A DNA stretch of 64,000 bases. It comes from an uncultured Holophaga sp. (GTDB taxonomy: Bacteria; Acidobacteriota; Holophagae; Holophagales; Holophagaceae). The stretch is taken from positions 736,001-800,000 of the forward strand of contig OY761614.1 of NCBI GenBank assembly GCA_963664825.1, written 5' to 3'. Positions 1 through 64,000 of this stretch are shown here, one piece after another. Below the pieces are notes generated by a model. The model was not told where the DNA came from. It searched no databases and worked only from the letters and a program-made list of their open reading frames with translations. The position numbers were made by a program, and so were the translations under genes. Every line of letters begins with the position of its first letter. Positions within the stretch are counted from its first letter, which is position 1.

Positions 1-734
1 AGGAGATCCAGCGCGTGCTGGTCGGTGGCGACCAGACCCCGGAACTTCGCCACATCGGATCGCGCCGAATCCATCTGGCTCTGGGTCTGCCGGAGCTCCA
101 ATTCGGAGGCGACGCCCAGTTCACGGCTCTTGCGGATCAATTCGTAGTAGGCCTTCTGGGATTCGAAGGTGGCCTGGGCCAGCTGGAGATTATCGCAATC
201 GGTGGCATACAGGAGGTAGCCCTGGGCGACGGTGGCCACCAGGGAAATCTGGGCGGAGACGCGAGCCTGCTCCGTGGCCAGATACTGATTCAAGGCCCGG
301 TGCTTGAGGCTCCGGATGCGGCCGAAGAAATCAATTTCCCAGGACATGATGCCGACGTTGACGCTGTCCTGTTCCTTGAGGGTGGCCGTCCCGCCGTTCA
401 TCTTCTCCGGCAGCCGGTATTTGTTGCCATTGCCCATCACGCCGGCATTGGGTAACAGGTCAGCCCGCTGGATCCGATAGGCGGCCTGCATCTTCTCGAC
501 GTTCAGGGCGGCGATCCGCAGATCCCGGTTATTGGCCAGGGCCAGCTTGATGACCGATTGCATGCCCGGATTGGTGAAGTAATCCTGCCAATGGATATCG
601 GCGGCATCGGGTTTCCCGCCCCCCTCCGGCCATGTCTCAGGCACGGGAGCCGCGGGCCGTGTGTACTTCGGAGTCAGGTTGCAGCCGGTCAAGACCAGCA
701 GGACTCCAGCAGAAAGAATCGACTTCGGTACCAT
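1..734 (-). CDS. OprM/NodT-family efflux outer-membrane lipoprotein (5' part; runs off the window)
   Basis: Not in the ORF track. ATG at 734, just after the acrB stop, reads MVPKSILSAGVLLVLTGCNLTPKYTRPAAPVP (lipobox LTGC), with ALANNRDLRIAALN typical of OprM. Confidence 0.88.
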   Translation of the reverse strand, partial: MVPKSILSAGVLLVLTGCNLTPKYTRPAAPVPETWPEGGGKPDAADIHWQDYFTNPGMQSVIKLALANNRDLRIAALNVEKMQAAYRIQRADLLPNAGVMGNGNKYRLPEKMNGGTATLKEQDSVNVGIMSWEIDFFGRIRSLKHRALNQYLATEQARVSAQISLVATVAQGYLLYATDCDNLQLAQATFESQKAYYELIRKSRELGVASELELRQTQSQMDSARSDVAKFRGLVATDQHALDL

Positions 735-735
735 G

Positions 736-3700
736 TCATTCCTCCGTCGACAGATCAATGGATGCGGGTTGGGCGTTCGCGGCCTTCTTCTTCCCGAAGA
801 ACTGGACAACGACCACGTAGAACAGCGGGATGAAGAAGATGGCCAGGAAGGTGGCCGTGAGCATGCCGCCCAGCACGCTGGTGCCAATGGCCATCTGGGC
901 GCCCGCACCGGCTCCGGAGGCCATGGCCAGGGGCAATACGCCGAATCCGAAGGCGATCGACGTCATGAGGATAGGGCGCAGCCGAAGCTTCGCGGCCTCG
1001 AGGGTGGCCTCGATGAGCCCCATGCCCTGCTCCATGTGCCCCTTCGCGAACTGGACGATGAGGATGGCGTTCTTGGTTGTGAGGCCCAGCACCGTCAGGA
1101 GCCCGATCTGGAAGTAGACATCGTTGGCCATGCCGCGCAGGGAGGTCGCAATGATTCCTCCGATGAGGCCCAGAGGCAGGGCCAGCAAGATGGTGATGGG
1201 AACCGTCCAGCTCTCATAGAGGGCTGCCAGCACCAGGAAGATCACCAGGATCGAGAACGTGTAGAGGAGCCCGGCCTGGGATTCGGACATGCGCTGCTGG
1301 TAGGAGAGGCCGGTCCACTCAGAGGCCGTGCCCTGGGGCAGTTTCTTGACCAGATCCTCCATGGCGTTCATGGCCTCGCCGGAGCTGTACCCAGAGGCGG
1401 GCTCGCCCTGGATGTTCATGGCCGGGAAGCCGTTGTAGCGCTCCAGGCGAGGGGATCCGTAGACCCAGTGGCCCGTGGCGATGGCCGAGAGAGGCACGAG
1501 GCCACCCTTGTCGTTGCGGACATGGATGCGGTTGAGGTCCTCGGGAACCATGCGGAAGGCGGTGTCGGCCTGGGCGTAGACGCGCTTCACGCGGCCGCCC
1601 TGGACGAAGTTGTTGATGTACTGGCTCCCGAAGGCCGCCGACACGTAGCTCTGGACGGAGCTGATGGGGACGCCGAGGGCACCGGCCTTCTCCCAGTCGA
1701 TGTCGATCTTGTACTGGGGCACGTCGGCCATGCCATTGGGTCTCACGCGGGCGAGGCGCGGGTCCTGGGCGGCCATGCCCAGCAGCTGGTTCTGGACCTC
1801 GGTGAGCTTCTCGTGGCCCATATCGCCGCGGTCCTGGAGCATGAAATCGAAACCGGTGGCGTTGCCCAGTTCTGTGACGGCGGGGGGAGGGAAGCAGAAG
1901 ATGCTCGCGCCCTTGATGCGGGCGAAGACCCCCATCGCGCGGCCCGCCACGGCCTTGGCCTTCAGCTCGGGACGGTTGCGCAGATCCCAGTCCTTGAGCT
2001 TGACGAACATCATGGCCTGGTTCTGGCCAGTGCCGGCAAAGCCCATGCCCGCGCCGCCCATGGTGGATTCCACGGCGTCCTTCTGGTCCTCCAGGAAGTG
2101 CTTCTGCACCTGCTGCACGACAGCCTCGGTCTGCTCCAGGGTGGAGCCCACGGGCAGCTGGATCATGGTCATGAGAGTGCCCTGGTCCTCGTCCGGCAGG
2201 TAACCGGTGGGCATGCGCAGGTAGAGAACACCCATGGCGACCACCAGCCCCAGGAAGATGGCGCCGAAGCGCGCCTTCCGACCCAGGATGTAGCTGACGT
2301 ATTTCATGTAGAGATCGCGCAGGCGGAAGAAGGAGCGGTCGAACCACAGAAAGAAGGGGCGCAGGACGCGGATGCCTGTCTCGGCGGCCTCGTGCCCCTT
2401 CTCCACGGGCTTGAGCAGCGTGGCGCAGAGCACGGGGGTCAGGACCAGGGCCACCACCACGGAGAGCATCATGGCGGCGATGACCGTCACCGAGAACTGC
2501 CGGTAGATGACGCCCGTGGAACCGGGGAAGAAGATCATGGGACCGAACACGGCCGACAGCGTGAGGCCGATGCCGATGAGAGCGCTCTGGATCTCTCCCA
2601 TGGACTTGCGGGTGGCCTCCCAGGGACCGAGGCCCTCCTCGCTCATCACGCGCTCCACGTTCTCCACCACCACGATGGCATCGTCCACCAGGAGCCCGAT
2701 GGCCAGCACCATGGCGAACATGGTGAGCATGTTGATGGAGTATCCGAAGGCCGCCATCACGCCGAAGGTACCCAGCAGCACCACGGGCACGGCAATGGTC
2801 GGAATCAGCGTGGCCCTCAGATTGCCCATAAAGAGGTACATCACCAGGAACACCAGGATGACGGCCTCGAAGAGGGTCTTGATCACCTCGTGGATGGCCA
2901 CGCGCACGAAGGGCGTGGTGTCGTAGGGATAGACGACCTTCACGCCCTCGGGGAAGAAGTGGGAGAGCTCCTTCATCTTGGCCTTGACGCCCTCGGCGGT
3001 CTCCAGGGCGTTGGCCCCGGCCTCCTGGCGGATGGCGATGCCCGCGGCGGGGCGGCCATTGTAGAGGAACTTGGTGTCGGCAGATTCGCTGGCAAGCTCC
3101 GTACGACCGATGTCCTTGATGCGCACGACGGAACCATCGGGGCTGGTGCGGATGGGAATGTTGGCGAATTCCTGGGGCGTCACCAGCATGGACTGCACCA
3201 AAATCGAGGCGTTGAGCCGCTGCCCGGGCACGGCAGGACCGCCGCCCAGCTGGCCCGCGGAGACCTCTACGTTGTAGGCCCGCACGGCCGCAGCGATGTC
3301 GTCGGAGGTCATCCCGTACTTGGTGAGCTTGTCGGGATCGAACCAGACGCGCATGGAGTAGCCGGTGCCGAAGATCTGAACCTCGCCCACGCCCTTCACG
3401 CGAGCCAGCACGGACTCGATCTTGGACTTGGCGTAATCCGTGAGATCGGCGTTGCCCATGCTGCCGTCATCCGTGGTGAGGGCCGCGATGATCAGGTAGT
3501 TCCGGGTGGACTTGCTCACGGAGACGCCCATGGTCTGCACCACGGTGGGCAGGCTCGGGATGGCCAGCTGGAGCTTGTTCTGCACCTTGGACCAGGCCAT
3601 ATCAGGATCCGTGCCCGGCGCGAAGGTGAGGGTGACGTTCGCACTGCCGGAGGAATCCGCCGTGGAGTACATGTAGAGCATCTTGTCCAGGCCGGTCATC

Positions 3701-3906
3701 TTCTGTTCGATCATCTGGATGACGCTGTCTTCCACCGTCTTGGCGGAGGCGCCGGGATAGGATGCGCTGATGCTGATGGAGGGGGGGGCGATGGGCGGGT
3801 ACTGGCTCACGGGGAGCTGGAAGATGGCCATGGCGCCCAGGACCATCATGGCGATGGCGATGACCCAGGCGAAGACGGGGCGATCCAGGAAGAAACGCGA
3901 AATCAT
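736..3906 (-). CDS. acrB: AcrB/MexB-family RND efflux permease
   Basis: 1056 aa; MISRFFLDRPVFAWVIAI start, GLLVDDAIVVVENVER and LRLRPILMTS motifs. Confidence 0.95.
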   Translation of the reverse strand: MISRFFLDRPVFAWVIAIAMMVLGAMAIFQLPVSQYPPIAPPSISISASYPGASAKTVEDSVIQMIEQKMTGLDKMLYMYSTADSSGSANVTLTFAPGTDPDMAWSKVQNKLQLAIPSLPTVVQTMGVSVSKSTRNYLIIAALTTDDGSMGNADLTDYAKSKIESVLARVKGVGEVQIFGTGYSMRVWFDPDKLTKYGMTSDDIAAAVRAYNVEVSAGQLGGGPAVPGQRLNASILVQSMLVTPQEFANIPIRTSPDGSVVRIKDIGRTELASESADTKFLYNGRPAAGIAIRQEAGANALETAEGVKAKMKELSHFFPEGVKVVYPYDTTPFVRVAIHEVIKTLFEAVILVFLVMYLFMGNLRATLIPTIAVPVVLLGTFGVMAAFGYSINMLTMFAMVLAIGLLVDDAIVVVENVERVMSEEGLGPWEATRKSMGEIQSALIGIGLTLSAVFGPMIFFPGSTGVIYRQFSVTVIAAMMLSVVVALVLTPVLCATLLKPVEKGHEAAETGIRVLRPFFLWFDRSFFRLRDLYMKYVSYILGRKARFGAIFLGLVVAMGVLYLRMPTGYLPDEDQGTLMTMIQLPVGSTLEQTEAVVQQVQKHFLEDQKDAVESTMGGAGMGFAGTGQNQAMMFVKLKDWDLRNRPELKAKAVAGRAMGVFARIKGASIFCFPPPAVTELGNATGFDFMLQDRGDMGHEKLTEVQNQLLGMAAQDPRLARVRPNGMADVPQYKIDIDWEKAGALGVPISSVQSYVSAAFGSQYINNFVQGGRVKRVYAQADTAFRMVPEDLNRIHVRNDKGGLVPLSAIATGHWVYGSPRLERYNGFPAMNIQGEPASGYSSGEAMNAMEDLVKKLPQGTASEWTGLSYQQRMSESQAGLLYTFSILVIFLVLAALYESWTVPITILLALPLGLIGGIIATSLRGMANDVYFQIGLLTVLGLTTKNAILIVQFAKGHMEQGMGLIEATLEAAKLRLRPILMTSIAFGFGVLPLAMASGAGAGAQMAIGTSVLGGMLTATFLAIFFIPLFYVVVVQFFGKKKAANAQPASIDLSTEE

Positions 3907-3915
3907 GGGGCCTCC

Positions 3916-5091
3916 CTACTTCTTCGAGGCGGAGGGCTGAATGCCTTGCGCCTGAGAGTTGAAGGGAACGGCCTTGACCGTCATGCCCGGCTTGACCTTC
4001 TGCTGGCCTTCCACGATGACCCTGTCCCCGGCCGCGAGGCCGCCGGTGACGAGCCACCTGTTCCCCATGGCCCGATCCACGTTCAGGATCCGCTGTTCCA
4101 CCTTGTTGGACTTGTCCAGGACCAGGGCGATGGCATTGCCCTTGGTGTCGCGGGTGACCCCCTGCTGCATGGCCAGGATGGCCTGCTCGTCCACGCCATC
4201 TTCCACGATGGCCCGCACGAACATGCCAGGGAGCAGGGTCTGCTTGGGATTGGGGAATACCATGCGGAGCGTGACCGCCCCCGTGGAGGGCTCTACCGTG
4301 ACATCCCGGAACTGGAGCTTGCCCTCCAAGGGATAGGTCGTTCCATCCTCCAGGAGCAGCTTCACCTTGCGGGCGCTATCCCCACTCTTGAGGTGGCCGC
4401 TCTCCATGCTGCGCCGCAGGCGGAGCAGATCGGAACTGGACTGGGTGACATCCACATAGATGGGATCCATCTGCTGCACCGTGGCCAGGGCAAGGGGCTG
4501 GTACGCGGCCACCAGGGCTCCCACGGTGACGCTGGACATGCCCGTGCGTCCGGAGATGGGGGCCTTGATGGGCGTGTTGGCGAGGTTGATGCGGGCGCTC
4601 TCCACGGCCGCCTTGGCCGCCGCCACGCTGGCGATGGCCCGCTGGTGGGCGGCCTCGGCCTCCTCGGCATCCTGCTCGCCCACGGCATGGATCTTCACGA
4701 GGCTCTTCATGCGCTCGGCCCGGGACCGGATCGAGGGAAGGCTCAATTCAGCCGAGACCAAGGCGGCCTGGGCCTGATCCAGGGCCGCCTTGTAGGGGGC
4801 CGGATCGATCTGGTAGAGCGTGCTTCCAGCATGCACCAGCGACCCCTCCTGGAAGAGCCGCTTGAGGATGAGACCACTCACCTGGGGCCGAATCTCGGCG
4901 ACGAGAAAGGCCGAGATACGCCCAGGCAGTTCGGTCGTCAGAACCACCCGCTGGGTGCTGACGGTCTGGACGGCCACTTCGGGAATCGGCTTGGGCGGAG
5001 GTGCGGACTTGCATCCCATGGCTGCGCCGACAATCCCAATAAGGCCCGCGACGGCCAGCCAGTTTGCTTTGTGCTCGATTTTCATACGCAC
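3916..5091 (-). CDS. acrA: AcrA/MexA-family periplasmic adaptor lipoprotein
   Basis: Lipobox AMGC; ELPGR...AEIRPQVSG and YQIDPAPY motifs; directly upstream of acrB. Confidence 0.93.
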   Translation of the reverse strand: MRMKIEHKANWLAVAGLIGIVGAAMGCKSAPPPKPIPEVAVQTVSTQRVVLTTELPGRISAFLVAEIRPQVSGLILKRLFQEGSLVHAGSTLYQIDPAPYKAALDQAQAALVSAELSLPSIRSRAERMKSLVKIHAVGEQDAEEAEAAHQRAIASVAAAKAAVESARINLANTPIKAPISGRTGMSSVTVGALVAAYQPLALATVQQMDPIYVDVTQSSSDLLRLRRSMESGHLKSGDSARKVKLLLEDGTTYPLEGKLQFRDVTVEPSTGAVTLRMVFPNPKQTLLPGMFVRAIVEDGVDEQAILAMQQGVTRDTKGNAIALVLDKSNKVEQRILNVDRAMGNRWLVTGGLAAGDRVIVEGQQKVKPGMTVKAVPFNSQAQGIQPSASKK

Positions 5092-5156
5092 CTCAAAGAA
5101 AGAACCATCATCAGCCTGAATTCGGTCATCTGCACAGTTTCCTGCGGAGGGAGCCC

Positions 5157-5690
5157 CTAAGCATCACGGATGTGTGAAGACAGCACCTGGGACGGCCCCT
5201 TGGCCATCTGTGCATCAAGAGCATCTGCGCAACGGTCGCCGACCATCGTAAGGAGCCGTGCGAGTTCACGGCGGTCCTCCACCCGGAGGGGGCTGATGGT
5301 GGCTTCGAGATGTTCGCGGAAGGCTGCCAGAATCTTGTCCCGCATCGCCCACCCCGCCTCGCTGAGTCGAATGCGCATCAGGCGCTGGTCTTTGGGATCC
5401 GACCAGCGTTCGATGAAGCCCTGTCGTTCGATGCGTTGCAGCATGGTGGTGATCGTGGCGGGGGAGAGATGGAGGATCGCCACCAAATCCCGTTGGGTGA
5501 TGTCCTCATGCTCACCCAGGATTCGCAAGCACTCCAACTGGGCCGGATGCCCCCCGGCGATAGGAACGGCGCGCATGAGCAGTTGGCGCCGGAGATGGGA
5601 AAGCCGCCGGAACTGGCGCACGACCTCCATGGACATCGGGTCCACGTCAGCGAACGCGCTCTCACCGGAACAGCCCTCGGGGTGGGTCAT
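5157..5690 (-). CDS. MarR-family transcriptional regulator of the efflux operon
   Basis: ITQRDL...SPATITTMLQRIERQGFIER..DPKDQR winged-helix motif; first gene of the operon. The exact start is uncertain. Confidence 0.9.
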   Translation of the reverse strand: MTHPEGCSGESAFADVDPMSMEVVRQFRRLSHLRRQLLMRAVPIAGGHPAQLECLRILGEHEDITQRDLVAILHLSPATITTMLQRIERQGFIERWSDPKDQRLMRIRLSEAGWAMRDKILAAFREHLEATISPLRVEDRRELARLLTMVGDRCADALDAQMAKGPSQVLSSHIRDA

Positions 5691-5828
5691 CTTGCATCCT
5701 TTCGGCAGCGCATCGGGCAGATCATCCTTCGCTACCGAAAGATTAGCACGCGAATCATTCCCCGCATAGCCCTGGGGATGACTTGCCTCCAGGAAGCCCG
5801 GGGTTGAAGCTGGGGAGGGAGGTCACGG

Positions 5829-6521
5829 ATGCACGCGCACAAGTCTCAGTCAGATGCCTTCTTCAGCCCGGCGCTCTTCCGTTTCCTCACAGAATTGGCG
5901 GTTCACAACGACAGGACGTGGTTCCAGGCCAACCGGGAGCGCTTCGAGACGGAGGTTCGGGAGCCCATGCAGGCCTTCATCGCGGCCTTCGCCGAACCCT
6001 TGAGGGCCCTGAGTCCCCACTTCCTGGCAGACCCCCGGCCCTCGGGCGGTTCCATGTTCCGCATCTTCCGTGATATGCGCTTCTCCAAGGATAAGAGCCC
6101 GTACAAACTCAACGTGGGTGCCCAGTTCCGCCATCGGGAAGGTTCCAAGGACGTCCACGGACCGAGCTTCTACCTGCATCTGGAGCCCGGAGGATGCTTC
6201 ATGGGCGCGGGCCTATGGCATCCGGGCCCGCCTTCCCTGCGCCAGGTGCGCACGCACATGGTCGGCCACCCGAGGGAATGGAAGGCCCTCCGCTCCCAGG
6301 GCATCCAGGTGACCGGAGAGGCCCTCAAGCGTGTGCCCCAAGGCTTCGACCCGACCCATCCCCTGGCCGACGATCTCAAGCTCAAAGACTTCTACACCTG
6401 CACGCCCCTCACCGAGCAACAGGCCTGTGCGCCGGGTTTCCTGGAGCACTACACGGAAGCCTGCCAGCGGGATGCCCCCCTGATGCGCTTCCTCTCCCAG
6501 GCGCTGGAGTTGCCTTACTGA
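5829..6521 (+). CDS. DUF2461 (TIGR02453-like) protein
   Basis: FL.EL..HNDR.WF, SMFRIFRDMRFSKDKSPYK and LKRVPQGFDPTHP motifs. Confidence 0.88.
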   Translation: MHAHKSQSDAFFSPALFRFLTELAVHNDRTWFQANRERFETEVREPMQAFIAAFAEPLRALSPHFLADPRPSGGSMFRIFRDMRFSKDKSPYKLNVGAQFRHREGSKDVHGPSFYLHLEPGGCFMGAGLWHPGPPSLRQVRTHMVGHPREWKALRSQGIQVTGEALKRVPQGFDPTHPLADDLKLKDFYTCTPLTEQQACAPGFLEHYTEACQRDAPLMRFLSQALELPY

Positions 6522-6604
6522 AACCGAGGCCTGATACGAGGGCCCTCATCCTCTCATACGGAAATACCGATACATACACGGAAAGATGACGAGAGGCTAG
6601 GCCG

Positions 6605-6865
6605 ATGTCACGATTCGACGACGAAGGCGCCCCACTCATCACCCGGACCGTAACGGACCGCTGGAACCTTCCGGTCCCCAACATCCAAAGCGTCCTCCGA
6701 ATGCAATCCACCGCCCTGAGGCTCCGATGGGAGGCCCTCCGGAAAAGCGCCGCCGATGGCCCGCCCGAGGCCGAGCCGGAGGATGCGGAAGCCCCAGAAG
6801 CCTATGGCGAGCACGGAGAGCGGCTTCACGGGGCCCCCACCCCGCACATTCGCCTGGAGGGGTGA
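6605..6865 (+). CDS. Hypothetical protein (86 aa)
   Basis: ATG preceded by GAGAGG; no recognisable domain. Confidence 0.5.
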   Translation: MSRFDDEGAPLITRTVTDRWNLPVPNIQSVLRMQSTALRLRWEALRKSAADGPPEAEPEDAEAPEAYGEHGERLHGAPTPHIRLEG

Positions 6866-6913
6866 ATGGGTAGGGCTCCGCCAGGCCTTGCCCTCAGGGG
6901 ATCCGAAGGAGTG

Positions 6914-7030
6914 CTATCCGAGCTTATTTTTCGGACTCTTCTCCTGCTTGGTCTTGGCCTTCTCCTTGAGCTTCTCGGAGTTCTGCTTCTGGGCCTTTTC
7001 CTTGTCCTTCTTGCCGCCCTTATCTCCCAT
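6914..7030 (-). CDS. Small Lys-rich basic protein (38 aa)
   Basis: Shine-Dalgarno AGGAGGG, then MGDKGGKKDKEKAQKQNSEKLKEKAKTKQEKSPKNKLG. Confidence 0.65.
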   Translation of the reverse strand: MGDKGGKKDKEKAQKQNSEKLKEKAKTKQEKSPKNKLG

Positions 7031-7710
7031 GATTTCCCTCCTGGATGGTTGGTAGCCTTCGCCGCTAATCGGCTCTGATGTGTGTAGAAGTCGATGCCAT
7101 CTTCGCATCGTTTTTCTCAAAACGGAGGGGTGTTTTGGAGAGGCCGAAGACCCTCATCCTGGGCTGACCCGCCCAAGGGGCATCACGCGGTGGGAAGGGG
7201 CAGGTCGTGTGAACGCAGGAAGGTCCACTTGTCCCAGGAGCCGCGTTGGAAAACAATCTGCCCTTTTCTCGATTTCAGCTTCACTCCGACTCATCAAGCG
7301 CATCCTGGAGATGGCCTGGATCCGAGCAACAGCGGCCATGGGTTCTCCTGACCCATCAGGCGGTCCCCCCTGCCTTGGCAGGGATCGGTACCGGGTGCCG
7401 ACTTGGCCTGGCCAAATGAACGAGAGGATGGAACGGAATGGAAGAGCGGAAAATCATTCAGATCACGGCCATATCCAATGGCGACATCCTTGCTTTGGCC
7501 AGCGATGGCACGATCTGGCGTGGCCAGGACCTGGGACGGGGAGGGCTGGAATGGGGACGGGAGTCAGGCCCTTTTGAGGCGGGAAAAAACGAATCGTCAC
7601 GAACCTGAGTGAAGAGATCAACAGCGGCCCGAGGCTGACGCCTCTTCGCGGATATCGAGGACAAGAGCCGCGCCAGGTAGTGCGCCTTCCGAGACTCTCC
7701 CGCGATGGAC

Positions 7711-7739
7711 TTGCCTTCTGAACGGTGGCCTTTCATACT
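7711..7739 (+). promoter_or_regulatory. Sigma70-like promoter for the rsgA leader
   Basis: TTGCCT (7711-7716), 17-nt spacer, CATACT (7734-7739). Confidence 0.55.
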
Positions 7740-7754
7740 AGAAGTGGAGTCTGG

Positions 7755-7823
7755 ATGCGCCATCAGCACGCGACAACCTGGATGAACTTGGAGACGGTTG
7801 AAGTCTCCAGGACCGAAGCCTAG
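7755..7823 (+). CDS. Putative leader peptide MRHQHATTWMNLETVEVSRTEA
   Basis: GGAG precedes the ATG; the uORF overlaps the 5' arm of a helix that can pair with the rsgA SD region. Confidence 0.5.
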   Translation: MRHQHATTWMNLETVEVSRTEA

Positions 7824-7894
7824 GCTCCGGCCCTCACCCACTCAGAGGTGCCCCCAGGAGGGGCTTGAGCGGTCATTCATCCAGGAAATCCACC

Positions 7895-9004
7895 ATGACG
7901 CATCATGCGCATTCTTTTGCAGGCCTCGGCCTGCCATCATTCGATCCCCTCGCACCCTACGGCTGGTCCCCAACTCGCAGTGAGGAGTTTCACGCCATCG
8001 CCCCTCCTGGCTGCGAGCCAGGACGCATCGTGGCCTCAACTCGAGGCCTCGCCCTCGCGCAAACCGCCAGGGGCGAATGCTGGGGCGTGCCCACGGGCCG
8101 CCTCCGCGAGCGCCTCCAGCGCACAGAGCTGATCCTATGCGCCGGGGACTGGATCATCCTCCAGGCGAATTCCGGCCCATCGAAAGCCTCCGTTGTGGAT
8201 CTACTCCCTCGCGAAGCTTCGCTCACGCGGCTGGGGACTGGGGCTGGCAGTCGCTCCCAGTGCCTTGCGGCCAACCTCGACGTGCTCTTCCTGGTCATGG
8301 GATTGGACCGCAATTTCAACCCGGCCCGAATGGAGCGCCTGCTGGCCCTGGCCTGGGGCAGCGGCGCCCAGCCCGTGGTGGTGCTCACCAAGCGCGACCT
8401 CAACCCGCGATGGGAGGCCTTTGCCGCCAGGATCGAGGGAAGCGCTCCAGGCGTGCCCGTGCGAGCGATTTCCGCGTGGAGCCGAGAAGGCCTGGAAGAT
8501 ATCCAGGAGCATCTCTCCGAAGGGCGCACTGGTGTCATGGTGGGATCCTCGGGTGCCGGGAAGTCGACCCTCCTCAACGCCCTGATGGGCAGCGATGTGC
8601 GGCGCACGCAGGAGGTTCGCGTCGCGGATGGCCGAGGGCGCCACACTACGTCCTTGCGCGAACTCTTCCTGTTGCCCAGTGGCGGATGCCTCATCGATAC
8701 GCCAGGCATTCGCGAAGTGGGCCTCAGTGCCGAGGGAACCGACCTGGATTCAGCATTCTCCGACATCGCAGGTCTTGCCAGTGGTTGTCGATTCCGCGAT
8801 TGCACCCACGGCGCCGAGCCGGGGTGCGCTGTGCAGGCCGCCCTCTCGGTAGGCTCCCTCGATCCGGACCGCTACGGCCACTATCTGCGCCTGCGCCGGG
8901 AGGTGGCCTTCGAGGCTGCCCGCAGCGATGAGCACCTCTGGCGTGAGCGCGAGGAGAAGTGGCGCCGCATCAGCAAACTCCAGAAGCACTTCAAGAAGAG
9001 GTGA
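7895..9004 (+). CDS. rsgA: Ribosome small subunit-dependent GTPase A (RsgA family)
   Basis: Circularly permuted GTPase motifs TKRD, GSSGAGKST, GRHTT and DTPG; Zn finger CRFRDCTHGAEPGC. Confidence 0.93.
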   Translation: MTHHAHSFAGLGLPSFDPLAPYGWSPTRSEEFHAIAPPGCEPGRIVASTRGLALAQTARGECWGVPTGRLRERLQRTELILCAGDWIILQANSGPSKASVVDLLPREASLTRLGTGAGSRSQCLAANLDVLFLVMGLDRNFNPARMERLLALAWGSGAQPVVVLTKRDLNPRWEAFAARIEGSAPGVPVRAISAWSREGLEDIQEHLSEGRTGVMVGSSGAGKSTLLNALMGSDVRRTQEVRVADGRGRHTTSLRELFLLPSGGCLIDTPGIREVGLSAEGTDLDSAFSDIAGLASGCRFRDCTHGAEPGCAVQAALSVGSLDPDRYGHYLRLRREVAFEAARSDEHLWREREEKWRRISKLQKHFKKR

Positions 9005-9007
9005 CGC

Positions 9008-9355
9008 ATGTCCCACCATCAACGCCAGCCCTTCAGCCAGCCGACTGACGCCTTTCTCTGCGCACACTGCGGCAGTACCGTGCCGGGAGAGGCGCCGGGA
9101 ACTCGGCAGCGCAATCACTGTCCACGCTGTCTCCACAGCCTTCATGTGGACATCACGGTGGGGGATCGGCGCAGCCTGTGTAAAGGCGTCATGGATCCCA
9201 TCAGCGTATGGGTCCGCCACGGAGAAGAGGTCGCCCTCCTGCACCGTTGCCAGCGCTGCGGCGTCATCCGCTCCAACCGGATCGCGGGGGACGACGATTC
9301 CGAACCCTTGCGCGAACTTTTTCGACTCCTTGAGGTCGCAGGAGGGGCGATCTGA
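9008..9355 (+). CDS. RNHCP-domain protein
   Basis: FLCAHCG...RNHCPRCLHSLHVD...GDR...C.G.M.P...HRCQRCG...NRIAGDD. Confidence 0.9.
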   Translation: MSHHQRQPFSQPTDAFLCAHCGSTVPGEAPGTRQRNHCPRCLHSLHVDITVGDRRSLCKGVMDPISVWVRHGEEVALLHRCQRCGVIRSNRIAGDDDSEPLRELFRLLEVAGGAI

Positions 9356-9373
9356 GGTCCTCTAGAATCTCTG

Positions 9374-9447
9374 TGTAGCGCGGCAAAATGAATCGTCTGG
9401 AATCCGTCAGATTGATTGGTAATTTTCAATTATTTTGACGGATTTAG
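9374..9447. mobile_element. Orphan right end of a Mu-like transposable phage (copy 1)
   Basis: TGTAGCGCGGCAAAATGAA, identical to 12181 and 18766, followed by a tandem CCGTCA site and an inverted TTGACGG site. Confidence 0.8.
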
Positions 9448-9607
9448 CCTATCGGCTTCAGTTCCCGTTACGGAAACGGAAGTTCTTACAAAAAATGACC
9501 GCAATTGCCCATCCCCATTGGTTTCCCGAGGATGGGCGTGTTGTTGAACTGGCTACATGGTGAATTGGAGTAGTTCGAAAACCCTCTTCTGATATGGCGT
9601 TGCTGAG

Positions 9608-9735
9608 GCATTCCGAGTCGTTCCCTTTGAATTCCTGAACGGAGACGGGAATGCCCTCCCGGTTTCAGATGAGGCCCACCATGATCTGGAGCTTGTCGTT
9701 GCGCCCCTCCTTGCCGTGGGAGTAGGCACCCAAGG
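9608..9735 (-). pseudogene. IS1634-like transposase fragment
   Basis: Translates LGAYSHGKEGRNDKLQIMVGLI*NREGIPVSVQEFKGNDSEC, resembling the conserved Q..VGL....G.PV....F.GN segment; in-frame stop at 9665-9667. Confidence 0.6.
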
Positions 9736-9951
9736 TCCCTGGGTGTCAGGTGCTCAGACCAGGTTGCGTCCGAAATTACACAGTGGATCAGAGATACCCG
9801 GATTTTTGGGTTTGCCACATACTCTAAAAAGTTAGGAGTCCGCGCCGTTTCATCCGGATGGCTCCGCGTTCTGCTTCATACCCAGGTTAAGGCAGACTCG
9901 GCATGGTCTCGTGGGATCACTTCTCACGCATGCCCCCCCAAGGAGACCGGA

Positions 9952-11775
9952 ATGGAAGAGAAGATGTTACCCACCCCCATTGATAAAATGTTCGAGCTTT
10001 TATGTGAGAACGAGAAAAATGCCAGTGATTTAATCAGTATAAACAGGGATCTTGTTTTAAGTAACGAAAGCCTGGCTACGGACCTGATCGTCGCCAACAA
10101 AAACCTCGCTTGGGAAAATGAGAAGCTGACTTCGGAACTGATCTTAATAAAACAGGGGATCGCCGACCACCAAGTGGGTGAAGCTCGGCGGGCCGCCGAA
10201 CTGATCGTGGCCGATCATGAACTCGGGTTCCAGCAAAGCGAAAAGCAGAAACGTGCGGAGGAATTGGAGGTCGCCAATGCGGAGCTGACGTTCCAGCAGG
10301 GAGAGAAGAGTGAAAGGGCCGCCGAACTGGTGATCGCCAACGAAGAACTTCTCTATCAGCAAGGCGAGAAGGAAAAACGCGCGGCGGAATTGGAGGTCGC
10401 CAATGTGGAGCTGATGTTCCAGCAGGGTGAGAAGAGTGAAAGGGCCGCCGAACTGGTGATCGCCAACGAAGAACTTCTCTATCAGCAAGGCGAGAAGGAA
10501 AAACGCGCGGCGGAATTCGTGCTGGTGAATAAGGAACTCACCAAAGAAGGTGGCGAAGGAAGACGCGTGGCCGACCTGGTCCTCGCCAACCGGAAGCTGG
10601 CGTCCCAAAACGAAGAACTCGAGAAAAGATCGAAGGGCTTGCTCATCGCCAATAAGGACCGGCTGGAGTTGTTGGCCAGGCTGCTCCAGTCCCAGAAACT
10701 GGAAAGTCTCGGCACCCTTGCCGGTGGCGTGGCGCACGACATGAACAATGTGCTGGGTGCTATCCTAGGCCTCGCCTCGGTGCACCTGGAAATTCAGCCG
10801 CCGGAGAGTCCTGCCTACCGGGCCTTCGAGACCATCGCAAAGGCAGCAGTCCGAGGCGGGAAAATGGCCAAGAGCCTGCTTAGTTTTGCCCGTCAAAGTC
10901 CGGCCGTGGAGAACGAACTCGACCTCAACACCCTTCTCCGCGAGGAGGTCCGGTTGCTAGAGCGCACCACCCTGGCCAAGATCCACCTCAGCATGATGCT
11001 GACGCCGGACCTGCGGCCCATCCAGGGGGATGCCAGCGCCCTGACCAACGCCTTCATGAACCTATGCGTGAATGCTGTGGACGCGATGGAGGACAACGGC
11101 AGGCTGACCCTCCGAACCCACAATGTGGACAATGACTGGATCGAGGTCGAGGTCGAAGACACGGGGCGCGGAATGACGAAGGATGTTCTGGCGAAGGCTT
11201 TGGACCCCTTCTTCACGACCAAGGCGGAGGGTAAGGGCACAGGGCTGGGACTCTCACTGGTCTACAGCACGGTGATGGCGCACCGGGGTTCCATGACCAT
11301 CCAGAGCGCGCCGGAACAAGGCACCTGTGTAAAGATCCGCTTTCCCACCAGTGAGCCCCTGATCAAGGCGATGGAACTTGAGGATGCACACCCATCCTTG
11401 CCCTTCACCCACCACCTGCAGGTGCTAGTGGTGGACGACGACGACCTAGTGAGAGGTTCCACCCAAACCATTCTGGAATTGCTGGGACATACGGTTACGG
11501 GCGTCCCTAGCGGTGAAGAAGCCTTGGAGCAATTGGCAAGCGGCTTGGTGCCCGAGGTCGTGCTCTTGGATTTGAACATGCCTGGTCTCGGCGGAGCCGA
11601 GACCTTGAGCCGGATCCGCCTCCAATACCCTGACTTGCCAATTCTCTTGGTCACGGGCCGGGTCGACCAGACCGCTTTGGATCTCGTGGGGGCCCACCCA
11701 AATGTCACGCTGCTGGCCAAGCCCTTCACCATAAAGGAACTTCAGGCCCAGTTAAAAGCCCTGGGGTGGACGTGA
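9952..11775 (+). CDS. Cytoplasmic hybrid histidine kinase/response regulator with N-terminal coiled-coil repeats
   Basis: H-box GVAHDMNN, N-box NAVDAM, DTGRG, FFTTK and GTGLGL; receiver VVDDD/LLDLNMP/KPF; no transmembrane segment seen. Confidence 0.92.
   Translation: MEEKMLPTPIDKMFELLCENEKNASDLISINRDLVLSNESLATDLIVANKNLAWENEKLTSELILIKQGIADHQVGEARRAAELIVADHELGFQQSEKQKRAEELEVANAELTFQQGEKSERAAELVIANEELLYQQGEKEKRAAELEVANVELMFQQGEKSERAAELVIANEELLYQQGEKEKRAAEFVLVNKELTKEGGEGRRVADLVLANRKLASQNEELEKRSKGLLIANKDRLELLARLLQSQKLESLGTLAGGVAHDMNNVLGAILGLASVHLEIQPPESPAYRAFETIAKAAVRGGKMAKSLLSFARQSPAVENELDLNTLLREEVRLLERTTLAKIHLSMMLTPDLRPIQGDASALTNAFMNLCVNAVDAMEDNGRLTLRTHNVDNDWIEVEVEDTGRGMTKDVLAKALDPFFTTKAEGKGTGLGLSLVYSTVMAHRGSMTIQSAPEQGTCVKIRFPTSEPLIKAMELEDAHPSLPFTHHLQVLVVDDDDLVRGSTQTILELLGHTVTGVPSGEEALEQLASGLVPEVVLLDLNMPGLGGAETLSRIRLQYPDLPILLVTGRVDQTALDLVGAHPNVTLLAKPFTIKELQAQLKALGWT
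10189..10626 (+). repeat. 63-bp (21-aa) intragenic tandem repeat, about 7 units
   Basis: Consensus RAAEL.(I/V)AN.EL.(F/Y)QQGEK.(K/E); units 10315-10377 and 10441-10503 are identical in DNA. Confidence 0.9.
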
Positions 11776-11811
11776 ATTCCGGCTCTTCGCTGAATTGTGT
11801 GGGTAGGGCCT

Positions 11812-12180
11812 CTGGGTATCTGCCCCTGGAGCGACAGGCGGGCCATCTCCTGTTCCATCTGGTGCGCCGCCGCTATGAGAAGGGCAGCCTGCTGCTCACC
11901 AGCAACCAGCCCATCGAAGCCTGGGGCGAGATGCTGGGCGATAAGATCGTGGCGACCGCCATCCTGGACCGCCTGCTGCACCACAGCCATGTCCTGAGCA
12001 TCAAGGGCGACAGCTATCGCCTGCGAGAGAAACGCCGAGCCGGGATAGTCCCGGCACCGGAAGCCGTGGCCCCATAATCGCCGCGCCCGATGGGGCGCCC
12101 TCCGCTTCGGCCTACGCCCTCCGCTCCGGGCACCCCATCGGATTCACAACCAACAGGGGGTCAATATTCGTGTCGTCGGG
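11812..12180 (+). pseudogene. istB: IS21-family remnant: 3' end of istB ATPase plus partial right end
   Basis: GYLPL...LFHLVRRRYEKGSLLLTSN...ATAILDRLLHH...IKGDSYRLREK (stop 12077); GGGGGTCAATATTCG end-like sequence cut off by the Mu-like end at 12181. Confidence 0.88.
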
Positions 12181-12355
12181 TGTAGCGCGGCAAAATGAAC
12201 CATCATAAGTCCGTCAGAATGATTGGTCGTTTCCAAACATTTTGACGGGTTGGCCTATCAGCCTCGGTTTCCACAACGACTGCGGAACCAAGCGCGAGAA
12301 AGCCCCGAAGCGCTGATGTCCGGAGGTTTCCTGGGGTGCTGCGATATGCGGGCAG

Positions 12356-12871
12356 TCAGATCCCAAGGATGGCATCCTTGTCCGTCGCCACGATCCACGC
12401 CCGCTGAGCCTCGTAGGTCGCAACGGGGATCAGGCCCGCTGCTAGGAGGTTGGCGCGGTAGAGGACAGAGTAGGACGCCACGGGCACCACGAGTGCTGGA
12501 CGCCCCGTTTCGGCCAGCGCGGCAGTGGTCCAGGCCGCCTCAGCATCGGCCTCGCTGATCTGCGGGTTGGCCTTGATCGCGTCGATGGAGGCGGCCTTCC
12601 CCGCGAAACGCTCGGCACGCAGGAGCTGGTCGATCGTGGAATACTGGCCAAACTCGGATGTCAGCCCCGGCCCGGCACCAATCTGGAGCGCGGCCAGCTC
12701 CTGATGCGCGGAGACGTATTGCCTCCCCGCATCCTGGGACAGGGAGCCGATCACCTGGGCGGCGTTGCCCAGGGCCGTCATTTGGCCCTTAATGGACTCC
12801 ACACGGAGGGCGGCCTGCTGGCGGCGGACCTCCTGGGCGAGAGCGGTCTGGGTGTTCTGATCGAGTGCCAT
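12356..12871 (-). CDS. Phage hypothetical protein, last gene before the right end
   Basis: AAGGAG SD; 171 aa; follows the Hint-domain segment, at the position of tail-fibre accessory genes. Confidence 0.7.
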   Translation of the reverse strand: MALDQNTQTALAQEVRRQQAALRVESIKGQMTALGNAAQVIGSLSQDAGRQYVSAHQELAALQIGAGPGLTSEFGQYSTIDQLLRAERFAGKAASIDAIKANPQISEADAEAAWTTAALAETGRPALVVPVASYSVLYRANLLAAGLIPVATYEAQRAWIVATDKDAILGI

Positions 12872-12889
12872 AGTGGTCTCCTTGAAAGA

Positions 12890-14038
12890 TTACGTAGCGG
12901 GTTGAAGGACTTCGTCGTAGCGCGCTTTCAGGTTGTGGGAGAGCACGTCATCGCTGAAATAGGTGTGGCATCCATCCACCACGAAACTGATGACCTGCCC
13001 TTTGCCGGTGGGGATGATCGACTTCACGCGGCTCTCGCGCTGGGCGACGAGGAGATCACCAGGCTTGAGGTTGCGGACCTCTGCCCATCCCCCAGAGATC
13101 AGGGCCACGCGATGCGAGTCAGTGAATTCAGGCGCTCGGCCATCCTCCATCACTACGCACACCCGGTTGACCCAGCGCATATGGGGCTCTCGCACGGTGC
13201 CCACCGAGGGCTCCATGGTGGACTCGTCCACACCCACAACCTGCATCCCGTCGACGAGACTGCCCTTGGCGTCCATGCCTTCGGGCACGACCAGGCCGGG
13301 AGCGTCGATGAGCTTATTGGCCACCGCGATGTAGCGGCTCTGCTCGATATCGCCGGAATCCGCCGGGTAGGTGAGCATCAGCCGGTCGTGGGCATAGCGG
13401 GGATAATCCCGGTACGTGGCATAGGCCACGGCCACCTTGACCCGCGTCCACCGAGGCACGGTGCGGCCCCTGCCCAGGCCCCAGGGATTGCGGAAGTGGC
13501 TCCCATGCCGGTGCAGGATCAGCTTCCCAGGCTCCCAGACCCGCCCATTCACCGTGGGCGTCCGGTCCACGTCGAAGTTCAGGTAGAAGGGATCGAAGCT
13601 CTCCAGCTCCTGGGGCATCAGGTGGCCCTTGCGAACCTCCCAATGCACCTCCACGGGCACGAGGCCGTAGTAGCTGGCCTTGGCCAGTTCCTCGAAGTCC
13701 TCGATCAGGTTGAGCCCTTCCAGGGCCTCCCGGACGAGGTCCGTCACGGCCGTGGGAGTCCCAGGGCCAGGCTCCAGCGTCCAGGGCAGGCTGGAAACCA
13801 CTTGGCAGCGCAGATCCAGGCAGGCGGCGGCCTTGGGATCCCGCAGGGCGTCATGCAGCTCCTGCCACTGTCCAAGTCGATCCGTGCCGGTGTCCAGGTT
13901 CGGGTTCAAAAACCCCCCCGGAGAAAGCCAGGGAATGGCCGGGTCCGTCTCCTGGAGCACATCCAGGCGCTGGGGCTGGCTGGGCTGAGCCGCGAGAAGC
14001 GCGGGTAGGCTGCGAAGGCGAGTCCAGAGGCTGCTCAT
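12890..14038 (-). CDS. Chimeric ORF: N-terminal part of a Mu gp29/DUF935-type portal fused to a partial Hint (intein-like) domain
   Basis: Portal motifs DPKAAACLDLR...W, YYGLVPVEVHW and NPWGLG; C-terminal TDSHRV, LKPGDLL and VISFVVDGCHTYFSDDVLSHN. Confidence 0.8.
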   Translation of the reverse strand: MSSLWTRLRSLPALLAAQPSQPQRLDVLQETDPAIPWLSPGGFLNPNLDTGTDRLGQWQELHDALRDPKAAACLDLRCQVVSSLPWTLEPGPGTPTAVTDLVREALEGLNLIEDFEELAKASYYGLVPVEVHWEVRKGHLMPQELESFDPFYLNFDVDRTPTVNGRVWEPGKLILHRHGSHFRNPWGLGRGRTVPRWTRVKVAVAYATYRDYPRYAHDRLMLTYPADSGDIEQSRYIAVANKLIDAPGLVVPEGMDAKGSLVDGMQVVGVDESTMEPSVGTVREPHMRWVNRVCVVMEDGRAPEFTDSHRVALISGGWAEVRNLKPGDLLVAQRESRVKSIIPTGKGQVISFVVDGCHTYFSDDVLSHNLKARYDEVLQPAT

Positions 14039-15690
14039 TCAACCACCCCACTGCGCATGCCCAGGGCCGCTCCGCCGAAGGGACGCTTCTTGAAGCGACC
14101 GCCCGTAGCGCCCTGGAGGGCATCGGGGCCGTCGTCGTTGGGCCCCTTCGGGAACTGGAGGAGCTGCTCCTTCAGCTTCCGGATCCCCGACGCGCCCCCA
14201 TTGGCCATGGGTTCGATGGAGCCATTGCCCAGGGCCGCCGGACTCAGCCGGGGGAACCGGATCCGGCCCGTATCCACGGCGGGCGCCATGCTCTCGATGC
14301 GGGCGGTCTTCTCACCCTTGGGGGGCACCGTCGCAATGGCCAGAAAGATCCCTTCCTGGTCTGCCAGCAGCGCCACGATATCGGCCAGGGATTCCTGGTA
14401 GGCCACGGATTCAGCCTGGATGCGCCCGCCGTAGGTCTCCCGCTGGGCCAGAATGGCCTTGCCCGTCGCCGTGGGGCCAAGCTTCCTGATAACGGCATCC
14501 AGCACGTAGCAGACGCCCTCGGAGAATCCCACGGTCACCAGGGCCGTAAAGTCCCCGCGTTTCTTGCCCAGGGCCGGGTCGATATGGGTCACCAGGGTGA
14601 GCCGCTCGGGAAGCCGGTCGTACTCGTCAAAATGTTTGAAAGGTTTCGCGTCGTCGCCCTGGGCGCGGTTCTCCATCTCCTGGCTGAAGCTGCCCGGATC
14701 CTCGGCGTCCATCTTGGAACGCAGCCAGCGCAGGTGCTTCCCGGGGAAGCGCTCGGGCCAGAGGGGATTCTCGTCCTCGTCCCAGCAGCGCCAGATGGCG
14801 CCCCCGAAGGTGTGCAGCAGGGACATGAGCAGGCTGTCGTCGTGCAGGACCGTGCCCAGGCAGAGCAACGATCCCCGGGTGGGATCCAGCGCCGGGATCA
14901 CGGCCTTGATGAACCAGCCCCGGAGCTTCTTGCGGCGGGCCGGGCTCTCCACGGCCTCGTCGTTCTCCACGTCGTCCATCACCACCAGGTCCGGACGGCG
15001 GCCCTGGAACGTGCGACCACGGAGCTTCTGGCCCGAGCCGAAGGCCTGGAGGCGAGCGTGCTTGAAGGGGGGCTTCTCGCCCCCTGCCCTTGCGGGAATC
15101 ACCAGGTCTAGGACGCCCTCGGGGCCTTCCGCATGGATCTGCCCATAGTCCGTGCGGATGCGGGGGCTCTCCTCAAGCACCAGGCGCACAGCCTCCACAA
15201 AGCCCTTGGCCTGGTCGAAGGTGTCGCTCACGGCCTGGGCATAGCCCTTGCGGCCCTCCAGGAGGCACCACGCCAGGAAGGCGATGGTCCCCCAGGTGCT
15301 CTTAGCATGGCCACGGGGCGCGGCCAGGACGGCGGCATGGATGTCCGGCGTCTCCTCCCCTTCTTCCACCTGGCGCGGCACCAGCTCCCCGAAGGGACCC
15401 GGATCCACGGGCACCGGCTCCCGGCCCTCGGCCAGGGCCTGGCAGGTGGCCGCCAGGGCTTCATGCAGGGCGCATCCGTTCCCCTGGATCAGCTCGGGAA
15501 GGTAGGTCCGAGCGAAGAAGGTGAAGTCCTGGTGGGCGCGGGCGCGGCGGCGCATGCCGCCCTCGGGGGTGCGCTCGGAGACCGGGAAGTCCTCCATCTC
15601 CCGCAGTCGGGAGATCAGCTCCTCCAGCTGCTGGGCAGCCTTTCGAGCCTGCGCCTTGCTGGCGCGGGGAATGGAGACGCGGGAAGCCAT
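14035..15690 (-). CDS. Phage terminase large subunit
   Basis: Walker A APRGHAKST, Walker B VVMDDVEND, nuclease IDPA and DDGPDAL; ORF intact. Confidence 0.92.
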   Translation of the reverse strand: MASRVSIPRASKAQARKAAQQLEELISRLREMEDFPVSERTPEGGMRRRARAHQDFTFFARTYLPELIQGNGCALHEALAATCQALAEGREPVPVDPGPFGELVPRQVEEGEETPDIHAAVLAAPRGHAKSTWGTIAFLAWCLLEGRKGYAQAVSDTFDQAKGFVEAVRLVLEESPRIRTDYGQIHAEGPEGVLDLVIPARAGGEKPPFKHARLQAFGSGQKLRGRTFQGRRPDLVVMDDVENDEAVESPARRKKLRGWFIKAVIPALDPTRGSLLCLGTVLHDDSLLMSLLHTFGGAIWRCWDEDENPLWPERFPGKHLRWLRSKMDAEDPGSFSQEMENRAQGDDAKPFKHFDEYDRLPERLTLVTHIDPALGKKRGDFTALVTVGFSEGVCYVLDAVIRKLGPTATGKAILAQRETYGGRIQAESVAYQESLADIVALLADQEGIFLAIATVPPKGEKTARIESMAPAVDTGRIRFPRLSPAALGNGSIEPMANGGASGIRKLKEQLLQFPKGPNDDGPDALQGATGGRFKKRPFGGAALGMRSGVVE

Positions 15691-15929
15691 CAGCGGCGGC
15701 CCTTCCGGCGGGGCTGAAGCTCATCGGCGGCTGCGGTCGCATACCAGGCGGCCTTCCGGAGATCCTCAGCCGCAGGGCCCTTGAGTCCGGCCCGCCAGGC
15801 GTATTTCACGACAGCACCCCGGCAGTAGGCCTGGAAGCCTTCCGGCCCGAGGGCCGCCTTCAGGGCCTCGATGCACTCGATGTCGCCTTGGGTGTAGTGG
15901 CTGGGATGATTGATGAGATCGGCTTTCAT
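15690..15929 (-). CDS. DUF3310 phage protein
   Basis: INHPSHYTQGDIECIEA...KYAWRAGLKG...EDLRKAAWY. Confidence 0.9.
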   Translation of the reverse strand: MKADLINHPSHYTQGDIECIEALKAALGPEGFQAYCRGAVVKYAWRAGLKGPAAEDLRKAAWYATAAADELQPRRKGRR

Positions 15930-16078
15930 GGCTTTTCCTTGTCGGGATCACGGAAGGGGCAGTCGTCAAAGGCGGCGCCGCAGGAATCCAGCACGCGGCA
16001 GACCCGGCACTCGGGGGCCACCGTGGCGGCCAGGAAGTGGTTCACGTCAGGCTCTGGAGGCAGCAGCGGCACGCTCAC
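15926..16078 (-). CDS. Small 4-Cys protein (50 aa)
   Basis: Below the ORF-track cutoff; 4-bp overlaps with both neighbours; MSVPLLPPEPDVNHFLAATVAPECRVCRVLDSCGAAFDDCPFRDPDKEKP. Confidence 0.7.
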   Translation of the reverse strand: MSVPLLPPEPDVNHFLAATVAPECRVCRVLDSCGAAFDDCPFRDPDKEKP

Positions 16079-16572
16079 ACGGACCTCCGCTGCATTTCAT
16101 CCAGGAAGCCCTTCCAGGCCTCCAGCAGGGCCGGAGCCTCCTCCGGGCATTCCTTCAACACGAAGGCCTGGAACTCCTCACCCACCACCAGCGCGGCATC
16201 CATGAGCCGGTAGCCCTGGCGTTTGGCGATCATGAGCTTGAATTTGTTGACGTTGCCAAGGAGGCTCAGCAGGTCGGGAATGGGCAGGTCGTCGCCATCC
16301 CGGTCCAGGCGGCCCAGGAGGCGGCGCAGGGCCCGCTCCTCCAGGTCATCCAGGGCCATGCCATGGACCTGGAGCCAGCTTTCCCGCGCCTCCCGCCAGT
16401 GCCCTTCCTTGGCCCAGGCCTGCACTGTGCGGGAGCTGCATCCGATCGCCTCGGACACCTGGTCAGGCGTCTTGGCATCCTCAATGAAGAGGCGCCGTGC
16501 CTTCGCCCGATCCTCGTCCGTCCAGCGGGTATTGCCATGGGGTTTTGCCGGGGGCTGGGGCTTGGGCTTCAT
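16075..16572 (-). CDS. Probable terminase small subunit (DUF1804-like HTH)
   Basis: ARRLFIE...VSEAIGCSSRTVQAWAKEGHW HTH; upstream of the large terminase. Confidence 0.7.
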   Translation of the reverse strand: MKPKPQPPAKPHGNTRWTDEDRAKARRLFIEDAKTPDQVSEAIGCSSRTVQAWAKEGHWREARESWLQVHGMALDDLEERALRRLLGRLDRDGDDLPIPDLLSLLGNVNKFKLMIAKRQGYRLMDAALVVGEEFQAFVLKECPEEAPALLEAWKGFLDEMQRRSV

Positions 16573-16886
16573 GGCCGAGCCGCTTTCTTGGCAAATTCAA
16601 GAAGCGTTGCCTGGAGGGTCTGTCCCATGGCATCCAGGCGGCCTTCCATGCGGACGGCCAGCGCTTCCAGGCGATCGCGCATCTCGTCGCCCGTCGGCAG
16701 GGCTTCCATGCCCTTCTTGAGCACGGAGACGAGGGTTTCCAGGTGCTGGACCTTCCGCTCCAGTTCGTTGATCTTGGCCCACTGGGCCCTGGCGTCGGAC
16801 TTGGCCTGGGCTCGAAAAGCTCCCCAGATGGCGATGGAGATCATGGCCAGGAGGGCGGCCAAGGCGATCCAGTCGGCGGGTTTCAT
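16569..16886 (-). CDS. Phage membrane-anchored coiled-coil protein (DUF2730-like)
   Basis: N-terminal TM helix plus coiled coil with ALPT motif; usual position between lysis and packaging genes. Confidence 0.6.
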   Translation of the reverse strand: MKPADWIALAALLAMISIAIWGAFRAQAKSDARAQWAKINELERKVQHLETLVSVLKKGMEALPTGDEMRDRLEALAVRMEGRLDAMGQTLQATLLEFAKKAARP

Positions 16887-17357
16887 TCATCCCCCGCCGC
16901 AGGCTTGGACTTGAAGAGGAGCGCATCCTTGGCCCGGCTACCGCTGGAGGAGCCGTAGTAGTAGTTCACACAGCCGACCCAGGCCGTGCCCAGGGAGCCG
17001 AGCATCGTATAGACGCTGGCCTTGTTGGAGTCCGGGATGGGCCGGATGAGCAGGAACACCAGCAGCCCGAAGAACCCCACCGTGATGGCATAGAACCCGA
17101 TGGCCGGGACATGGTCCCGCACGGACATCTCACGTTTGCGGGCGCTGTCCCGGTCGCTGGCGGCGATCTGCTCCAGGTCCACCAGCTGCTTGAAGCCCAT
17201 GGCCTGCATGCGCTCCTCGTGCTCCTGCTCGGCCTGATTCAGGGCCAGGAACTGGTCCCCGGTGAGGGAGCCCGCTGCGGCCATCTGGGCGGCCTTCTGG
17301 GCGTTCTCCAGGCTGGGAGCCAGGCCCGTGGCTTTGCAGACGGCCTCCACGGCGATA
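16883..17357 (-). pseudogene. 3TM-type holin, 5'-truncated by IS256
   Basis: DRDSARKRE, two TM helices and YYYGSSSGS; the frame runs into IS sequence near 17357. Confidence 0.75.
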
Positions 17358-18046
17358 GAGTCCCATCAAGTGGTGTAGCAGTGGTTCAGTGAGAGGTGGC
17401 CACCGGTTCCGTAAGGTGAGGTTTGCGAACTTACCGAACGGAGAGACCGATGGCCATCAATAGGGTGTCTGGGCTGGAAGCCCTGAGCAAGGTTTTGGAG
17501 GAGGGGAACGGTGATTTCCTGCGGCGTGTGCTGCTGATGGGGCTGGAGGCGGTGATGGAGTCCGACGTTTCGGGGCTCTGCCAAGCGGGCCCTGGGGAGC
17601 GGACGCCGTCACGGGAGAACCACCGAAACGGCTACCGCGACCGGGAACTGGAAACGCGGCTGGGCACGCTGCCGCTGGCCATCCCAAAGCTCCGGCAGGG
17701 CAGCTACTTCCCGAACTTCCTGGAGCCGCGCCGTCGGTGGGAACAGGCCTTCGTGAACGTGGCGGCAGAGGCCTACGTCGCGGGCGTGAGCACGCGAAAG
17801 GTCGAGGCGTTGGTGGAGGCCCTAGGCTGCCGGGGGATGTCGAAGTCCGAGGTCTCCCGGCTGGCGCAGGAGTTGGATGCGGAGGTGGAGGCGTTCCGGA
17901 ACCGCCCGCTGGAAGGTTCTTTCCGCTACCTCTGGCTGGACGCCCTCTATCCGAAGGTTCGGGAAGGCGGGCGCGTGGTAGGGCTGGCGGTGATGGTGGC
18001 CATGGCCGTGAATGCGGAGGGTAAACGCGAGGTGCTGGGGCTGGGT
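17358..18046 (+). mobile_element. Truncated IS256-family element (transposase from ATG 17450, about 200 codons left)
   Basis: RNGYRDR.LETRLG.L.L.IPKLRQGSYFP, GVSTRKV, YLWLDA and GKREVLG; similarity ends there. Confidence 0.9.
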
Positions 18047-18180
18047 TCGCCTGTGCATATCGAATTGGGCGCTTTCCAGTGCTTTGCGTTCAGATACGCC
18101 CCGGCATCGCCGCATTGGGACACGATCAAGATCCGGATGCGTTCCCAAAATTCATCTGGAGTCTTGGACGTTTTGGACAT
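18047..18180 (-). pseudogene. 5' fragment of an unknown gene abutting the IS256 remnant
   Basis: GAGG SD, then MSKTSKTPDEFWERIRILIVSQCG...; lower GC; reads into antisense IS sequence. Confidence 0.35.
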
Positions 18181-18453
18181 TGGAAAATGTCTGGACCTCT
18201 AAGTTGAAGCCCCCGCCATGATTGGCTCTCGGACGTTTCGGTCATTCCAACATTCTCCTGTAATGAACCGCATGGTTTGGCACGTCACTACTGATTGTTC
18301 TGGTGCGCCAAAGCAATCGAACCATGACGCGCCTTCACTCGGTTTGGGAAACGCCACTGAAATCCAGTCCCACAGCAAGAATGAGACTGCCGTATGGGCG
18401 ATTTGCCCCCAACAATAAAATATGGGTAGAAGGATGGGTTGACATAGCAATGA

Positions 18454-18489
18454 ATCGTCAAGTCACCTTTTAACAGTGACTTGGCGATT
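18454..18489 (-). terminator. Hairpin downstream of tRNA-Ser
   Basis: AATCGTCAAGTCAC / GTGACTTGGCGATT inverted repeat. Confidence 0.55.
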
Positions 18490-18493
18490 GTTT

Positions 18494-18583
18494 TGGCGGA
18501 GAGATAGGGATTCGAACCCCAGTTACGGTCACCCGTAAACCTGATTTCGAGTCAGGCGCATTCGACCACTCTGCCATCTCTCC
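18494..18583 (-). tRNA. tRNA-Ser(CGA)
   Basis: GGAGAGA acceptor stem, anticodon arm CCTGA-CTCGAAA-TCAGG, long variable arm, GGTTCGAATCC and encoded CCA. Confidence 0.97.
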
Positions 18584-18845
18584 AGGCGCAGAATCATATC
18601 AGGATTCCGGCTTCCGCTGGAGGGGCACTCCACAATCCTGGATACAGGAGGCCTGGATGACGATTTCGCAAGGGGCGGCGCTTTGGGCTACCCGGCGCTG
18701 ATGCCCCGAGCCGCGCCTCCGGAGGCTACAGGGCGAACATGGCTGGGCGGTTTCGCCGTTCAGACTGTAGCGCGGCAAAATGAATCGTATGGAATCCGTC
18801 AGAATGATTGGTAGACTTCAAACATTCTGACGGCTCAGCCTACGG

Positions 18846-19184
18846 TCACTCCTTCACCGCCGCTAAATCGGCCCGGATTTCGATATCCAGGAGCGCCTCC
18901 CATAGCCCCCCAAGGGTTGTTTGGGTGCCATTCCCCAGGGTTATGACCGTCGCCAAGATTGCAGCGGTTTTAGACACATCCAGGGACAGCCAGTGGGCGT
19001 TCATCCCCAGAGCCAGGGGTGTTGTCTGCCCGTTCGCCCCAACTGCGAACTTATCATCAGCGTAAGCCAGGGTCAGAGAATGCTGGGACGTCCCATCGGG
19101 CATCTGGAGGCGGTTGACGCTCCAGTTGGTGGCTATGGTCTCCGTGACGATGTTCTCTGTCGTGGTGGTGGTTTGTGCGGCCAT
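18846..19184 (-). CDS. Phage hypothetical protein, last gene before the right end
   Basis: AGAGGA SD; 112 aa; follows the tail-fibre fragment. Confidence 0.7.
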   Translation of the reverse strand: MAAQTTTTTENIVTETIATNWSVNRLQMPDGTSQHSLTLAYADDKFAVGANGQTTPLALGMNAHWLSLDVSKTAAILATVITLGNGTQTTLGGLWEALLDIEIRADLAAVKE

Positions 19185-19199
19185 GTGGGTTCCTCTTTG

Positions 19200-19680
19200 T
19201 TAGTTGGTGCATAGCAGAACCACGTCGTAGACGTAGACTGTCGCCTGAGCGGTGTGGTAGCCGTCCTTTGCATTTCCCGCCCTCGCCGATGAGAGGGTGA
19301 CCCGTACCCGGATGGTTGTGCTGTTTGTAACTGTGATATTTGCGATCGTGACGGGACTGCTCGCGGAAAGGCTAAGGTTCGAGCCAGGGGCCGTGATGGT
19401 CTGGGAATAGGGCCATGTGGAACCGTTATCAAGAGAGATCTCCACTTTGACCGAGGCATTCGTACGGATTGTTGTATCCGCAACGGAGTTGTGCCAGGTA
19501 ACCCCTCCGAGAGTGCCACCGAGGGCGACCATCAGGACTCCATTACGCGTCCCGGTGCCACCCCAGCCCTGATAAACCCCATACGCGTAGTTGATGCCAA
19601 TAGTGGTAGCGGGAGGGGTCTGGGAATTGGTCGAATAGGTGCTAGTTTCAACGCCTGCGCTGAAACGCGACTGGAGGTCG
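19200..19680 (-). pseudogene. C-terminal fragment of a tail fibre/receptor-binding protein
   Basis: Thr/Ser/Gly-rich beta-type sequence (EISLDNGSTW); frame is open upstream of Met 19532 to about 19680; lower GC. Confidence 0.6.
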
Positions 19681-19852
19681 TGACGGGATCATCGGTCACC
19701 GTCACATTGGGCAGCGTCCGGAGATAGACGGCCTGGGCGGCGGTGATGGGGATCGCCGTATCGGCCGTCAGTTCCAGGCCGGAGGCCGGAATGGAGGGAT
19801 CGTTGCTGGAGTTGAGGCAGAGCGTGCTGCCGGTGTGGATCGCTTTGGGCAT
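19532..19852 (-). pseudogene. Small virion gene truncated at a deletion junction
   Basis: MPKAIHTGSTLCLNSS...LPNVTVTDDP, then out-of-frame read-through into tail-fibre DNA. Confidence 0.5.
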
Positions 19853-19856
19853 GGGG

Positions 19857-20240
19857 TCATCCGATGAGTTGGGCGAAGAGCGCCCCGACGAAAACGGGGT
19901 GGAGGCGCTCTGGGCGAGTGGTTTTGGGAACGAAATTGGTGTGGGCCTCTTCCATCCAGGCCCGAATGGCGAAAAGGGCGTCCATGGCGCTCTGGCGCCG
20001 GACCTTCTGATCCGTCCCAGGCACCACGGCGCAGAAAGCGAAGTCGATCGCATCTCCGCCACGCACGACATGGTTGCCTCCCACCACGGCCACCAGCAGG
20101 TGGGGCGCTGCCAGGTTCAGTTCGTCGTTTTCCAGATCCACCTGGCCTGCCAGGGATTCGATGGCGAATTCCCGGAGTTCAGGCAGATCGGCAGCGATCA
20201 GGGCTTCCACGGCGGATTCCTCGAGGGCAGTGACGTTCAT
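19857..20240 (-). CDS. Probable tail-terminator (Mu gp37-position) protein
   Basis: AGGAGG SD; ATGA overlap with the upstream gene; MNVTALEESAVEAL..., 127 aa. Call rests mainly on synteny. Confidence 0.6.
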   Translation of the reverse strand: MNVTALEESAVEALIAADLPELREFAIESLAGQVDLENDELNLAAPHLLVAVVGGNHVVRGGDAIDFAFCAVVPGTDQKVRRQSAMDALFAIRAWMEEAHTNFVPKTTRPERLHPVFVGALFAQLIG

Positions 20241-20821
20241 GCGCCCTCCTGGATCCGTCCGGTGAGGATGAAGGTGGTCACCATCTCGGCGTAGTTCTCC
20301 GCCTCCCCAGGCTGAAAGAGGAGGTAGGGGCGGGCGGGCATGGGAATGCCATAGGCCCCATGGGTGAAGGCCCGCTCCACGGCCCGCTTGTGATGGCCAG
20401 CCGCAAAAACCGCCAGGTGGGAATTCCGCCCCTCGGTTCCCTGCCGGAGCAGACGGCCCTTGGCGTCCGTGCGCAGGCGCACGGTGCCGCTCTTTGCAGA
20501 ACGGGGGATGATGCCCCCCTCCTGATGGATCCGGGCGTAAGGCCAATTCGAGCCGATGGCGACGGTTTTCCCCTGCACTTGGGCCACGACCGAGCGGGCC
20601 AGGTTGCCCGACCATGTGAGGATCTTGCTCTTCCCTCTGGCGGTCTTCCGCCGACGGGTGGCCTTCTTCACTTCCTGCCAGCGATCGGGGCGCCCCTCGG
20701 CCCGGAAGTTCTGCTCCGTGCTTCGGATCATCAGATCCCCGATCGCCTTCAGGACGGGCGTCGGGTCCTCCGCCCTGGCCTGGGTAGCTTGCAGACTGGT
20801 GAGCAGCTCCTGAGGTGTCAT
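20237..20821 (-). CDS. Phage virion morphogenesis protein (Mu gpG-like)
   Basis: NFRAEGRPDRW, ILTWSGNLARS, IGSNWPYARIHQEGG and MPARPYL. Confidence 0.9.
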   Translation of the reverse strand: MTPQELLTSLQATQARAEDPTPVLKAIGDLMIRSTEQNFRAEGRPDRWQEVKKATRRRKTARGKSKILTWSGNLARSVVAQVQGKTVAIGSNWPYARIHQEGGIIPRSAKSGTVRLRTDAKGRLLRQGTEGRNSHLAVFAAGHHKRAVERAFTHGAYGIPMPARPYLLFQPGEAENYAEMVTTFILTGRIQEGA

Positions 20822-21249
20822 GGGCGCCCCCCGAAGGCGCCGTCCACGGCATGGGCCGGGTCCAGCACCTCGATGCGATGAGCGGAGGTGGACCCCGCCA
20901 GGCCGCCCGGAATCGGGATCTCTCCCGAGGCCAGGCGATCCAGCAGAGCCCGACTGCGTTTGATGCGACTGTCCCAGCCCTCGGGGATCTTGGCGGCCAT
21001 GCCCTTCTGGCGGAGATAGAGGGCCTCCACCGCCAGGTCCAGGCAGATCTCCCGGAGGATCCCCTCCGGGGTGACCGGAAGGGCATGTCCAGCCAACACG
21101 CCCCGAACCTCCACCTCCGCCCGGTCCAGGACGCCCTGCAGCACCGTTTCGTCAGGAGCGGCCGCACGTCCTTCTCCGGTGGAGAGGGTGATCAGGTCCG
21201 CCTGGGAGAGGCGGGCTTGCAGGGCGGAGGGCTGGAACCATGCGCTCAT
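20818..21249 (-). CDS. Mu gp36/DUF1320 head-tail joining protein
   Basis: LDRAEVEVRGVLAG..LPVTP...LREICLDLAVEALY...LLDRLASGEI. Confidence 0.85.
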   Translation of the reverse strand: MSAWFQPSALQARLSQADLITLSTGEGRAAAPDETVLQGVLDRAEVEVRGVLAGHALPVTPEGILREICLDLAVEALYLRQKGMAAKIPEGWDSRIKRSRALLDRLASGEIPIPGGLAGSTSAHRIEVLDPAHAVDGAFGGRP

Positions 21250-21251
21250 GG

Positions 21252-22151
21252 CTACAGCACGCCGGAGAGGCCGCGACCGAGGTCGGCGCCGACCTTCTTC
21301 ATGTCATAGGCCGCACCCAGGGCGATGACGCTGCCACCGGAATTGCCGATCTCCGGGTCTTCCCAGAGGCGCACCAGGCGCCCCCGGTCATTGGCCGCAT
21401 AGACCTGGCTGGTGGTCTTCGGGGCCTCGGAAGCATAGAGTTCCTGCCCCTCCAGCTCGAAGATGGCGGCGAAGGTGGCATCGGCCTCGCTCAGTTCGTC
21501 CTGGGGAGCGCGGTAGCAGAGGAAGACCTCGTCGCCCCAGACGTAGTCATAGACCGCCGCCCGGCCCTTGGGGGTGGTGATGCCCTTCATCTCGGGCACC
21601 AGGATCTCCTTCACCTCAAAGATCTCCGCCAGCTGGGGGAGCGTCAGGGATCCGGGCTGGGCGTTTCCGCGCAGGGCCAGCATCTTGGGGTGGTATTGCA
21701 GACGGTCCACCACCCGACGGCCCAGGACGCAGAGGTTGCTGCCCATGAGGACCTTCTGACGCAGGGCCTTCATGTCCTTGACGGGATCGGAGGCGTCGTC
21801 GGACCACTTGGTGGCCACGGCGTCGTGGGTGAATCCGGCCACCAGGACGGCGGCATCGGCTTCCACATCCATATCCAGCTTTCCCTGAAGGGTCTGAACC
21901 GCCCGATTGACGCGGTTGACCTGGAAGGGGGTGAGGGTCTGGATGCCGAAGGGCACTTCCTGGCGGAGGCCCCAATCCTTGCAGGCATAGCCGTCCGTCG
22001 TTTCACCTTCGGTGATGGACTTGGGGCGGGCTAGGCGGGCCATCTTGCCGCTCTCACGGCGGAACACGGCCTCCTTGTCGAAGAGGGTGTAGGTGCCGCC
22101 CCGGAGGGACACCGGCACTCGGTTGAAGAGCCGCCGGGCAATGGGGAGCAT
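21252..22151 (-). CDS. Phage major capsid protein, probably missing a short N-terminus
   Basis: IARRLFNRVPV..GTY..FDKE, KWSD..SDPVKD, LQYHP and VWGD motifs; GGAGGA 9 nt before ATG 22151. Confidence 0.8.
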   Translation of the reverse strand: MLPIARRLFNRVPVSLRGGTYTLFDKEAVFRRESGKMARLARPKSITEGETTDGYACKDWGLRQEVPFGIQTLTPFQVNRVNRAVQTLQGKLDMDVEADAAVLVAGFTHDAVATKWSDDASDPVKDMKALRQKVLMGSNLCVLGRRVVDRLQYHPKMLALRGNAQPGSLTLPQLAEIFEVKEILVPEMKGITTPKGRAAVYDYVWGDEVFLCYRAPQDELSEADATFAAIFELEGQELYASEAPKTTSQVYAANDRGRLVRLWEDPEIGNSGGSVIALGAAYDMKKVGADLGRGLSGVL

Positions 22152-22312
22152 GTGCCATCGTCCTCCAACTTCCAATCAGGGGAATTCGAAGGTTGGATAA
22201 GGGAATTTGCAGGTTGTGGCGATGGCGTGCTTGGTTGTGGCGTGGTTCCGATTAGCGACACAACCGCCGCAACCTTCGGTTGCGTCGCCAAGATGGTAGC
22301 CAGGGATTCCAT
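22152..22312 (-). pseudogene. 5' stub of the early gene after ner, cut by the internal deletion
   Basis: MESLATILATQPK...; runs out of frame into capsid DNA; composition shifts near 22150. Confidence 0.5.
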
Positions 22313-22321
22313 CGGTGATCC

Positions 22322-22654
22322 CTATGCCACATTCTCGGCCTGGCGGCCCCACATACGATTAGCTTCGAGACCAAGGCGAGTCGCAATTACATTCTCAACG
22401 GTGGCATCGCGGCGGGTACGGTCGATAACTTGATGAAAGTAGGCGTCGCTATAACCAGCCGCCTCTGCCATGGGTTTGACCTCAACACCCTTGAATTTGA
22501 GCAGGGCGCGGATGGTCTGGGACATCAGGCTGCCATCGGCGTTCACCCCACCAGCCATAATGAGTTGAACGTCCTGGGTGCTCCTCAGGAAGACATTTAG
22601 ATCTGCAGGCAAGCCATAGGCCGCCCTCTTACGTTGGGCCTTTTCGGGTAGCAT
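22322..22654 (-). CDS. Ner/Nlp-like HTH regulator
   Basis: IRALLKFKG...MAEAAGYS...ENVIATRLGLEANRMW; divergent from the repressor; GGAG SD before ATG 22654. Confidence 0.75.
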   Translation of the reverse strand: MLPEKAQRKRAAYGLPADLNVFLRSTQDVQLIMAGGVNADGSLMSQTIRALLKFKGVEVKPMAEAAGYSDAYFHQVIDRTRRDATVENVIATRLGLEANRMWGRQAENVA

Positions 22655-22697
22655 CTTGGTCTCCAGTTGCTTTGAACACGAAGCGTGTCTGTCCACT

Positions 22698-22725
22698 AGA
22701 ATAGATTCTGAACGAATCGCGTCAA
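22698..22725 (-). promoter_or_regulatory. Early (Pe-like) promoter
   Basis: TTGACG-16 nt-TATTCT on the minus strand; GATTC-N5-GAATC palindrome in the spacer. Confidence 0.5.
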
Positions 22726-22752
22726 CTCTTTTTTGAGTCTAAACGTATCAAA

Positions 22753-23475
22753 ATGGATAACTCCCAGCCACATGAGAGACTTACATTGGCGAGGCAAACC
22801 CTTGGCCACAGCCAACGAGCGTTCGCTATTCCCCTAGATGTCTCCCAGGCGGCCGTGCATCGCTGGGAATCAGGGGATGTAGCGTTGACACGTATCGTAT
22901 TGACCGCGATTGAACACATCCACGGGATTTCTGAGCACTGGGTCAATACTGGCGAAGGCCTTATGTGGGCCCCAAAAAACACATCTCCCGAAGGCGGCGC
23001 CGACCTGGAATACCGCCCTCTCATCTCGGGCGCGGCCTCGTGTGGCCCTGGTGGGGAGATCGCCGACCCTGGCCCAACGGCAATGCGAATGCCCTTCCGC
23101 AAAGACTTCCTCCAGGAGCTGCTCCAAGAAAGCGGTGCCGGATCCACAGAAGATCTCTATGTCGTGGAATGCTCCGGTGAATCCATGCGGCCAGCCGTCC
23201 ACCCTGGCGACATGGCTCTCATCAACACATCCCTTGAACTTCGGATACAACCCAAGCGGAACGCCCTCTACCTAGTGCGTTCCGACCCAGCCAGTGCAGA
23301 GGGCCGCATCAAGCGAGTCCGCATTGATGCCGATGGTCAGCTCTGGTTCATGTCGGATGCACCAGGCTTTCCACCAATCGCTGTCGACCTGGATAGCCTG
23401 CCCTTGCAGAGCCTCATCCTTGGCCGCATCTGCTGGCTTGCCCGCAGCGTCGTTAAGGACGAGCGGAACTGGTAG
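22753..23475 (+). CDS. CI/LexA-type phage repressor (XRE HTH plus S24 peptidase)
   Basis: HSQRAFAIPLDVSQAAVHRWESG HTH; ASCG cleavage-site motif; GESM Ser and IKRV Lys. Confidence 0.9.
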   Translation: MDNSQPHERLTLARQTLGHSQRAFAIPLDVSQAAVHRWESGDVALTRIVLTAIEHIHGISEHWVNTGEGLMWAPKNTSPEGGADLEYRPLISGAASCGPGGEIADPGPTAMRMPFRKDFLQELLQESGAGSTEDLYVVECSGESMRPAVHPGDMALINTSLELRIQPKRNALYLVRSDPASAEGRIKRVRIDADGQLWFMSDAPGFPPIAVDLDSLPLQSLILGRICWLARSVVKDERNW

Positions 23476-23485
23476 GCGGCTCGTT

Positions 23486-23706
23486 CCAAACATATTGACG
23501 GATTTAGAAGGTCCACGAAGGATCCGAAGCTCATCCGCAGCATCCGCGCATTCTTTTTGACGGATTTCCGCTTCGTTACGCGTCATCCGTCCCAAACTTA
23601 TTGACGGATTCGCAGGTATTCAGATCACCATGAAAGCCCCGCCCGCATTGAATTTCAGGCCATGTGCCCGAATCGGTCGTCATGCGAATCATTTCGACGG
23701 ATCACA
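23486..23706. repeat. Left-end transposase-binding site array
   Basis: TTGACGGATT-containing sites at 23486-23504, 23548-23566 and 23592-23610; terminal site CGAATCATTTCGACGGATCACA at 23685-23706. Confidence 0.85.
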
Positions 23707-24821
23707 CAGACGCTGGATGCCGGCGGTGTTTTGAAACAGCCAAAGTAGTCCCGGTCCCCCTGGAGCAGGTGGTCGCGGACCACCTCCACGGCGAGGAAGG
23801 TCACCAATCGCCCCAGATCCAGGCGGCCCGCATCCAGATCCTGTTCCAGGTCCTGGATGGAACTCAACAGCCGCTGGTGCTCGGCGGCATGGGCGGGAAG
23901 GGCCGGGTAGCCAACTTCCAGAAGCCGCGCCTCCTCGTCATGGAAGTGCTGCGCCACGTGGGCGATGAGGCGCCGCAGGTGGAGCCCCAGATCGGCCGAG
24001 GGCTGGCCGCCGTCCATGGAGGCGAAGAGACTGTTCGTCAGTTCGAAGAGTTCCTGGTGCTGGGCATCGATCTGGGGCTGCCCGGAGGCGTATGCGTCGT
24101 CCCAGTTCAGCCGGAAGGGGATGGCGTGGACACCTTCCAGGAGCCCCACCACCCTCGACGCGCACTCCAGGCGGTTCCGCCCCCCCTCCTTGGCGCGATA
24201 TAGAGCCTGGTCCCCCCGGGCGATCCAGTGTTCAAACTCCTCCCCCAGCCCATACTCGGCTACGCCCAGACTCAGGGTGAGGCTTCCGCAGCCGGGAAAG
24301 ACCGTGGAGGCCACGGCCAGACGGATTTTCTCGCCCAAAGCCATCGCCCCCTCCAGGCGCGTCCCCGCCGCCAGGATCAGGAATTCCTCCCCTCCCCAAC
24401 GGGCCAGGAAATCCGAAGCCCGCAACTGCTCGCGCACCACCTCGGCCACGGTGGCCAGCACCGCGTCCCCGACGGCATGACCGTAGGTGTCGTTGACGCG
24501 CTTGAAGTAGTCCAGATCGAAGAACAGGAGGCTGAGAGGGTCCCCCCGGCGACCCGCCAGGGCGATGAGGGTAGTCCCGGCCTCCTCCAGGCGCCGACGG
24601 TTCCACAATCCCGTCAGCCGGTCGGTGCCCGCCACCCGCTCGAGGCTCTCGACAACATTGAGCAGCTCCCGGTTGGCATGTTCCGCCGCATCCCTGGCGC
24701 GTTCCGCCTCTGCCAGGTACCGACATGACCTCCTTCCACCCAGGAGATAGCCGATCCACGCCCCGCCGAGGAGGAGCGACAGACCCAGCAGCCAGGGGAT
24801 AGAGAGCATGAACCTACTCAT
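23655..24821 (-). CDS. Membrane-anchored diguanylate cyclase with C-terminal bacteriohemerythrin
   Basis: TM helix; DLDYFKRVNDTYGH and RWGGEEF; IDAQH, HFHDEE, HAAEH and HLLQGD iron ligands; ATGA overlap with tadA. Confidence 0.9.
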   Translation of the reverse strand: MSRFMLSIPWLLGLSLLLGGAWIGYLLGGRRSCRYLAEAERARDAAEHANRELLNVVESLERVAGTDRLTGLWNRRRLEEAGTTLIALAGRRGDPLSLLFFDLDYFKRVNDTYGHAVGDAVLATVAEVVREQLRASDFLARWGGEEFLILAAGTRLEGAMALGEKIRLAVASTVFPGCGSLTLSLGVAEYGLGEEFEHWIARGDQALYRAKEGGRNRLECASRVVGLLEGVHAIPFRLNWDDAYASGQPQIDAQHQELFELTNSLFASMDGGQPSADLGLHLRRLIAHVAQHFHDEEARLLEVGYPALPAHAAEHQRLLSSIQDLEQDLDAGRLDLGRLVTFLAVEVVRDHLLQGDRDYFGCFKTPPASSVCVIRRNDSHDDRFGHMA

Positions 24822-25279
24822 CGACGGCGATGGAAGAAGGCTTGAAGCACCGCTCGGCATTCGGTCTCCAGCAATCCGCCTTCCAGGCTGAAGCGGTGGT
24901 TGAGGTTGGCCCGTTCCAGGAGCTCCCGGTGCTGGGAGACGCCCACCTTGGGATCCGGCGCGCCGTAGACCACCCGCTCCACCCGGGCGTGCGTCAGGGC
25001 GCCGAAGCACATGAGGCAGGGTTCCAGGGTCACGTAGAGGGTGGCGCCCACCATGCGGTAGTTCTTCAGCCATTCGCAGGCACTGCGCAGGGCCATGATC
25101 TCCGCGTGAGCGCTGGGGTCATGGCGCCCGACGGGGCAATTGTGGCCCCGGGCCACGAGCTGGCCGTCCAGCACCAGCACCGCCCCAATGGGCACTTCGT
25201 CCTCCCGATCCGCCTGTTCCGAGGCTTCCAGGGCGAGTTTCATGAAGTAGAGATCATCATCGGTCCACATGACGCTCAT
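24818..25279 (-). CDS. tadA: tRNA adenosine(34) deaminase
   Basis: EVPIGAV, HDPSAHAE and LYVTLEPCLMC; start at 25279 or 25270. Confidence 0.92.
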   Translation of the reverse strand: MSVMWTDDDLYFMKLALEASEQADREDEVPIGAVLVLDGQLVARGHNCPVGRHDPSAHAEIMALRSACEWLKNYRMVGATLYVTLEPCLMCFGALTHARVERVVYGAPDPKVGVSQHRELLERANLNHRFSLEGGLLETECRAVLQAFFHRRR

Positions 25280-27117
25280 CTTCGCATTGGAGCAGTGAGC
25301 CTTGTGAAGACTTGCCATTCGCGGTCCAGGGCCACCACGTTTGCATCCCGATGCAGCTTCACCAGAGCCTCGCGCAGGAAGCCGAAAATCGGCTGGGCCG
25401 CTTCCATCCAGGCCTCCCGATCGCGGAGGTTCTGGGGAAATTGCCCCAGCCCTGTCCGGGCCTCCTGGAACCATTGGCGCATGGCCTCGAAATCCGCCTG
25501 AGAGCGCAGGGCCTCGGCGACGGCCTCGTGGACCTCCCTGGGCAGTCCCACAATCCACCGAGTCTTGGAGCCCCAGAGTTCCACCTGCTGGGCCATGTTC
25601 AACACCGAGGGATGCCGGGGATGGAAGGCCGCCCAGCTCACCCAGGCCTTCCAGAATGCGGGTTGGGAGGGCCAGTGCCGGATCGCTTCCTCCAGTTCGG
25701 GCAACACCTTCAGGGCCGCATTCGCCCAGAGATCGGGATCCGGGTGCCAGGCCTTCTCCTGGCGAAAGGGCAGAGGGATCCAGGCAAGACGGGCATCCTC
25801 GGCCAGATTCCACTCCAGCACAGGCTGGGGCATCCTCGATAGCTGAAGGGAAAATCGCTCCCGGCGCACATCCAGGTTCCCGGGATCCCGGGAAAGGCGC
25901 TCATCCAGGCGCTGCAACTGGGTCAAGCCACCCATGGCCAATCGCTCTGCCAAGGCCTGAGCGCTGGGACACGCGAGCTCCGAAGCCAGCATCGTTTCGC
26001 CCTGGAAAAGGGCCCAGCGGGGTTCTTCGGACCAGCCCAACCGCTCCCGCTGGAGGACCGTCGTCTCGGCAGCCGACTCCCACCGCAATTCCTCGGGCCC
26101 CCAGGGGACCAGGGGCACCGAGAAGCGGAGCGCCTCCCAGCGTCCCGCCCAATCGGCTTTGCCGAAGCGCACCAGGCGAAGGGGCTCGAAGGCGGGCGGC
26201 GGAGGCTGGGGCCTCAACTCCCAGGGCACCTGGGATCCCTCGCCGCTCCCCAGAAACTCACCCAGATTCACCCATCCTTCGCCCAGGATCCGCCTGGCGC
26301 TCTTGGGCTCTCGCCGCCAGGCTTCCAGCATTTCCGGCCGCATCCGCTCGGCAATGCCCCGCACCCGGGGCGATTCACCTGCCCCCACAGGCCCGAGGCC
26401 CCCCATGCGCAGGAAGTCGGCCCGGCACCGGGTCCATTGGGGCACCCTCATGAGCCCTTCCAGCCCATCGGCCATTTCCTTGAATATCTCGTCAGCCCGC
26501 ACAGCGACTGCGGTTACAGCGCTATCACCGGAACCATAACCCGACCGCTGGCCGGATCGCAACCGGGATGAGAAAGCCGTGCCTTGGCCCTCGAGATTCG
26601 CGATCCGCAGCTGCGCCAACCGAAACCCGCACTGGGCCAGGTCCAGCCATGCCTCGCCCTGCTCCGGGTGTTCCCTCAGGAAGGCCTCCCGACGCTCCCA
26701 AGTGGTCCGGTAGCCCGCGGCGGCGAGGGTCTCCAGGATCTTGTCAGCAGGGGGAACGCCGCGTCCTTCCAGGGCCTTTCGTCCCCTGGAATCCAGAAGC
26801 GCCCAGGGAAGGGGATCCGTCGGACGCTTCGCTGCGTTTCGCATTGTCTCGGCGATCCGTGGGCCTGCCGTGGAGACGAGTAGATCCCCGCCAGCCACGA
26901 GCCTGCATAGCTCGTCCTGCTGGCGCCACTCCGCTCCGGGCTGATCCCCCGAAGCCAGCTCCAATACCCAGGGCGTCGAGCGCGGACTTTGCCCCAGGAC
27001 TGGCAGCCCGAGAGAGGACTTCCGATCAGCCCGCAGTTGTTCAGGCCTCCAGGGCACAGGTGCTGGCCCTTGCGCCAGGACAGGCAGCACGAGGAGAAGG
27101 GCCGGGAGGCTGTGCAT
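25276..27117 (-). CDS. Secreted hypothetical protein (613 aa)
   Basis: Signal peptide; two loosely similar halves (WALLD/WALFQ..G..P.A..L.E.LA..G); coupled to tadA. Confidence 0.75.
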   Translation of the reverse strand: MHSLPALLLVLPVLAQGPAPVPWRPEQLRADRKSSLGLPVLGQSPRSTPWVLELASGDQPGAEWRQQDELCRLVAGGDLLVSTAGPRIAETMRNAAKRPTDPLPWALLDSRGRKALEGRGVPPADKILETLAAAGYRTTWERREAFLREHPEQGEAWLDLAQCGFRLAQLRIANLEGQGTAFSSRLRSGQRSGYGSGDSAVTAVAVRADEIFKEMADGLEGLMRVPQWTRCRADFLRMGGLGPVGAGESPRVRGIAERMRPEMLEAWRREPKSARRILGEGWVNLGEFLGSGEGSQVPWELRPQPPPPAFEPLRLVRFGKADWAGRWEALRFSVPLVPWGPEELRWESAAETTVLQRERLGWSEEPRWALFQGETMLASELACPSAQALAERLAMGGLTQLQRLDERLSRDPGNLDVRRERFSLQLSRMPQPVLEWNLAEDARLAWIPLPFRQEKAWHPDPDLWANAALKVLPELEEAIRHWPSQPAFWKAWVSWAAFHPRHPSVLNMAQQVELWGSKTRWIVGLPREVHEAVAEALRSQADFEAMRQWFQEARTGLGQFPQNLRDREAWMEAAQPIFGFLREALVKLHRDANVVALDREWQVFTRLTAPMRR

Positions 27118-27233
27118 GGAATGGATCCAAGGAAGAAAGAAGTATTGTCTCCTGGGTGGCCCTCAAATTCGAGACTGTTTCTCAACCCAATTCAGTTCCA
27201 CAATCCACAAGGTCTCCACCAGGAGGCCTATCC

Positions 27234-27275
27234 ATGAAAGCGCCGCCAGGGCATGTCTGGCGGCGCTTTTTCTAG
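27234..27275 (+). promoter_or_regulatory. Candidate attenuator: 13-aa leader peptide running through an intrinsic terminator
   Basis: AGGAGG-7 nt-ATG, MKAPPGHVWRRFF*; stem AAAGCGCCGCCAG / CTGGCGGCGCTTT followed by TT. Confidence 0.7.
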
Positions 27276-27356
27276 AAGGAGGCACGCGTGAGGGCACACC
27301 TGATCCTGCAGGACGGCACCACCTTCCGGGGCAGGGCACCCCTGGGCTTCGGGGGC

Positions 27357-28985
27357 GTATCGATTCACCCCCCTTGTCCCTGTGACCACGTAAGCCGGTG
27401 GCAGGCAGCCATGATGGGCTGGTGATGTCCCGCTTGCCCTGGCAGCCTCAGGCTGGTTCCAGTGCCGGTAGGGGCTGGTTGGATCGGGCGGAGTGGAGGG
27501 CCCTGAGCAGCCAGTCGAAGTAGGGGACGCCGCGGATGCGGGCGGTGGTGCCCAGGCTCAGGAGGCGTTCGAAGAATCGCTTTCCGTCCGCGCTGGGCAG
27601 TCGCTGGAAGATCCGCTTGAGGATCACGAGGGGGCGCAGGGCCCGCTCGGCCGCATTGTTCGTCGGCTCCACGCCCTCGACCTTCAGGAACACCCAGAGC
27701 TTGTCCCATTTCCGGAGGAGGTCCTTCCCGAGGTTTCGGGCGGCCTTGTGATCCATCGCGCTGGCCTGGATCAGACCGCGTTTGAGCCGCGCCAGATTGA
27801 TGGCGGTGCAGGCCCGGAGCTCTTTCCGGCTGATGTCGCCCGCCCGGAAGGTGTGCCACAGCGCAAAGATCTCCTCCTGCTCGGCGAGCAGTCGCTTTCC
27901 CAGTGCGGCCACCTCGGGCTTCTGGGATTCGCTCAGGGCGACGAACTCGCGGCGCAAATGGGCCCAGCAGAACTGGCGAACGGCAGATTTTAAGGCGTTG
28001 TAGGCGCCGTAGCGGTCCGTGCCAATCACGCCTTGGAAGTCCTCGGGAAGTATCGCCTTTAGGGCCCTCGCCCCACGGGTGTCACTGAAGTGGAAGAGGG
28101 CCGTACGGGCGGAAAGGGCCACCCAGATCCAGTCCCGGTCCTTCCGGCCGAAGCCGGTCTCGTCGAGGTTGAGCACATCCGCCGTACGGATCTGCTGGGA
28201 GAGGTCCTCCCAGGCGGGGAGTAGGTGGCTCCCCAGCGCCACACCGCTCTCGTGCAGCCAACCGCGTGAGACCGCTACGCCCGTCACCTCCGAGAGGAAA
28301 CGCTGGAGCGGCGTCAGGCTCATGCGGCCCTCTGTGCGCAGATAGGCCGCCGCAGCCTGAAGGCGCGGGCCGATCCCGCCCGGCGCAGCCTCTGGGGGAA
28401 GCGGCGCCTGCACCTTCCTCTGGCAGTGCGGGCAGATCCCCTCCTCCAGCGCGTAGGCGATGACTTCTGTGAGGCGCTGAGCCAGATCCACCACCCGGTG
28501 CAGGCGCGTCCCGGTGATGGCCCCTGAAGGAACCTCGCCTCGGCAGTGGGGGCAACAGGCGAGGGGCACCGAAACCGTACGGTCCTCGCTGCCTTCCGGC
28601 AGCATCACCCGAGCGGATCCCTTCCGTCCCGGTTGGCCGCCGCGCTTGCGCCCCGTGGGCGGCGCCGGTGGCTTGGGTGGCGCCGCGGGTCCGTCCGAAC
28701 TGGGGGGCTTGCTGCTGTTGCGACTGTCCTTCCCGAGGCGATCCTGGAGCGACTCCAGCAATTTTTCCAGGCGTTCCATCGCCTCCCGCAGGCAGACCAT
28801 TTCCGCACGCAGTTCCCCGTTCTCGGCAGCCAGGGCCAGATAACGCGGATCAGTCAGAACAGGATCAAGCTCCATCCTTCAGAATCTGACTGGTTTGAGA
28901 CCAAAGTACAAGCGAATTATTCACTTGCGGTGATTTTATCCTCAATCACGAGTTGAGCCTGCATGGGGGGGGGGTGAATCGATAC
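27357..28985 (-). mobile_element. IS66-family element, single-ORF (ISBst12-like)
   Basis: Inverted repeats GTATCGATTCACCCCCC; 8-bp duplication TCGGGGGC at 27349-27356 and 28986-28993. Confidence 0.95.
27448..28875 (-). CDS. IS66 transposase (TnpC-like)
   Basis: DSRNSSKPPSSD, CPHC Zn motifs, LDETG, QFCWAHLRR and EPTNNAAERALR. Confidence 0.95.
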   Translation of the reverse strand: MELDPVLTDPRYLALAAENGELRAEMVCLREAMERLEKLLESLQDRLGKDSRNSSKPPSSDGPAAPPKPPAPPTGRKRGGQPGRKGSARVMLPEGSEDRTVSVPLACCPHCRGEVPSGAITGTRLHRVVDLAQRLTEVIAYALEEGICPHCQRKVQAPLPPEAAPGGIGPRLQAAAAYLRTEGRMSLTPLQRFLSEVTGVAVSRGWLHESGVALGSHLLPAWEDLSQQIRTADVLNLDETGFGRKDRDWIWVALSARTALFHFSDTRGARALKAILPEDFQGVIGTDRYGAYNALKSAVRQFCWAHLRREFVALSESQKPEVAALGKRLLAEQEEIFALWHTFRAGDISRKELRACTAINLARLKRGLIQASAMDHKAARNLGKDLLRKWDKLWVFLKVEGVEPTNNAAERALRPLVILKRIFQRLPSADGKRFFERLLSLGTTARIRGVPYFDWLLRALHSARSNQPLPALEPA

Positions 28986-29585
28986 TCGGGGGCGATGGCG
29001 AGACCGTCTTCACCACCTCCATGGCGGGTTACCAGGAGATCCTCACGGACCCGAGCTTCCAGGGACAGATGGTCTGCATGACCTTTCCCGAGCAGGGGAT
29101 CTACGGCATCCACGAGGGCCTGAACGAGGCGGCCCGCCCCTGGGCCAGCGCCCTACTCTGTCGGCGCCTCACGAGCGTGCCCGATCATGTCTTCTCGGAG
29201 AGTTCCCTGGGCGCCTGGCTCCGCCGCCACCACGTGCCCGTCATGACCGAACTGGACACCCGCGCCCTCACACTCCACCTCCGGGATGGGGGAGCCCAGC
29301 CGGGTCTGATCTGGACCGAAGCCGAGGGCTCCCTGGAAGAGGGCCGCCTCCGGGCCGCCCAGCTCCCGGAGATGAGCGGCCAGGCCCTCGTCTCCCAGGT
29401 GAGCTGTTCCGACCATTACGAGATCCCCAATGCCGACGCCCAGTTCCGTGTGGCCGTGCTGGATGGGGGCATCAAGGCCTCCATCCTGAGGCAGCTCCAG
29501 GCCGCCGGGTTGCACCTGGAGGTCTTCCCCTGGGATACACCGGCGGCGGAACTCACGGAGGCCCGCTTCGGCGGGCTTTTTCTTA

Positions 29586-30915
29586 GGTTCTTCACGTTTT
29601 TCCGGGGAAGGCCGCACGGATCTTAAGGAAGAAGTAGCCCTCATCCCGGTAGCCGTAGGCGATGCGCTTGAGGACTTTGATCTTGTTGTTGATCCCTTCC
29701 TGGACGCTGGTATTGAGCGGCCAGCGGCAATGGGAGAGGATTCCGTCGATCCGCTGGGCGAGATTCTTGGCGAACTTCACGAGGGGCTGGAGTCCACTTG
29801 AGGTGGCGAGTTCCATCCAGTTCTCCCAGGCCTTCAGAGCCCAGCCCTCCCGCGTGTAGCGCCACAGTGCCTTCAGGGCGTCTTTCAGCACGTAGGCGGT
29901 CATCAGAGGCTGGTTCGCGTCCAATAACTCGTTGAGGCGGACTTTGGCATCCCGATTCGGCAGGTTCTCCCAATTGCCCAGCAGGAGCCACTTCGCGCCC
30001 TTGACGAGCTCCCGCGAGGCCTTGTCGTGCCGGTATCGATTGGCCTCATCCACCCGGATCCGGTCGATGACGTCATGGCCGTACTTTGCCACGACATGAA
30101 ACTGGTCGTAGACGATCTCGGCGTTGGGACAGCGCGCCCGGACTTCGCCTTCGAAGGCCGCCGACATGTCTATGCCCACGGCCTGGATCCGTTTGCAGCC
30201 CTTCTTCCCGATCAGATCGAAGAACGGGCGGATGTCCTCGCGGCCACGCCCTTTCCCGACCCAGAGCACGCGACGCGTTTCCGCATCCGTGATGACCGTG
30301 GCATAGCTCTGTCCCTTGTGGATGGCGAATTCGTCCATCAGAAGAAGCCTCGCCTTGCTCAGCTTCACGGGCCCAAGTTCTCGGTCCAGGTAAGCCTTGT
30401 CGATCGCCTTCACCGTGCCCCAGTGCAGGTCATAGTGCTCCGCGACCTGTTTGATGGGCATGACCTTGCAAAGCCGCGCCACGCTCGCGGCAAGCCGGTT
30501 CGTGATCCGGGCATGGGGCTCCAACCAGTCCAGGGCTTCCAGCTTCGGGCCGCACCGGGGGCAGGCTACTCGAGCCCGCCACACCACTAGGACTGTGTCG
30601 GCGTCGAACAGCGGAAGGTCGCGGATCTCCCGCTCTGACCAGTCGTGGACGCTCCGCACGAAATGCCCACAACCGCTGCACTTCCGGGGATGATCGCCGA
30701 ACCCAAGCAACTCGATCCACACCTCGGCCCGCGGCCCCTTCACCCCGGCTTCGAAGCGCTCCACGATTCCGACGCGTTGCCCTTTCCACCCGCCCAAGCG
30801 GGACATAAGCTCTTTGGTAGGCAGTGGCGGCCTCCTTCATCTCGAGTTCTCGACAAACCCAAGATGCCTGAAATCCGCCACTGCCGACCTACTTCACGCA
30901 AATCCGCGAAGAACC
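29586..30915 (-). mobile_element. ISL3-family element
   Basis: Ends GGTTCTTC / GAAGAACC; 8-bp AT-rich duplication TTTTCTTA at 29578-29585 and 30916-30923. Confidence 0.95.
29592..30806 (-). CDS. ISL3 transposase
   Basis: Zn finger, MDEFA, IDMS, YDQFHV and EGINNKIKVLKRIAYGYRD; may start at an in-frame CTG at 30824. Confidence 0.95.
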   Translation of the reverse strand: MSRLGGWKGQRVGIVERFEAGVKGPRAEVWIELLGFGDHPRKCSGCGHFVRSVHDWSEREIRDLPLFDADTVLVVWRARVACPRCGPKLEALDWLEPHARITNRLAASVARLCKVMPIKQVAEHYDLHWGTVKAIDKAYLDRELGPVKLSKARLLLMDEFAIHKGQSYATVITDAETRRVLWVGKGRGREDIRPFFDLIGKKGCKRIQAVGIDMSAAFEGEVRARCPNAEIVYDQFHVVAKYGHDVIDRIRVDEANRYRHDKASRELVKGAKWLLLGNWENLPNRDAKVRLNELLDANQPLMTAYVLKDALKALWRYTREGWALKAWENWMELATSSGLQPLVKFAKNLAQRIDGILSHCRWPLNTSVQEGINNKIKVLKRIAYGYRDEGYFFLKIRAAFPGKT

Positions 30916-31337
30916 TTTTCTTAGCAACGGCCCCGGGGACCCTTCCGCCCTCGCGGACATGCAGCGGGAGGTCACCGCCTGCCTGGGGAAGCTGCCCATC
31001 TTCGGCATCTGCCTGGGCCACCAACTGCTGGGCCACGCCTTCGGCGGCCGCACCTTCAAACTCAAGTATGGCCACCGGGGGGCCAACCAGCCTGTGTTGG
31101 AGCTGCGCACGGGCCGGGTCCAGATCACCGCCCAGAACCATGGCTTCGCCGTGGACGAGGGGAGCCTCCCCTCGGAGCTGGAAGTGACCCACCGCCACCT
31201 CAGCGATGGCACGGTGGAGGGCCTGCGGCACAGGAGCCTCCCCATCTTCAGCCTGCAGCACCACCCCGAGGCCAGCCCCGGTCCCCACGACGCCAGAAAC
31301 GCCTTCGGGGACTTCCTGCGGATGATGGAGGCCCACC

Positions 31338-34300
31338 ATGCCTAAGCGAAACGATATCCACAGCGTCCTCGTGCTGGGCTCTGGCCCCATCCAGATCGGC
31401 CAGGCCTGCGAATTCGACTACTCGGGAACTCAGGCCCTGAAGGCCCTGCGGGAGGAGGGCATCCGCACAATCCTGCTCAATTCCAACCCGGCCTCCATCA
31501 TGACCGACCCCAAGCGGGCCGACGCCACCTACATCGAACCCCTCACGCTGCCGGTGCTGGAGAAGATCCTGGAGCGGGAGAAGCCCGATGCCATCCTGCC
31601 CACGGTAGGCGGCCAGACGGCCCTCAATCTCGCATTGCAGGCCGCCAAAACGGGCCTCTTGGCCAGGTACGGCGTGGTGCTCATCGGCGCCCAGGTGGAG
31701 GCCATCGAGCGCGGCGAGGACCGGGCCCAGTTCAAGCAGCTGATGGACGAACTGGGTCTGGAGACCTGCCGGGGCGGCTTCGCCCACACCCTCGACGAGG
31801 GTCGGGAGATCGTCGCCACCACGGGCTTTCCCGCCATCCTGCGGCCCTCCTTCACCCTGGGGGGCAGCGGCGGCGGCATCGCCTACAACATCGACGAATT
31901 CGAGACGATCCTGAGGGGGGGCCTGGAGCTCTCCCCCATCCACCAGGTGCTGGTGGAGGAGAGCATCCTGGGCTGGAAGGAATTCGAACTGGAAGTAGTG
32001 CGGGACCTCGACGACAACGTGGTGATCGTCTGCTCCATCGAGAATATCGACCCCATGGGCATCCACACCGGGGATAGCCTCACGGTGGCCCCGGCCCTGA
32101 CCCTCACGGATCCCGAGTACCAGCGCATGCGCGAGGCCGCCAAGGCCGTCATCCGGGGCGTGGGCGTGGAGACCGGGGGCAGCAACGTGCAGTTCGCCCT
32201 GCATCAGGAGACAGGCCGCCTCATCGTGGTGGAGATGAACCCGCGGGTGAGCCGCAGTTCGGCCCTGGCCAGCAAGGCCACGGGCTTCCCCATCGCCTGG
32301 GTAGCCACGAAACTGGCCCTGGGCTACCGACTCTGGGAGCTGCCCAATGTCATCACGGGCCGGACCAAGGCCGCCTTCGAGCCGGTGCTGGACTACGTGG
32401 TGGTGAAGGTGCCGCGCTTCACGTTCGAGAAGTTCCCCCAGGCCGCCGCCGTGCTGGGCACCCAGATGAAGAGCGTGGGGGAAGCCATGGCCATCGGGCG
32501 GAGCTTCCAGGAGGCCCTTCAGAAGGCCCTGCGCAGCCTGGAGGCGGGCCACGACGGCCTCGCCTGCGCCATGGAGGGAAAGCTGGACCTGACGCGGCTC
32601 CGGGAGCACCTGCTCACGGCGGGTCCCGAGCGGATCTTCTGGCTCTATCAGGCCCTGAAGGCGGGCCACACCGTGGAGAATTTGGCGAGGCTCACGGGCC
32701 TCAGCCCCTGGTTCCTCCGGGAGATGGAGGAGATCGCCATCCTGGAAGGCCATCTGCGAGGCTTCAGCCTGGAGCGCCTGCCGGAGGAACTGCTGGAGAA
32801 GGCCAAGGGCGCGGGCTTCAGCGATGGCCAGATCGCCTCCTGCTGCGGCGCCCTCGAAGGCGAAGTCGCCAGCCTACGGGAAGCCCTCGGCCTGCACTCG
32901 GTCACCAAGCGGGTGGATACCTGCGCCGGGGAATTCGAGGCCGAGACGCCCTACCTCTATCAGACTTGGGAACGGGATTCCGGAGCCCCCTCAGAGGCCC
33001 CGCCCACGTCGCGTCCCAAGGCCATCGTGCTGGGCTCGGGTCCCAATCGCATCGGCCAGGGTGTGGAATTCGATTGCTGCTGCGTGCAGGCGGTGGAGGC
33101 CATCCGCGTCAGCGGCGTCGAGGCCATCCTCATCAACTGCAATCCCGAGACTGTGAGCACGGATTTCGACACGGCCGATCGCCTCTACTTCGAACCCCTC
33201 AGCTTCGAACACGTGAAGGCCATCGTGGACAGGGAGGCCGGAGCAGGGAGGCTCCTGGGTGTCTTCACCCAATTCGGCGGCCAGACGCCCCTGAAGCTGG
33301 CGGGCCAGCTGGAGGCCGCAGGTGTTCCCCTCCTGGGCACGCCGCACCGGACCATCCTGGAGGCCGAGGACCGGGACCGCTTCGGACAGATCCTGTCCCG
33401 ACTGGGCATCCCCGCGGCCGAATGGGGCATGGCCTCCAGCCTCCAGCAGGCCCGGGAGATCGCCCACCGCATCGGATACCCCGTGATGGTGCGGCCCAGC
33501 TTCGTCCTGGGGGGGCGCGCCATGGCGGTGGTCTTCGAGGATTCCGGGCTGGAGAAATACGTCCGGGAGGCCGCCGCCGTGGACCCCACCAAGCCCGTCC
33601 TCCTGGACCGCTACCTGGAAGGGGCCCAGGAACTGGATGTGGATCTGGTCTGTGACGGCCAGGATACGGCCATCTGCGGCGTCCTGGCCCACATCGAGGA
33701 GGCGGGCATCCATAGCGGGGATAGCTACGCGGTATTCCCTCCCCTGGGCATTGAAGCGGGGCTGCTCGAAACGGTCCAGGCCCATAGCCGCCGCATGGCC
33801 CTGGAGCTGGGCGTGCGGGGCCTGCTGAACTTGCAGTGGGCCCTCAAGGATGGCGTAGCCTACTGCCTGGAGGCCAACCCGAGGGCCAGCCGCACGGTGC
33901 CCTTCATCAGCAAGGCCACGGGCGTCGACTGGGCGGGCATCGCCGCCCGCATCGGCCTGGGACAGTCCCTGTCGGACCAGGCCGTGACCGATGGGGTGGC
34001 CCTGGCCGTGGCCGTGAAGGGCGTGGTATTTCCCTTCGCCAAGTTCCCGGGGGTGGACCCAGTGCTGGGACCGGAGATGAAGAGCACGGGGGAGGTCATG
34101 GGCATCGGCCGGACGTTTGGCGAGGCCGCCGCCAAGGCCCTGCTGGCCGCGGGCATTCCCCTGCCCCTGCACGGATCGGTCTTCCTCTCCGTGGCCGACG
34201 CCGACAAGGCCAGGCTGCCGGAACTGGCCCAGCGCCTGAGCGGCCTGGGCTTCGGACTCTGCGCCACGGAAGGCACGGCGCGCCACTTGGAGACCACCCT

Positions 34301-34583
34301 GGGCTTGAAGGTGCGGCGCATCAACAAGGTGGCCGAAGGGCGCCCCCACGCGGTCGATCTCCTGAAGAACGGCGAGATCCAGTGGGTCATCAATACGCCC
34401 CAGGGCCGAGAGGCCCACCAAGATAAGGGGGCGATTCGCCGGGAGGCCCTGCGCCTCGGTATCCCCTGCCTCACCAACCTCAACGCCGCCCTCGCTGCCT
34501 GCGAGGCCGTGGAAACCCTACGCGGGGAGGTGTGCGTGAGGAGCCTGCAGGAGCTGGGCCCAGAATCCATGGGCCGCCACTGA
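31338..34583 (+). CDS. carB: Carbamoyl-phosphate synthase large subunit
   Basis: [27 protein letters not shown] and [13 protein letters not shown]; 1081 aa, intact. Confidence 0.97.
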
Positions 34584-34623
34584 TCGCACAAGCTCCCGCT
34601 ATCATCTTCCCCGTGGAGGTCCC

Positions 34624-35520
34624 ATGTCTCGCATCCCTTCCCCACGCCTCTTGCTGCTTCCCTGGCTTCTCATGGGCGCCCTCTGGGCCGAGGGGCCTGC
34701 CGGATTTCACCGGACCCGGGTGGGCACCCTGGAGATCACGGCCCTGCTGGATGGGGAAATGCAGCTCCCCCCTTCCCTCCTCAAGAGCATCGCCGCCGAG
34801 GACCTGGAACGGATGCTGGGAGGCAAGGAAGGCGTCCCGACTCCCGTGAACGCCTTCCTGGTGCGGACGGGCCAGCACCTCGTGCTGGTGGATGCGGGGA
34901 AGAACGCGGCCATGGATCCGAGCATGGGCCACATCCTGGCCCGGCTGAAGGAGGCCTGGGTGGACCCTGCCGCCATCGAAGCCGTCCTCCTCACCCACCT
35001 CCACGGGGATCATGTGGGGGGGCTCATCACAGCCGATGGCCGACGGGCCTTCCCCAACGCCGTCGTGCGGGTGGCCCAGGCCGAGCATGACTACTGGATG
35101 GGCACCGCCCTCCCCAAGAGCTACGGCCCCATGATCGCCATGATCAAGGCGGCCCTCGCCCCCTACCAGGAGGCGGGAGCCTACAAGCCCTTCACCCCCC
35201 AGGAGACCCCCTTCCCAGGCGTTAAGGCCATCTCCGCCCCGGGCCACACGCCGGGCCATACGGTCTACGCCTTCGGCCAGGGAGCCCACACCTTCTGGGC
35301 CATCGGCGATCTCGTCCACTTCGGCAAGGTGCAGTTCCAGCGCCCGGAGGCCACCGTGACCTTCGATACCAACCAACCTCAGGCCGCGAAGGCCCGCCTC
35401 GCCTGCTGGACCCTGGCCGCCCAGAAGGGCATCGTCCTGGGCGGGGCCCATCTGGCCTTCCCGGGCCTGGGCCAGGTGAGGGCCACGGGCAAGGCCTTCG
35501 CCTGGGCGCCCCTGCCCTGA
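34624..35520 (+). CDS. Secreted MBL-fold metallo-hydrolase (methyl-parathion-hydrolase-like)
   Basis: THLHGDHVGG, PGHTPGH, GDLVH and HLAFPGLG; signal peptide. Confidence 0.88.
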   Translation: MSRIPSPRLLLLPWLLMGALWAEGPAGFHRTRVGTLEITALLDGEMQLPPSLLKSIAAEDLERMLGGKEGVPTPVNAFLVRTGQHLVLVDAGKNAAMDPSMGHILARLKEAWVDPAAIEAVLLTHLHGDHVGGLITADGRRAFPNAVVRVAQAEHDYWMGTALPKSYGPMIAMIKAALAPYQEAGAYKPFTPQETPFPGVKAISAPGHTPGHTVYAFGQGAHTFWAIGDLVHFGKVQFQRPEATVTFDTNQPQAAKARLACWTLAAQKGIVLGGAHLAFPGLGQVRATGKAFAWAPLP

Positions 35521-35692
35521 AAAGGGATGGGCCCTTTCGGACTCTGGATCGAAAGCGCCCTCCGGGGGCCCTGGGGTCCAGACTTTTCCTTGGATTTCAA
35601 GCCATCTCCAGGGTAGGCTGGTCGTTCTGCCGGACGCATGTGCCGGGATTCCAGCCCCTATAGGAGGGGGCAACTAAATCGAGGTGGACTGA

Positions 35693-37453
35693 ATGTCCAA
35701 ACTATCTTCTCTCATCAAAGGCAAGGCGACCAAGCAGATGGGCGGTATCACCGTGCTTGATGCCTCGCTGATCGGGGATGAGACCCCTGAAAGCCAGGAA
35801 TTCATGGCCGGACTCCAGGGCGAAACCCGGGCCCTGCGCGAAGAACAGGTCGTGCGTGGCGTGGTGGTCGAGATCCGCGGCAAGGATGTCATCGTCGACA
35901 TCGGCTACAAGGGTTCGGGCACGGTCAATATCGATGAGTTCAATAACCCCGATGGCACCCAGGGTGTCCAGGTGGGTGAGGTCGTCGAAGTTCTCGTCGA
36001 GCATCTCGAGGACGCCAACGGTAACGTGCGCCTCTCCCGCGACCGCGCCGAGAAGATGAAGATCTGGGACGAAGTGGAGAAGGCCTTCAAGGCCAACCTC
36101 ACGGTCCACGGCGTCGTCCTCGAGAAGGTCAAGGGCGGTCTGGCTGTCGATATCGGCATCCGCGCCTTCCTGCCCGGCAGCCAGGTGGACACCAAGCCCG
36201 TCCGCAATCTGGATCCCTTCCTCGGCAAGTCCTTCGATATGAAGGTCATCAAGGTCAATCGCCGCCGGGGCAATATCGTGCTGTCCCGCAAGCTCTTCCT
36301 GGAGACCATCAACGCTTCCCTCAAGGAAGAGACGCTGGCTGGCCTGGAAGAAGGCAAGCTGGTCGAAGGCCAGGTCAAGAACATCACCGAATACGGCGCC
36401 TTCATCGATCTGGGCGGCGTGGACGGTCTGCTCCACATCACCGATATGTCCTGGGGCCGCCTGAACCACCCCAGCGAGATGTTCCAGGTGGGCGACAAGG
36501 TCGAAGTCGCCATCCTGAAATACGACAAGGAGACCGAGCGCGTCAGCCTCGGCTACAAGCAGAAGTTCCCGGATCCCTGGCTCACGGTCGAGGAGCGCTT
36601 CCCCGTCCAGGCCACCGTCAAGGGCAAGGTCGTCTCCATCACCGACTACGGCGCCTTCGTGGAGCTGGAACCCGGCGTCGAGGGCCTTGTGCATGTCTCC
36701 GAGATGAGCTGGACCAAGAAGGTCAAGTCCGCCAAGGGCATGGTCAATCTGGGCGACCAGGTCGAAGCCATCATCCTGGCCGTGGACACGGACAACCGCC
36801 GCATCTCCCTGGGCATGAAGCAGATCACCCCCAACCCCTGGATGGCCATCGCCGAGAAGTACGTCCCCGGCCAGATCGTGACGGGCACCGTGCGCAATAT
36901 CACGGAGTTCGGCGCCTTCGTCGAACTGGAAGAGGGCATCGACGGCCTGATCCATGTCTCCGACTTCAGCTGGACCAAGAAGATCAAGCACCCCGGCGAA
37001 ATCGTCAAGAAGGGCGACCAGGTCACAGCCAAGGTCCTGAGCCTGGATCCCCTCCAGCAGCGCATGAGCCTGGGCGTGAAGCACATGGAGCCCAATGTCT
37101 GGGAGATCTTCTTCGAGCAGCATCATGTGGGCGCCGTCATCAACGGCAAGATCGCCCGCATCACCGATTTCGGTGCCTTCGTCGATCTCGGAGACGGCAT
37201 CGAGGGCCTGGTGCACGTGAGCGAAATCGCCCGCAAGCGCGTCGAGGACATCCAGAAGGAATTCGCCGTGGGCCAGGAGCTGACGATGAAGATCGTCAAG
37301 CTGGATCCCACCGAGCACCGCATCGGCCTCTCCGTGAAGCAGTGTGAGATGGACGCCGAGCGTGGCGAGATTGACGAAGCCAAGGCCAAGATGGAGCCCT
37401 TCAAGAAGGCGACGCTGGCCGACGCCTTCGCCAAGGCCGAACGCGTCGAGTAG
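35693..37453 (+). CDS. rpsA: 30S ribosomal protein S1
   Basis: Six S1 repeats (YGAFIDLGGVDGLLHITDMSW and similar). Confidence 0.97.
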   Translation: MSKLSSLIKGKATKQMGGITVLDASLIGDETPESQEFMAGLQGETRALREEQVVRGVVVEIRGKDVIVDIGYKGSGTVNIDEFNNPDGTQGVQVGEVVEVLVEHLEDANGNVRLSRDRAEKMKIWDEVEKAFKANLTVHGVVLEKVKGGLAVDIGIRAFLPGSQVDTKPVRNLDPFLGKSFDMKVIKVNRRRGNIVLSRKLFLETINASLKEETLAGLEEGKLVEGQVKNITEYGAFIDLGGVDGLLHITDMSWGRLNHPSEMFQVGDKVEVAILKYDKETERVSLGYKQKFPDPWLTVEERFPVQATVKGKVVSITDYGAFVELEPGVEGLVHVSEMSWTKKVKSAKGMVNLGDQVEAIILAVDTDNRRISLGMKQITPNPWMAIAEKYVPGQIVTGTVRNITEFGAFVELEEGIDGLIHVSDFSWTKKIKHPGEIVKKGDQVTAKVLSLDPLQQRMSLGVKHMEPNVWEIFFEQHHVGAVINGKIARITDFGAFVDLGDGIEGLVHVSEIARKRVEDIQKEFAVGQELTMKIVKLDPTEHRIGLSVKQCEMDAERGEIDEAKAKMEPFKKATLADAFAKAERVE

Positions 37454-37473
37454 TGGGTTTCCAACCCCCCGTC

Positions 37474-37495
37474 GAGGCCCCCGCAAGGGGGCCTC
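37474..37495 (+). terminator. GCAA-tetraloop hairpin after rpsA
   Basis: GAGGCCCCC-GCAA-GGGGGCCTC; no clear U tract. Confidence 0.55.
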
Positions 37496-37678
37496 TGCAT
37501 AGGGCTCAAAAAAAGTCGCCCTCTTGAAAAAATAATCCGAGACATCCACGGGAAGTCCGATCATCCTAAATAAGGCGATTCAGTTCGGGTCGTCCACCAA
37601 GTACCACCAGCTATGGCGGCTTCTGTCTGGGGAATGCCATAGCGTTAAACTTTCCCAGACGAATCTCAGGGATCCATC

Positions 37679-37882
37679 ATGAATCAAGGCACAGTTAAGT
37701 GGTTCAACGCCGAAAAGGGTTTCGGCTTCATCACCCCTGATGGGGGCGGTGCTGACCTCTTCGTCCATCACACCGCGATCCAGGGCTCTGGCTTCAAGTC
37801 TCTCGACGAGAACCAGCGCGTCAGCTTCGACACGGGTCAGGGCCAGAAGGGTCCTCAGGCGACCAACGTCACCAAGATCTAA
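37679..37882 (+). CDS. Cold-shock protein (CspA family)
   Basis: [15 protein letters not shown] and LFVHHTAI. Confidence 0.96.
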
Positions 37883-37925
37883 TATTGTTCCCCTCCAGGT
37901 GCTGAAACCTGGAACAGATTTCCAG

Positions 37926-37957
37926 AAAAAGGACCCGCTTCCTGCGGGTCCTTTTTT
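37926..37957 (+). terminator. Intrinsic, probably bidirectional, terminator after csp
   Basis: AAAAAGGACCCGC-TTCCT-GCGGGTCCTTTTTT. Confidence 0.85.
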
Positions 37958-38083
37958 GTATGGATCTGGGTTCGAACGCATAGGGCCTTTCGAATCGCAG
38001 CAAGGCCTCGGCTATGCGAAAGGCACGGTCCCGTGTTGCCAACAGGGATAGGCCACTCTCGGCAGCTCAGGCACCAACCCATA

Positions 38084-38119
38084 ACGAGAAGCGCCCCGCG
38101 GCTGCGGGGCGCTTCTCGT
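38084..38119 (-). terminator. 16-bp perfect hairpin downstream of sppA
   Basis: ACGAGAAGCGCCCCGC-GGCT-GCGGGGCGCTTCTCGT. Confidence 0.7.
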
Positions 38120-38136
38120 GGGGGTGAAGGGTCCAG

Positions 38137-39927
38137 CTACTTCAGGTTCAGATCCATGGGCATCCGGGCATAGACGCCCCGGGGATCATTCAGGGTCTGG
38201 AGCATGACGAGGGAGTGCTCGAACTGGGCCTTCAGTGCGCCCACGGGCCCCTGCTTGACGAGCCTGCGGTTCTCGCCCTTATTGAGGGCCTTCAGCAGCT
38301 TCTCCATGGGTTCCTTGGGCGCCTCGGGGGCATCCACGCGGTAGTCCTTCTCGATCTTGGCCAGCTTGGCGGCGCAGGTGATGGCATCCCGCAATCCGCC
38401 CATCTCGTCGACGAGGCCAATCTTGAGGGCGGCCTTGCCGGACCACACGCGGCCCTGGGCGATCTCGGCCACGGCCTCCTTCTTCATCTTCCGCCCCTCG
38501 GCCACCTTGGAGAGGAACTGATCGTAGATGCCATCCACGATGGACTGGATGCGGGCCAATTCCTCCACCGTGCGGGGCCGGGCCAGGGAGGGCGCCGCCA
38601 ACTTGGCGGTCTGGACGCTATCCCAGGTGATGCCGTGTTCGTTGGCCAGCTTCTTCACGTTGGGCAGGGCGCCGAAGACTCCGATGGAACCCGTGATGGT
38701 ATTGGGCTGGGCGAAGATGCGATCAGCGTAGGCGCTGATCCAGTAGCCACCGGAAGCCGCCACGTAGCCCATGGAGACCACCACCGGCTTGCCGGCGGCC
38801 TTCGCCAGAATGATCTCGCGCTGGATGAGCTCAGAGGCCGTGGCGCTGCCGCCGGGGCTATTCACCCGGAAGACGATGGCCTTCACGTTCTTGTCCAGCC
38901 GCAACCCGCGCAGCTCCCGGCTCAGACGATCGCCGCCGATCTGGTTGCCCGCGCCCTCGCCGTCCACGATCTCGCCTTCGGCGTAGACGACGGCGATGCG
39001 CTGCTTGCCCCTGGAGGATTCCCCGGGGATCTTGACGTAGGTATCCATATCGATCTGGGGGAAGTCCTTATCCTTGGCCGCCTTCCCTGAGATTTTCTTC
39101 AGCGCGTCCAGCACCTCGTCGTAGTTGGCGATCCGGTCCACCAGCTTGGCTTGCAGGGCTTCAGGGCTCAGCACCTCCCCCTTCTCGTCGGCCAGCTTCT
39201 GGATGTCCTCAGGCCTAAGGCCACGATCCGAAGCCACGGTGGCCTTCCATTCGTCCCAGATATCGCCCAGGAACATCTGGGTCTGTTCGCGATTCGCATC
39301 GCTCATCTTCTCCAGAAAATAGGGCTCCACCGCGCTCTTGTACTTGCCCACGCGGGTGATCTGCATCTCGATGCCATATTTCTTGAAGGCACCGGCAAAG
39401 AACATGGGCTCGGAGGCGAAGCCCGTCACGTCCACGCCGCCCATGGGGTGGACGTACACGGTGGAGGCCCCCCCGCAGAGGTAGAGATCCTTCTTGGCGT
39501 AGGCCAGGTTGTAGGCGATGACGGGCTTGCCGGACTTCAGCTTGAAATTCTGGATGGCCTCCCGCAGTTCCCGGAGGGCCGCCGGCCCACTGGCATAGCC
39601 CTCGGACTGCACATTGCCGGTGAGGAAAAGGGCGCTGATGGAGGAATCCTTGGCCGCTCGGTCCAGGGCATTGAGGAGCACAGGGAGGGGCGTGCCTTCA
39701 GCCCCGCCGCCCTGCATGGCCTTCTGGATGGCCGCGGCCGGACCGGCATCCTGGGCGGAATCGGGGATGGGCTGGGAGAGATCGAAGACCAGCACGGCCC
39801 TAGAGGGCACCTTCGGGGCGCTGGGCCCCATGGTGGCCACGATCCCGATGAGGAATAGGATCGCAAGCCCCCCGAAGACCACGAGGGCCGTCAGAGATGC
39901 GAAGAACGACTTGAAGAACGCCTTCAT
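38137..39927 (-). CDS. sppA: Signal peptide peptidase SppA (67K type)
   Basis: GKYKSAVEP, RVNSPGGSA, AASGGYWIS and TGSIGVFG. Confidence 0.95.
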   Translation of the reverse strand: MKAFFKSFFASLTALVVFGGLAILFLIGIVATMGPSAPKVPSRAVLVFDLSQPIPDSAQDAGPAAAIQKAMQGGGAEGTPLPVLLNALDRAAKDSSISALFLTGNVQSEGYASGPAALRELREAIQNFKLKSGKPVIAYNLAYAKKDLYLCGGASTVYVHPMGGVDVTGFASEPMFFAGAFKKYGIEMQITRVGKYKSAVEPYFLEKMSDANREQTQMFLGDIWDEWKATVASDRGLRPEDIQKLADEKGEVLSPEALQAKLVDRIANYDEVLDALKKISGKAAKDKDFPQIDMDTYVKIPGESSRGKQRIAVVYAEGEIVDGEGAGNQIGGDRLSRELRGLRLDKNVKAIVFRVNSPGGSATASELIQREIILAKAAGKPVVVSMGYVAASGGYWISAYADRIFAQPNTITGSIGVFGALPNVKKLANEHGITWDSVQTAKLAAPSLARPRTVEELARIQSIVDGIYDQFLSKVAEGRKMKKEAVAEIAQGRVWSGKAALKIGLVDEMGGLRDAITCAAKLAKIEKDYRVDAPEAPKEPMEKLLKALNKGENRRLVKQGPVGALKAQFEHSLVMLQTLNDPRGVYARMPMDLNLK

Positions 39928-40034
39928 AGGGGACTCCCTGGTGAGTGGATTCATGATGCCACACCCCCCAGGCCAAGGCCCCACCGGAGCGGTGAATGGA
40001 CGCGTGGAGCCGCCGAACCGTGGGACCATGAGGC

Positions 40035-41351
40035 ATGCGCGAGGATGCACCGATCTCCGTCAAACGCCTGCTGGAGCAGATCAAGGCGAGGCTTGAGCCA
40101 GCCTTCGCCGCGGTCTGCGTGCTGGGCGAGGTGAGCAATTTCAGGGGTTCAGGCCGCCACTGGTACTTCACGCTGAAGGAGGAGGGGGCCACCCTCCCCT
40201 GCGCCGTCTGGGCCGGGCAGCAGCGTTTCCTCAAGCACATCCCCAAGGACGGCCAGCGGGTGGTGCTGAGGGGCAGCCTCAATCTCTATGTGGCTGGGGG
40301 CAGTCTCACGCTGGCCATCACCCATTGCGAGTTGGCCGGCGTGGGCGATCTCCAGGCGCGTCTGCGGCAGTTGGAGGCGGAACTGCGCCTGGAGGGCGCC
40401 TTCGATCACCCCAAGCGGCCCCTGCCCCGTTTCCCGAAGCGCCTGGGCGTCATCGCCGCCCTGGGCGGCGCGGCCCTGAGGGATGTGCTGGAAGTGACCC
40501 AGCGCCGGGCTCCGGGCATCGATCTCCTCATCGCCCCGGCCTCGGCCCAGGGCTCCAATTGCGTGCCCGAGAACCTGCTGGCCCTCCAGGAACTCCAGGA
40601 CGAGTTCTGGGGCTGCGAGGCGATCCTGATGGTGCGGGGAGGCGGCAGCCTGGAGGATCTCTGGGGCTTCAATGATCCCGAACTCGTGCGGGCGGTGGCC
40701 ACCTGCCGCATCCCCATCATCACCGGCGTAGGCCACGAGATCGACACCACCCTGGTGGATCTGGCCTCGGATCGACGGGCCGCCACTCCCAGCCAAGGGG
40801 CCGAACTGGCCACACCGGATCGCCAGGAACTGTCCAGTGAGCGGAAGCGGCGCACCGAGGCCCTGGTAGCCAAGATGGATTGGCGACTGCGGGGACTCGA
40901 GACCACCCTGAACCTCCTGGTGGATCGCAGCCTCCTGCGCTGCGCCCCGGGCCTCGCCCCCCAGGAGCGCCTCGGCCAGCTCTCCCAGCGCCTGCATCTG
41001 GCCCACCCCCAGCGCCGCCTGGACCAGGCCACGCACCGCCTGGCCCTCTTGCGCCAGCGCCTGTCCCACACCTCGGCCCTCACGGCCGGGGAAGCCGATC
41101 TCGCCCGCATCCACCAGGCTCAGCAGCGCCTGGGCCCGGCCGCCACCTACGCCCTGGAGAACCGCACCCACCGCCTCGCCCTGCTGAGCGCCCGCCTGGG
41201 AGGGCTGGATCCCACGGGCCCCCTGGGGCGGGGCTTCGTCTTGGCCACCGACGCACAGGGCAGGCCCGTCACATCCTCCAGGACCTTGGCCCCCGGCGCC
41301 GATCTGGAACTGCGCTGGAAGGACGGTGCGCGGAAGGCGGCACTGGAATAG
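40035..41351 (+). CDS. xseA: Exodeoxyribonuclease VII large subunit
   Basis: GEVSNF, HWYFTLK, RGGGSLEDLWGFN, GVGHEID and AATPS. Confidence 0.95.
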   Translation: MREDAPISVKRLLEQIKARLEPAFAAVCVLGEVSNFRGSGRHWYFTLKEEGATLPCAVWAGQQRFLKHIPKDGQRVVLRGSLNLYVAGGSLTLAITHCELAGVGDLQARLRQLEAELRLEGAFDHPKRPLPRFPKRLGVIAALGGAALRDVLEVTQRRAPGIDLLIAPASAQGSNCVPENLLALQELQDEFWGCEAILMVRGGGSLEDLWGFNDPELVRAVATCRIPIITGVGHEIDTTLVDLASDRRAATPSQGAELATPDRQELSSERKRRTEALVAKMDWRLRGLETTLNLLVDRSLLRCAPGLAPQERLGQLSQRLHLAHPQRRLDQATHRLALLRQRLSHTSALTAGEADLARIHQAQQRLGPAATYALENRTHRLALLSARLGGLDPTGPLGRGFVLATDAQGRPVTSSRTLAPGADLELRWKDGARKAALE

Positions 41352-41449
41352 GACCCAAAGCCTGTCCACCTGGGAAAGCTCCAGACGATCCTGTAAAAGC
41401 GCCTCAGCACCGCAGGGCCACGTTCGCCGTGGCCCTGCGGGTTTCCCAT

Positions 41450-43492
41450 CTACTCCGTGGCCTTGGCCCGGCGGCTATAGATCACCACGTAGGCACAGAG
41501 GGCCAGGAGGGCGACCAGGCCGATGGATTCGCCCATCTTGCCGGTGGCCGCCGCTTCCGAGAGCAGGGGGAAGCCGTTGGCCCACTTCAGTTTGATGAAG
41601 CTGGCCACCACACCCATGATGGCGCCGCCGGCCATGAGGCCCGAGGCGATGAGCACGCCGCGGTTCTCCCTCGCCTTGGCATCGGCTTCAGAAGTGCCGA
41701 TCTTGGGGCGGTTCACCCAATGGGAGAGGAGGCCGCCCAGCACCAGGGGAATATTGAGTTCGATGGGCAGGTACATGCCCAGGGCGAACCCAAGAGCGGG
41801 CAGTTCCACCATGCGGAGCACAAAGGAGAGGACTACGCCCAGCCCGAAGCCATACCAGCGAAGAGGCATGGAGGTGGCGCCGAAGATGCCTTCCAGGATG
41901 GCCTTCATGGCGCTGGCCTGGGGGGCGGGCAGGGCGTTGGTGCCCATGAGGAAGGCGCCGTCCGCCCCCTTCTGGTTGGCCAGCAGCCACATGGCGATGC
42001 CCGTGAAGAGGGCCGCCACCAGGGTGCCCACGAACTTCCAGGCGATCTGCTTGGCGGGGGTGGCGCCGATCCAGTGGCCGATCTTGAGATCCGTGCTGAA
42101 GGCGCCGGAGGCCGCCAGGGCCGTGCAGACGATGCCGCCCACCATCATGGTGAGGAACATGCCGTAGCCGCCGGAGAAGTTGAGCTTGAGCATCACCACG
42201 CCGGTGATGACCAGGGTCAGCATGGTCATGCCGGAGATCGGGTTGGTGCCGATGGTGGCGATGGCGCGGGCGGCCACGGGCGCGAAGAAGAAGGAGATGA
42301 CAAAGACCATCGCCGTGCCCACCAGGGCCGGGATGAGGGCATGCCGGATGCCCAGGCCGAAGGAGAGGAAGAGCAGGGTGGAAAGGCCCGCCACCACTAG
42401 GCCCACGGTGACCATGCCGCCGGGCAGGGTGCGGTCCGTGCGCTTGGGCACCGTCGCTTCCACCTTCTGGCCACTCATGAGGGCCTTCAGGTTGCTGATG
42501 ATGCTGCGGATCATATTGGGCAGGGAGGCCAGCACGCCCATGACGCCCGCGCCTGCGATGGCACCCACGCCGATGATGCGCACGTAGTCCCGGAAGACGA
42601 TTTCGGGGCTCATGTCCTTGATGAGGATGCCCCCCGGGGCCAGGACGATGGGGACGTACTGACCCACGGCATGGACCAGGGGCACCAGCACGAACATGCT
42701 GAAGATGGAACCCGCCGCGATGACTGCCGTGTAGCGCAGGCCGATGATGTAGCCGATGCCCAGGGTGGCTGCGCTATTGAGGAAATTGAAGGCGAAGAAG
42801 CGCTCCCGCATGGCCTGGCCAATCCAGACACTCTTCAGGGTGATGTTCTCCCCCATGGCGCGGAAGATGCTCACCAGGCCGTCATAGGCGGCGCCGATGC
42901 CCGCGGCCACGGCCAGCTCCTTGGCCTGGTTGCCCGCCTTCTCGCCGGTAACCAGGATCTCGGCCGTGGCCGTGGCTTCGGGCCAGGGGAAGATGCCGTG
43001 GTTCTCCACCATGAAGTTATGGCGCAGGGGCAGCAGGAACAGGATGCCGATGCATCCGCCGATGAAGCTCACCAGCACCACCTGCCAGAGCGAAGGGGTC
43101 GGCACGCCGCTGCCCGCCGTATTGGCCAACACGTAGAGGGCGGGAATGGTGAAGGCCGCCCCGGAGACCACATGGCTGCTATTGGCGCCGATGGACTGGA
43201 TGATGACGTTTTCCAGGAGGGTGTTCTTCCGGGCGTAGAAGCGGCTGAGGCCCACGGCCAGGATGGAGATGGGGATGGCCGCCTCGATGCCCTGACCCAA
43301 TTTCAGGGCCAGATAGGCCGCCGCCATGGAGAAGATGGCGCAGAAGATCAGCCCCAGGATCACGCTGCGGGACGTAACCTCGGGCATCCCGTCCTGGGGC
43401 ACCAGGGGGACATAGGCCTCTCCTTCCCGCAGCGGCCGCCGGGCGTTCTCCGGCAGGCCCTTGATGACCGGGGTTTCAGTGTCTTGGGACAT
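41450..43492 (-). CDS. OPT-family oligopeptide transporter
   Basis: YLALKLG..IEAAIP, ENVIIQ, WPEATA, NPISG, DLKIG and LPAPQA. Confidence 0.92.
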   Translation of the reverse strand: MSQDTETPVIKGLPENARRPLREGEAYVPLVPQDGMPEVTSRSVILGLIFCAIFSMAAAYLALKLGQGIEAAIPISILAVGLSRFYARKNTLLENVIIQSIGANSSHVVSGAAFTIPALYVLANTAGSGVPTPSLWQVVLVSFIGGCIGILFLLPLRHNFMVENHGIFPWPEATATAEILVTGEKAGNQAKELAVAAGIGAAYDGLVSIFRAMGENITLKSVWIGQAMRERFFAFNFLNSAATLGIGYIIGLRYTAVIAAGSIFSMFVLVPLVHAVGQYVPIVLAPGGILIKDMSPEIVFRDYVRIIGVGAIAGAGVMGVLASLPNMIRSIISNLKALMSGQKVEATVPKRTDRTLPGGMVTVGLVVAGLSTLLFLSFGLGIRHALIPALVGTAMVFVISFFFAPVAARAIATIGTNPISGMTMLTLVITGVVMLKLNFSGGYGMFLTMMVGGIVCTALAASGAFSTDLKIGHWIGATPAKQIAWKFVGTLVAALFTGIAMWLLANQKGADGAFLMGTNALPAPQASAMKAILEGIFGATSMPLRWYGFGLGVVLSFVLRMVELPALGFALGMYLPIELNIPLVLGGLLSHWVNRPKIGTSEADAKARENRGVLIASGLMAGGAIMGVVASFIKLKWANGFPLLSEAAATGKMGESIGLVALLALCAYVVIYSRRAKATE

Positions 43493-43550
43493 GCGGACTC
43501 CTCGCAAGAGTTCAATGGGAACGTGCTCTCAGATTGCCATGGGGCGGACT

Positions 43551-45335
43551 TCAGTTCTCGTACTTCCCGATCACGCCCTCCGCCACCCTCCGGGTGAGGC
43601 TGTGGTAGCCGGGGGCGGCCTTGGCGAAGACATCCCGCGCGAGTTCTCTTCCAGCCGTTGTCTTGCCCAGGGCCTGGTAGAGGGGGCGCACGTACTTCAT
43701 GCGGCCGATTGTGGAAAGCACCTGCCGCACACGCTCGAAGGCGGGGGCGTAGCCGCTGCTCGCCGCGATGCAGAGCCATTCCACCAGGATCTCGAAATTG
43801 CCCCGCTGGGTGAGATGCAGCTTCCCGTCCAGCCAGACGCAATCCTGCTCCGGGATTTCGTGGGGCAGATGCTGGAGGTAGATGAGCAGCTCGCTCATGC
43901 CCCAGGCCTGGATCTGGGCATCGGCAGGGCGCTGGCCCGCCTTCCAGCCTTCGGCCAGGGTCGTCAGCGTCTCCAGCATGGGCGACACGAAGCGCGGCGC
44001 GTCCAGGGGCAGCCCGGCCTCGTGCAGCCAGGCGTCTGCATGCACCCGGGCCAGGAGCCCTGGGAACTGTGCCTCGGTGAAGGCGCAGAACTGCTCGGTG
44101 GTGATGCTCTGGAAACGGAAGCGGCCCATATAGGCCTTCAGGAATTCCGCGAAGGCCCCTTCCCCCACGGCCCGCTCCAGAGTGATCACGAAGCGGGCGC
44201 CCTTCTCGTAGGGGATGCTGCAGAAGGCGTCATCGGGATCGATGCCCTCCAGATGGGTGCGCAGCTTGGTGAGTTCGGGCTGTTCCCGGAAGCGCTCCAG
44301 GCTCTCGTCCAGGGCCCTCTGGCCGATGGCCCAGCTCAGCGCCTCGGCCTCCGCTCCATGGAGCGCCCGCAGGATGCGGCGTTCGGCCCACACCGTGAAG
44401 CCCTCGTTGAGCCAGACATGCTCGGCCGTGGCGTTGGTGACGAGATTGCCCGTCCAGCTGTGAGCCAATTCGTGGGCCACCACGTCCACCAGGCTGCGGT
44501 CCCCGGCCAGGAGGGTGGGCGTGAGGAAGGTCATGCGGGGATTCTCCATGCCGCCGTATGGGAAGGAGGGCGGCAGCACGAGCATGTCGTAGCGATCCCA
44601 ATCGTAGGGACCGAAGAGGCCCTCGGCCTTGGCCACCAGGGATTCGGTTTCCGCAAATTCCCAGGCGGCCTTTTCGATGGTGGCCGGCTCGGCCCATACG
44701 CGCACGCGAGGGGAGATCTCCCGGCTCTCCAGTTCCCCCACGGCCAGGGCCAGCAGGTAGCTGGGGATGGGCTGGGGCATCCGGAAACGAAAGGTGCGCC
44801 ATCCCGGCCCGGAAGGCGCGTCCCCCTGGGGCCCGGCGCTCATCACCGCGCTCAGGCCCTCGGGCACGAGGATCTCGGCGTCGTAGTTCACCCGCGCCAC
44901 CGCACAATCCTGGCAGGGCACCAGGGTGCGGGCATGGATGGCCTGGCACTGGCTGAAGAGGAAGGGCTGCTTGCCACCGGCTGTCTGTTCGGGGCTGAGC
45001 CACTGGAGCCCGAGGGCCTCCGGGCTCGTCTCGTAAGCGATGGTGATGCCCAGGGTTCCCCCAGGCAACTGAAGGCGCAGGCGGCTGCCCAGGATGGGAT
45101 CGGCCTCCCCCAGTTCGAAGGGCAGGTTCGCCGCCGTGGCCGTCACGTAAGCCCGGTGGATGGTCAGGCCCTTGGTATCGAGATCGAGGGTGCCCTCCAC
45201 CCCCTGGCCCGGAAAGACCAGGGTGGCCTCGCCCTCCAGCACCCTGCGTTGGAAGTCCACCCGCAGGCGCAGATGCCAACTGCGAGTGCGGGGCTGGGCG
45301 TCGTCGAAATAGGAATGAGGATCGATGCGGGTCAT
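43551..45335 (-). CDS. M1-family aminopeptidase (leukotriene A4 hydrolase-like)
   Basis: DPHSY, PYGGMENP, HELAHSW...WLNEG and PYEKG. Confidence 0.93.
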   Translation of the reverse strand: MTRIDPHSYFDDAQPRTRSWHLRLRVDFQRRVLEGEATLVFPGQGVEGTLDLDTKGLTIHRAYVTATAANLPFELGEADPILGSRLRLQLPGGTLGITIAYETSPEALGLQWLSPEQTAGGKQPFLFSQCQAIHARTLVPCQDCAVARVNYDAEILVPEGLSAVMSAGPQGDAPSGPGWRTFRFRMPQPIPSYLLALAVGELESREISPRVRVWAEPATIEKAAWEFAETESLVAKAEGLFGPYDWDRYDMLVLPPSFPYGGMENPRMTFLTPTLLAGDRSLVDVVAHELAHSWTGNLVTNATAEHVWLNEGFTVWAERRILRALHGAEAEALSWAIGQRALDESLERFREQPELTKLRTHLEGIDPDDAFCSIPYEKGARFVITLERAVGEGAFAEFLKAYMGRFRFQSITTEQFCAFTEAQFPGLLARVHADAWLHEAGLPLDAPRFVSPMLETLTTLAEGWKAGQRPADAQIQAWGMSELLIYLQHLPHEIPEQDCVWLDGKLHLTQRGNFEILVEWLCIAASSGYAPAFERVRQVLSTIGRMKYVRPLYQALGKTTAGRELARDVFAKAAPGYHSLTRRVAEGVIGKYEN

Positions 45336-45465
45336 GGCAGGCCTACGGAACGCGGCGGGAAGCGCCGCATGAAGCACAGGAATGGCAAAGGACCAGGGGG
45401 TGGGACTTCCGCCATTATCCCTAGGGAGCCCCCAGCATGGGGTCACAATTCCAGGTCCAGAGGGC

Positions 45466-46869
45466 CTAGAGCAGCCGGTTCACGAGCCGGTCGAGGCGGA
45501 CGCGATTCAGGCGATTGAGGGCCTTCCGGATGGGCTGGGGATAGTGGCGAGGGGTCTCCAGATCCCGGTAGCCCTTCAGTCGGGTGGTGTTTGCAAGGAT
45601 GGCCGCCCGCTCCGCGGCGTGCATCTGGGCCAAGAGCCCCCGGGGATCCCGGATGACCAGACCATTTTCCAGGTCCATGCTCCAGGCCCGGGGATTCAGG
45701 TTATTGCCCGTGACCACCGTGAATTCATCGTCGATGAACAGGCCCTTCAGGTGGAAGGTGTTGTCTTCATGGCGCCAGAGATGGATGTGCAAGCGTCCCT
45801 CCTCGATGGCCTCCTGGTGCTGCTTGGCGAAGCGGCGCAGGTTGGCTTCGTAGAGATAGGGCAGCAGGCCGATGGTCTTGAAGGGCTCCGAAGGCGGGAT
45901 GTAAAAATCGTTGGCGGTCTTGTCGCCCACCACGAGGGTGACGTCGCGCCCGCTGGCCAACAACCGGGAAAGGGCCCTGTTCATGGGGCCCGGCAGATTG
46001 AAGTAGGGCGTGAAGAGCACCAGTTTGCGTTGGGTGGATTTCACCAAGGCCAGGATCGCGTCGTTGAGCATATTGGCCAGGCCACCAAAACCGATCAGGG
46101 GCGTGATCTCCACATCCTGGGCGCCGGAGGCCTCCCCCTGGAAAAGGTAGCGGGCGCTCCGCAATCCCCGGCGGAAGCCTCGGATGGCCGGCCCTTGGCT
46201 GCGGGTGCTGGGGAGGATGGACTGATTCAGGGCGCACACGGCCGGGTTTTCCAGCAGCGCGGAGCGCACGAAATCCGCCAGGCAATCGGCCAGAACCTTG
46301 CTCTCGAAGAGATGGTAGCGGTCCAGGCGATACCGTCCGTGGCGCGCCAGGTAGACATCATTGAGGCTGGCGCCGCTGTAGAGCACTGCGTCATCGAAGA
46401 TGAAGCCCTTCAGATGCAGGACGCCGAACAATTCCCGACGATGGACGGGCACGCCGACGATATGGACCCCTTCGCCATAGCGGGAGGCATACTCCTGGTA
46501 CATGGCCGCGTTCCCGGGGCTCTGGGCCTTGCCGATGAGGCCGCGCTGGGCGCGGTGCCAATCCACGAGAACATGGATCTCGAGTTCCGGCCGGACTCGA
46601 TGCGCGGCGTAGAGGGCCTCCAGGATCTCCCGGCCCGTGGTGTCATCCTGAAGATAGAGGGCCACCAGGATGATGCGCCGCCGAGCCTGGGAGATCCGCT
46701 GGAGCAGAAGGGAACGGAATTCCGCAGGCGCAGGCAGCATGCGCACGGCTCCGGCCGCCACGGGAATAGAGGGCAGCTCGGTCACCCTGATGGGAGGCAC
46801 GGCCCTGCCCCGCAGGCGCAAGGCTGTGCGCGCCAGACGGCCCTTCCCGGAGGGGAGCAGCTTTTCCAT
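45466..46869 (-). CDS. pssA: PLD-type CDP-diacylglycerol--serine O-phosphatidyltransferase
   Basis: Two HKD motifs (HLKGFIFDD, HLKGLFIDD), DWHRAQRG.IG and GDKTANDFYIP. Confidence 0.9.
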   Translation of the reverse strand: MEKLLPSGKGRLARTALRLRGRAVPPIRVTELPSIPVAAGAVRMLPAPAEFRSLLLQRISQARRRIILVALYLQDDTTGREILEALYAAHRVRPELEIHVLVDWHRAQRGLIGKAQSPGNAAMYQEYASRYGEGVHIVGVPVHRRELFGVLHLKGFIFDDAVLYSGASLNDVYLARHGRYRLDRYHLFESKVLADCLADFVRSALLENPAVCALNQSILPSTRSQGPAIRGFRRGLRSARYLFQGEASGAQDVEITPLIGFGGLANMLNDAILALVKSTQRKLVLFTPYFNLPGPMNRALSRLLASGRDVTLVVGDKTANDFYIPPSEPFKTIGLLPYLYEANLRRFAKQHQEAIEEGRLHIHLWRHEDNTFHLKGLFIDDEFTVVTGNNLNPRAWSMDLENGLVIRDPRGLLAQMHAAERAAILANTTRLKGYRDLETPRHYPQPIRKALNRLNRVRLDRLVNRLL

Positions 46870-46950
46870 GGCACTCAGTATAGCGGTGCCCTGGGGCCCA
46901 GGGGAAAGCCGGGTCGCCCCGGCCTTCCCACAGGAAACCTAAACGCCGGT

Positions 46951-48597
46951 CTATTCCTCTTCCGGAGCCAGTCCCTTGACCTTCTTCACCTTGAGGATCT
47001 CGCCCCGCTCCTTGACGATGCGCTCGTACCAGTCCTTGGAATAGGCCGGGTGGGTCACTTCGCCCTTCTCATCCCGGACATTGCCATCGAGGTACTTCCA
47101 GATGAGGAATTCCCCCAGCTTCTTCCAGCGCTTCAGGGTGAGTTCCGATTGTTCGGCGCTGTATTGGGTGAGGTAGTCCCTGGCCAGGGCCGGGCTCTGG
47201 TCATAGAGCTTCCGGGCGGCGGCTTCCACTTCGTCCTGTTCGTTGATGAACTTGCCCTCCAGCTCCCGCTGGACCTTCTGGACATCGACGATCATGTCGC
47301 TCCAGCGGCTGTAGGTGTAGTTGCTCACGAAATTGAAGGTCCAGAAGGCGCTATCCCAGTTGAACTCGTTCCAGTTGCCCGTGCCTTCCGCGTAGGGCCT
47401 GGGGGCCGCCTTGATGCCGCAGTGCATGGGCACATAGACGGTGCAGTAGGTGTCGTCCACGCCGAACCAGAACACGCCGCCGATGGGGTTGGGCATGAAG
47501 GAACGGGCCTGGGCCACGAAGGAGAAGCCCGTCTGCTGGGTGCTGATGGCGCGTTCCTGGATGTAGTCCTGGCCCGCCACCTTGAAGGTCATGGGGCGCC
47601 AGCGATAGGGGAGTTTGAAGGGGCCCGCGCCCACATCCTGGGTCATATCGAAGTCCGTGCCCGTGAAGTGATCGCGCATGAGTTCCATGACCTCGTGCAC
47701 ATCGAGCTTGTGATCGGGTTTCACGGAGAGGGGCATGGGCTGGGCCCCCTCCACGGCCTTCACGAAATCCATGCTGATCTTCTGGGAGGGGCAGGCGCGG
47801 TTGAAGACGCTCCACACCCGGCCCTCACAGCCCCGCAGGCTGCCGAAGGTGAGAGGACAGTAAGTGTCGGCGAAGCTGAAGTCCTTGTCCTCGCCCTTGT
47901 AGAGGCCCTTCTCCCGAGCGAAGGCGATGACGTCCTTGCTGTAGAGGCAGTTCTTGGAATCGTTGAGAGAGAACTGGCGGATGCGGGCCTGGTTGGCGTG
48001 AGAGCTGATGGTGCCATCCGGGATCTTCACGGCCACCCACACGGCGCCCTTCTGGCCCTTGCCCTTGCCGATCATCTCCATGATCCAGGCCTCGTTGGGG
48101 TCGCCGATGCTGAAGCTCTCCCCTTCGGAGATGTAGCCGAATTCCTCCGCCAGCTTGGTCATCACCTGGATGGCTTCCCGAGCGGTCTTGGCCCGTTCCA
48201 GGGCGATGTACATGAGGCTGCCGTAATCGACCATCCCGGAGCGACCTTCGGAGAGGGCCTTGCGGCCGCCGAAGGTGGTCTCACCCACCATCACCTGGAA
48301 CTCGTTCATGTTGCCCACGCGGGTGTAGGTGACGGGCACTTCCGGGATGCGGCCCAGGAACTTGCCCGTATCCCACTCGTTGATATCGCGGAGCTCCGTG
48401 GGGAGATGGCGGGCGCCGGCCTTGAAGTAGAGTTCCCCGTAGAGGGTGTGGCTATCGGCGGCGTAGGTGATGAAGGTGGAGCCATCCTTGCTCGCGCCCT
48501 TGGTGACGAGGATGTTGGTGCAGGCCTCGAGCTGGGGACTGACGGCTGCGGCCGCCACTAGCGCGATGGCCGCCAGGGATCGGAAGGTGAGCTTCAT
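46951..48597 (-). CDS. C69-family dipeptidase (secreted)
   Basis: Signal peptide, then N-terminal nucleophile CT (ACTNILVTKGAS); GNMNEFQV..GETT. Real start is MKLTF at 48597. Confidence 0.9.
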   Translation of the reverse strand: MKLTFRSLAAIALVAAAAVSPQLEACTNILVTKGASKDGSTFITYAADSHTLYGELYFKAGARHLPTELRDINEWDTGKFLGRIPEVPVTYTRVGNMNEFQVMVGETTFGGRKALSEGRSGMVDYGSLMYIALERAKTAREAIQVMTKLAEEFGYISEGESFSIGDPNEAWIMEMIGKGKGQKGAVWVAVKIPDGTISSHANQARIRQFSLNDSKNCLYSKDVIAFAREKGLYKGEDKDFSFADTYCPLTFGSLRGCEGRVWSVFNRACPSQKISMDFVKAVEGAQPMPLSVKPDHKLDVHEVMELMRDHFTGTDFDMTQDVGAGPFKLPYRWRPMTFKVAGQDYIQERAISTQQTGFSFVAQARSFMPNPIGGVFWFGVDDTYCTVYVPMHCGIKAAPRPYAEGTGNWNEFNWDSAFWTFNFVSNYTYSRWSDMIVDVQKVQRELEGKFINEQDEVEAAARKLYDQSPALARDYLTQYSAEQSELTLKRWKKLGEFLIWKYLDGNVRDEKGEVTHPAYSKDWYERIVKERGEILKVKKVKGLAPEEE

Positions 48598-48780
48598 ATG
48601 GACCCTTTCATGGGGAATGTGACATCGCAATGCGATGGTTGATTGTACGGGTTCCCTTCCCGAAGACCAAGGTCGACCTCGCTCCGGGGGACCCGTCCGG
48701 CAGAGACCTCCCTCCGATGGGCGAGAACCCGGGAACCCCGAGCCCACCCATGCCATCGTGAAGGGACAGGAGCCCTTCCC

Positions 48781-50097
48781 ATGCTTGCCGCCCTCATCCT
48801 CCCCGCCCTGGTCCAGATCGCATCGTCCCCCGCCCCCCTCACGGGCCCCTGGTCCGGTGCCATCGAGGTGCCGGGTCTGTCCCTGGCCATCCAGGTGGAT
48901 TTCGCCCACCAGGGAGCCTGGACGGGCACGATCGCCATTCCCGCCCAGGGCCTCAAGGCCTTCGCCCTGGCCGATCTGAAGGCGGAGGGCCCCGATATCT
49001 CCTTCCGCATGGCCGGCATCCCCGGGGATCCGGCCTTCAAGGGCCAAATGCAAAAGGACGGGAGCCTCCGGGGCGCCTTCACCCAAGGGGGCCAGTCCTT
49101 CCCCTTCGCCCTGAAACCCGGCGCCCTGGCCCCATCGGCCCCTCCTCCGCCCCTGGCCCCGTCCCCGGAGGATCGGGAGGTCTCCTTCCCGGGTTTCAAC
49201 GCCTTCCCCTTGAAGGGCACGCTCCGGGCCGCCCAGGGCCGCGGATACTTCGCCGTGCTGGTGGCGGGATCGGGCCCCACGGACCGAAACTGGTCCAATC
49301 CCCTGATCCGGGATCCAGGCACGGGCAAGCTCCTGCCCAGCCACGGCGGGCGGGATTTCGCCCAGTGGCTGGCCCAGCAGGGCATCGGGAGCCTGCGATG
49401 GGACAAGCGTTTCATCGGGAGCAGGGATCCCAAGCTGGATATCTCCCTGGACGCCCAGACCGGGGATATTCGCGCGGCCCTGGCCTTTGCCCGGCAAAGG
49501 CCCGAGGCCAAGGGGAAGAAGCTCCTGCTCATCGGCCACAGCGAGGGTTCCCTGCTCTCCCTCCTGGTGGCCCAGGACTGTGACGCCCTGCTGCTCCTGT
49601 CCATGCCTCCCCAGAGCATGGCCAAGACCATCCTGGAGCAGCTCAAGCTCCAGCTCCCCTCGGACAAAGCCGCGGCCAACCTGGCCTATCTGGAATCGGT
49701 CTTCCAGGCCATCCGCGCCCAGAAGCCCGCCCCCGAGGCCGGGCCGGAGGTCTTCCCTGCGCTGGTGGCCAATCTGGTGCGGCCCCTCATGCGCCCGGAG
49801 AGCCTGGGCTTCGTGCGCGACACCCTGGACCTGGACCCCTGGGCCCTGGCGGCGCGGGTTCCCGTGCCCTGTGCCGTCCTCTGGGGGGATCGGGATATGC
49901 AGACCTGGAAGCCAGCGGCCCTGCCCGAGACCTTCCCCGGCACCGTCCTGGAGATCCCGGAGGCCAACCATATCCTGAAGCGGGAGACCCGTCCCCGGAC
50001 CGGCCTCAGCGGCGCCAATGCGGGGTCCGCCTACGGCGACGACACGCCCATGGCCGATCTCGCGCCCCTGGCTGCCTGGCTGAAGGGCCTCAAATAG
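48781..50097 (+). CDS. Secreted alpha/beta hydrolase
   Basis: AGSGPTDRN, LRWDKR, GHSEG, GDRDMQ and ANH. Confidence 0.85.
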   Translation: MLAALILPALVQIASSPAPLTGPWSGAIEVPGLSLAIQVDFAHQGAWTGTIAIPAQGLKAFALADLKAEGPDISFRMAGIPGDPAFKGQMQKDGSLRGAFTQGGQSFPFALKPGALAPSAPPPPLAPSPEDREVSFPGFNAFPLKGTLRAAQGRGYFAVLVAGSGPTDRNWSNPLIRDPGTGKLLPSHGGRDFAQWLAQQGIGSLRWDKRFIGSRDPKLDISLDAQTGDIRAALAFARQRPEAKGKKLLLIGHSEGSLLSLLVAQDCDALLLLSMPPQSMAKTILEQLKLQLPSDKAAANLAYLESVFQAIRAQKPAPEAGPEVFPALVANLVRPLMRPESLGFVRDTLDLDPWALAARVPVPCAVLWGDRDMQTWKPAALPETFPGTVLEIPEANHILKRETRPRTGLSGANAGSAYGDDTPMADLAPLAAWLKGLK

Positions 50098-50149
50098 AAC
50101 CCGCTGCTAATCTCAAAAGAGACCATTCCACCTTTCCAAAGGAGTCCTC

Positions 50150-50752
50150 ATGCGTTTCCGCTTCCTCACCCTCGCCCTGGCCCTGACGGCCTTCAGCGCC
50201 TTCGCCGCGGATGCCGCCAAGCCTCGGGTGAAGTTCACCACCAACCTGGGCAGCTTCACGGTGGAGCTGGAGCCCGAGGCCGCGCCGAAAACCGTGACCA
50301 ATTTCCTGGGCTATGTGCGCTCAGGGCATTACAAGGGCACCACCTTCCACCGGGTCATCGCCAATTTCATGATCCAGGGCGGCGGCGTGACGATGAAGGG
50401 CGAGGAGAAGGCCGCCAAGAATACCGTGGTGAACGAGGCCAAGCTGGCTTCCGAAAAGGGGCTGAAGAATGTCCGGGGCAGCCTGGCCATGGCCCGCACC
50501 AGTGAGCCCCACAGCGCCAAGGCCCAGTTCTTCGTCAACGTGGTCAATAATCCCGCCCTGGATTACCCCAGCCAGGACGGCTGGGGATACTGCGTCTTCG
50601 GCAAGGTGGTCGAAGGCATGGAGACCGTGGACGCCATCCGGGACGTGAAGACCGGCGCCGCCAACAAACCCCTGAAGCCCGTGGTCATCACCGCCGCTTC
50701 CGTGGAAGGCGACAAGGCTCCCGTCAAGAAGAAGACTTCCCACAAGAAGTAA
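50150..50752 (+). CDS. Cyclophilin-type peptidyl-prolyl isomerase (periplasmic)
   Basis: FHRVIANFMIQGGG, LAMART, AQFFVN and YCVFGKVVEGM. Confidence 0.94.
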   Translation: MRFRFLTLALALTAFSAFAADAAKPRVKFTTNLGSFTVELEPEAAPKTVTNFLGYVRSGHYKGTTFHRVIANFMIQGGGVTMKGEEKAAKNTVVNEAKLASEKGLKNVRGSLAMARTSEPHSAKAQFFVNVVNNPALDYPSQDGWGYCVFGKVVEGMETVDAIRDVKTGAANKPLKPVVITAASVEGDKAPVKKKTSHKK

Positions 50753-50844
50753 GACCCCCGGCTCGGCCTTCGCCCTTCCGCGGCTCCCAGGCTGCGGGAG
50801 GGCGAAGGCACTGTTAGACTTTCCTTTCGTTTGAAGGAGTCCAT

Positions 50845-51597
50845 ATGTTCAAGCTCGACGGCAAGGTCGCCCTCGTCACTGGCGCCAGCCAGGGCATCGG
50901 CGAAGTCATCGCCAAGGAACTCGCCCGGCAGGGCGCCAAGGTCGTGTGCGCCAGCCTGGCCATGACCGAAGAAGACCTCAAGCGCGTGGTCTCCGAGATC
51001 GAAGCCACGGGAGGTCAGGCCGATTACGTGCTGCTGAACATGGCCGAGGGCGAAACCGTGCGGGCCGCCGTGAGTGAAGTCGTGGCGCGCCATGGCGCCC
51101 TCCATATCCTGGTGAACAACGCGGGCATCACCAAGGACAAGCTCCTCATCCAGATGAAGGAAGAGGAGTGGGACGCGGTGCTCAATATCAACCTGAAGGG
51201 CGCCTTCCTGGCCACTCAGGCCGTGGCCAAGCCCATGATGAAGCAGCGCTGGGGCCGCATCATCAATATCGCCAGCGTGGTGGGCCAGATGGGCAACGCC
51301 GGCCAGGCCAATTACGTCTCCGCCAAGGCCGGCCTCATCGGCCTCACCAAGACCACGGGCCGGGAGCTGGCTTCTCGCAATATCACCTGCAACGCCGTGG
51401 CGCCGGGCTACATCGCCACGCCTATGACCGAGAAGCTCCCTGACGACGTCAAAGCGAGCTTCAATAAGCAGATTCCCCTGGGCCGCATGGGCACGGCCCT
51501 GGATATCGCCGCGGCCGTATGCTTCCTGGCCACCGAAGAAGCCAGCTACATCACGGGCTGCACCATCCCCGTCAATGGCGGGATGCTGATGCCCTGA
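50845..51597 (+). CDS. fabG: 3-oxoacyl-ACP reductase
   Basis: TGASQGIG, NNAGITKD and GNAGQANYVSAK. Confidence 0.93.
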   Translation: MFKLDGKVALVTGASQGIGEVIAKELARQGAKVVCASLAMTEEDLKRVVSEIEATGGQADYVLLNMAEGETVRAAVSEVVARHGALHILVNNAGITKDKLLIQMKEEEWDAVLNINLKGAFLATQAVAKPMMKQRWGRIINIASVVGQMGNAGQANYVSAKAGLIGLTKTTGRELASRNITCNAVAPGYIATPMTEKLPDDVKASFNKQIPLGRMGTALDIAAAVCFLATEEASYITGCTIPVNGGMLMP

Positions 51598-51613
51598 GGC
51601 AAAGGGGAAAACT

Positions 51614-51723
51614 CACCACGGAGACACGGAGTGCACAGAGGAGATCACGGAGATAGGACCATGATTCACGCATTCCTCCGTGTTCTCCGTGAGTTCATTT
51701 CTCAGTGGTCTCCGCGCCTCCGG
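51614..51723. repeat. Palindromic CACGGAG-unit repeat element
   Basis: Four CAC(G/A)GAG units followed by four complementary CTC(C/A)G(T/C)G units. Confidence 0.7.
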
Positions 51724-53616
51724 CCCCGCTGGGCCTGGATCCTGTTCGCATTGGGCCTGCCCTGGCTGCTGACGCCCCTCTCCTGCGGGGCCAGCGCCCC
51801 GGGCTGCCTGGCCATGCTCTCGGCCTGGTCCTTCTGGATCGCGGTGCTGGTGCTGGCTTTCTTCGGCTTCCGGTGGCTCTGGCGAAGGCTGCTCTTCAAG
51901 GTGTCCCGGCGCCTCTGGGTGATCCTGCTCCTGGTCTCCATCCTGCCGGCCCTGACCCTCACGGTCTTCTTCCTGGGCTCCGGGTGGCTGGCCCTGGGGG
52001 CCCAGGTGAGCCGCTCCATCCAGGGCAATCTCAAACACCATGAGAGCGCGCTGCGCCAGGCGGCCAAGGAGGCCTCCGACGACCGCGCCCTGCAATCCAT
52101 CCAGGTCCTTGGCGAGGCCTGGGTTTCCCACACGGAGAGCCTGCCCAAGGGCATGGAATCCGGCCTTCCCCTGCTGGTCTACACCCGCGTGCAGGGCTCA
52201 AAGCAACTCAAGGACGTCTTCTTGAGAGTGGCCACCCGGGAGCCCAAGGGATTCCGCCTGCTCACCCTCAATATCCACGACCTGGGGCTCGAGGGCCGTC
52301 AGGTCTGGGGGGGGCGGCTCCATTACCGGGTGGACTGGAGCCACCAATCCCAGCCCGAGACCCAACGCGTCAAGGGCGCCAAGGCCTCCCGGGAGAAGGA
52401 TTTCTCCCTGGAGAACGTCAATTTCTTCACCCAGGAGGAACCCCTGGCGGCCTGGTCCCTGGGGGATGTGGCCAGGGGTTCGGGGCTCCTGGCTTCCTTC
52501 TCGCTGCCGCCGGTCTCCGTGCGCGCCCTGGACTGGGAGACCGGGCGCCCCATGGTGCTCACCCTGCGCCCCGAAACCAGCCTGCGGGAGATCTTCCTGG
52601 GCTTCGGCTTCGGAGAGGGCAATCTCTCCGCCCAGGCCTTCGGGATCATGGTGGGTTTCGTGGTCCTGGTGATCCTGCTGGGGGGCTTCCAGGCGGTGGC
52701 CTTCTTCATGGGCCTGGGCCTGGCCCGCAGCCTGGGGCGCTCCGTGGAGAACCTCTTCCGGGGGGTGAAGCGCCTGGCCCAGGGGGATTTCCAGGTGCGT
52801 CTCCAGCCCCGGAGCCGGGATCAGGTGGCCCAGCTCGCCACGGCCTTCAACGATATGGCCGAGCGCCTCCAGGAGGCCGAGGAACAGCGCTCCGAGCGCT
52901 TGCGCCTGGAGGAGGAACTGCGGGTGGCCCGGGAGGTGCAGATGCGCCTGCTGCCGGATGTCTCCCTGCTGGCCCCGGCCATCCGGGCCACCATCCTGCC
53001 CGCCCGGGAAGTGGCAGGCGACTACTTCGATCTCTTCAAACTGCCCGATGGCCGCTACGCCTTCTTCATCGCCGACGTGAGCGGCAAGGGCACGAGCGCA
53101 GCCTTCTACGCCGCCGAGACCAAGGGCGTGCTGGCGGCCCTGGACAAGGTGCGCCTCGGTCCCCGGGACGTGCTCACGCGCCTCAACGCCATCTGGTGCG
53201 AGACCCATCCGCGCCAGGTCTTCCTCACGGCCATCTACGGGCTCTTCGATCCCGCCAGCGGCGCCTTCGCCTTCGCCAGGGCGGGCCATCCCTCGGGCTT
53301 CCTGCGCAGATCCAGCGGGGCCGTGGAGCGCCTGCGCCCCCGAGGCATCGGCATCGGGATGAGCCCGGATCGCTTCGAAGCCCTGCTGGGACTGGCGGAA
53401 GGCCGCCTGGAGCCCGGGGATAGCCTGCTCTTCTTCACCGATGGCCTCAGCGAAGCCCAGGATCCCGAAGGCGCCCTCTTCGGGGAGGATCGCCTGGAGG
53501 CGGCCCTAGCCCAAGGCCAGGGAGATCCCAAGACCCGCGTCCTCCTCGCCGTGGACACCTTCCTCAAGGGGCGCCCCCTGGAAGACGACCTCACGCTGCT
53601 GGTGTTGCAGCGCTGA
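51661..53616 (+). CDS. Membrane HAMP plus SpoIIE/PP2C phosphatase
   Basis: TM helices, HAMP, VAGDYFD, IADVSGKG, FTDGLSEA and EDDLTL; start uncertain. Confidence 0.9.
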   Translation: MIHAFLRVLREFISQWSPRLRPRWAWILFALGLPWLLTPLSCGASAPGCLAMLSAWSFWIAVLVLAFFGFRWLWRRLLFKVSRRLWVILLLVSILPALTLTVFFLGSGWLALGAQVSRSIQGNLKHHESALRQAAKEASDDRALQSIQVLGEAWVSHTESLPKGMESGLPLLVYTRVQGSKQLKDVFLRVATREPKGFRLLTLNIHDLGLEGRQVWGGRLHYRVDWSHQSQPETQRVKGAKASREKDFSLENVNFFTQEEPLAAWSLGDVARGSGLLASFSLPPVSVRALDWETGRPMVLTLRPETSLREIFLGFGFGEGNLSAQAFGIMVGFVVLVILLGGFQAVAFFMGLGLARSLGRSVENLFRGVKRLAQGDFQVRLQPRSRDQVAQLATAFNDMAERLQEAEEQRSERLRLEEELRVAREVQMRLLPDVSLLAPAIRATILPAREVAGDYFDLFKLPDGRYAFFIADVSGKGTSAAFYAAETKGVLAALDKVRLGPRDVLTRLNAIWCETHPRQVFLTAIYGLFDPASGAFAFARAGHPSGFLRRSSGAVERLRPRGIGIGMSPDRFEALLGLAEGRLEPGDSLLFFTDGLSEAQDPEGALFGEDRLEAALAQGQGDPKTRVLLAVDTFLKGRPLEDDLTLLVLQR

Positions 53617-53658
53617 AGGGCTCTGATCGGTGCGTTCTGGAAGCGGAGCATTGAGCCT

Positions 53659-53743
53659 CCGCGATTATCGGCGTGCATCTGCGTTCATCAGAGTTGAAAG
53701 TTTTTTAACAATGATGGACGCCGATGAACGCAGATAACCTCGG
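53659..53743. repeat. Palindromic 10-bp-period repeat element
   Basis: TTATCGGCGTGCATCTGCGTTCATCA (53665-53690) versus TGATGGACGCCGATGAACGCAGATAA (53712-53737); 22 of 26 positions complementary; AT-rich loop. Confidence 0.75.
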
Positions 53744-53952
53744 GGTGGATGGTGCAGGCCCGGAACCTGCAGGGAAAGGGACCAGGTGCCCGAGGCCGAA
53801 AAGAACCTTCCAACATTCAGGCCCGCCGACAGGGCCACCTTCTGTGAGTCGCGTGAAGTCCGTGTTCCATGAAGGGTGCGAGGGCGGGTAGTCTATGAAA
53901 AACATTTATGACTTTCTCCGAATCGCCAACGCCCATTCCAGCAGGAGCTTGC

Positions 53953-56256
53953 ATGCACCCCCTCCTTCCAGCCCTGAGTCTCCTGTGCGTGCTGCCGCTG
54001 TTGGGCCAGACACCCGCCCAGCCGCGCCCTGCCCTCCCGACCACCCTCCAGAACGGAAGCTTTGAGGCGGGCAACCTGGGCCAGCTTCCGAAGGGCTGGT
54101 TCGTCCCCAAACCATGTGTGGATTCGGGATTCCGCTGTGAGCTCGCAGAGGACCCTGTGCTTCCAAGGAAGCGCAGCGCCTTGCTCTTCCACGAAGGAAC
54201 GAATACCGGAGCCTTCGGCAACCTGATGCAGATGGTGAATGCGACTCCTTACCGGGGGAAGCGCATCCGGCTGAAGGGACAGCTTCGCCTTGGCTCGGAA
54301 GAAACCAAGGGCACGAACGCTCAAGTGTGGCTCCGAGTGGACCGCGCCGGGAGGAAAATGGGCTTCTTCGATAACATGGACGACAGGCCTGTGCAGGCAT
54401 CAAGCTGGACGCCCTTTGAGATCATCGGGGATGTCGCTCCCGATGCTGAAGAGCTGGCACTGGGCGTCATGCTCCCTCGCGGGGGCAAAAATCTCTGGAT
54501 CGGGCCGATAGCCCTTGAAGTCCTTGGAAACACCCCTGTAATCAAGGCTGAGGGCCCGAAGGCGCTCACTCCGCAGAGTGTCCAGAACTTGGAGGCCTTT
54601 ACTAGGGCCCTGAACTACGTCCGTTTCTTTCATCCCAGCGACGAAGCCGTCAAGGCCGACTGGAACCGCCTCGCTGCCGAAGGCGTGCGAGCCGTGGAGG
54701 GAGCGGCTTCGACACGAGATCTGGTCCAGCGCCTGCAGTGCTTCTTCGCACCCTATGCCCCCTCAGCCCAGTTTCTGGCATCGGGGCAGAAACCCAAGGT
54801 ACCCGCGACACCGCCGGGTGCGGTCTTCGCTGTGCGTTGGAGCCACCTCGGCTTCGGCCAGAACAAACCTCAATCACCCTACAAGAGCACGCGGGAATTC
54901 ATCCCGCTGAAGGAGCGGGCCGGAAAGGGCTGGGCGGATCCCCGCACGACCGCGACCCTGAATCTGGCAGGAGGTGTGAGCGTGTGGCTTCCCTCTGTCA
55001 GCTTTGCGGACGCGGCCAAGGCCACCCTGCCCAAATCCATGGCAAAGCCAATGCCCGTGGAAACGTCCAAGCTGCCCGAACCCACCGCTGGCCTCCCTGG
55101 CAGCGGGGACGATCGGGCCACGCGCCTGGGTGATGTGGCCCTGGCCTGGGGTGTCTTCCAACACTTCTATCCCTACTTCGATGTGGTGAAGACCGACTGG
55201 CAGGCCGAACTTCCCAGAGCTCTGAATTCAGGTGCCCAGGATAAGGATGGGGAGGCTTTTAGGCATACCCTGGATTGCATGGTGGCCGCCCTGAAGGACG
55301 GGCATGGGGCCGTTAACAGCGAAAATTCGAAGGATTTCTCGGCACCCTCCTTAAAGTTAGTAATTTTGGATGGCTACCCCGTAGTCCAATTTGCCGGTGA
55401 GAATGCCAAGGTCGTGCCTGCAGGCAGCCGCATCCTCAGCGTGGATGGCGAAGCCTCCGAAGTGCGCTTGGCAAAACTAAGGAAGGAAATCTCCGCAGCC
55501 ACCGAAGGATGGATGAATACTCGCCTGGCAAATCTATTCCTGGTCGGTGATCTTGGCACGAAAGTGAACGTTCGCTATCGGACAGCCTCGGGGGATGAGG
55601 GTGAGGCGACTCTGTCTCGCGATGTGAATAATTGGGAGATCCCAGGCCCTCCGAAACCAGAGCCGCTGGCCGAACTCAAGCCGGGCATCTGGTACGTGGA
55701 TCTGGACCGCGTTTCGGATCAGGAATTCGAGGCGGCTCTACCGAAACTCGCCCAGGCCAAGGGCGTCGTGTTTGATCTGCGTGGGTACCCGAAAGGCTCA
55801 CCTAGTTTTCTCGCACATCTCACGGATAAACCCATGAAGAGTGCTCAGTGGAACAAGCCCATTGTCACCCAGCCCGATGGGAAGAACTGGGATTGGGACA
55901 CCTCAGGCCGCTGGGACCTGGTACCCGAAGCGCCGCGTATCGCAGGCAAAGTGGCCTTCCTCACGGGCGGCGGCGCCATCAGCTATGCCGAAAGCTGCAT
56001 GGGCATCGTGGAGGCCTATAAACTGGCGGAAATCGTCGGCGAGCCCACGGCGGGCACCAACGGCAACATCAATCCCTTCACCCTGCCGGGTGGCTATTCC
56101 ATCTCCTGGACCGGCATGAAGGTGCTGAAACACGACGGCACGACCCACCACGGCGTGGGCATCCGCCCCACCGTGCCGGTAAAACCCACGCTCCAGGGAA
56201 TCGCGGAAGGCCGGGACGAGGTGTTGGAGAAGGGCCTCGAGGTCGTCTCCCGCTGA
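53953..56256 (+). CDS. S41-family peptidase with N-terminal CBM-like domain
   Basis: Signal peptide, NGSFE, FFDNMDDRP, PDZ-like segment, FDLRGYP, ISYAE and TAGTNGN. Confidence 0.88.
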   Translation: MHPLLPALSLLCVLPLLGQTPAQPRPALPTTLQNGSFEAGNLGQLPKGWFVPKPCVDSGFRCELAEDPVLPRKRSALLFHEGTNTGAFGNLMQMVNATPYRGKRIRLKGQLRLGSEETKGTNAQVWLRVDRAGRKMGFFDNMDDRPVQASSWTPFEIIGDVAPDAEELALGVMLPRGGKNLWIGPIALEVLGNTPVIKAEGPKALTPQSVQNLEAFTRALNYVRFFHPSDEAVKADWNRLAAEGVRAVEGAASTRDLVQRLQCFFAPYAPSAQFLASGQKPKVPATPPGAVFAVRWSHLGFGQNKPQSPYKSTREFIPLKERAGKGWADPRTTATLNLAGGVSVWLPSVSFADAAKATLPKSMAKPMPVETSKLPEPTAGLPGSGDDRATRLGDVALAWGVFQHFYPYFDVVKTDWQAELPRALNSGAQDKDGEAFRHTLDCMVAALKDGHGAVNSENSKDFSAPSLKLVILDGYPVVQFAGENAKVVPAGSRILSVDGEASEVRLAKLRKEISAATEGWMNTRLANLFLVGDLGTKVNVRYRTASGDEGEATLSRDVNNWEIPGPPKPEPLAELKPGIWYVDLDRVSDQEFEAALPKLAQAKGVVFDLRGYPKGSPSFLAHLTDKPMKSAQWNKPIVTQPDGKNWDWDTSGRWDLVPEAPRIAGKVAFLTGGGAISYAESCMGIVEAYKLAEIVGEPTAGTNGNINPFTLPGGYSISWTGMKVLKHDGTTHHGVGIRPTVPVKPTLQGIAEGRDEVLEKGLEVVSR

Positions 56257-56295
56257 ACATGTGCACCCCACCTCCCTTCGGGGGATAATCGGAGC

Positions 56296-57684
56296 ATGGT
56301 TCTTCGTTCTTTCCTGCCCTTGACCCTCTGCGCCGCGCTCATCGCCCAGGCTCCGCCCCCTTCCCCGGCCACGGACCCCGGCCCCTCGCTCATCACGGTG
56401 CCCATCCACATCGATCTGGCGCAGATGTTCACAACGGTCGAACAGGCCGCGCCCCGCGTGCCCCCGGGGGTGGAGACCTGGACGCCCCTGCCCGGAAAGG
56501 CCGGCACGGTCTTCCGCTTCAATCTCTACCGGGATCCCCTGAACTTCCGCCTCAATGCCAATCGCATCCAGGTGCGCACCACGGCCTACTATTGGCTGGA
56601 GGTGGGCGTGAAGGCGGCCTCCTACATCAAGGGCGTGGGCGCTTGCGGCAAGGGCCCCGAGGGCTTCCGACGAGTGCTCCTGGGCACGAGGGCCGAGCTG
56701 AACATCACGCCGACCTGGGGCCTCGAATTAAAGGCCCTGCCCGACGATCCCATGCCCTTCGCTCCCTGCGCCATCACCTTCCTGGGCTATGACATCACCA
56801 ATCAGGTGGTGGCGAGCATGAAGGACGCCCTGTGCAAAGCCACGGGGGCCATGGAGCAGCAGGTGCGCAATTCCGCCATGCTGCGCCAGAAGGCCGAGGC
56901 CATCTGGGCCCAGGCCCAGCAGCCCATCGCCCTCTCCGAGGGCCTGTGGCTGAGCCTCAACCCCGAGCGGCTGCGCCTGGCCCCCTGGACGAGCCAGGGC
57001 AAGGTCGTCACCATCACGCCGGAGATTCAGGCCCGCCCCGCCATTTCCCTGGGGCCGAAACCCGTGGTTCAGACCCGGCCCCTGCCCCCCCTGGAGAGCG
57101 CCACCAATGGCCTCCAGCCCGGTTTCAAGATCCGTGTGGACGCCGATCTCAGTTTCGAACACGCCACCGCCCAGCTGAAGAAGCAGCTCGCCGGCAAGCG
57201 CTTCGATACCGACAAGGGCCGCTTCGAGGTGCTGGACGTCTCCGTCTCCGGCAAGGAGGGCAAGGCCCTCATGGAAGTCAGCCTGAAGGGCCGCATCACC
57301 GGCAAGCTGAACCTGGCGGGCCATCTGGTCTACAACAAGGCCCTGGGCACCCTGCAATTCCAGGACCTGGATTACACCCTGGAGAGCAAGAGCTGGATCA
57401 CCAAGTTCGGCGAATGGCTCTACCGCTCCACCCTGAAGAAGACCCTCCAGGAGAAGGCCAACCTGTTCATGGACAAGAGCCTGAAGGATGTCCGGGCCCT
57501 GGCCCAGCAGGGCCTCAATCGCCCCCTCGCCTCGGGGCTCAGCCTGGCCGGCACGCTCACGGAACTGAAGCTGGGCCAGCCTCAGGTGCTGGCCGATCGC
57601 TTCCGCCTGGAGGCCTTCCTGGATGGCCAGGTGCAGGTGAACGTGGACCCCAAGGGGCTGCTGGGTTCCCTCGGCGGAAAGTGA
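56296..57684 (+). CDS. DUF4403-like exported protein
   Basis: Signal peptide; CAITFLGYDIT and AEAIW..AQQPI...LWL..NP. Confidence 0.7.
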   Translation: MVLRSFLPLTLCAALIAQAPPPSPATDPGPSLITVPIHIDLAQMFTTVEQAAPRVPPGVETWTPLPGKAGTVFRFNLYRDPLNFRLNANRIQVRTTAYYWLEVGVKAASYIKGVGACGKGPEGFRRVLLGTRAELNITPTWGLELKALPDDPMPFAPCAITFLGYDITNQVVASMKDALCKATGAMEQQVRNSAMLRQKAEAIWAQAQQPIALSEGLWLSLNPERLRLAPWTSQGKVVTITPEIQARPAISLGPKPVVQTRPLPPLESATNGLQPGFKIRVDADLSFEHATAQLKKQLAGKRFDTDKGRFEVLDVSVSGKEGKALMEVSLKGRITGKLNLAGHLVYNKALGTLQFQDLDYTLESKSWITKFGEWLYRSTLKKTLQEKANLFMDKSLKDVRALAQQGLNRPLASGLSLAGTLTELKLGQPQVLADRFRLEAFLDGQVQVNVDPKGLLGSLGGK

Positions 57685-57695
57685 AGGAGGTCGCC

Positions 57696-58049
57696 ATGAT
57701 CCGTAGAAGCTCGGAATGGGTGGAGGAGCCCAAGGAGAATATCCGCGGGGGCCAGGGCAAGGCCCAGGGCGTGGTGTTCCTCCAGGAAGGCGAGATGGAA
57801 GGTGTGCTCAGCCTAGGGCGCACCACCCTGGAACCCGGCGCCACCATCGGCGAACATGCCCACCCCGACACGGAGGATCTCTACCTGATCCTGGAGGGCC
57901 GAGGCTCCGGTGTCCTGAATGGTGAGAGGTTTCCCGTGGGCCCCGGTGATCTCTTCCTGGTGAAGGCAGGGGGCAGTCATGGCCTGATCAACGACTCGAA
58001 GGGGCCTCTCACCTTCCTGGGCGTGCTCACACGAAAGGTCGCACCCTAA
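57696..58049 (+). CDS. Cupin-domain protein
   Basis: AAGGAGG SD; GEHAH..TEDLYLILEG and GGSHGLIN. Confidence 0.88.
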   Translation: MIRRSSEWVEEPKENIRGGQGKAQGVVFLQEGEMEGVLSLGRTTLEPGATIGEHAHPDTEDLYLILEGRGSGVLNGERFPVGPGDLFLVKAGGSHGLINDSKGPLTFLGVLTRKVAP

Positions 58050-58894
58050 TCGATGCGGATATCGCCATCGATGGTGTGCAGGCGGATCTCCTGTTCCCGG
58101 CCTGGGATGCGGCCCCGCAGCAGGTGTTCCTTGGATTCCTGGATCTCCAGGCGACCGAGATTCTGCCGGATGGAGCCGTCGCTGGTGCGGGCCTCGAGCC
58201 TCCCGGTCGCGGCACCCAGGCTGACGTGGAGGGAACCGTCCGTCGTCTGCATCCGGATGCCCTCCCCCCAGCCGTCCAGCCCCCGAGCCTGGATGCGCCC
58301 GTCCACGGTCTTGAGATCGATGCCACCCAGGACCTGCTCAAGCTCGATATTGCCATCCACCGTGGCGCCCTTGATCCGGGCGTTCAGGTTCCGGGCGCTG
58401 ATATCGCCATCCACCGCGTGAACATAGGCCTCACCCTTCAGGTTCTCGATGCGGATGCGCCCGTCCACCGTCTCGCAACGGGCATAGCCTTCCAGATCCT
58501 GGACGGAGATATCCCCGTCCACGCTGCGGGCCGCCACATTCAGTCGCCGGGGCACCTTCAGTGTCAGGTGGCAGACCGGCGCCCGATGGAAGCCGAAGAT
58601 GAAGCGGTGCCGGGGGACCCGCACCTCGATCTCGAGGCCGCCCTTCACCGGCCGCACTTGCAGTTCGGCCTTGTCCCCCGCGCTGCCATCGTGGAATTCG
58701 GCCACCAGGGAGACTTCCGGCCGGTCCCACCCCTGGAGGGCCACGCGGCCATCCACCTGCTGGATCCAGAGTTTGGCCCCCATGGCCAGAGGCTCCGTCC
58801 GCTCCACCCTCCGGCTGGGGGTCTGGGCCCCCAGGCTGAGGGTGGCCAGGAAGAAGAGGGGAGCGAAGAAGAGGGAGAGGAGCTGGGCCAGCAT
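58046..58894 (-). CDS. DUF4097 beta-strand repeat (putative adhesin) protein
   Basis: Signal peptide; repeated (T/S)VDG.I units. Confidence 0.85.
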   Translation of the reverse strand: MLAQLLSLFFAPLFFLATLSLGAQTPSRRVERTEPLAMGAKLWIQQVDGRVALQGWDRPEVSLVAEFHDGSAGDKAELQVRPVKGGLEIEVRVPRHRFIFGFHRAPVCHLTLKVPRRLNVAARSVDGDISVQDLEGYARCETVDGRIRIENLKGEAYVHAVDGDISARNLNARIKGATVDGNIELEQVLGGIDLKTVDGRIQARGLDGWGEGIRMQTTDGSLHVSLGAATGRLEARTSDGSIRQNLGRLEIQESKEHLLRGRIPGREQEIRLHTIDGDIRID

Positions 58895-59144
58895 GGGGCC
58901 TCCGGAAGGGATGCCTTCACGGTAGGCCACGCAAAGCAGGCTGGGAGACGCCATTCGGCGAAGGGGCCCCAGGGACCGGCCAGTGGAGGAAGGCACGGGG
59001 TGAGACAGGGATGGCCTCAGAGTGGGCAATGGGTTCGGCCGACTTGGAGTCGCGGTTCTCAGGCCAAACGCAGGCGTTGATGGCTGGGCGATCGGTTTTT
59101 CGAGCCGAAGTATGGACTGTCTAATAGACATAAATTGAATGTTT

Positions 59145-59579
59145 TCACCGTCTGAAGGCAAGGGTGAATACGCCGCCTGCAACCAAAAGGATTCCAGTCC
59201 ATTCACGCAGGGATGGGCGTTCGCCAAGAAATATCACAGCGAAAACAGCTACGAGCACCAAACTCAGTTTATCAATAGGCGCGACTTTCGAGGCTTCGCC
59301 AACTTGCAATGCGCGAAAGTAGCAAACCCACGAAGCTCCGGTGGCGAGTCCGGAAAGAGAGAGGAATATCCACGTCTTGGTAGATATAGCGAACGGGTTG
59401 CTCCATTTCCCTGTAGCCCAAACAAAAACGGCTAAAACGAATATAATAATTGCCGTTCGTATGAGCGTTGCAAAATCAGAATCGATACCACGTATGCCTA
59501 TTTTGGCAAAAATAGCCGTAAGTGCAGCGAAGATCGCCGAGAATATGGCCCAGATGAACCAAGACTGTGTGGGAGGCAT
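59145..59579 (-). CDS. Single-domain EamA/DMT-family membrane protein
   Basis: FAALTAIFAKIG, LSGLATGASW.CYFRALQ and VAPIDKLS; visibly AT-richer than its neighbours. Confidence 0.9.
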   Translation of the reverse strand: MPPTQSWFIWAIFSAIFAALTAIFAKIGIRGIDSDFATLIRTAIIIFVLAVFVWATGKWSNPFAISTKTWIFLSLSGLATGASWVCYFRALQVGEASKVAPIDKLSLVLVAVFAVIFLGERPSLREWTGILLVAGGVFTLAFRR

Positions 59580-59618
59580 GTGGCTATTACACCTCAGTCA
59601 TAACCGAACGATTTTAAG

Positions 59619-60107
59619 CTACTTCACCTCTTCCTTGCCTGTTTCCTCTGTCTTCTTTGGCGCCACCGGCACGGCCTTGACCTTAGGCGCTTCAGCGGGG
59701 TTGACGGTCGTCTGATAGGCCTTCCAGGAGGCCTCGGCCTTGGCGCGGATTTCTTCGGCCTTCTTGCGGTGGGCCTCGGCCCGGTGCCGGGCCTCTTCGG
59801 CCGCGTGGCCAGCCTTCTCCGCCTGCTTCAGGGCTTCGGCCTCGGCCTTCTTGTAGCGGGCCTGGCGGACCTTCTCCTGGGTGGCCCGCTGCTTCTGGGC
59901 ACGAGCCTCACCAGCCAGCCTATCGGCCTGGACCGTGCGCTTCTGGAGCTCCCGTTCGCGCCTGGCTTGGCGTTCCGCAGGCGCCACCGCTTTTACCTTG
60001 GACTTGGGGGCCGGGGAGCTCTGGACGGGCTTCGGGGCCTCGGCCTGGGAAGCGGGAACCTGGGCCTCCAGGGAGACCGCGAGCAGGAACATGGCGAAAA
60101 TATTCAT
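59619..60107 (-). CDS. Exported Ala/Lys/Glu-rich coiled-coil protein
   Basis: GGAG SD; MNIFAMFLLAVSLEA signal peptide; low complexity. Confidence 0.7.
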   Translation of the reverse strand: MNIFAMFLLAVSLEAQVPASQAEAPKPVQSSPAPKSKVKAVAPAERQARRERELQKRTVQADRLAGEARAQKQRATQEKVRQARYKKAEAEALKQAEKAGHAAEEARHRAEAHRKKAEEIRAKAEASWKAYQTTVNPAEAPKVKAVPVAPKKTEETGKEEVK

Positions 60108-60336
60108 GGCGACTCCGGGATTTGAACCAGTGTGCGCCGAGCGCCTGCCTCCATGCAAGCCAGCGAACAGGGAGGCAGAGCCTGTCATCCATTCACCGGT
60201 TCCAGAGGCCTCAGGAGCTGAATGTTGGAACCAGTGAGAACTGTGAGGGCAGTGAGAACAGAGAAAAACGGATGAAGTTATTTTGTCGGAGCAGGCTTTC
60301 GGAGAGCACGGGTTTCTTGAGCCGCTTGGAGGGTCC

Positions 60337-60721
60337 ATGATCCAGCAAGATCCCCTCACGGAGCGCATTCTTGGGTGCGCGGTGAAGGTGTCGGCGGGGC
60401 TTGGGCCAGGCTTCATGGAAAAGGTCTATGAGAATGCACTGCTCCATGAGCTTCGCAAAGCCGGACTCGATGCGGAAGCTCAAAAAGGCATTGAAGTCAG
60501 GTACGACGGCATAGTCGTGGGCCAATTCGTCGCAGATGTGCTGGTCGAGCATCGAGTGCTCGTCGAGCTCAAGCCATCAAGGCGCTGGATGAACTCTGTC
60601 TGGCTCAGGCCCTGAACTATCTCCGAGCAACCGGGCTCCCGGTCTGTCTGCTGCTGAACTTGGGACCCCGAAACTCGAGATCCGTCGCTTGGTGCCAAGC
60701 CCCGCCTGGCGCCGGCCTTGA
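60337..60721 (+). pseudogene. GxxExxY protein (PD-(D/E)xK-like) with two single-base frameshifts
   Basis: LGPGFMEKVYENAL and ADVLVE.RVLVELK; continues AIKALDE..AQALNYLRATG...LLN in a second frame and GTPKLEIRRL in a third. Confidence 0.85.
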
Positions 60722-60795
60722 TCTTTCTTTCCAGTATTCTCACCGTCCTCACTGGTAGATCTTTGACCCACGAAAACCCTGCGGCAACCTCCGGT

Positions 60796-62832
60796 TCAGA
60801 AGGCCAGCACGCTCCGGGCGGCGGCCAGGACCTTCTCGGTATTGGGCAGGATGGCCCGCTCCAGGATGCGGTTGAAGCCCACGGGGGTGAAGGTGGAACC
60901 CACCCGCTCCACGGGGGCGTCCAGCCAGGGGAAGCATTCCTTGGAGACCTGGGCGGCCAGTTCGCCGCCGAAGCCGCCGAAGACCTTGTCCTCGTGGGCC
61001 ACCAGCACGCGATGGGTCTTCCGAGCGCTGGCAAAGATCGTCTCGGTGTCCAGGGGCGACAGGCTGCGGAGATCCACCACCTCCACCTCGATGCCCTCTT
61101 TGCTCAGGCGGGAGGCGGCCTCCAGGGCGAAGTGCACGGGGGTGCCGTAGGCGAGGATGGTCAGGTCCTTGCCCTTGCGCCGCACCCGGGCCTTGCCGAA
61201 GGGCACGGCGAAGTCCACGGGGACATGGGTCTTGGCCAGGGCGGAGTTGTAGAGGAACTTGGGTTCCAGGTAGAGGGTCGTCCCCCGGGAGCGCAGGGCC
61301 GTCCGCAGCAGACCCGCGGCGTCATCGGCGAAGGCGGGCACCACGACCCTAATTCCGGGGAGGGTGGTGAGCCAGCCTTCCACGTTCTGGCTGTGGTAGA
61401 GGCCGCCGCCGATGTAGCCGCCGCTGGCCAGGCGGATGGTGATATTGGGGCTGAACTGGCCGTGGGTGCGCCAGTACTCGTGGCTGCATTCCACGATCTG
61501 TTCGGCGGCGGGCCAGACGTAATCGGCGAATTCGGCCCCTTCCACCACCACCCGGATCCTGTCATCGAAGCGGGAGAAACCATTGGCCGTGCCCACGATG
61601 AAGTCCTCGGCGATGGGCGCATTGAAGACCCTCCCCTTGCCGAATTCAAGTTGAAGGCCCTTGGACACATTGAAGATGCCGCCCTTCTCGCCATTGGCCA
61701 TGTCCTGGCCCCAGATAAAGGTGTCCGGGTTATGGCGGAATTCATCCTTCAGGGTCTGGTTCAGGGCGTGGAGGAGGGTGATGGCCTCGCCCTCCTCATG
61801 GTGGAGGCCTTCGGGGAACTTGTCGCTGATCCAGGGTCCGGGCAGCACGAAGTCGAAGATGCTGGCGGGGTCGGGATCCTGGGAGACGATGGCCGTCTCG
61901 GAAGCCGCGTTGTAGCGGGCCAGGTTCTCGGATTCGAGGGCCTCCAGTTCAGGTTCGGAGAGGCCCTGTTCCAGGCAATAGGCCCGGAAGCGAGGCAGGG
62001 GATCCTGGGCCTTGGCCGCGGCCAATTCCTGTGGGTCCCGGTACCAGTCCTGGCGATCCGAATTGGAATGGGCTCCGATGCGCACGCAGAGGGCGTAGAC
62101 CATGGCGGGCCCTTCTCCCGTGCGCACGTGGGCGATGGCCTCCCCCATGGCCCGCAGGCTATCGATCACATCGAGACCATCGCAGGTGAAGATGCGGAGA
62201 TGGGGCAGGCCGGAGAAGTTGTCGCAGAGATGCGCGTTGGCGGCCTGATCGCACTTGGGCACCGATATGCCGTAGCCGTTGTCCTGGATCACGAAGACCA
62301 CGGGCAGTTGTTCCCGGTCGGCCCCCACGATGGCCTCATAGCAATAGCCCTCGGAGAGGCTGGATTCCCCCTGGCTGCTATAGACGATGGCCTCGCTCCG
62401 GTAATACTTGGCGGCTCGGGCCAGTCCCGCGGCGTGCTGCACGTGGTTGCCCGTGAGGCTCGAGACGTTCTGGATGCCGATCTCGGGCTTGGCGAAGTGA
62501 TTGGACATGTGGCGACCGCCCCCGGCCACGTCGTCCTGCTTGGAGATGCCATTGAGGATGATCTCCAGGGGTGTGAGGCCCGCCGCCAGGCAGGTGAGCA
62601 GGTCCCGGTAGTAGGGGAAGAGGTAGTCCTGCCCGGCCCGGAAGCTGAGGCCCAGGGCCAGCTGGATGCCTTCGTGGCCGGCGCAGGGCGCGTGATAAGA
62701 CCATCCGAGGGCCTGTTTGAGGTAATTGGGCGCCTTGTCGTCCAGCACACGGCCCAGATGCATGAGGCCGTACCATCGCTTGAGTTCAGCGCAGTCCGGG
62801 TGCAGCCCTGGGGCGGCGGCCTTCTCCAACAT
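60796..62832 (-). CDS. Fused alpha/beta E1 of a 2-oxoacid (probably branched-chain) dehydrogenase
   Basis: PYYRD, GES..SEG...QDN ThDP motif, HSNSD, FNAPIAE, GGLYHSQ and DLRSLSPLD. Confidence 0.92.
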   Translation of the reverse strand: MLEKAAAPGLHPDCAELKRWYGLMHLGRVLDDKAPNYLKQALGWSYHAPCAGHEGIQLALGLSFRAGQDYLFPYYRDLLTCLAAGLTPLEIILNGISKQDDVAGGGRHMSNHFAKPEIGIQNVSSLTGNHVQHAAGLARAAKYYRSEAIVYSSQGESSLSEGYCYEAIVGADREQLPVVFVIQDNGYGISVPKCDQAANAHLCDNFSGLPHLRIFTCDGLDVIDSLRAMGEAIAHVRTGEGPAMVYALCVRIGAHSNSDRQDWYRDPQELAAAKAQDPLPRFRAYCLEQGLSEPELEALESENLARYNAASETAIVSQDPDPASIFDFVLPGPWISDKFPEGLHHEEGEAITLLHALNQTLKDEFRHNPDTFIWGQDMANGEKGGIFNVSKGLQLEFGKGRVFNAPIAEDFIVGTANGFSRFDDRIRVVVEGAEFADYVWPAAEQIVECSHEYWRTHGQFSPNITIRLASGGYIGGGLYHSQNVEGWLTTLPGIRVVVPAFADDAAGLLRTALRSRGTTLYLEPKFLYNSALAKTHVPVDFAVPFGKARVRRKGKDLTILAYGTPVHFALEAASRLSKEGIEVEVVDLRSLSPLDTETIFASARKTHRVLVAHEDKVFGGFGGELAAQVSKECFPWLDAPVERVGSTFTPVGFNRILERAILPNTEKVLAAARSVLAF

Positions 62833-62887
62833 GGGGATTTCCAAGTCTTGCCTCCCTACCTCTGATGCACTCAAGGGGGGGAAGCGT

Positions 62888-63970
62888 TCACCAGGGATTC
62901 GTGATATCGGCCAAATCCTCCGGGCGCTCCAGCAGGAGATCCCAGACCACCTCGGGAGCCCCGAGTTCCTGGCTGCGCTGCAAGGCCAGGGCGGCCCGCC
63001 GGATCCCATGGGTGAGCACCAGATCGTCCCGATCGGCCTTGTGGATGGGGCTCCAGAGGGTGGCTCCCATGGCCATGGGGCCGAGCCTCAGCAGGATGCG
63101 GTCCAGCAGGATCTGGGCGCCCTTCTGGGCCGTGCGGGGCAGGAGAAGAAGAAATTCCTCCCGTCCCAGGTCCACCAGCAGATCCTCCCCCCGCAGGGCC
63201 TCGGAGATCTCCTGGAGCGCATGCTTGACCTCCCGGTCCAGGGGCATCCGCCAGCGCACCACGGCCATGCACTCGCAGCGGCGGCGCGCCAGGAAGAGAT
63301 TGGCCTTGAGCCAGATATCCAGATAGTGCAGGTTGGGTAGCCGGGAGCCGGGGGCCTCCAGGGCGCTATCCTCCACCACCGCGGTAGTGAGATCCAGGGC
63401 ATCCCGGGTCACCTGGAGTTCGTGCTTGAGCTGTTCGACCTCCAGGGTCTTGCCGAAGAGATTGGCCAGGGCCTTCACCATGGCGACCTCCGCGCGGCTG
63501 AAGGCCTTGGGCCGCCCACTGGTGACGGAAAGCACGCCCCGGATCCGCCCCGCGGGGTCGAGGGAGGCTCCCAGATAGGCCCTCACGCCCAGTTCCCGGG
63601 TGGCGCAGTGATCCTTCCAGGTCGGGTCCGTGGTGGCATCGCGGATCATCAGCGTGCGCCCCGGATGCTCCAGCACATGAGGACAGAAGGTGTGGGCGGG
63701 TTCATGGATGGCCTGGTCCGGCCGCACGCCCTCGGCGGTGGCCCACCAGAAAGCCTCCCAGCCCAGTTCCGTCAGGCGGCTCATCACCGCGCAATCCACC
63801 CCCAGCTGCTGGACCAGCAGCGCTAAGCCATGGTCGAAGAGCTGGGTGGGATTGGGAAAGACCCGGTCTACCAGCTCTCCCAGGGCGTGCAGGTGATTGC
63901 TGGAGAGGCTCCCCCGCACGGAACGTGCGTGCGTGGACGCCGTGCGCGTGCGCTTCGGGAGATCGGTCAT
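62888..63970 (-). CDS. GAF domain plus degenerate GGDEF protein
   Basis: TFCPHV...YLGA.L...GVLSV GAF; GREEF replaces GGEEF and the DxDxFK motif is absent. Confidence 0.8.
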   Translation of the reverse strand: MTDLPKRTRTASTHARSVRGSLSSNHLHALGELVDRVFPNPTQLFDHGLALLVQQLGVDCAVMSRLTELGWEAFWWATAEGVRPDQAIHEPAHTFCPHVLEHPGRTLMIRDATTDPTWKDHCATRELGVRAYLGASLDPAGRIRGVLSVTSGRPKAFSRAEVAMVKALANLFGKTLEVEQLKHELQVTRDALDLTTAVVEDSALEAPGSRLPNLHYLDIWLKANLFLARRRCECMAVVRWRMPLDREVKHALQEISEALRGEDLLVDLGREEFLLLLPRTAQKGAQILLDRILLRLGPMAMGATLWSPIHKADRDDLVLTHGIRRAALALQRSQELGAPEVVWDLLLERPEDLADITNPW

Positions 63971-64000
63971 GGCGGAACCCGTGGAGTGGAGAAAGAATAC

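Follow-up and report, generated by a model that had tools for sequence, protein, structure and literature searches.

Structure of the element

The locus lies in a stretch of 64,000 nucleotides from an uncultured Holophaga sp. (contig OY761614.1; genome G000), referred to below as the window. Its features are collected in Table 1, where gene names and the description of the ends follow those of phage Mu. The element extends over 4,941 bp, from a terminal TG at position 18766 to a terminal CA at position 23706, between two copies of a 5-bp target duplication, CAGAC (18761–18765 and 23707–23711); the first-pass annotation had placed the same ends and duplication at 18761..23711. It had also described multi-site ends of the asymmetric Mu type, and such a layout is present on both sides. 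The tail-side end, which is equivalent to the Mu right end and lies on the left in the window, comprises a terminal and a second site together with an inverted pair (18796–18810/18819–18833). The repressor-side end carries four direct 23-bp sites, the terminal one being 93 bp start-to-start from the next. Judged by this layout, each end has several asymmetrically arranged, putative transposase sites.

Table 1. Features of the element and its immediate surroundings (window coordinates)
Feature	Position	Strand	Remarks
Host tRNA-Ser(CGA), context	18494..18583	-	5′ end 183 bp from tail-side end, co-directional with element
5-bp target duplication, left copy	18761..18765		CAGAC
Tail-side end (Mu attR equivalent)	18766..18833	+	Terminal TG, two sites and one inverted site (predicted)
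112-aa ORF	18846..19184	-	Last gene before tail-side end
Open frame, 162 codons	19200..19688	-	Thr/Ser-rich, no start at 5′ end
Junction 2 (approximate)	19686..19694
gp38-position small ORF	19688..19852	-	Residues 1–55 match 65–73-aa genes of G048 and G077 (56–62%)
gp37-position ORF, 127 aa	19857..20240	-	49–60% identity to position-equivalent genes of G019, G048 and G077
gpG-like virion morphogenesis/Neck1 protein, 194 aa	20237..20821	-	PF05069 (E 8.6e-23), phrog_26
Mu gp36-like head–tail adaptor, 143 aa	20818..21249	-	PF07030 (E 7e-11), phrog_195
Major capsid gene, 5′-truncated	21252..22151	-	Homology from residue 24 of relatives on
Junction 1	22143..22144		Transposase 5′ stub joined out of frame to capsid gene
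Transposase A gene 5′ stub, ~56 codons	22144..22312	-	Ends at junction 1
ner-like regulator, 110 aa	22322..22654	-	PF13693, phrog_769
Divergent promoter region between ner and repressor	22655..22752		Two weak consensus matches
CI-type repressor, 240 aa	22753..23475	+	HTH and S24 peptidase; PF00717, phrog_4
Repressor-side end (Mu attL equivalent)	23482..23706	-	Four direct 23-bp sites (predicted), terminal CA
5-bp target duplication, right copy	23707..23711		CAGAC

Misassembly is ruled out by identical junction-spanning contigs at flank-level depth in two sequencing runs, X1 and X2, which cover the stretch almost fully. Each gives one contig across positions 18894–23582 with no differences, and the contig depth over the element as compared with the flanks is 21.9 versus 18.9–22.7 in X1 and 5.55 versus 6.4–7.3 in X2, the comparison being made on contigs, which drop rare alternative flanks. 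The depth of runs X4 and X5 over junction 1 (226 versus ~11) was considered as a sign of amplification or activity and rejected: in both runs the high-depth contig is 21832–22308, with a GANTC site at each end, which points to restriction-cut libraries as the probable cause.

Retained genes and internal junctions

The repressor, ner, gp36-like, gpG-like and gp37-position genes are open, as had been claimed, with lengths close to those of their homologues and with neither stops nor frameshifts, a point against decay in place. The repressor shows 73% and 58% identity to those of other remnants in G000. A promoter search between it and ner returned matches at about the chance level of 1.5. In the transposase stub after ner, short repeats, some direct and some inverted, are clustered at 22180–22291 and may have an enhancer-like role. 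On the other side of the gene block, the gp37-position ORF had no family match in the Pfam/PHROG search, and the second junction interrupts the gp38-position ORF near codon 55, beyond which it runs out of frame. From its position, the Thr/Ser-rich frame is probably what is left of a tail or fibre gene at its 3′ end; a search for its homologues, longer ones included, found none, a weak negative. The 112-aa ORF matched nothing in Pfam or PHROG; its look-alikes in the Atlas are hypothetical, and two of the three top clusters are mostly viral, a weak indication given the low recognition score.

The capsid ORF had likewise been reported as open. Its frame is indeed open, but the gene is not intact, junction 1 cutting it at about codon 24. 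The frame encodes 299 aa, as compared with 317–320 aa in the eight closest other matches among 16, and lacks some 23 conserved N-terminal residues, which all 15 other aligned sequences have. It starts at an ATG inside transposase-derived DNA; an ATG with GGAGG 10 nt upstream could start a shortened capsid, which counts against decay in place. Use of the native capsid start combined with a small in-frame deletion is disfavoured because the native ribosome site, found in G019, G048 and G077, is missing from the element. The protein is of the lambda-E type (PF03864, phrog_1005). Its modelled fold matches capsid structures, the best being 3bjq (E 1.3e-14); the full-length capsid gave no reliable fold (pLDDT 42).

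The two internal junctions proposed by the first-pass annotation were found at 22143/22144 and at about 19688. Relative to the G048 prophage, an estimated ~22 kb is absent at the first and an estimated ~11 kb of tail genes at the second. Transposase A, B and the packaging and tail genes of an intact Mu-like prophage are not present in the element.

Relatives and origin of the element

Prophages with a full gene set occur in G048 (38.5 kb, with a CTGAT duplication), G077 (36 kb, with flanks that do not match) and G021 (44.7 kb), and the genes of the element are orthologous to and collinear with those of the prophages of G048, G077 and G019 that encode A and B. Further deleted elements with both ends and a duplication were found in G074 (18.7 and 12.3 kb), in G076 (an independent derivative of 4,148 bp with no head genes at all) and in G000 itself (remnants A/B and C). 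All these derivatives have kept the repressor and ner region, and their middles and junctions all differ. The head block described here is absent from every other deleted derivative examined in these three genomes. The first 158 bp of the element, at its tail end, recur without a difference as an orphan end at G000:2988665, where the flank is different, and remnants A and C have a 1,461-bp arm in common at 99.9%; both show recent transposition in the lineage, whether of full or of deleted forms. The end motif also has matches in G098, G130 and G010, with no phage genes linked to them; these were excluded from every count.

The element shares with phage Mu and defective Mu-like prophages the TG..CA ends, the 5-bp duplication, the asymmetric, multi-site ends, the order repressor–ner–A–B, the gp36 and gpG-type neck genes and decay by internal deletion. 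It differs from them in its lambda-E-family capsid, its CI-type repressor with an S24 domain and the four sites at the repressor end.

Very probably the element is a decayed Mu-like prophage, once about 38 kb long, cut by two internal deletions and not a working satellite. Simple decay in place, which the first-pass annotation had given as its alternative, fits best, and its view of a Mu-like element that has lost much of its interior but kept intact ends and an immunity switch was right. A complete Mu-like transposable phage (~36–45 kb) would have inserted beside tRNA-Ser(CGA), creating the CAGAC duplication; the ends and the duplication are seen, and full-length relatives share the gene order. 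One deletion would have removed transposase A (bar ~56 codons), B, the early, lysis and packaging genes, the protease and the 5′ end of the capsid gene, and a separate one would have taken nearly all tail genes; for both, the junctions are seen and the sizes are estimated. The ends and the repressor–ner switch presumably persist because they lie outside the internal deletions and because the loss of lethal genes with the repressor kept would be tolerated or favoured. The head-completion block would be whatever stood between the two deletions; it now lies downstream of the early promoter and is probably not expressed as long as repressor is made.

The first-pass annotation had proposed a satellite of a transposable phage. 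On such a reading the unit would be copied by the A and B of a helper and packaged in helper heads, and its capsid and neck genes would hijack or disturb helper assembly. The intactness of both ends and of the repeat cluster, the open frames of four late ORFs and the recent transposition in the lineage would suit such an element, and laboratory mini-Mu units (LR/LER) with ends alone can be moved by A and B in trans (PMC3145075). As in those units, both ends are kept and A and B are absent; unlike them, the element is a natural deletion product with its own repressor and no evidence of having moved, and this repressor should oppose a homoimmune helper.

The genome comparisons argue against a satellite. 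The element is single-copy in G000, with matches elsewhere only to the ends and repressor/ner, and its junctions are unique: of the 133 genomes of the order, the only one that spans junction 1 is G000 itself. A single copy with unique junctions is among the findings that the first-pass annotation had named as refuting its reading. The element was not found among eight genomes of the same genus, the relatives being represented by one genome per species, and the end motif was sought in viral and metagenome contigs without a match. The proposed helper is missing from G000 as well. MuB has no match there (8 of the 133 genomes have one) and the transposase is present only as N-terminal pieces (residues 27–324 and 28–193 of 742), without the core; no helper A/B exists there. 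Neither did the protease, decoration, tail tube, tape measure and tip genes have a match in G000, in a search in which 37 of 124 query proteins had any. A search for PF09299 found nothing in G000 but nothing in the controls either, and so carries no weight. Besides the capsid truncation and the absence of the head block from other derivatives, no late activator lies within the element, and the genes it has kept are ordinary orthologues of phage genes, arranged in their native order, and do not form a diverged module. In capsid scans, an alignment query found three loci in viral contigs, all in native late-gene order, where a single protein query had found none; metagenome contigs gave no match and genome contigs one, the G019 contig.

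Known satellites (P4-like, PICI, cf-PICI and PLE) have their own integrase and replication functions. The element is loosely like cf-PICI in being small, without tail genes and with capsid, neck genes and a regulatory switch. Unlike phage satellites, it has no integrase, replication gene, terminase or portal (no integrase or replication family was found among its ORFs in Pfam or PHROG), its capsid is truncated and its architecture is not conserved across genomes. We therefore regard a satellite as extremely improbable.

A domesticated immunity cassette, that is, a host-selected remnant whose repressor, perhaps together with a truncated capsid that is expressed early and acts as a dominant negative, guards against superinfecting relatives, seems to us quite unlikely. 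Repressor and ner are kept in all four G000 remnants that have a repressor-side end, as well as in G076 and G074, and G000 holds three repressor types, as such a role might predict. However, plain decay also predicts retention of the repressor, the element was not found in the same-genus genomes, and the dN/dS values against relatives (capsid 0.27, repressor 0.21) reflect a long phage history and cannot date selection to the time since the deletion. 

As a decayed prophage, the element most likely confers immunity to its own phage type. It cannot move by itself; mobilisation in trans is possible in principle, and at most A and B of an incoming relative could move it passively. By itself it is what decay ordinarily leaves behind, and it cautions that a satellite does not follow from intact ends, a duplication and open late frames.

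Insertion behind tRNA genes

As a genomic pattern, the insertions of this phage family show a strong preference, with fixed orientation, for DNA shortly 3′ of tRNA genes. Among 17 ner loci that could be assessed (11 genomes), 11 have their repressor-side end 79–227 bp 3′ of either a tRNA gene or the 3′ half of one, and all 11 are co-directional with the tRNA. The 250 bp on the 3′ side of tRNA and tmRNA genes make up 0.4% of the genome and 2.1% of the intergenic DNA of G000, and the probability of 11 or more such loci out of 17 is 3e-15. The 11 include three of the four loci examined after the idea of tRNA genes arose (P = 3.5e-5 for three or more). The tRNAs are of the Ser, Pro, Arg and Lys types, the last three of which led us to drop a serine-only preference, and one element adjoins a promoterless tRNA 3′ half. 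Replication-fork direction was rejected as the cause of the orientation: remnant B runs against the fork, and at G019:C113 the ends point both ways off a divergent tRNA pair. A transposase search of 401 genomes of the phylum gave matches in G000 and G048 only, and the tRNA pattern was assessed within this family. The literature searched, that on phage Mu included, holds no report of oriented tRNA-3′ targeting of this sort.

The chances are about even that the family homes actively, in fixed orientation, to the 3′ side of tRNA genes, and that rounds of insertion and deletion there pile up repressor-bearing mini-elements bounded by both ends, the present one included, which an incoming relative could still move. 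Such homing might be likened to that of Tn7 and CASTs. CyCAST inserts in one orientation 30–33 nt 3′ of tRNA genes, and type I-B2/I-D CASTs and Tn7-like elements home to tRNA genes via TnsD (PMC10293859). The family resembles these in the genomic pattern of its insertions, oriented and on the 3′ side of tRNAs, and in having a DDE transposase with an AAA+ ATPase; it differs in being a tailed phage with a broad distance range and several tRNA types, and no TniQ/TnsD or Cas match turned up when 30 early proteins from G048 and G077 were scanned against Pfam. The homing phage may read the 3′ half of the tRNA gene, and a winged-helix gene after MuB is a candidate target selector.

Near-random insertion, with the clustering due to survival of harmless insertions in permissive DNA behind tRNAs or to a general liking for hairpins, is somewhat less likely. 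Six of the 17 loci fall outside the 250-bp 3′ rule, among them the present element, which lies 5′ of tRNA-Ser; G065:C83 is 1.1 kb away from a tRNA and appears to break a reading frame. For Mu, insertions occur in the leaders and trailers of pre-tRNAs but avoid the mature sequence (PMC7350765). Mu-like prophages of E. coli, unlike the family described here, were found integrated randomly (PMC3603311). The Pseudomonas saltovirus Ab30/2P1 is a transposable phage that also has hotspots near a host motif; these hairpin-linked, BIME-adjacent sites lie 55–61 bp from the motif and receive 5% of events, with no orientation bias and no mention of tRNA in the text (PMC5977238). The insertions of our family differ in being tRNA-linked and in their orientation, 11 of 11. 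This orientation, which tracks the tRNA and not the replication fork, and the small share of intergenic DNA that lies behind tRNAs, with the probabilities given above, speak against near-random insertion.

Mu is the textbook case of near-random integration. If active homing is correct, oriented insertion of a Mu-like phage at safe sites behind tRNA genes would connect the target choice of Mu with that of Tn7. Such insertion would imply an undescribed target selector and might offer a site-preferring integration tool.

Structure of the Mu-like element

The element is bounded by TG..CA termini and a copy of CAGAC on each side, as the first-pass annotation had proposed. At its tail-side end, comparable to Mu attR, the terminal site is accompanied by a second one and by an inverted one; the repressor-side end, comparable to attL, has four 23-bp sites in direct orientation, of which the terminal one stands apart. 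This layout matches that of Mu. Family matches were obtained for repressor, ner, gp36-like and gpG-like ORFs; the same search of the element's ORFs returned none for the ORF at the gp37 position or for the last ORF, of 112 aa. Four sequencing runs (X1, X2, X4 and X5) were compared over the element. X1 and X2, two study codes that possibly represent one campaign, each span 18894–23582 in a single contig with zero differences and at flank depth; the X4 and X5 contigs are fragmented. The structure is real and single-copy, with the caveat for a single-site reading that contigs hide rare flanks.

Both internal junctions proposed earlier were found, one inside the capsid gene and the other in a small ORF. 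Upstream of junction 1, the gene following ner persists as a 5′ stub; in remnant A, also in this genome (G000), it runs on into transposase A. Since this junction places the transposase stub upstream, the capsid gene is devoid of its native ribosome site and start, and, contrary to the earlier description of an intact ORF, it is 5′-truncated. In G019, the closest relative among the matches listed (74% nucleotide identity to window 19837–22143), the capsid comprises 320 aa and homology begins at residue 24; the element's product would have 299 aa, as compared with 317–320 aa in the 8 closest other matches among 16, and the missing N-terminal stretch is present in all 15 other aligned rows. An ATG within the stub could, judging by sequence, still yield a shortened protein, whose predicted structure matches capsid structures; an effect of the N-terminal loss is presumed. 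At junction 2, the small ORF is cut near codon 55 and fused to a start-less frame, presumably a tail-gene remnant in view of its position.

Complete relatives in G048 (38.5 kb, CTGAT duplication) and G077 (36 kb, flanks not matching each other) share the order repressor, ner, A, B, early, lysis, terminase, portal, protease, capsid, gp36, gpG, gp37, tail. The element represents about 13% of a complete prophage, the missing parts being estimated at about 22 and 11 kb. The early genes of these relatives include a sigma-70-type factor, a fragment of which persists in remnant B. A cluster of short repeats immediately following ner, in the transposase 5′ region, occurs in a variant proper to each relative and is a candidate phage-specific enhancer.

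Features and loci. G followed by a number denotes a genome of the 133-genome order set, C a contig and L an extracted locus; distances are from the repressor-side end unless stated
Feature	Position	tRNA context	Remarks
Element	window 18766 (TG)–23706 (CA)	tail-side end 183 bp on 5′ side of tRNA-Ser(CGA), co-directional	4,941 bp; exception
Junction 1	window 22143/22144
Junction 2	window, about 19688
Repeat cluster	window 22180–22291; L016, L017, L037, L041
Sigma-70-type factor	L040:19131–19802; L037:6978–7649
Second remnant	window 12181–17350, minus strand	3′ of tRNA-Ser(CGA), co-directional	tail-side end at 12181
IS256 fragment	window 17423–18202
Portal ORF tail	window 12893–13250
Third tail-side end	window 9374 (9374–12074)
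480-bp segment	window 18037–18519	ends in tRNA-Ser 3′ end
96% copy of segment	G000:2678317–2678796	other tRNA-Ser locus	beside HsdM gene
Remnants A/B	G000:2637009–2677958 (L015–L017)		39 bp apart; GCCGC
Orphan end	L019 (G000:2987561–2988665)	orphan (tail-side) end 1,060 bp behind duplicated tRNA-Met 3′ end
Tandem termini	L076:7461–7516 (G019:C113)	36–70 bp behind tRNA-Ser(TGA)
G000-B		118 bp 3′ of tRNA-Ser
G048		79 bp 3′ of tRNA-Ser
G076		227 bp 3′ of tRNA-Ser
G019:C113		101 bp 3′ of tRNA-Ser
G074		92 bp 3′ of tRNA-Ser
G065:C81		93 bp 3′ of tRNA-Ser	3′ half only
G074, two further loci		121 and 121 bp 3′ of tRNA-Pro
G021		104 bp 3′ of tRNA-Pro
G004		125 bp 3′ of tRNA-Arg
G019:C50		190 bp 3′ of tRNA-Lys	end assignment tentative
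Remnant A			exception; stacked behind B
G065:C83		1,108 bp from tRNA, co-directional	exception
G000-C		no tRNA	exception
G125		no tRNA	exception
G077		no tRNA	exception; flank only 141 bp

Origin of the element

We regard insertion by transposition and two deletions as demonstrated, and the element is very probably a Mu-like prophage of a familiar defective type, reduced by internal decay. Elements deleted between two retained ends and flanked by a duplication also occur in G076 (4,148 bp, duplication TTTGC), which retains a repressor, ner joined to a tail fragment, and a single tail gene, and twice in G074 (18.7 kb, AGAAG; 12.3 kb, CTGGC). All keep the repressor end, their middles differ and none contains the element's head block, as decay predicts and a satellite does not. 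The proposal that the element is a satellite of a transposable phage is also at odds with its single copy, with the helper search (zero matches to B in G000, transposase A as N-terminal pieces only) and with the search for the same unit elsewhere, in which neither junction recurred in G000 and junction 1 was spanned in 1 of 133 genomes, G000 itself; we consider it highly improbable.

Two observations count against decay purely in place: a tail end is identical over 158 bp at a second G000 site, and remnants A and C have a common arm, 99.9% identical. Together these identities show recent transposition in the lineage. G000 holds 7 tail-side ends, 4 repressor-side ends and three repressor types of the family, and 37 of 124 proteins of the relatives have a match there. 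Remnants A and B are stacked within one common outer duplication; C has a GCTAG duplication and, inside it, a segment inverted between two copies of IS66. The junctions of A/B and of C are their own, distinct from the element's. The A/B region also carries a two-component cluster, a lanthipeptide cluster (dehydratase, LanC, C39 ABC transporter) and many IS copies. The orphan end that carries the 158-bp identity is joined to a tyrosine-integrase fragment.

Having presumably shed lethal genes and kept the repressor, the decayed prophage probably confers immunity to the same phage type, and its late block, now behind the early promoter, would be silent under repression. That it is an immunity cassette under selection seems unlikely to us, if less so than the satellite. 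Passive movement by incoming A/B would be possible, as for laboratory mini-Mu, described as moved in trans by A/B (PMC3145075).

The window contains further remnants. In the second, reading in from its tail-side end, a 171-aa ORF and a portal gene interrupted after roughly residue 262–282 are followed by apparently intact large and small terminase, DUF3310 and lysis-position genes, and the IS256 fragment marks where the repressor side has been lost. The portal ORF tail resembles a HINT/intein-type fragment; a family search of this tail gave no match. A histidine kinase/receiver gene and an IstB fragment come after the third tail-side end. The duplicated 480-bp segment suggests that the same end of a tRNA-Ser-integrating island occupies both sites.

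Oriented insertion next to tRNA genes

A search for ner gave 18 loci in 11 of the 133 genomes, of which 17 were assessed; G146 was left out because its contig ends inside the repressor. The repressor-side end lies 3′ of tRNA sequence at 11 of the 17, always co-directional with the tRNA and with 5-bp flanks that all differ. A duplication was sought at nine of these 11, all but G065:C81 and G019:C50. It was matched at seven (G019:C113, G048, G076, G021, two of three in G074, and G000-B through the outer A/B pair) and not found at G074a and G004. Six loci are exceptions. Five loci were examined after the idea had been noted, and three of the four assessable ones fit. Against a background of 0.36% of the whole of G000, or 2.1% when only intergenic DNA, delimited by rough gene calls, is counted, P = 3e-15 for all 17 loci and 3.5e-5 for the later set, values that depend on a 250-bp cut-off set after the data were seen and on the G000 background applied to all genomes. 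The loci are surviving prophages as opposed to fresh insertions. Insertion orientation tracks the tRNA, not the replication fork.

At G019:C113, three tandem, progressively longer repressor-side termini suggest that insertion recurred at the same spot, and another element there faces the opposite way off the adjoining tRNA-Ser(GCT).

E. coli Mu-like prophages are reported to be placed at random (PMC3603311), in contrast to this family, and Mu to avoid mature tRNA sequence but to enter leaders and trailers (PMC7350765). Pseudomonas phage Ab30 has hairpin-linked hotspots without orientation bias (PMC5977238), unlike the uniform co-direction observed here. A Tn7-like CAST is described as homing under TnsD guidance 30–33 nt behind a tRNA gene (PMC10293859); no TniQ or Cas match was obtained among 30 early proteins scanned, and the gene after B encodes a common winged-helix phage protein. 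The sole mention in the accessible text of PMC8705779 is of an engineered mini-Mu. Within the literature available, which leaves out most subscription papers, we found no account of a transposable phage inserting beside tRNA genes in a fixed orientation. This mode of insertion is a family-level result worth following.
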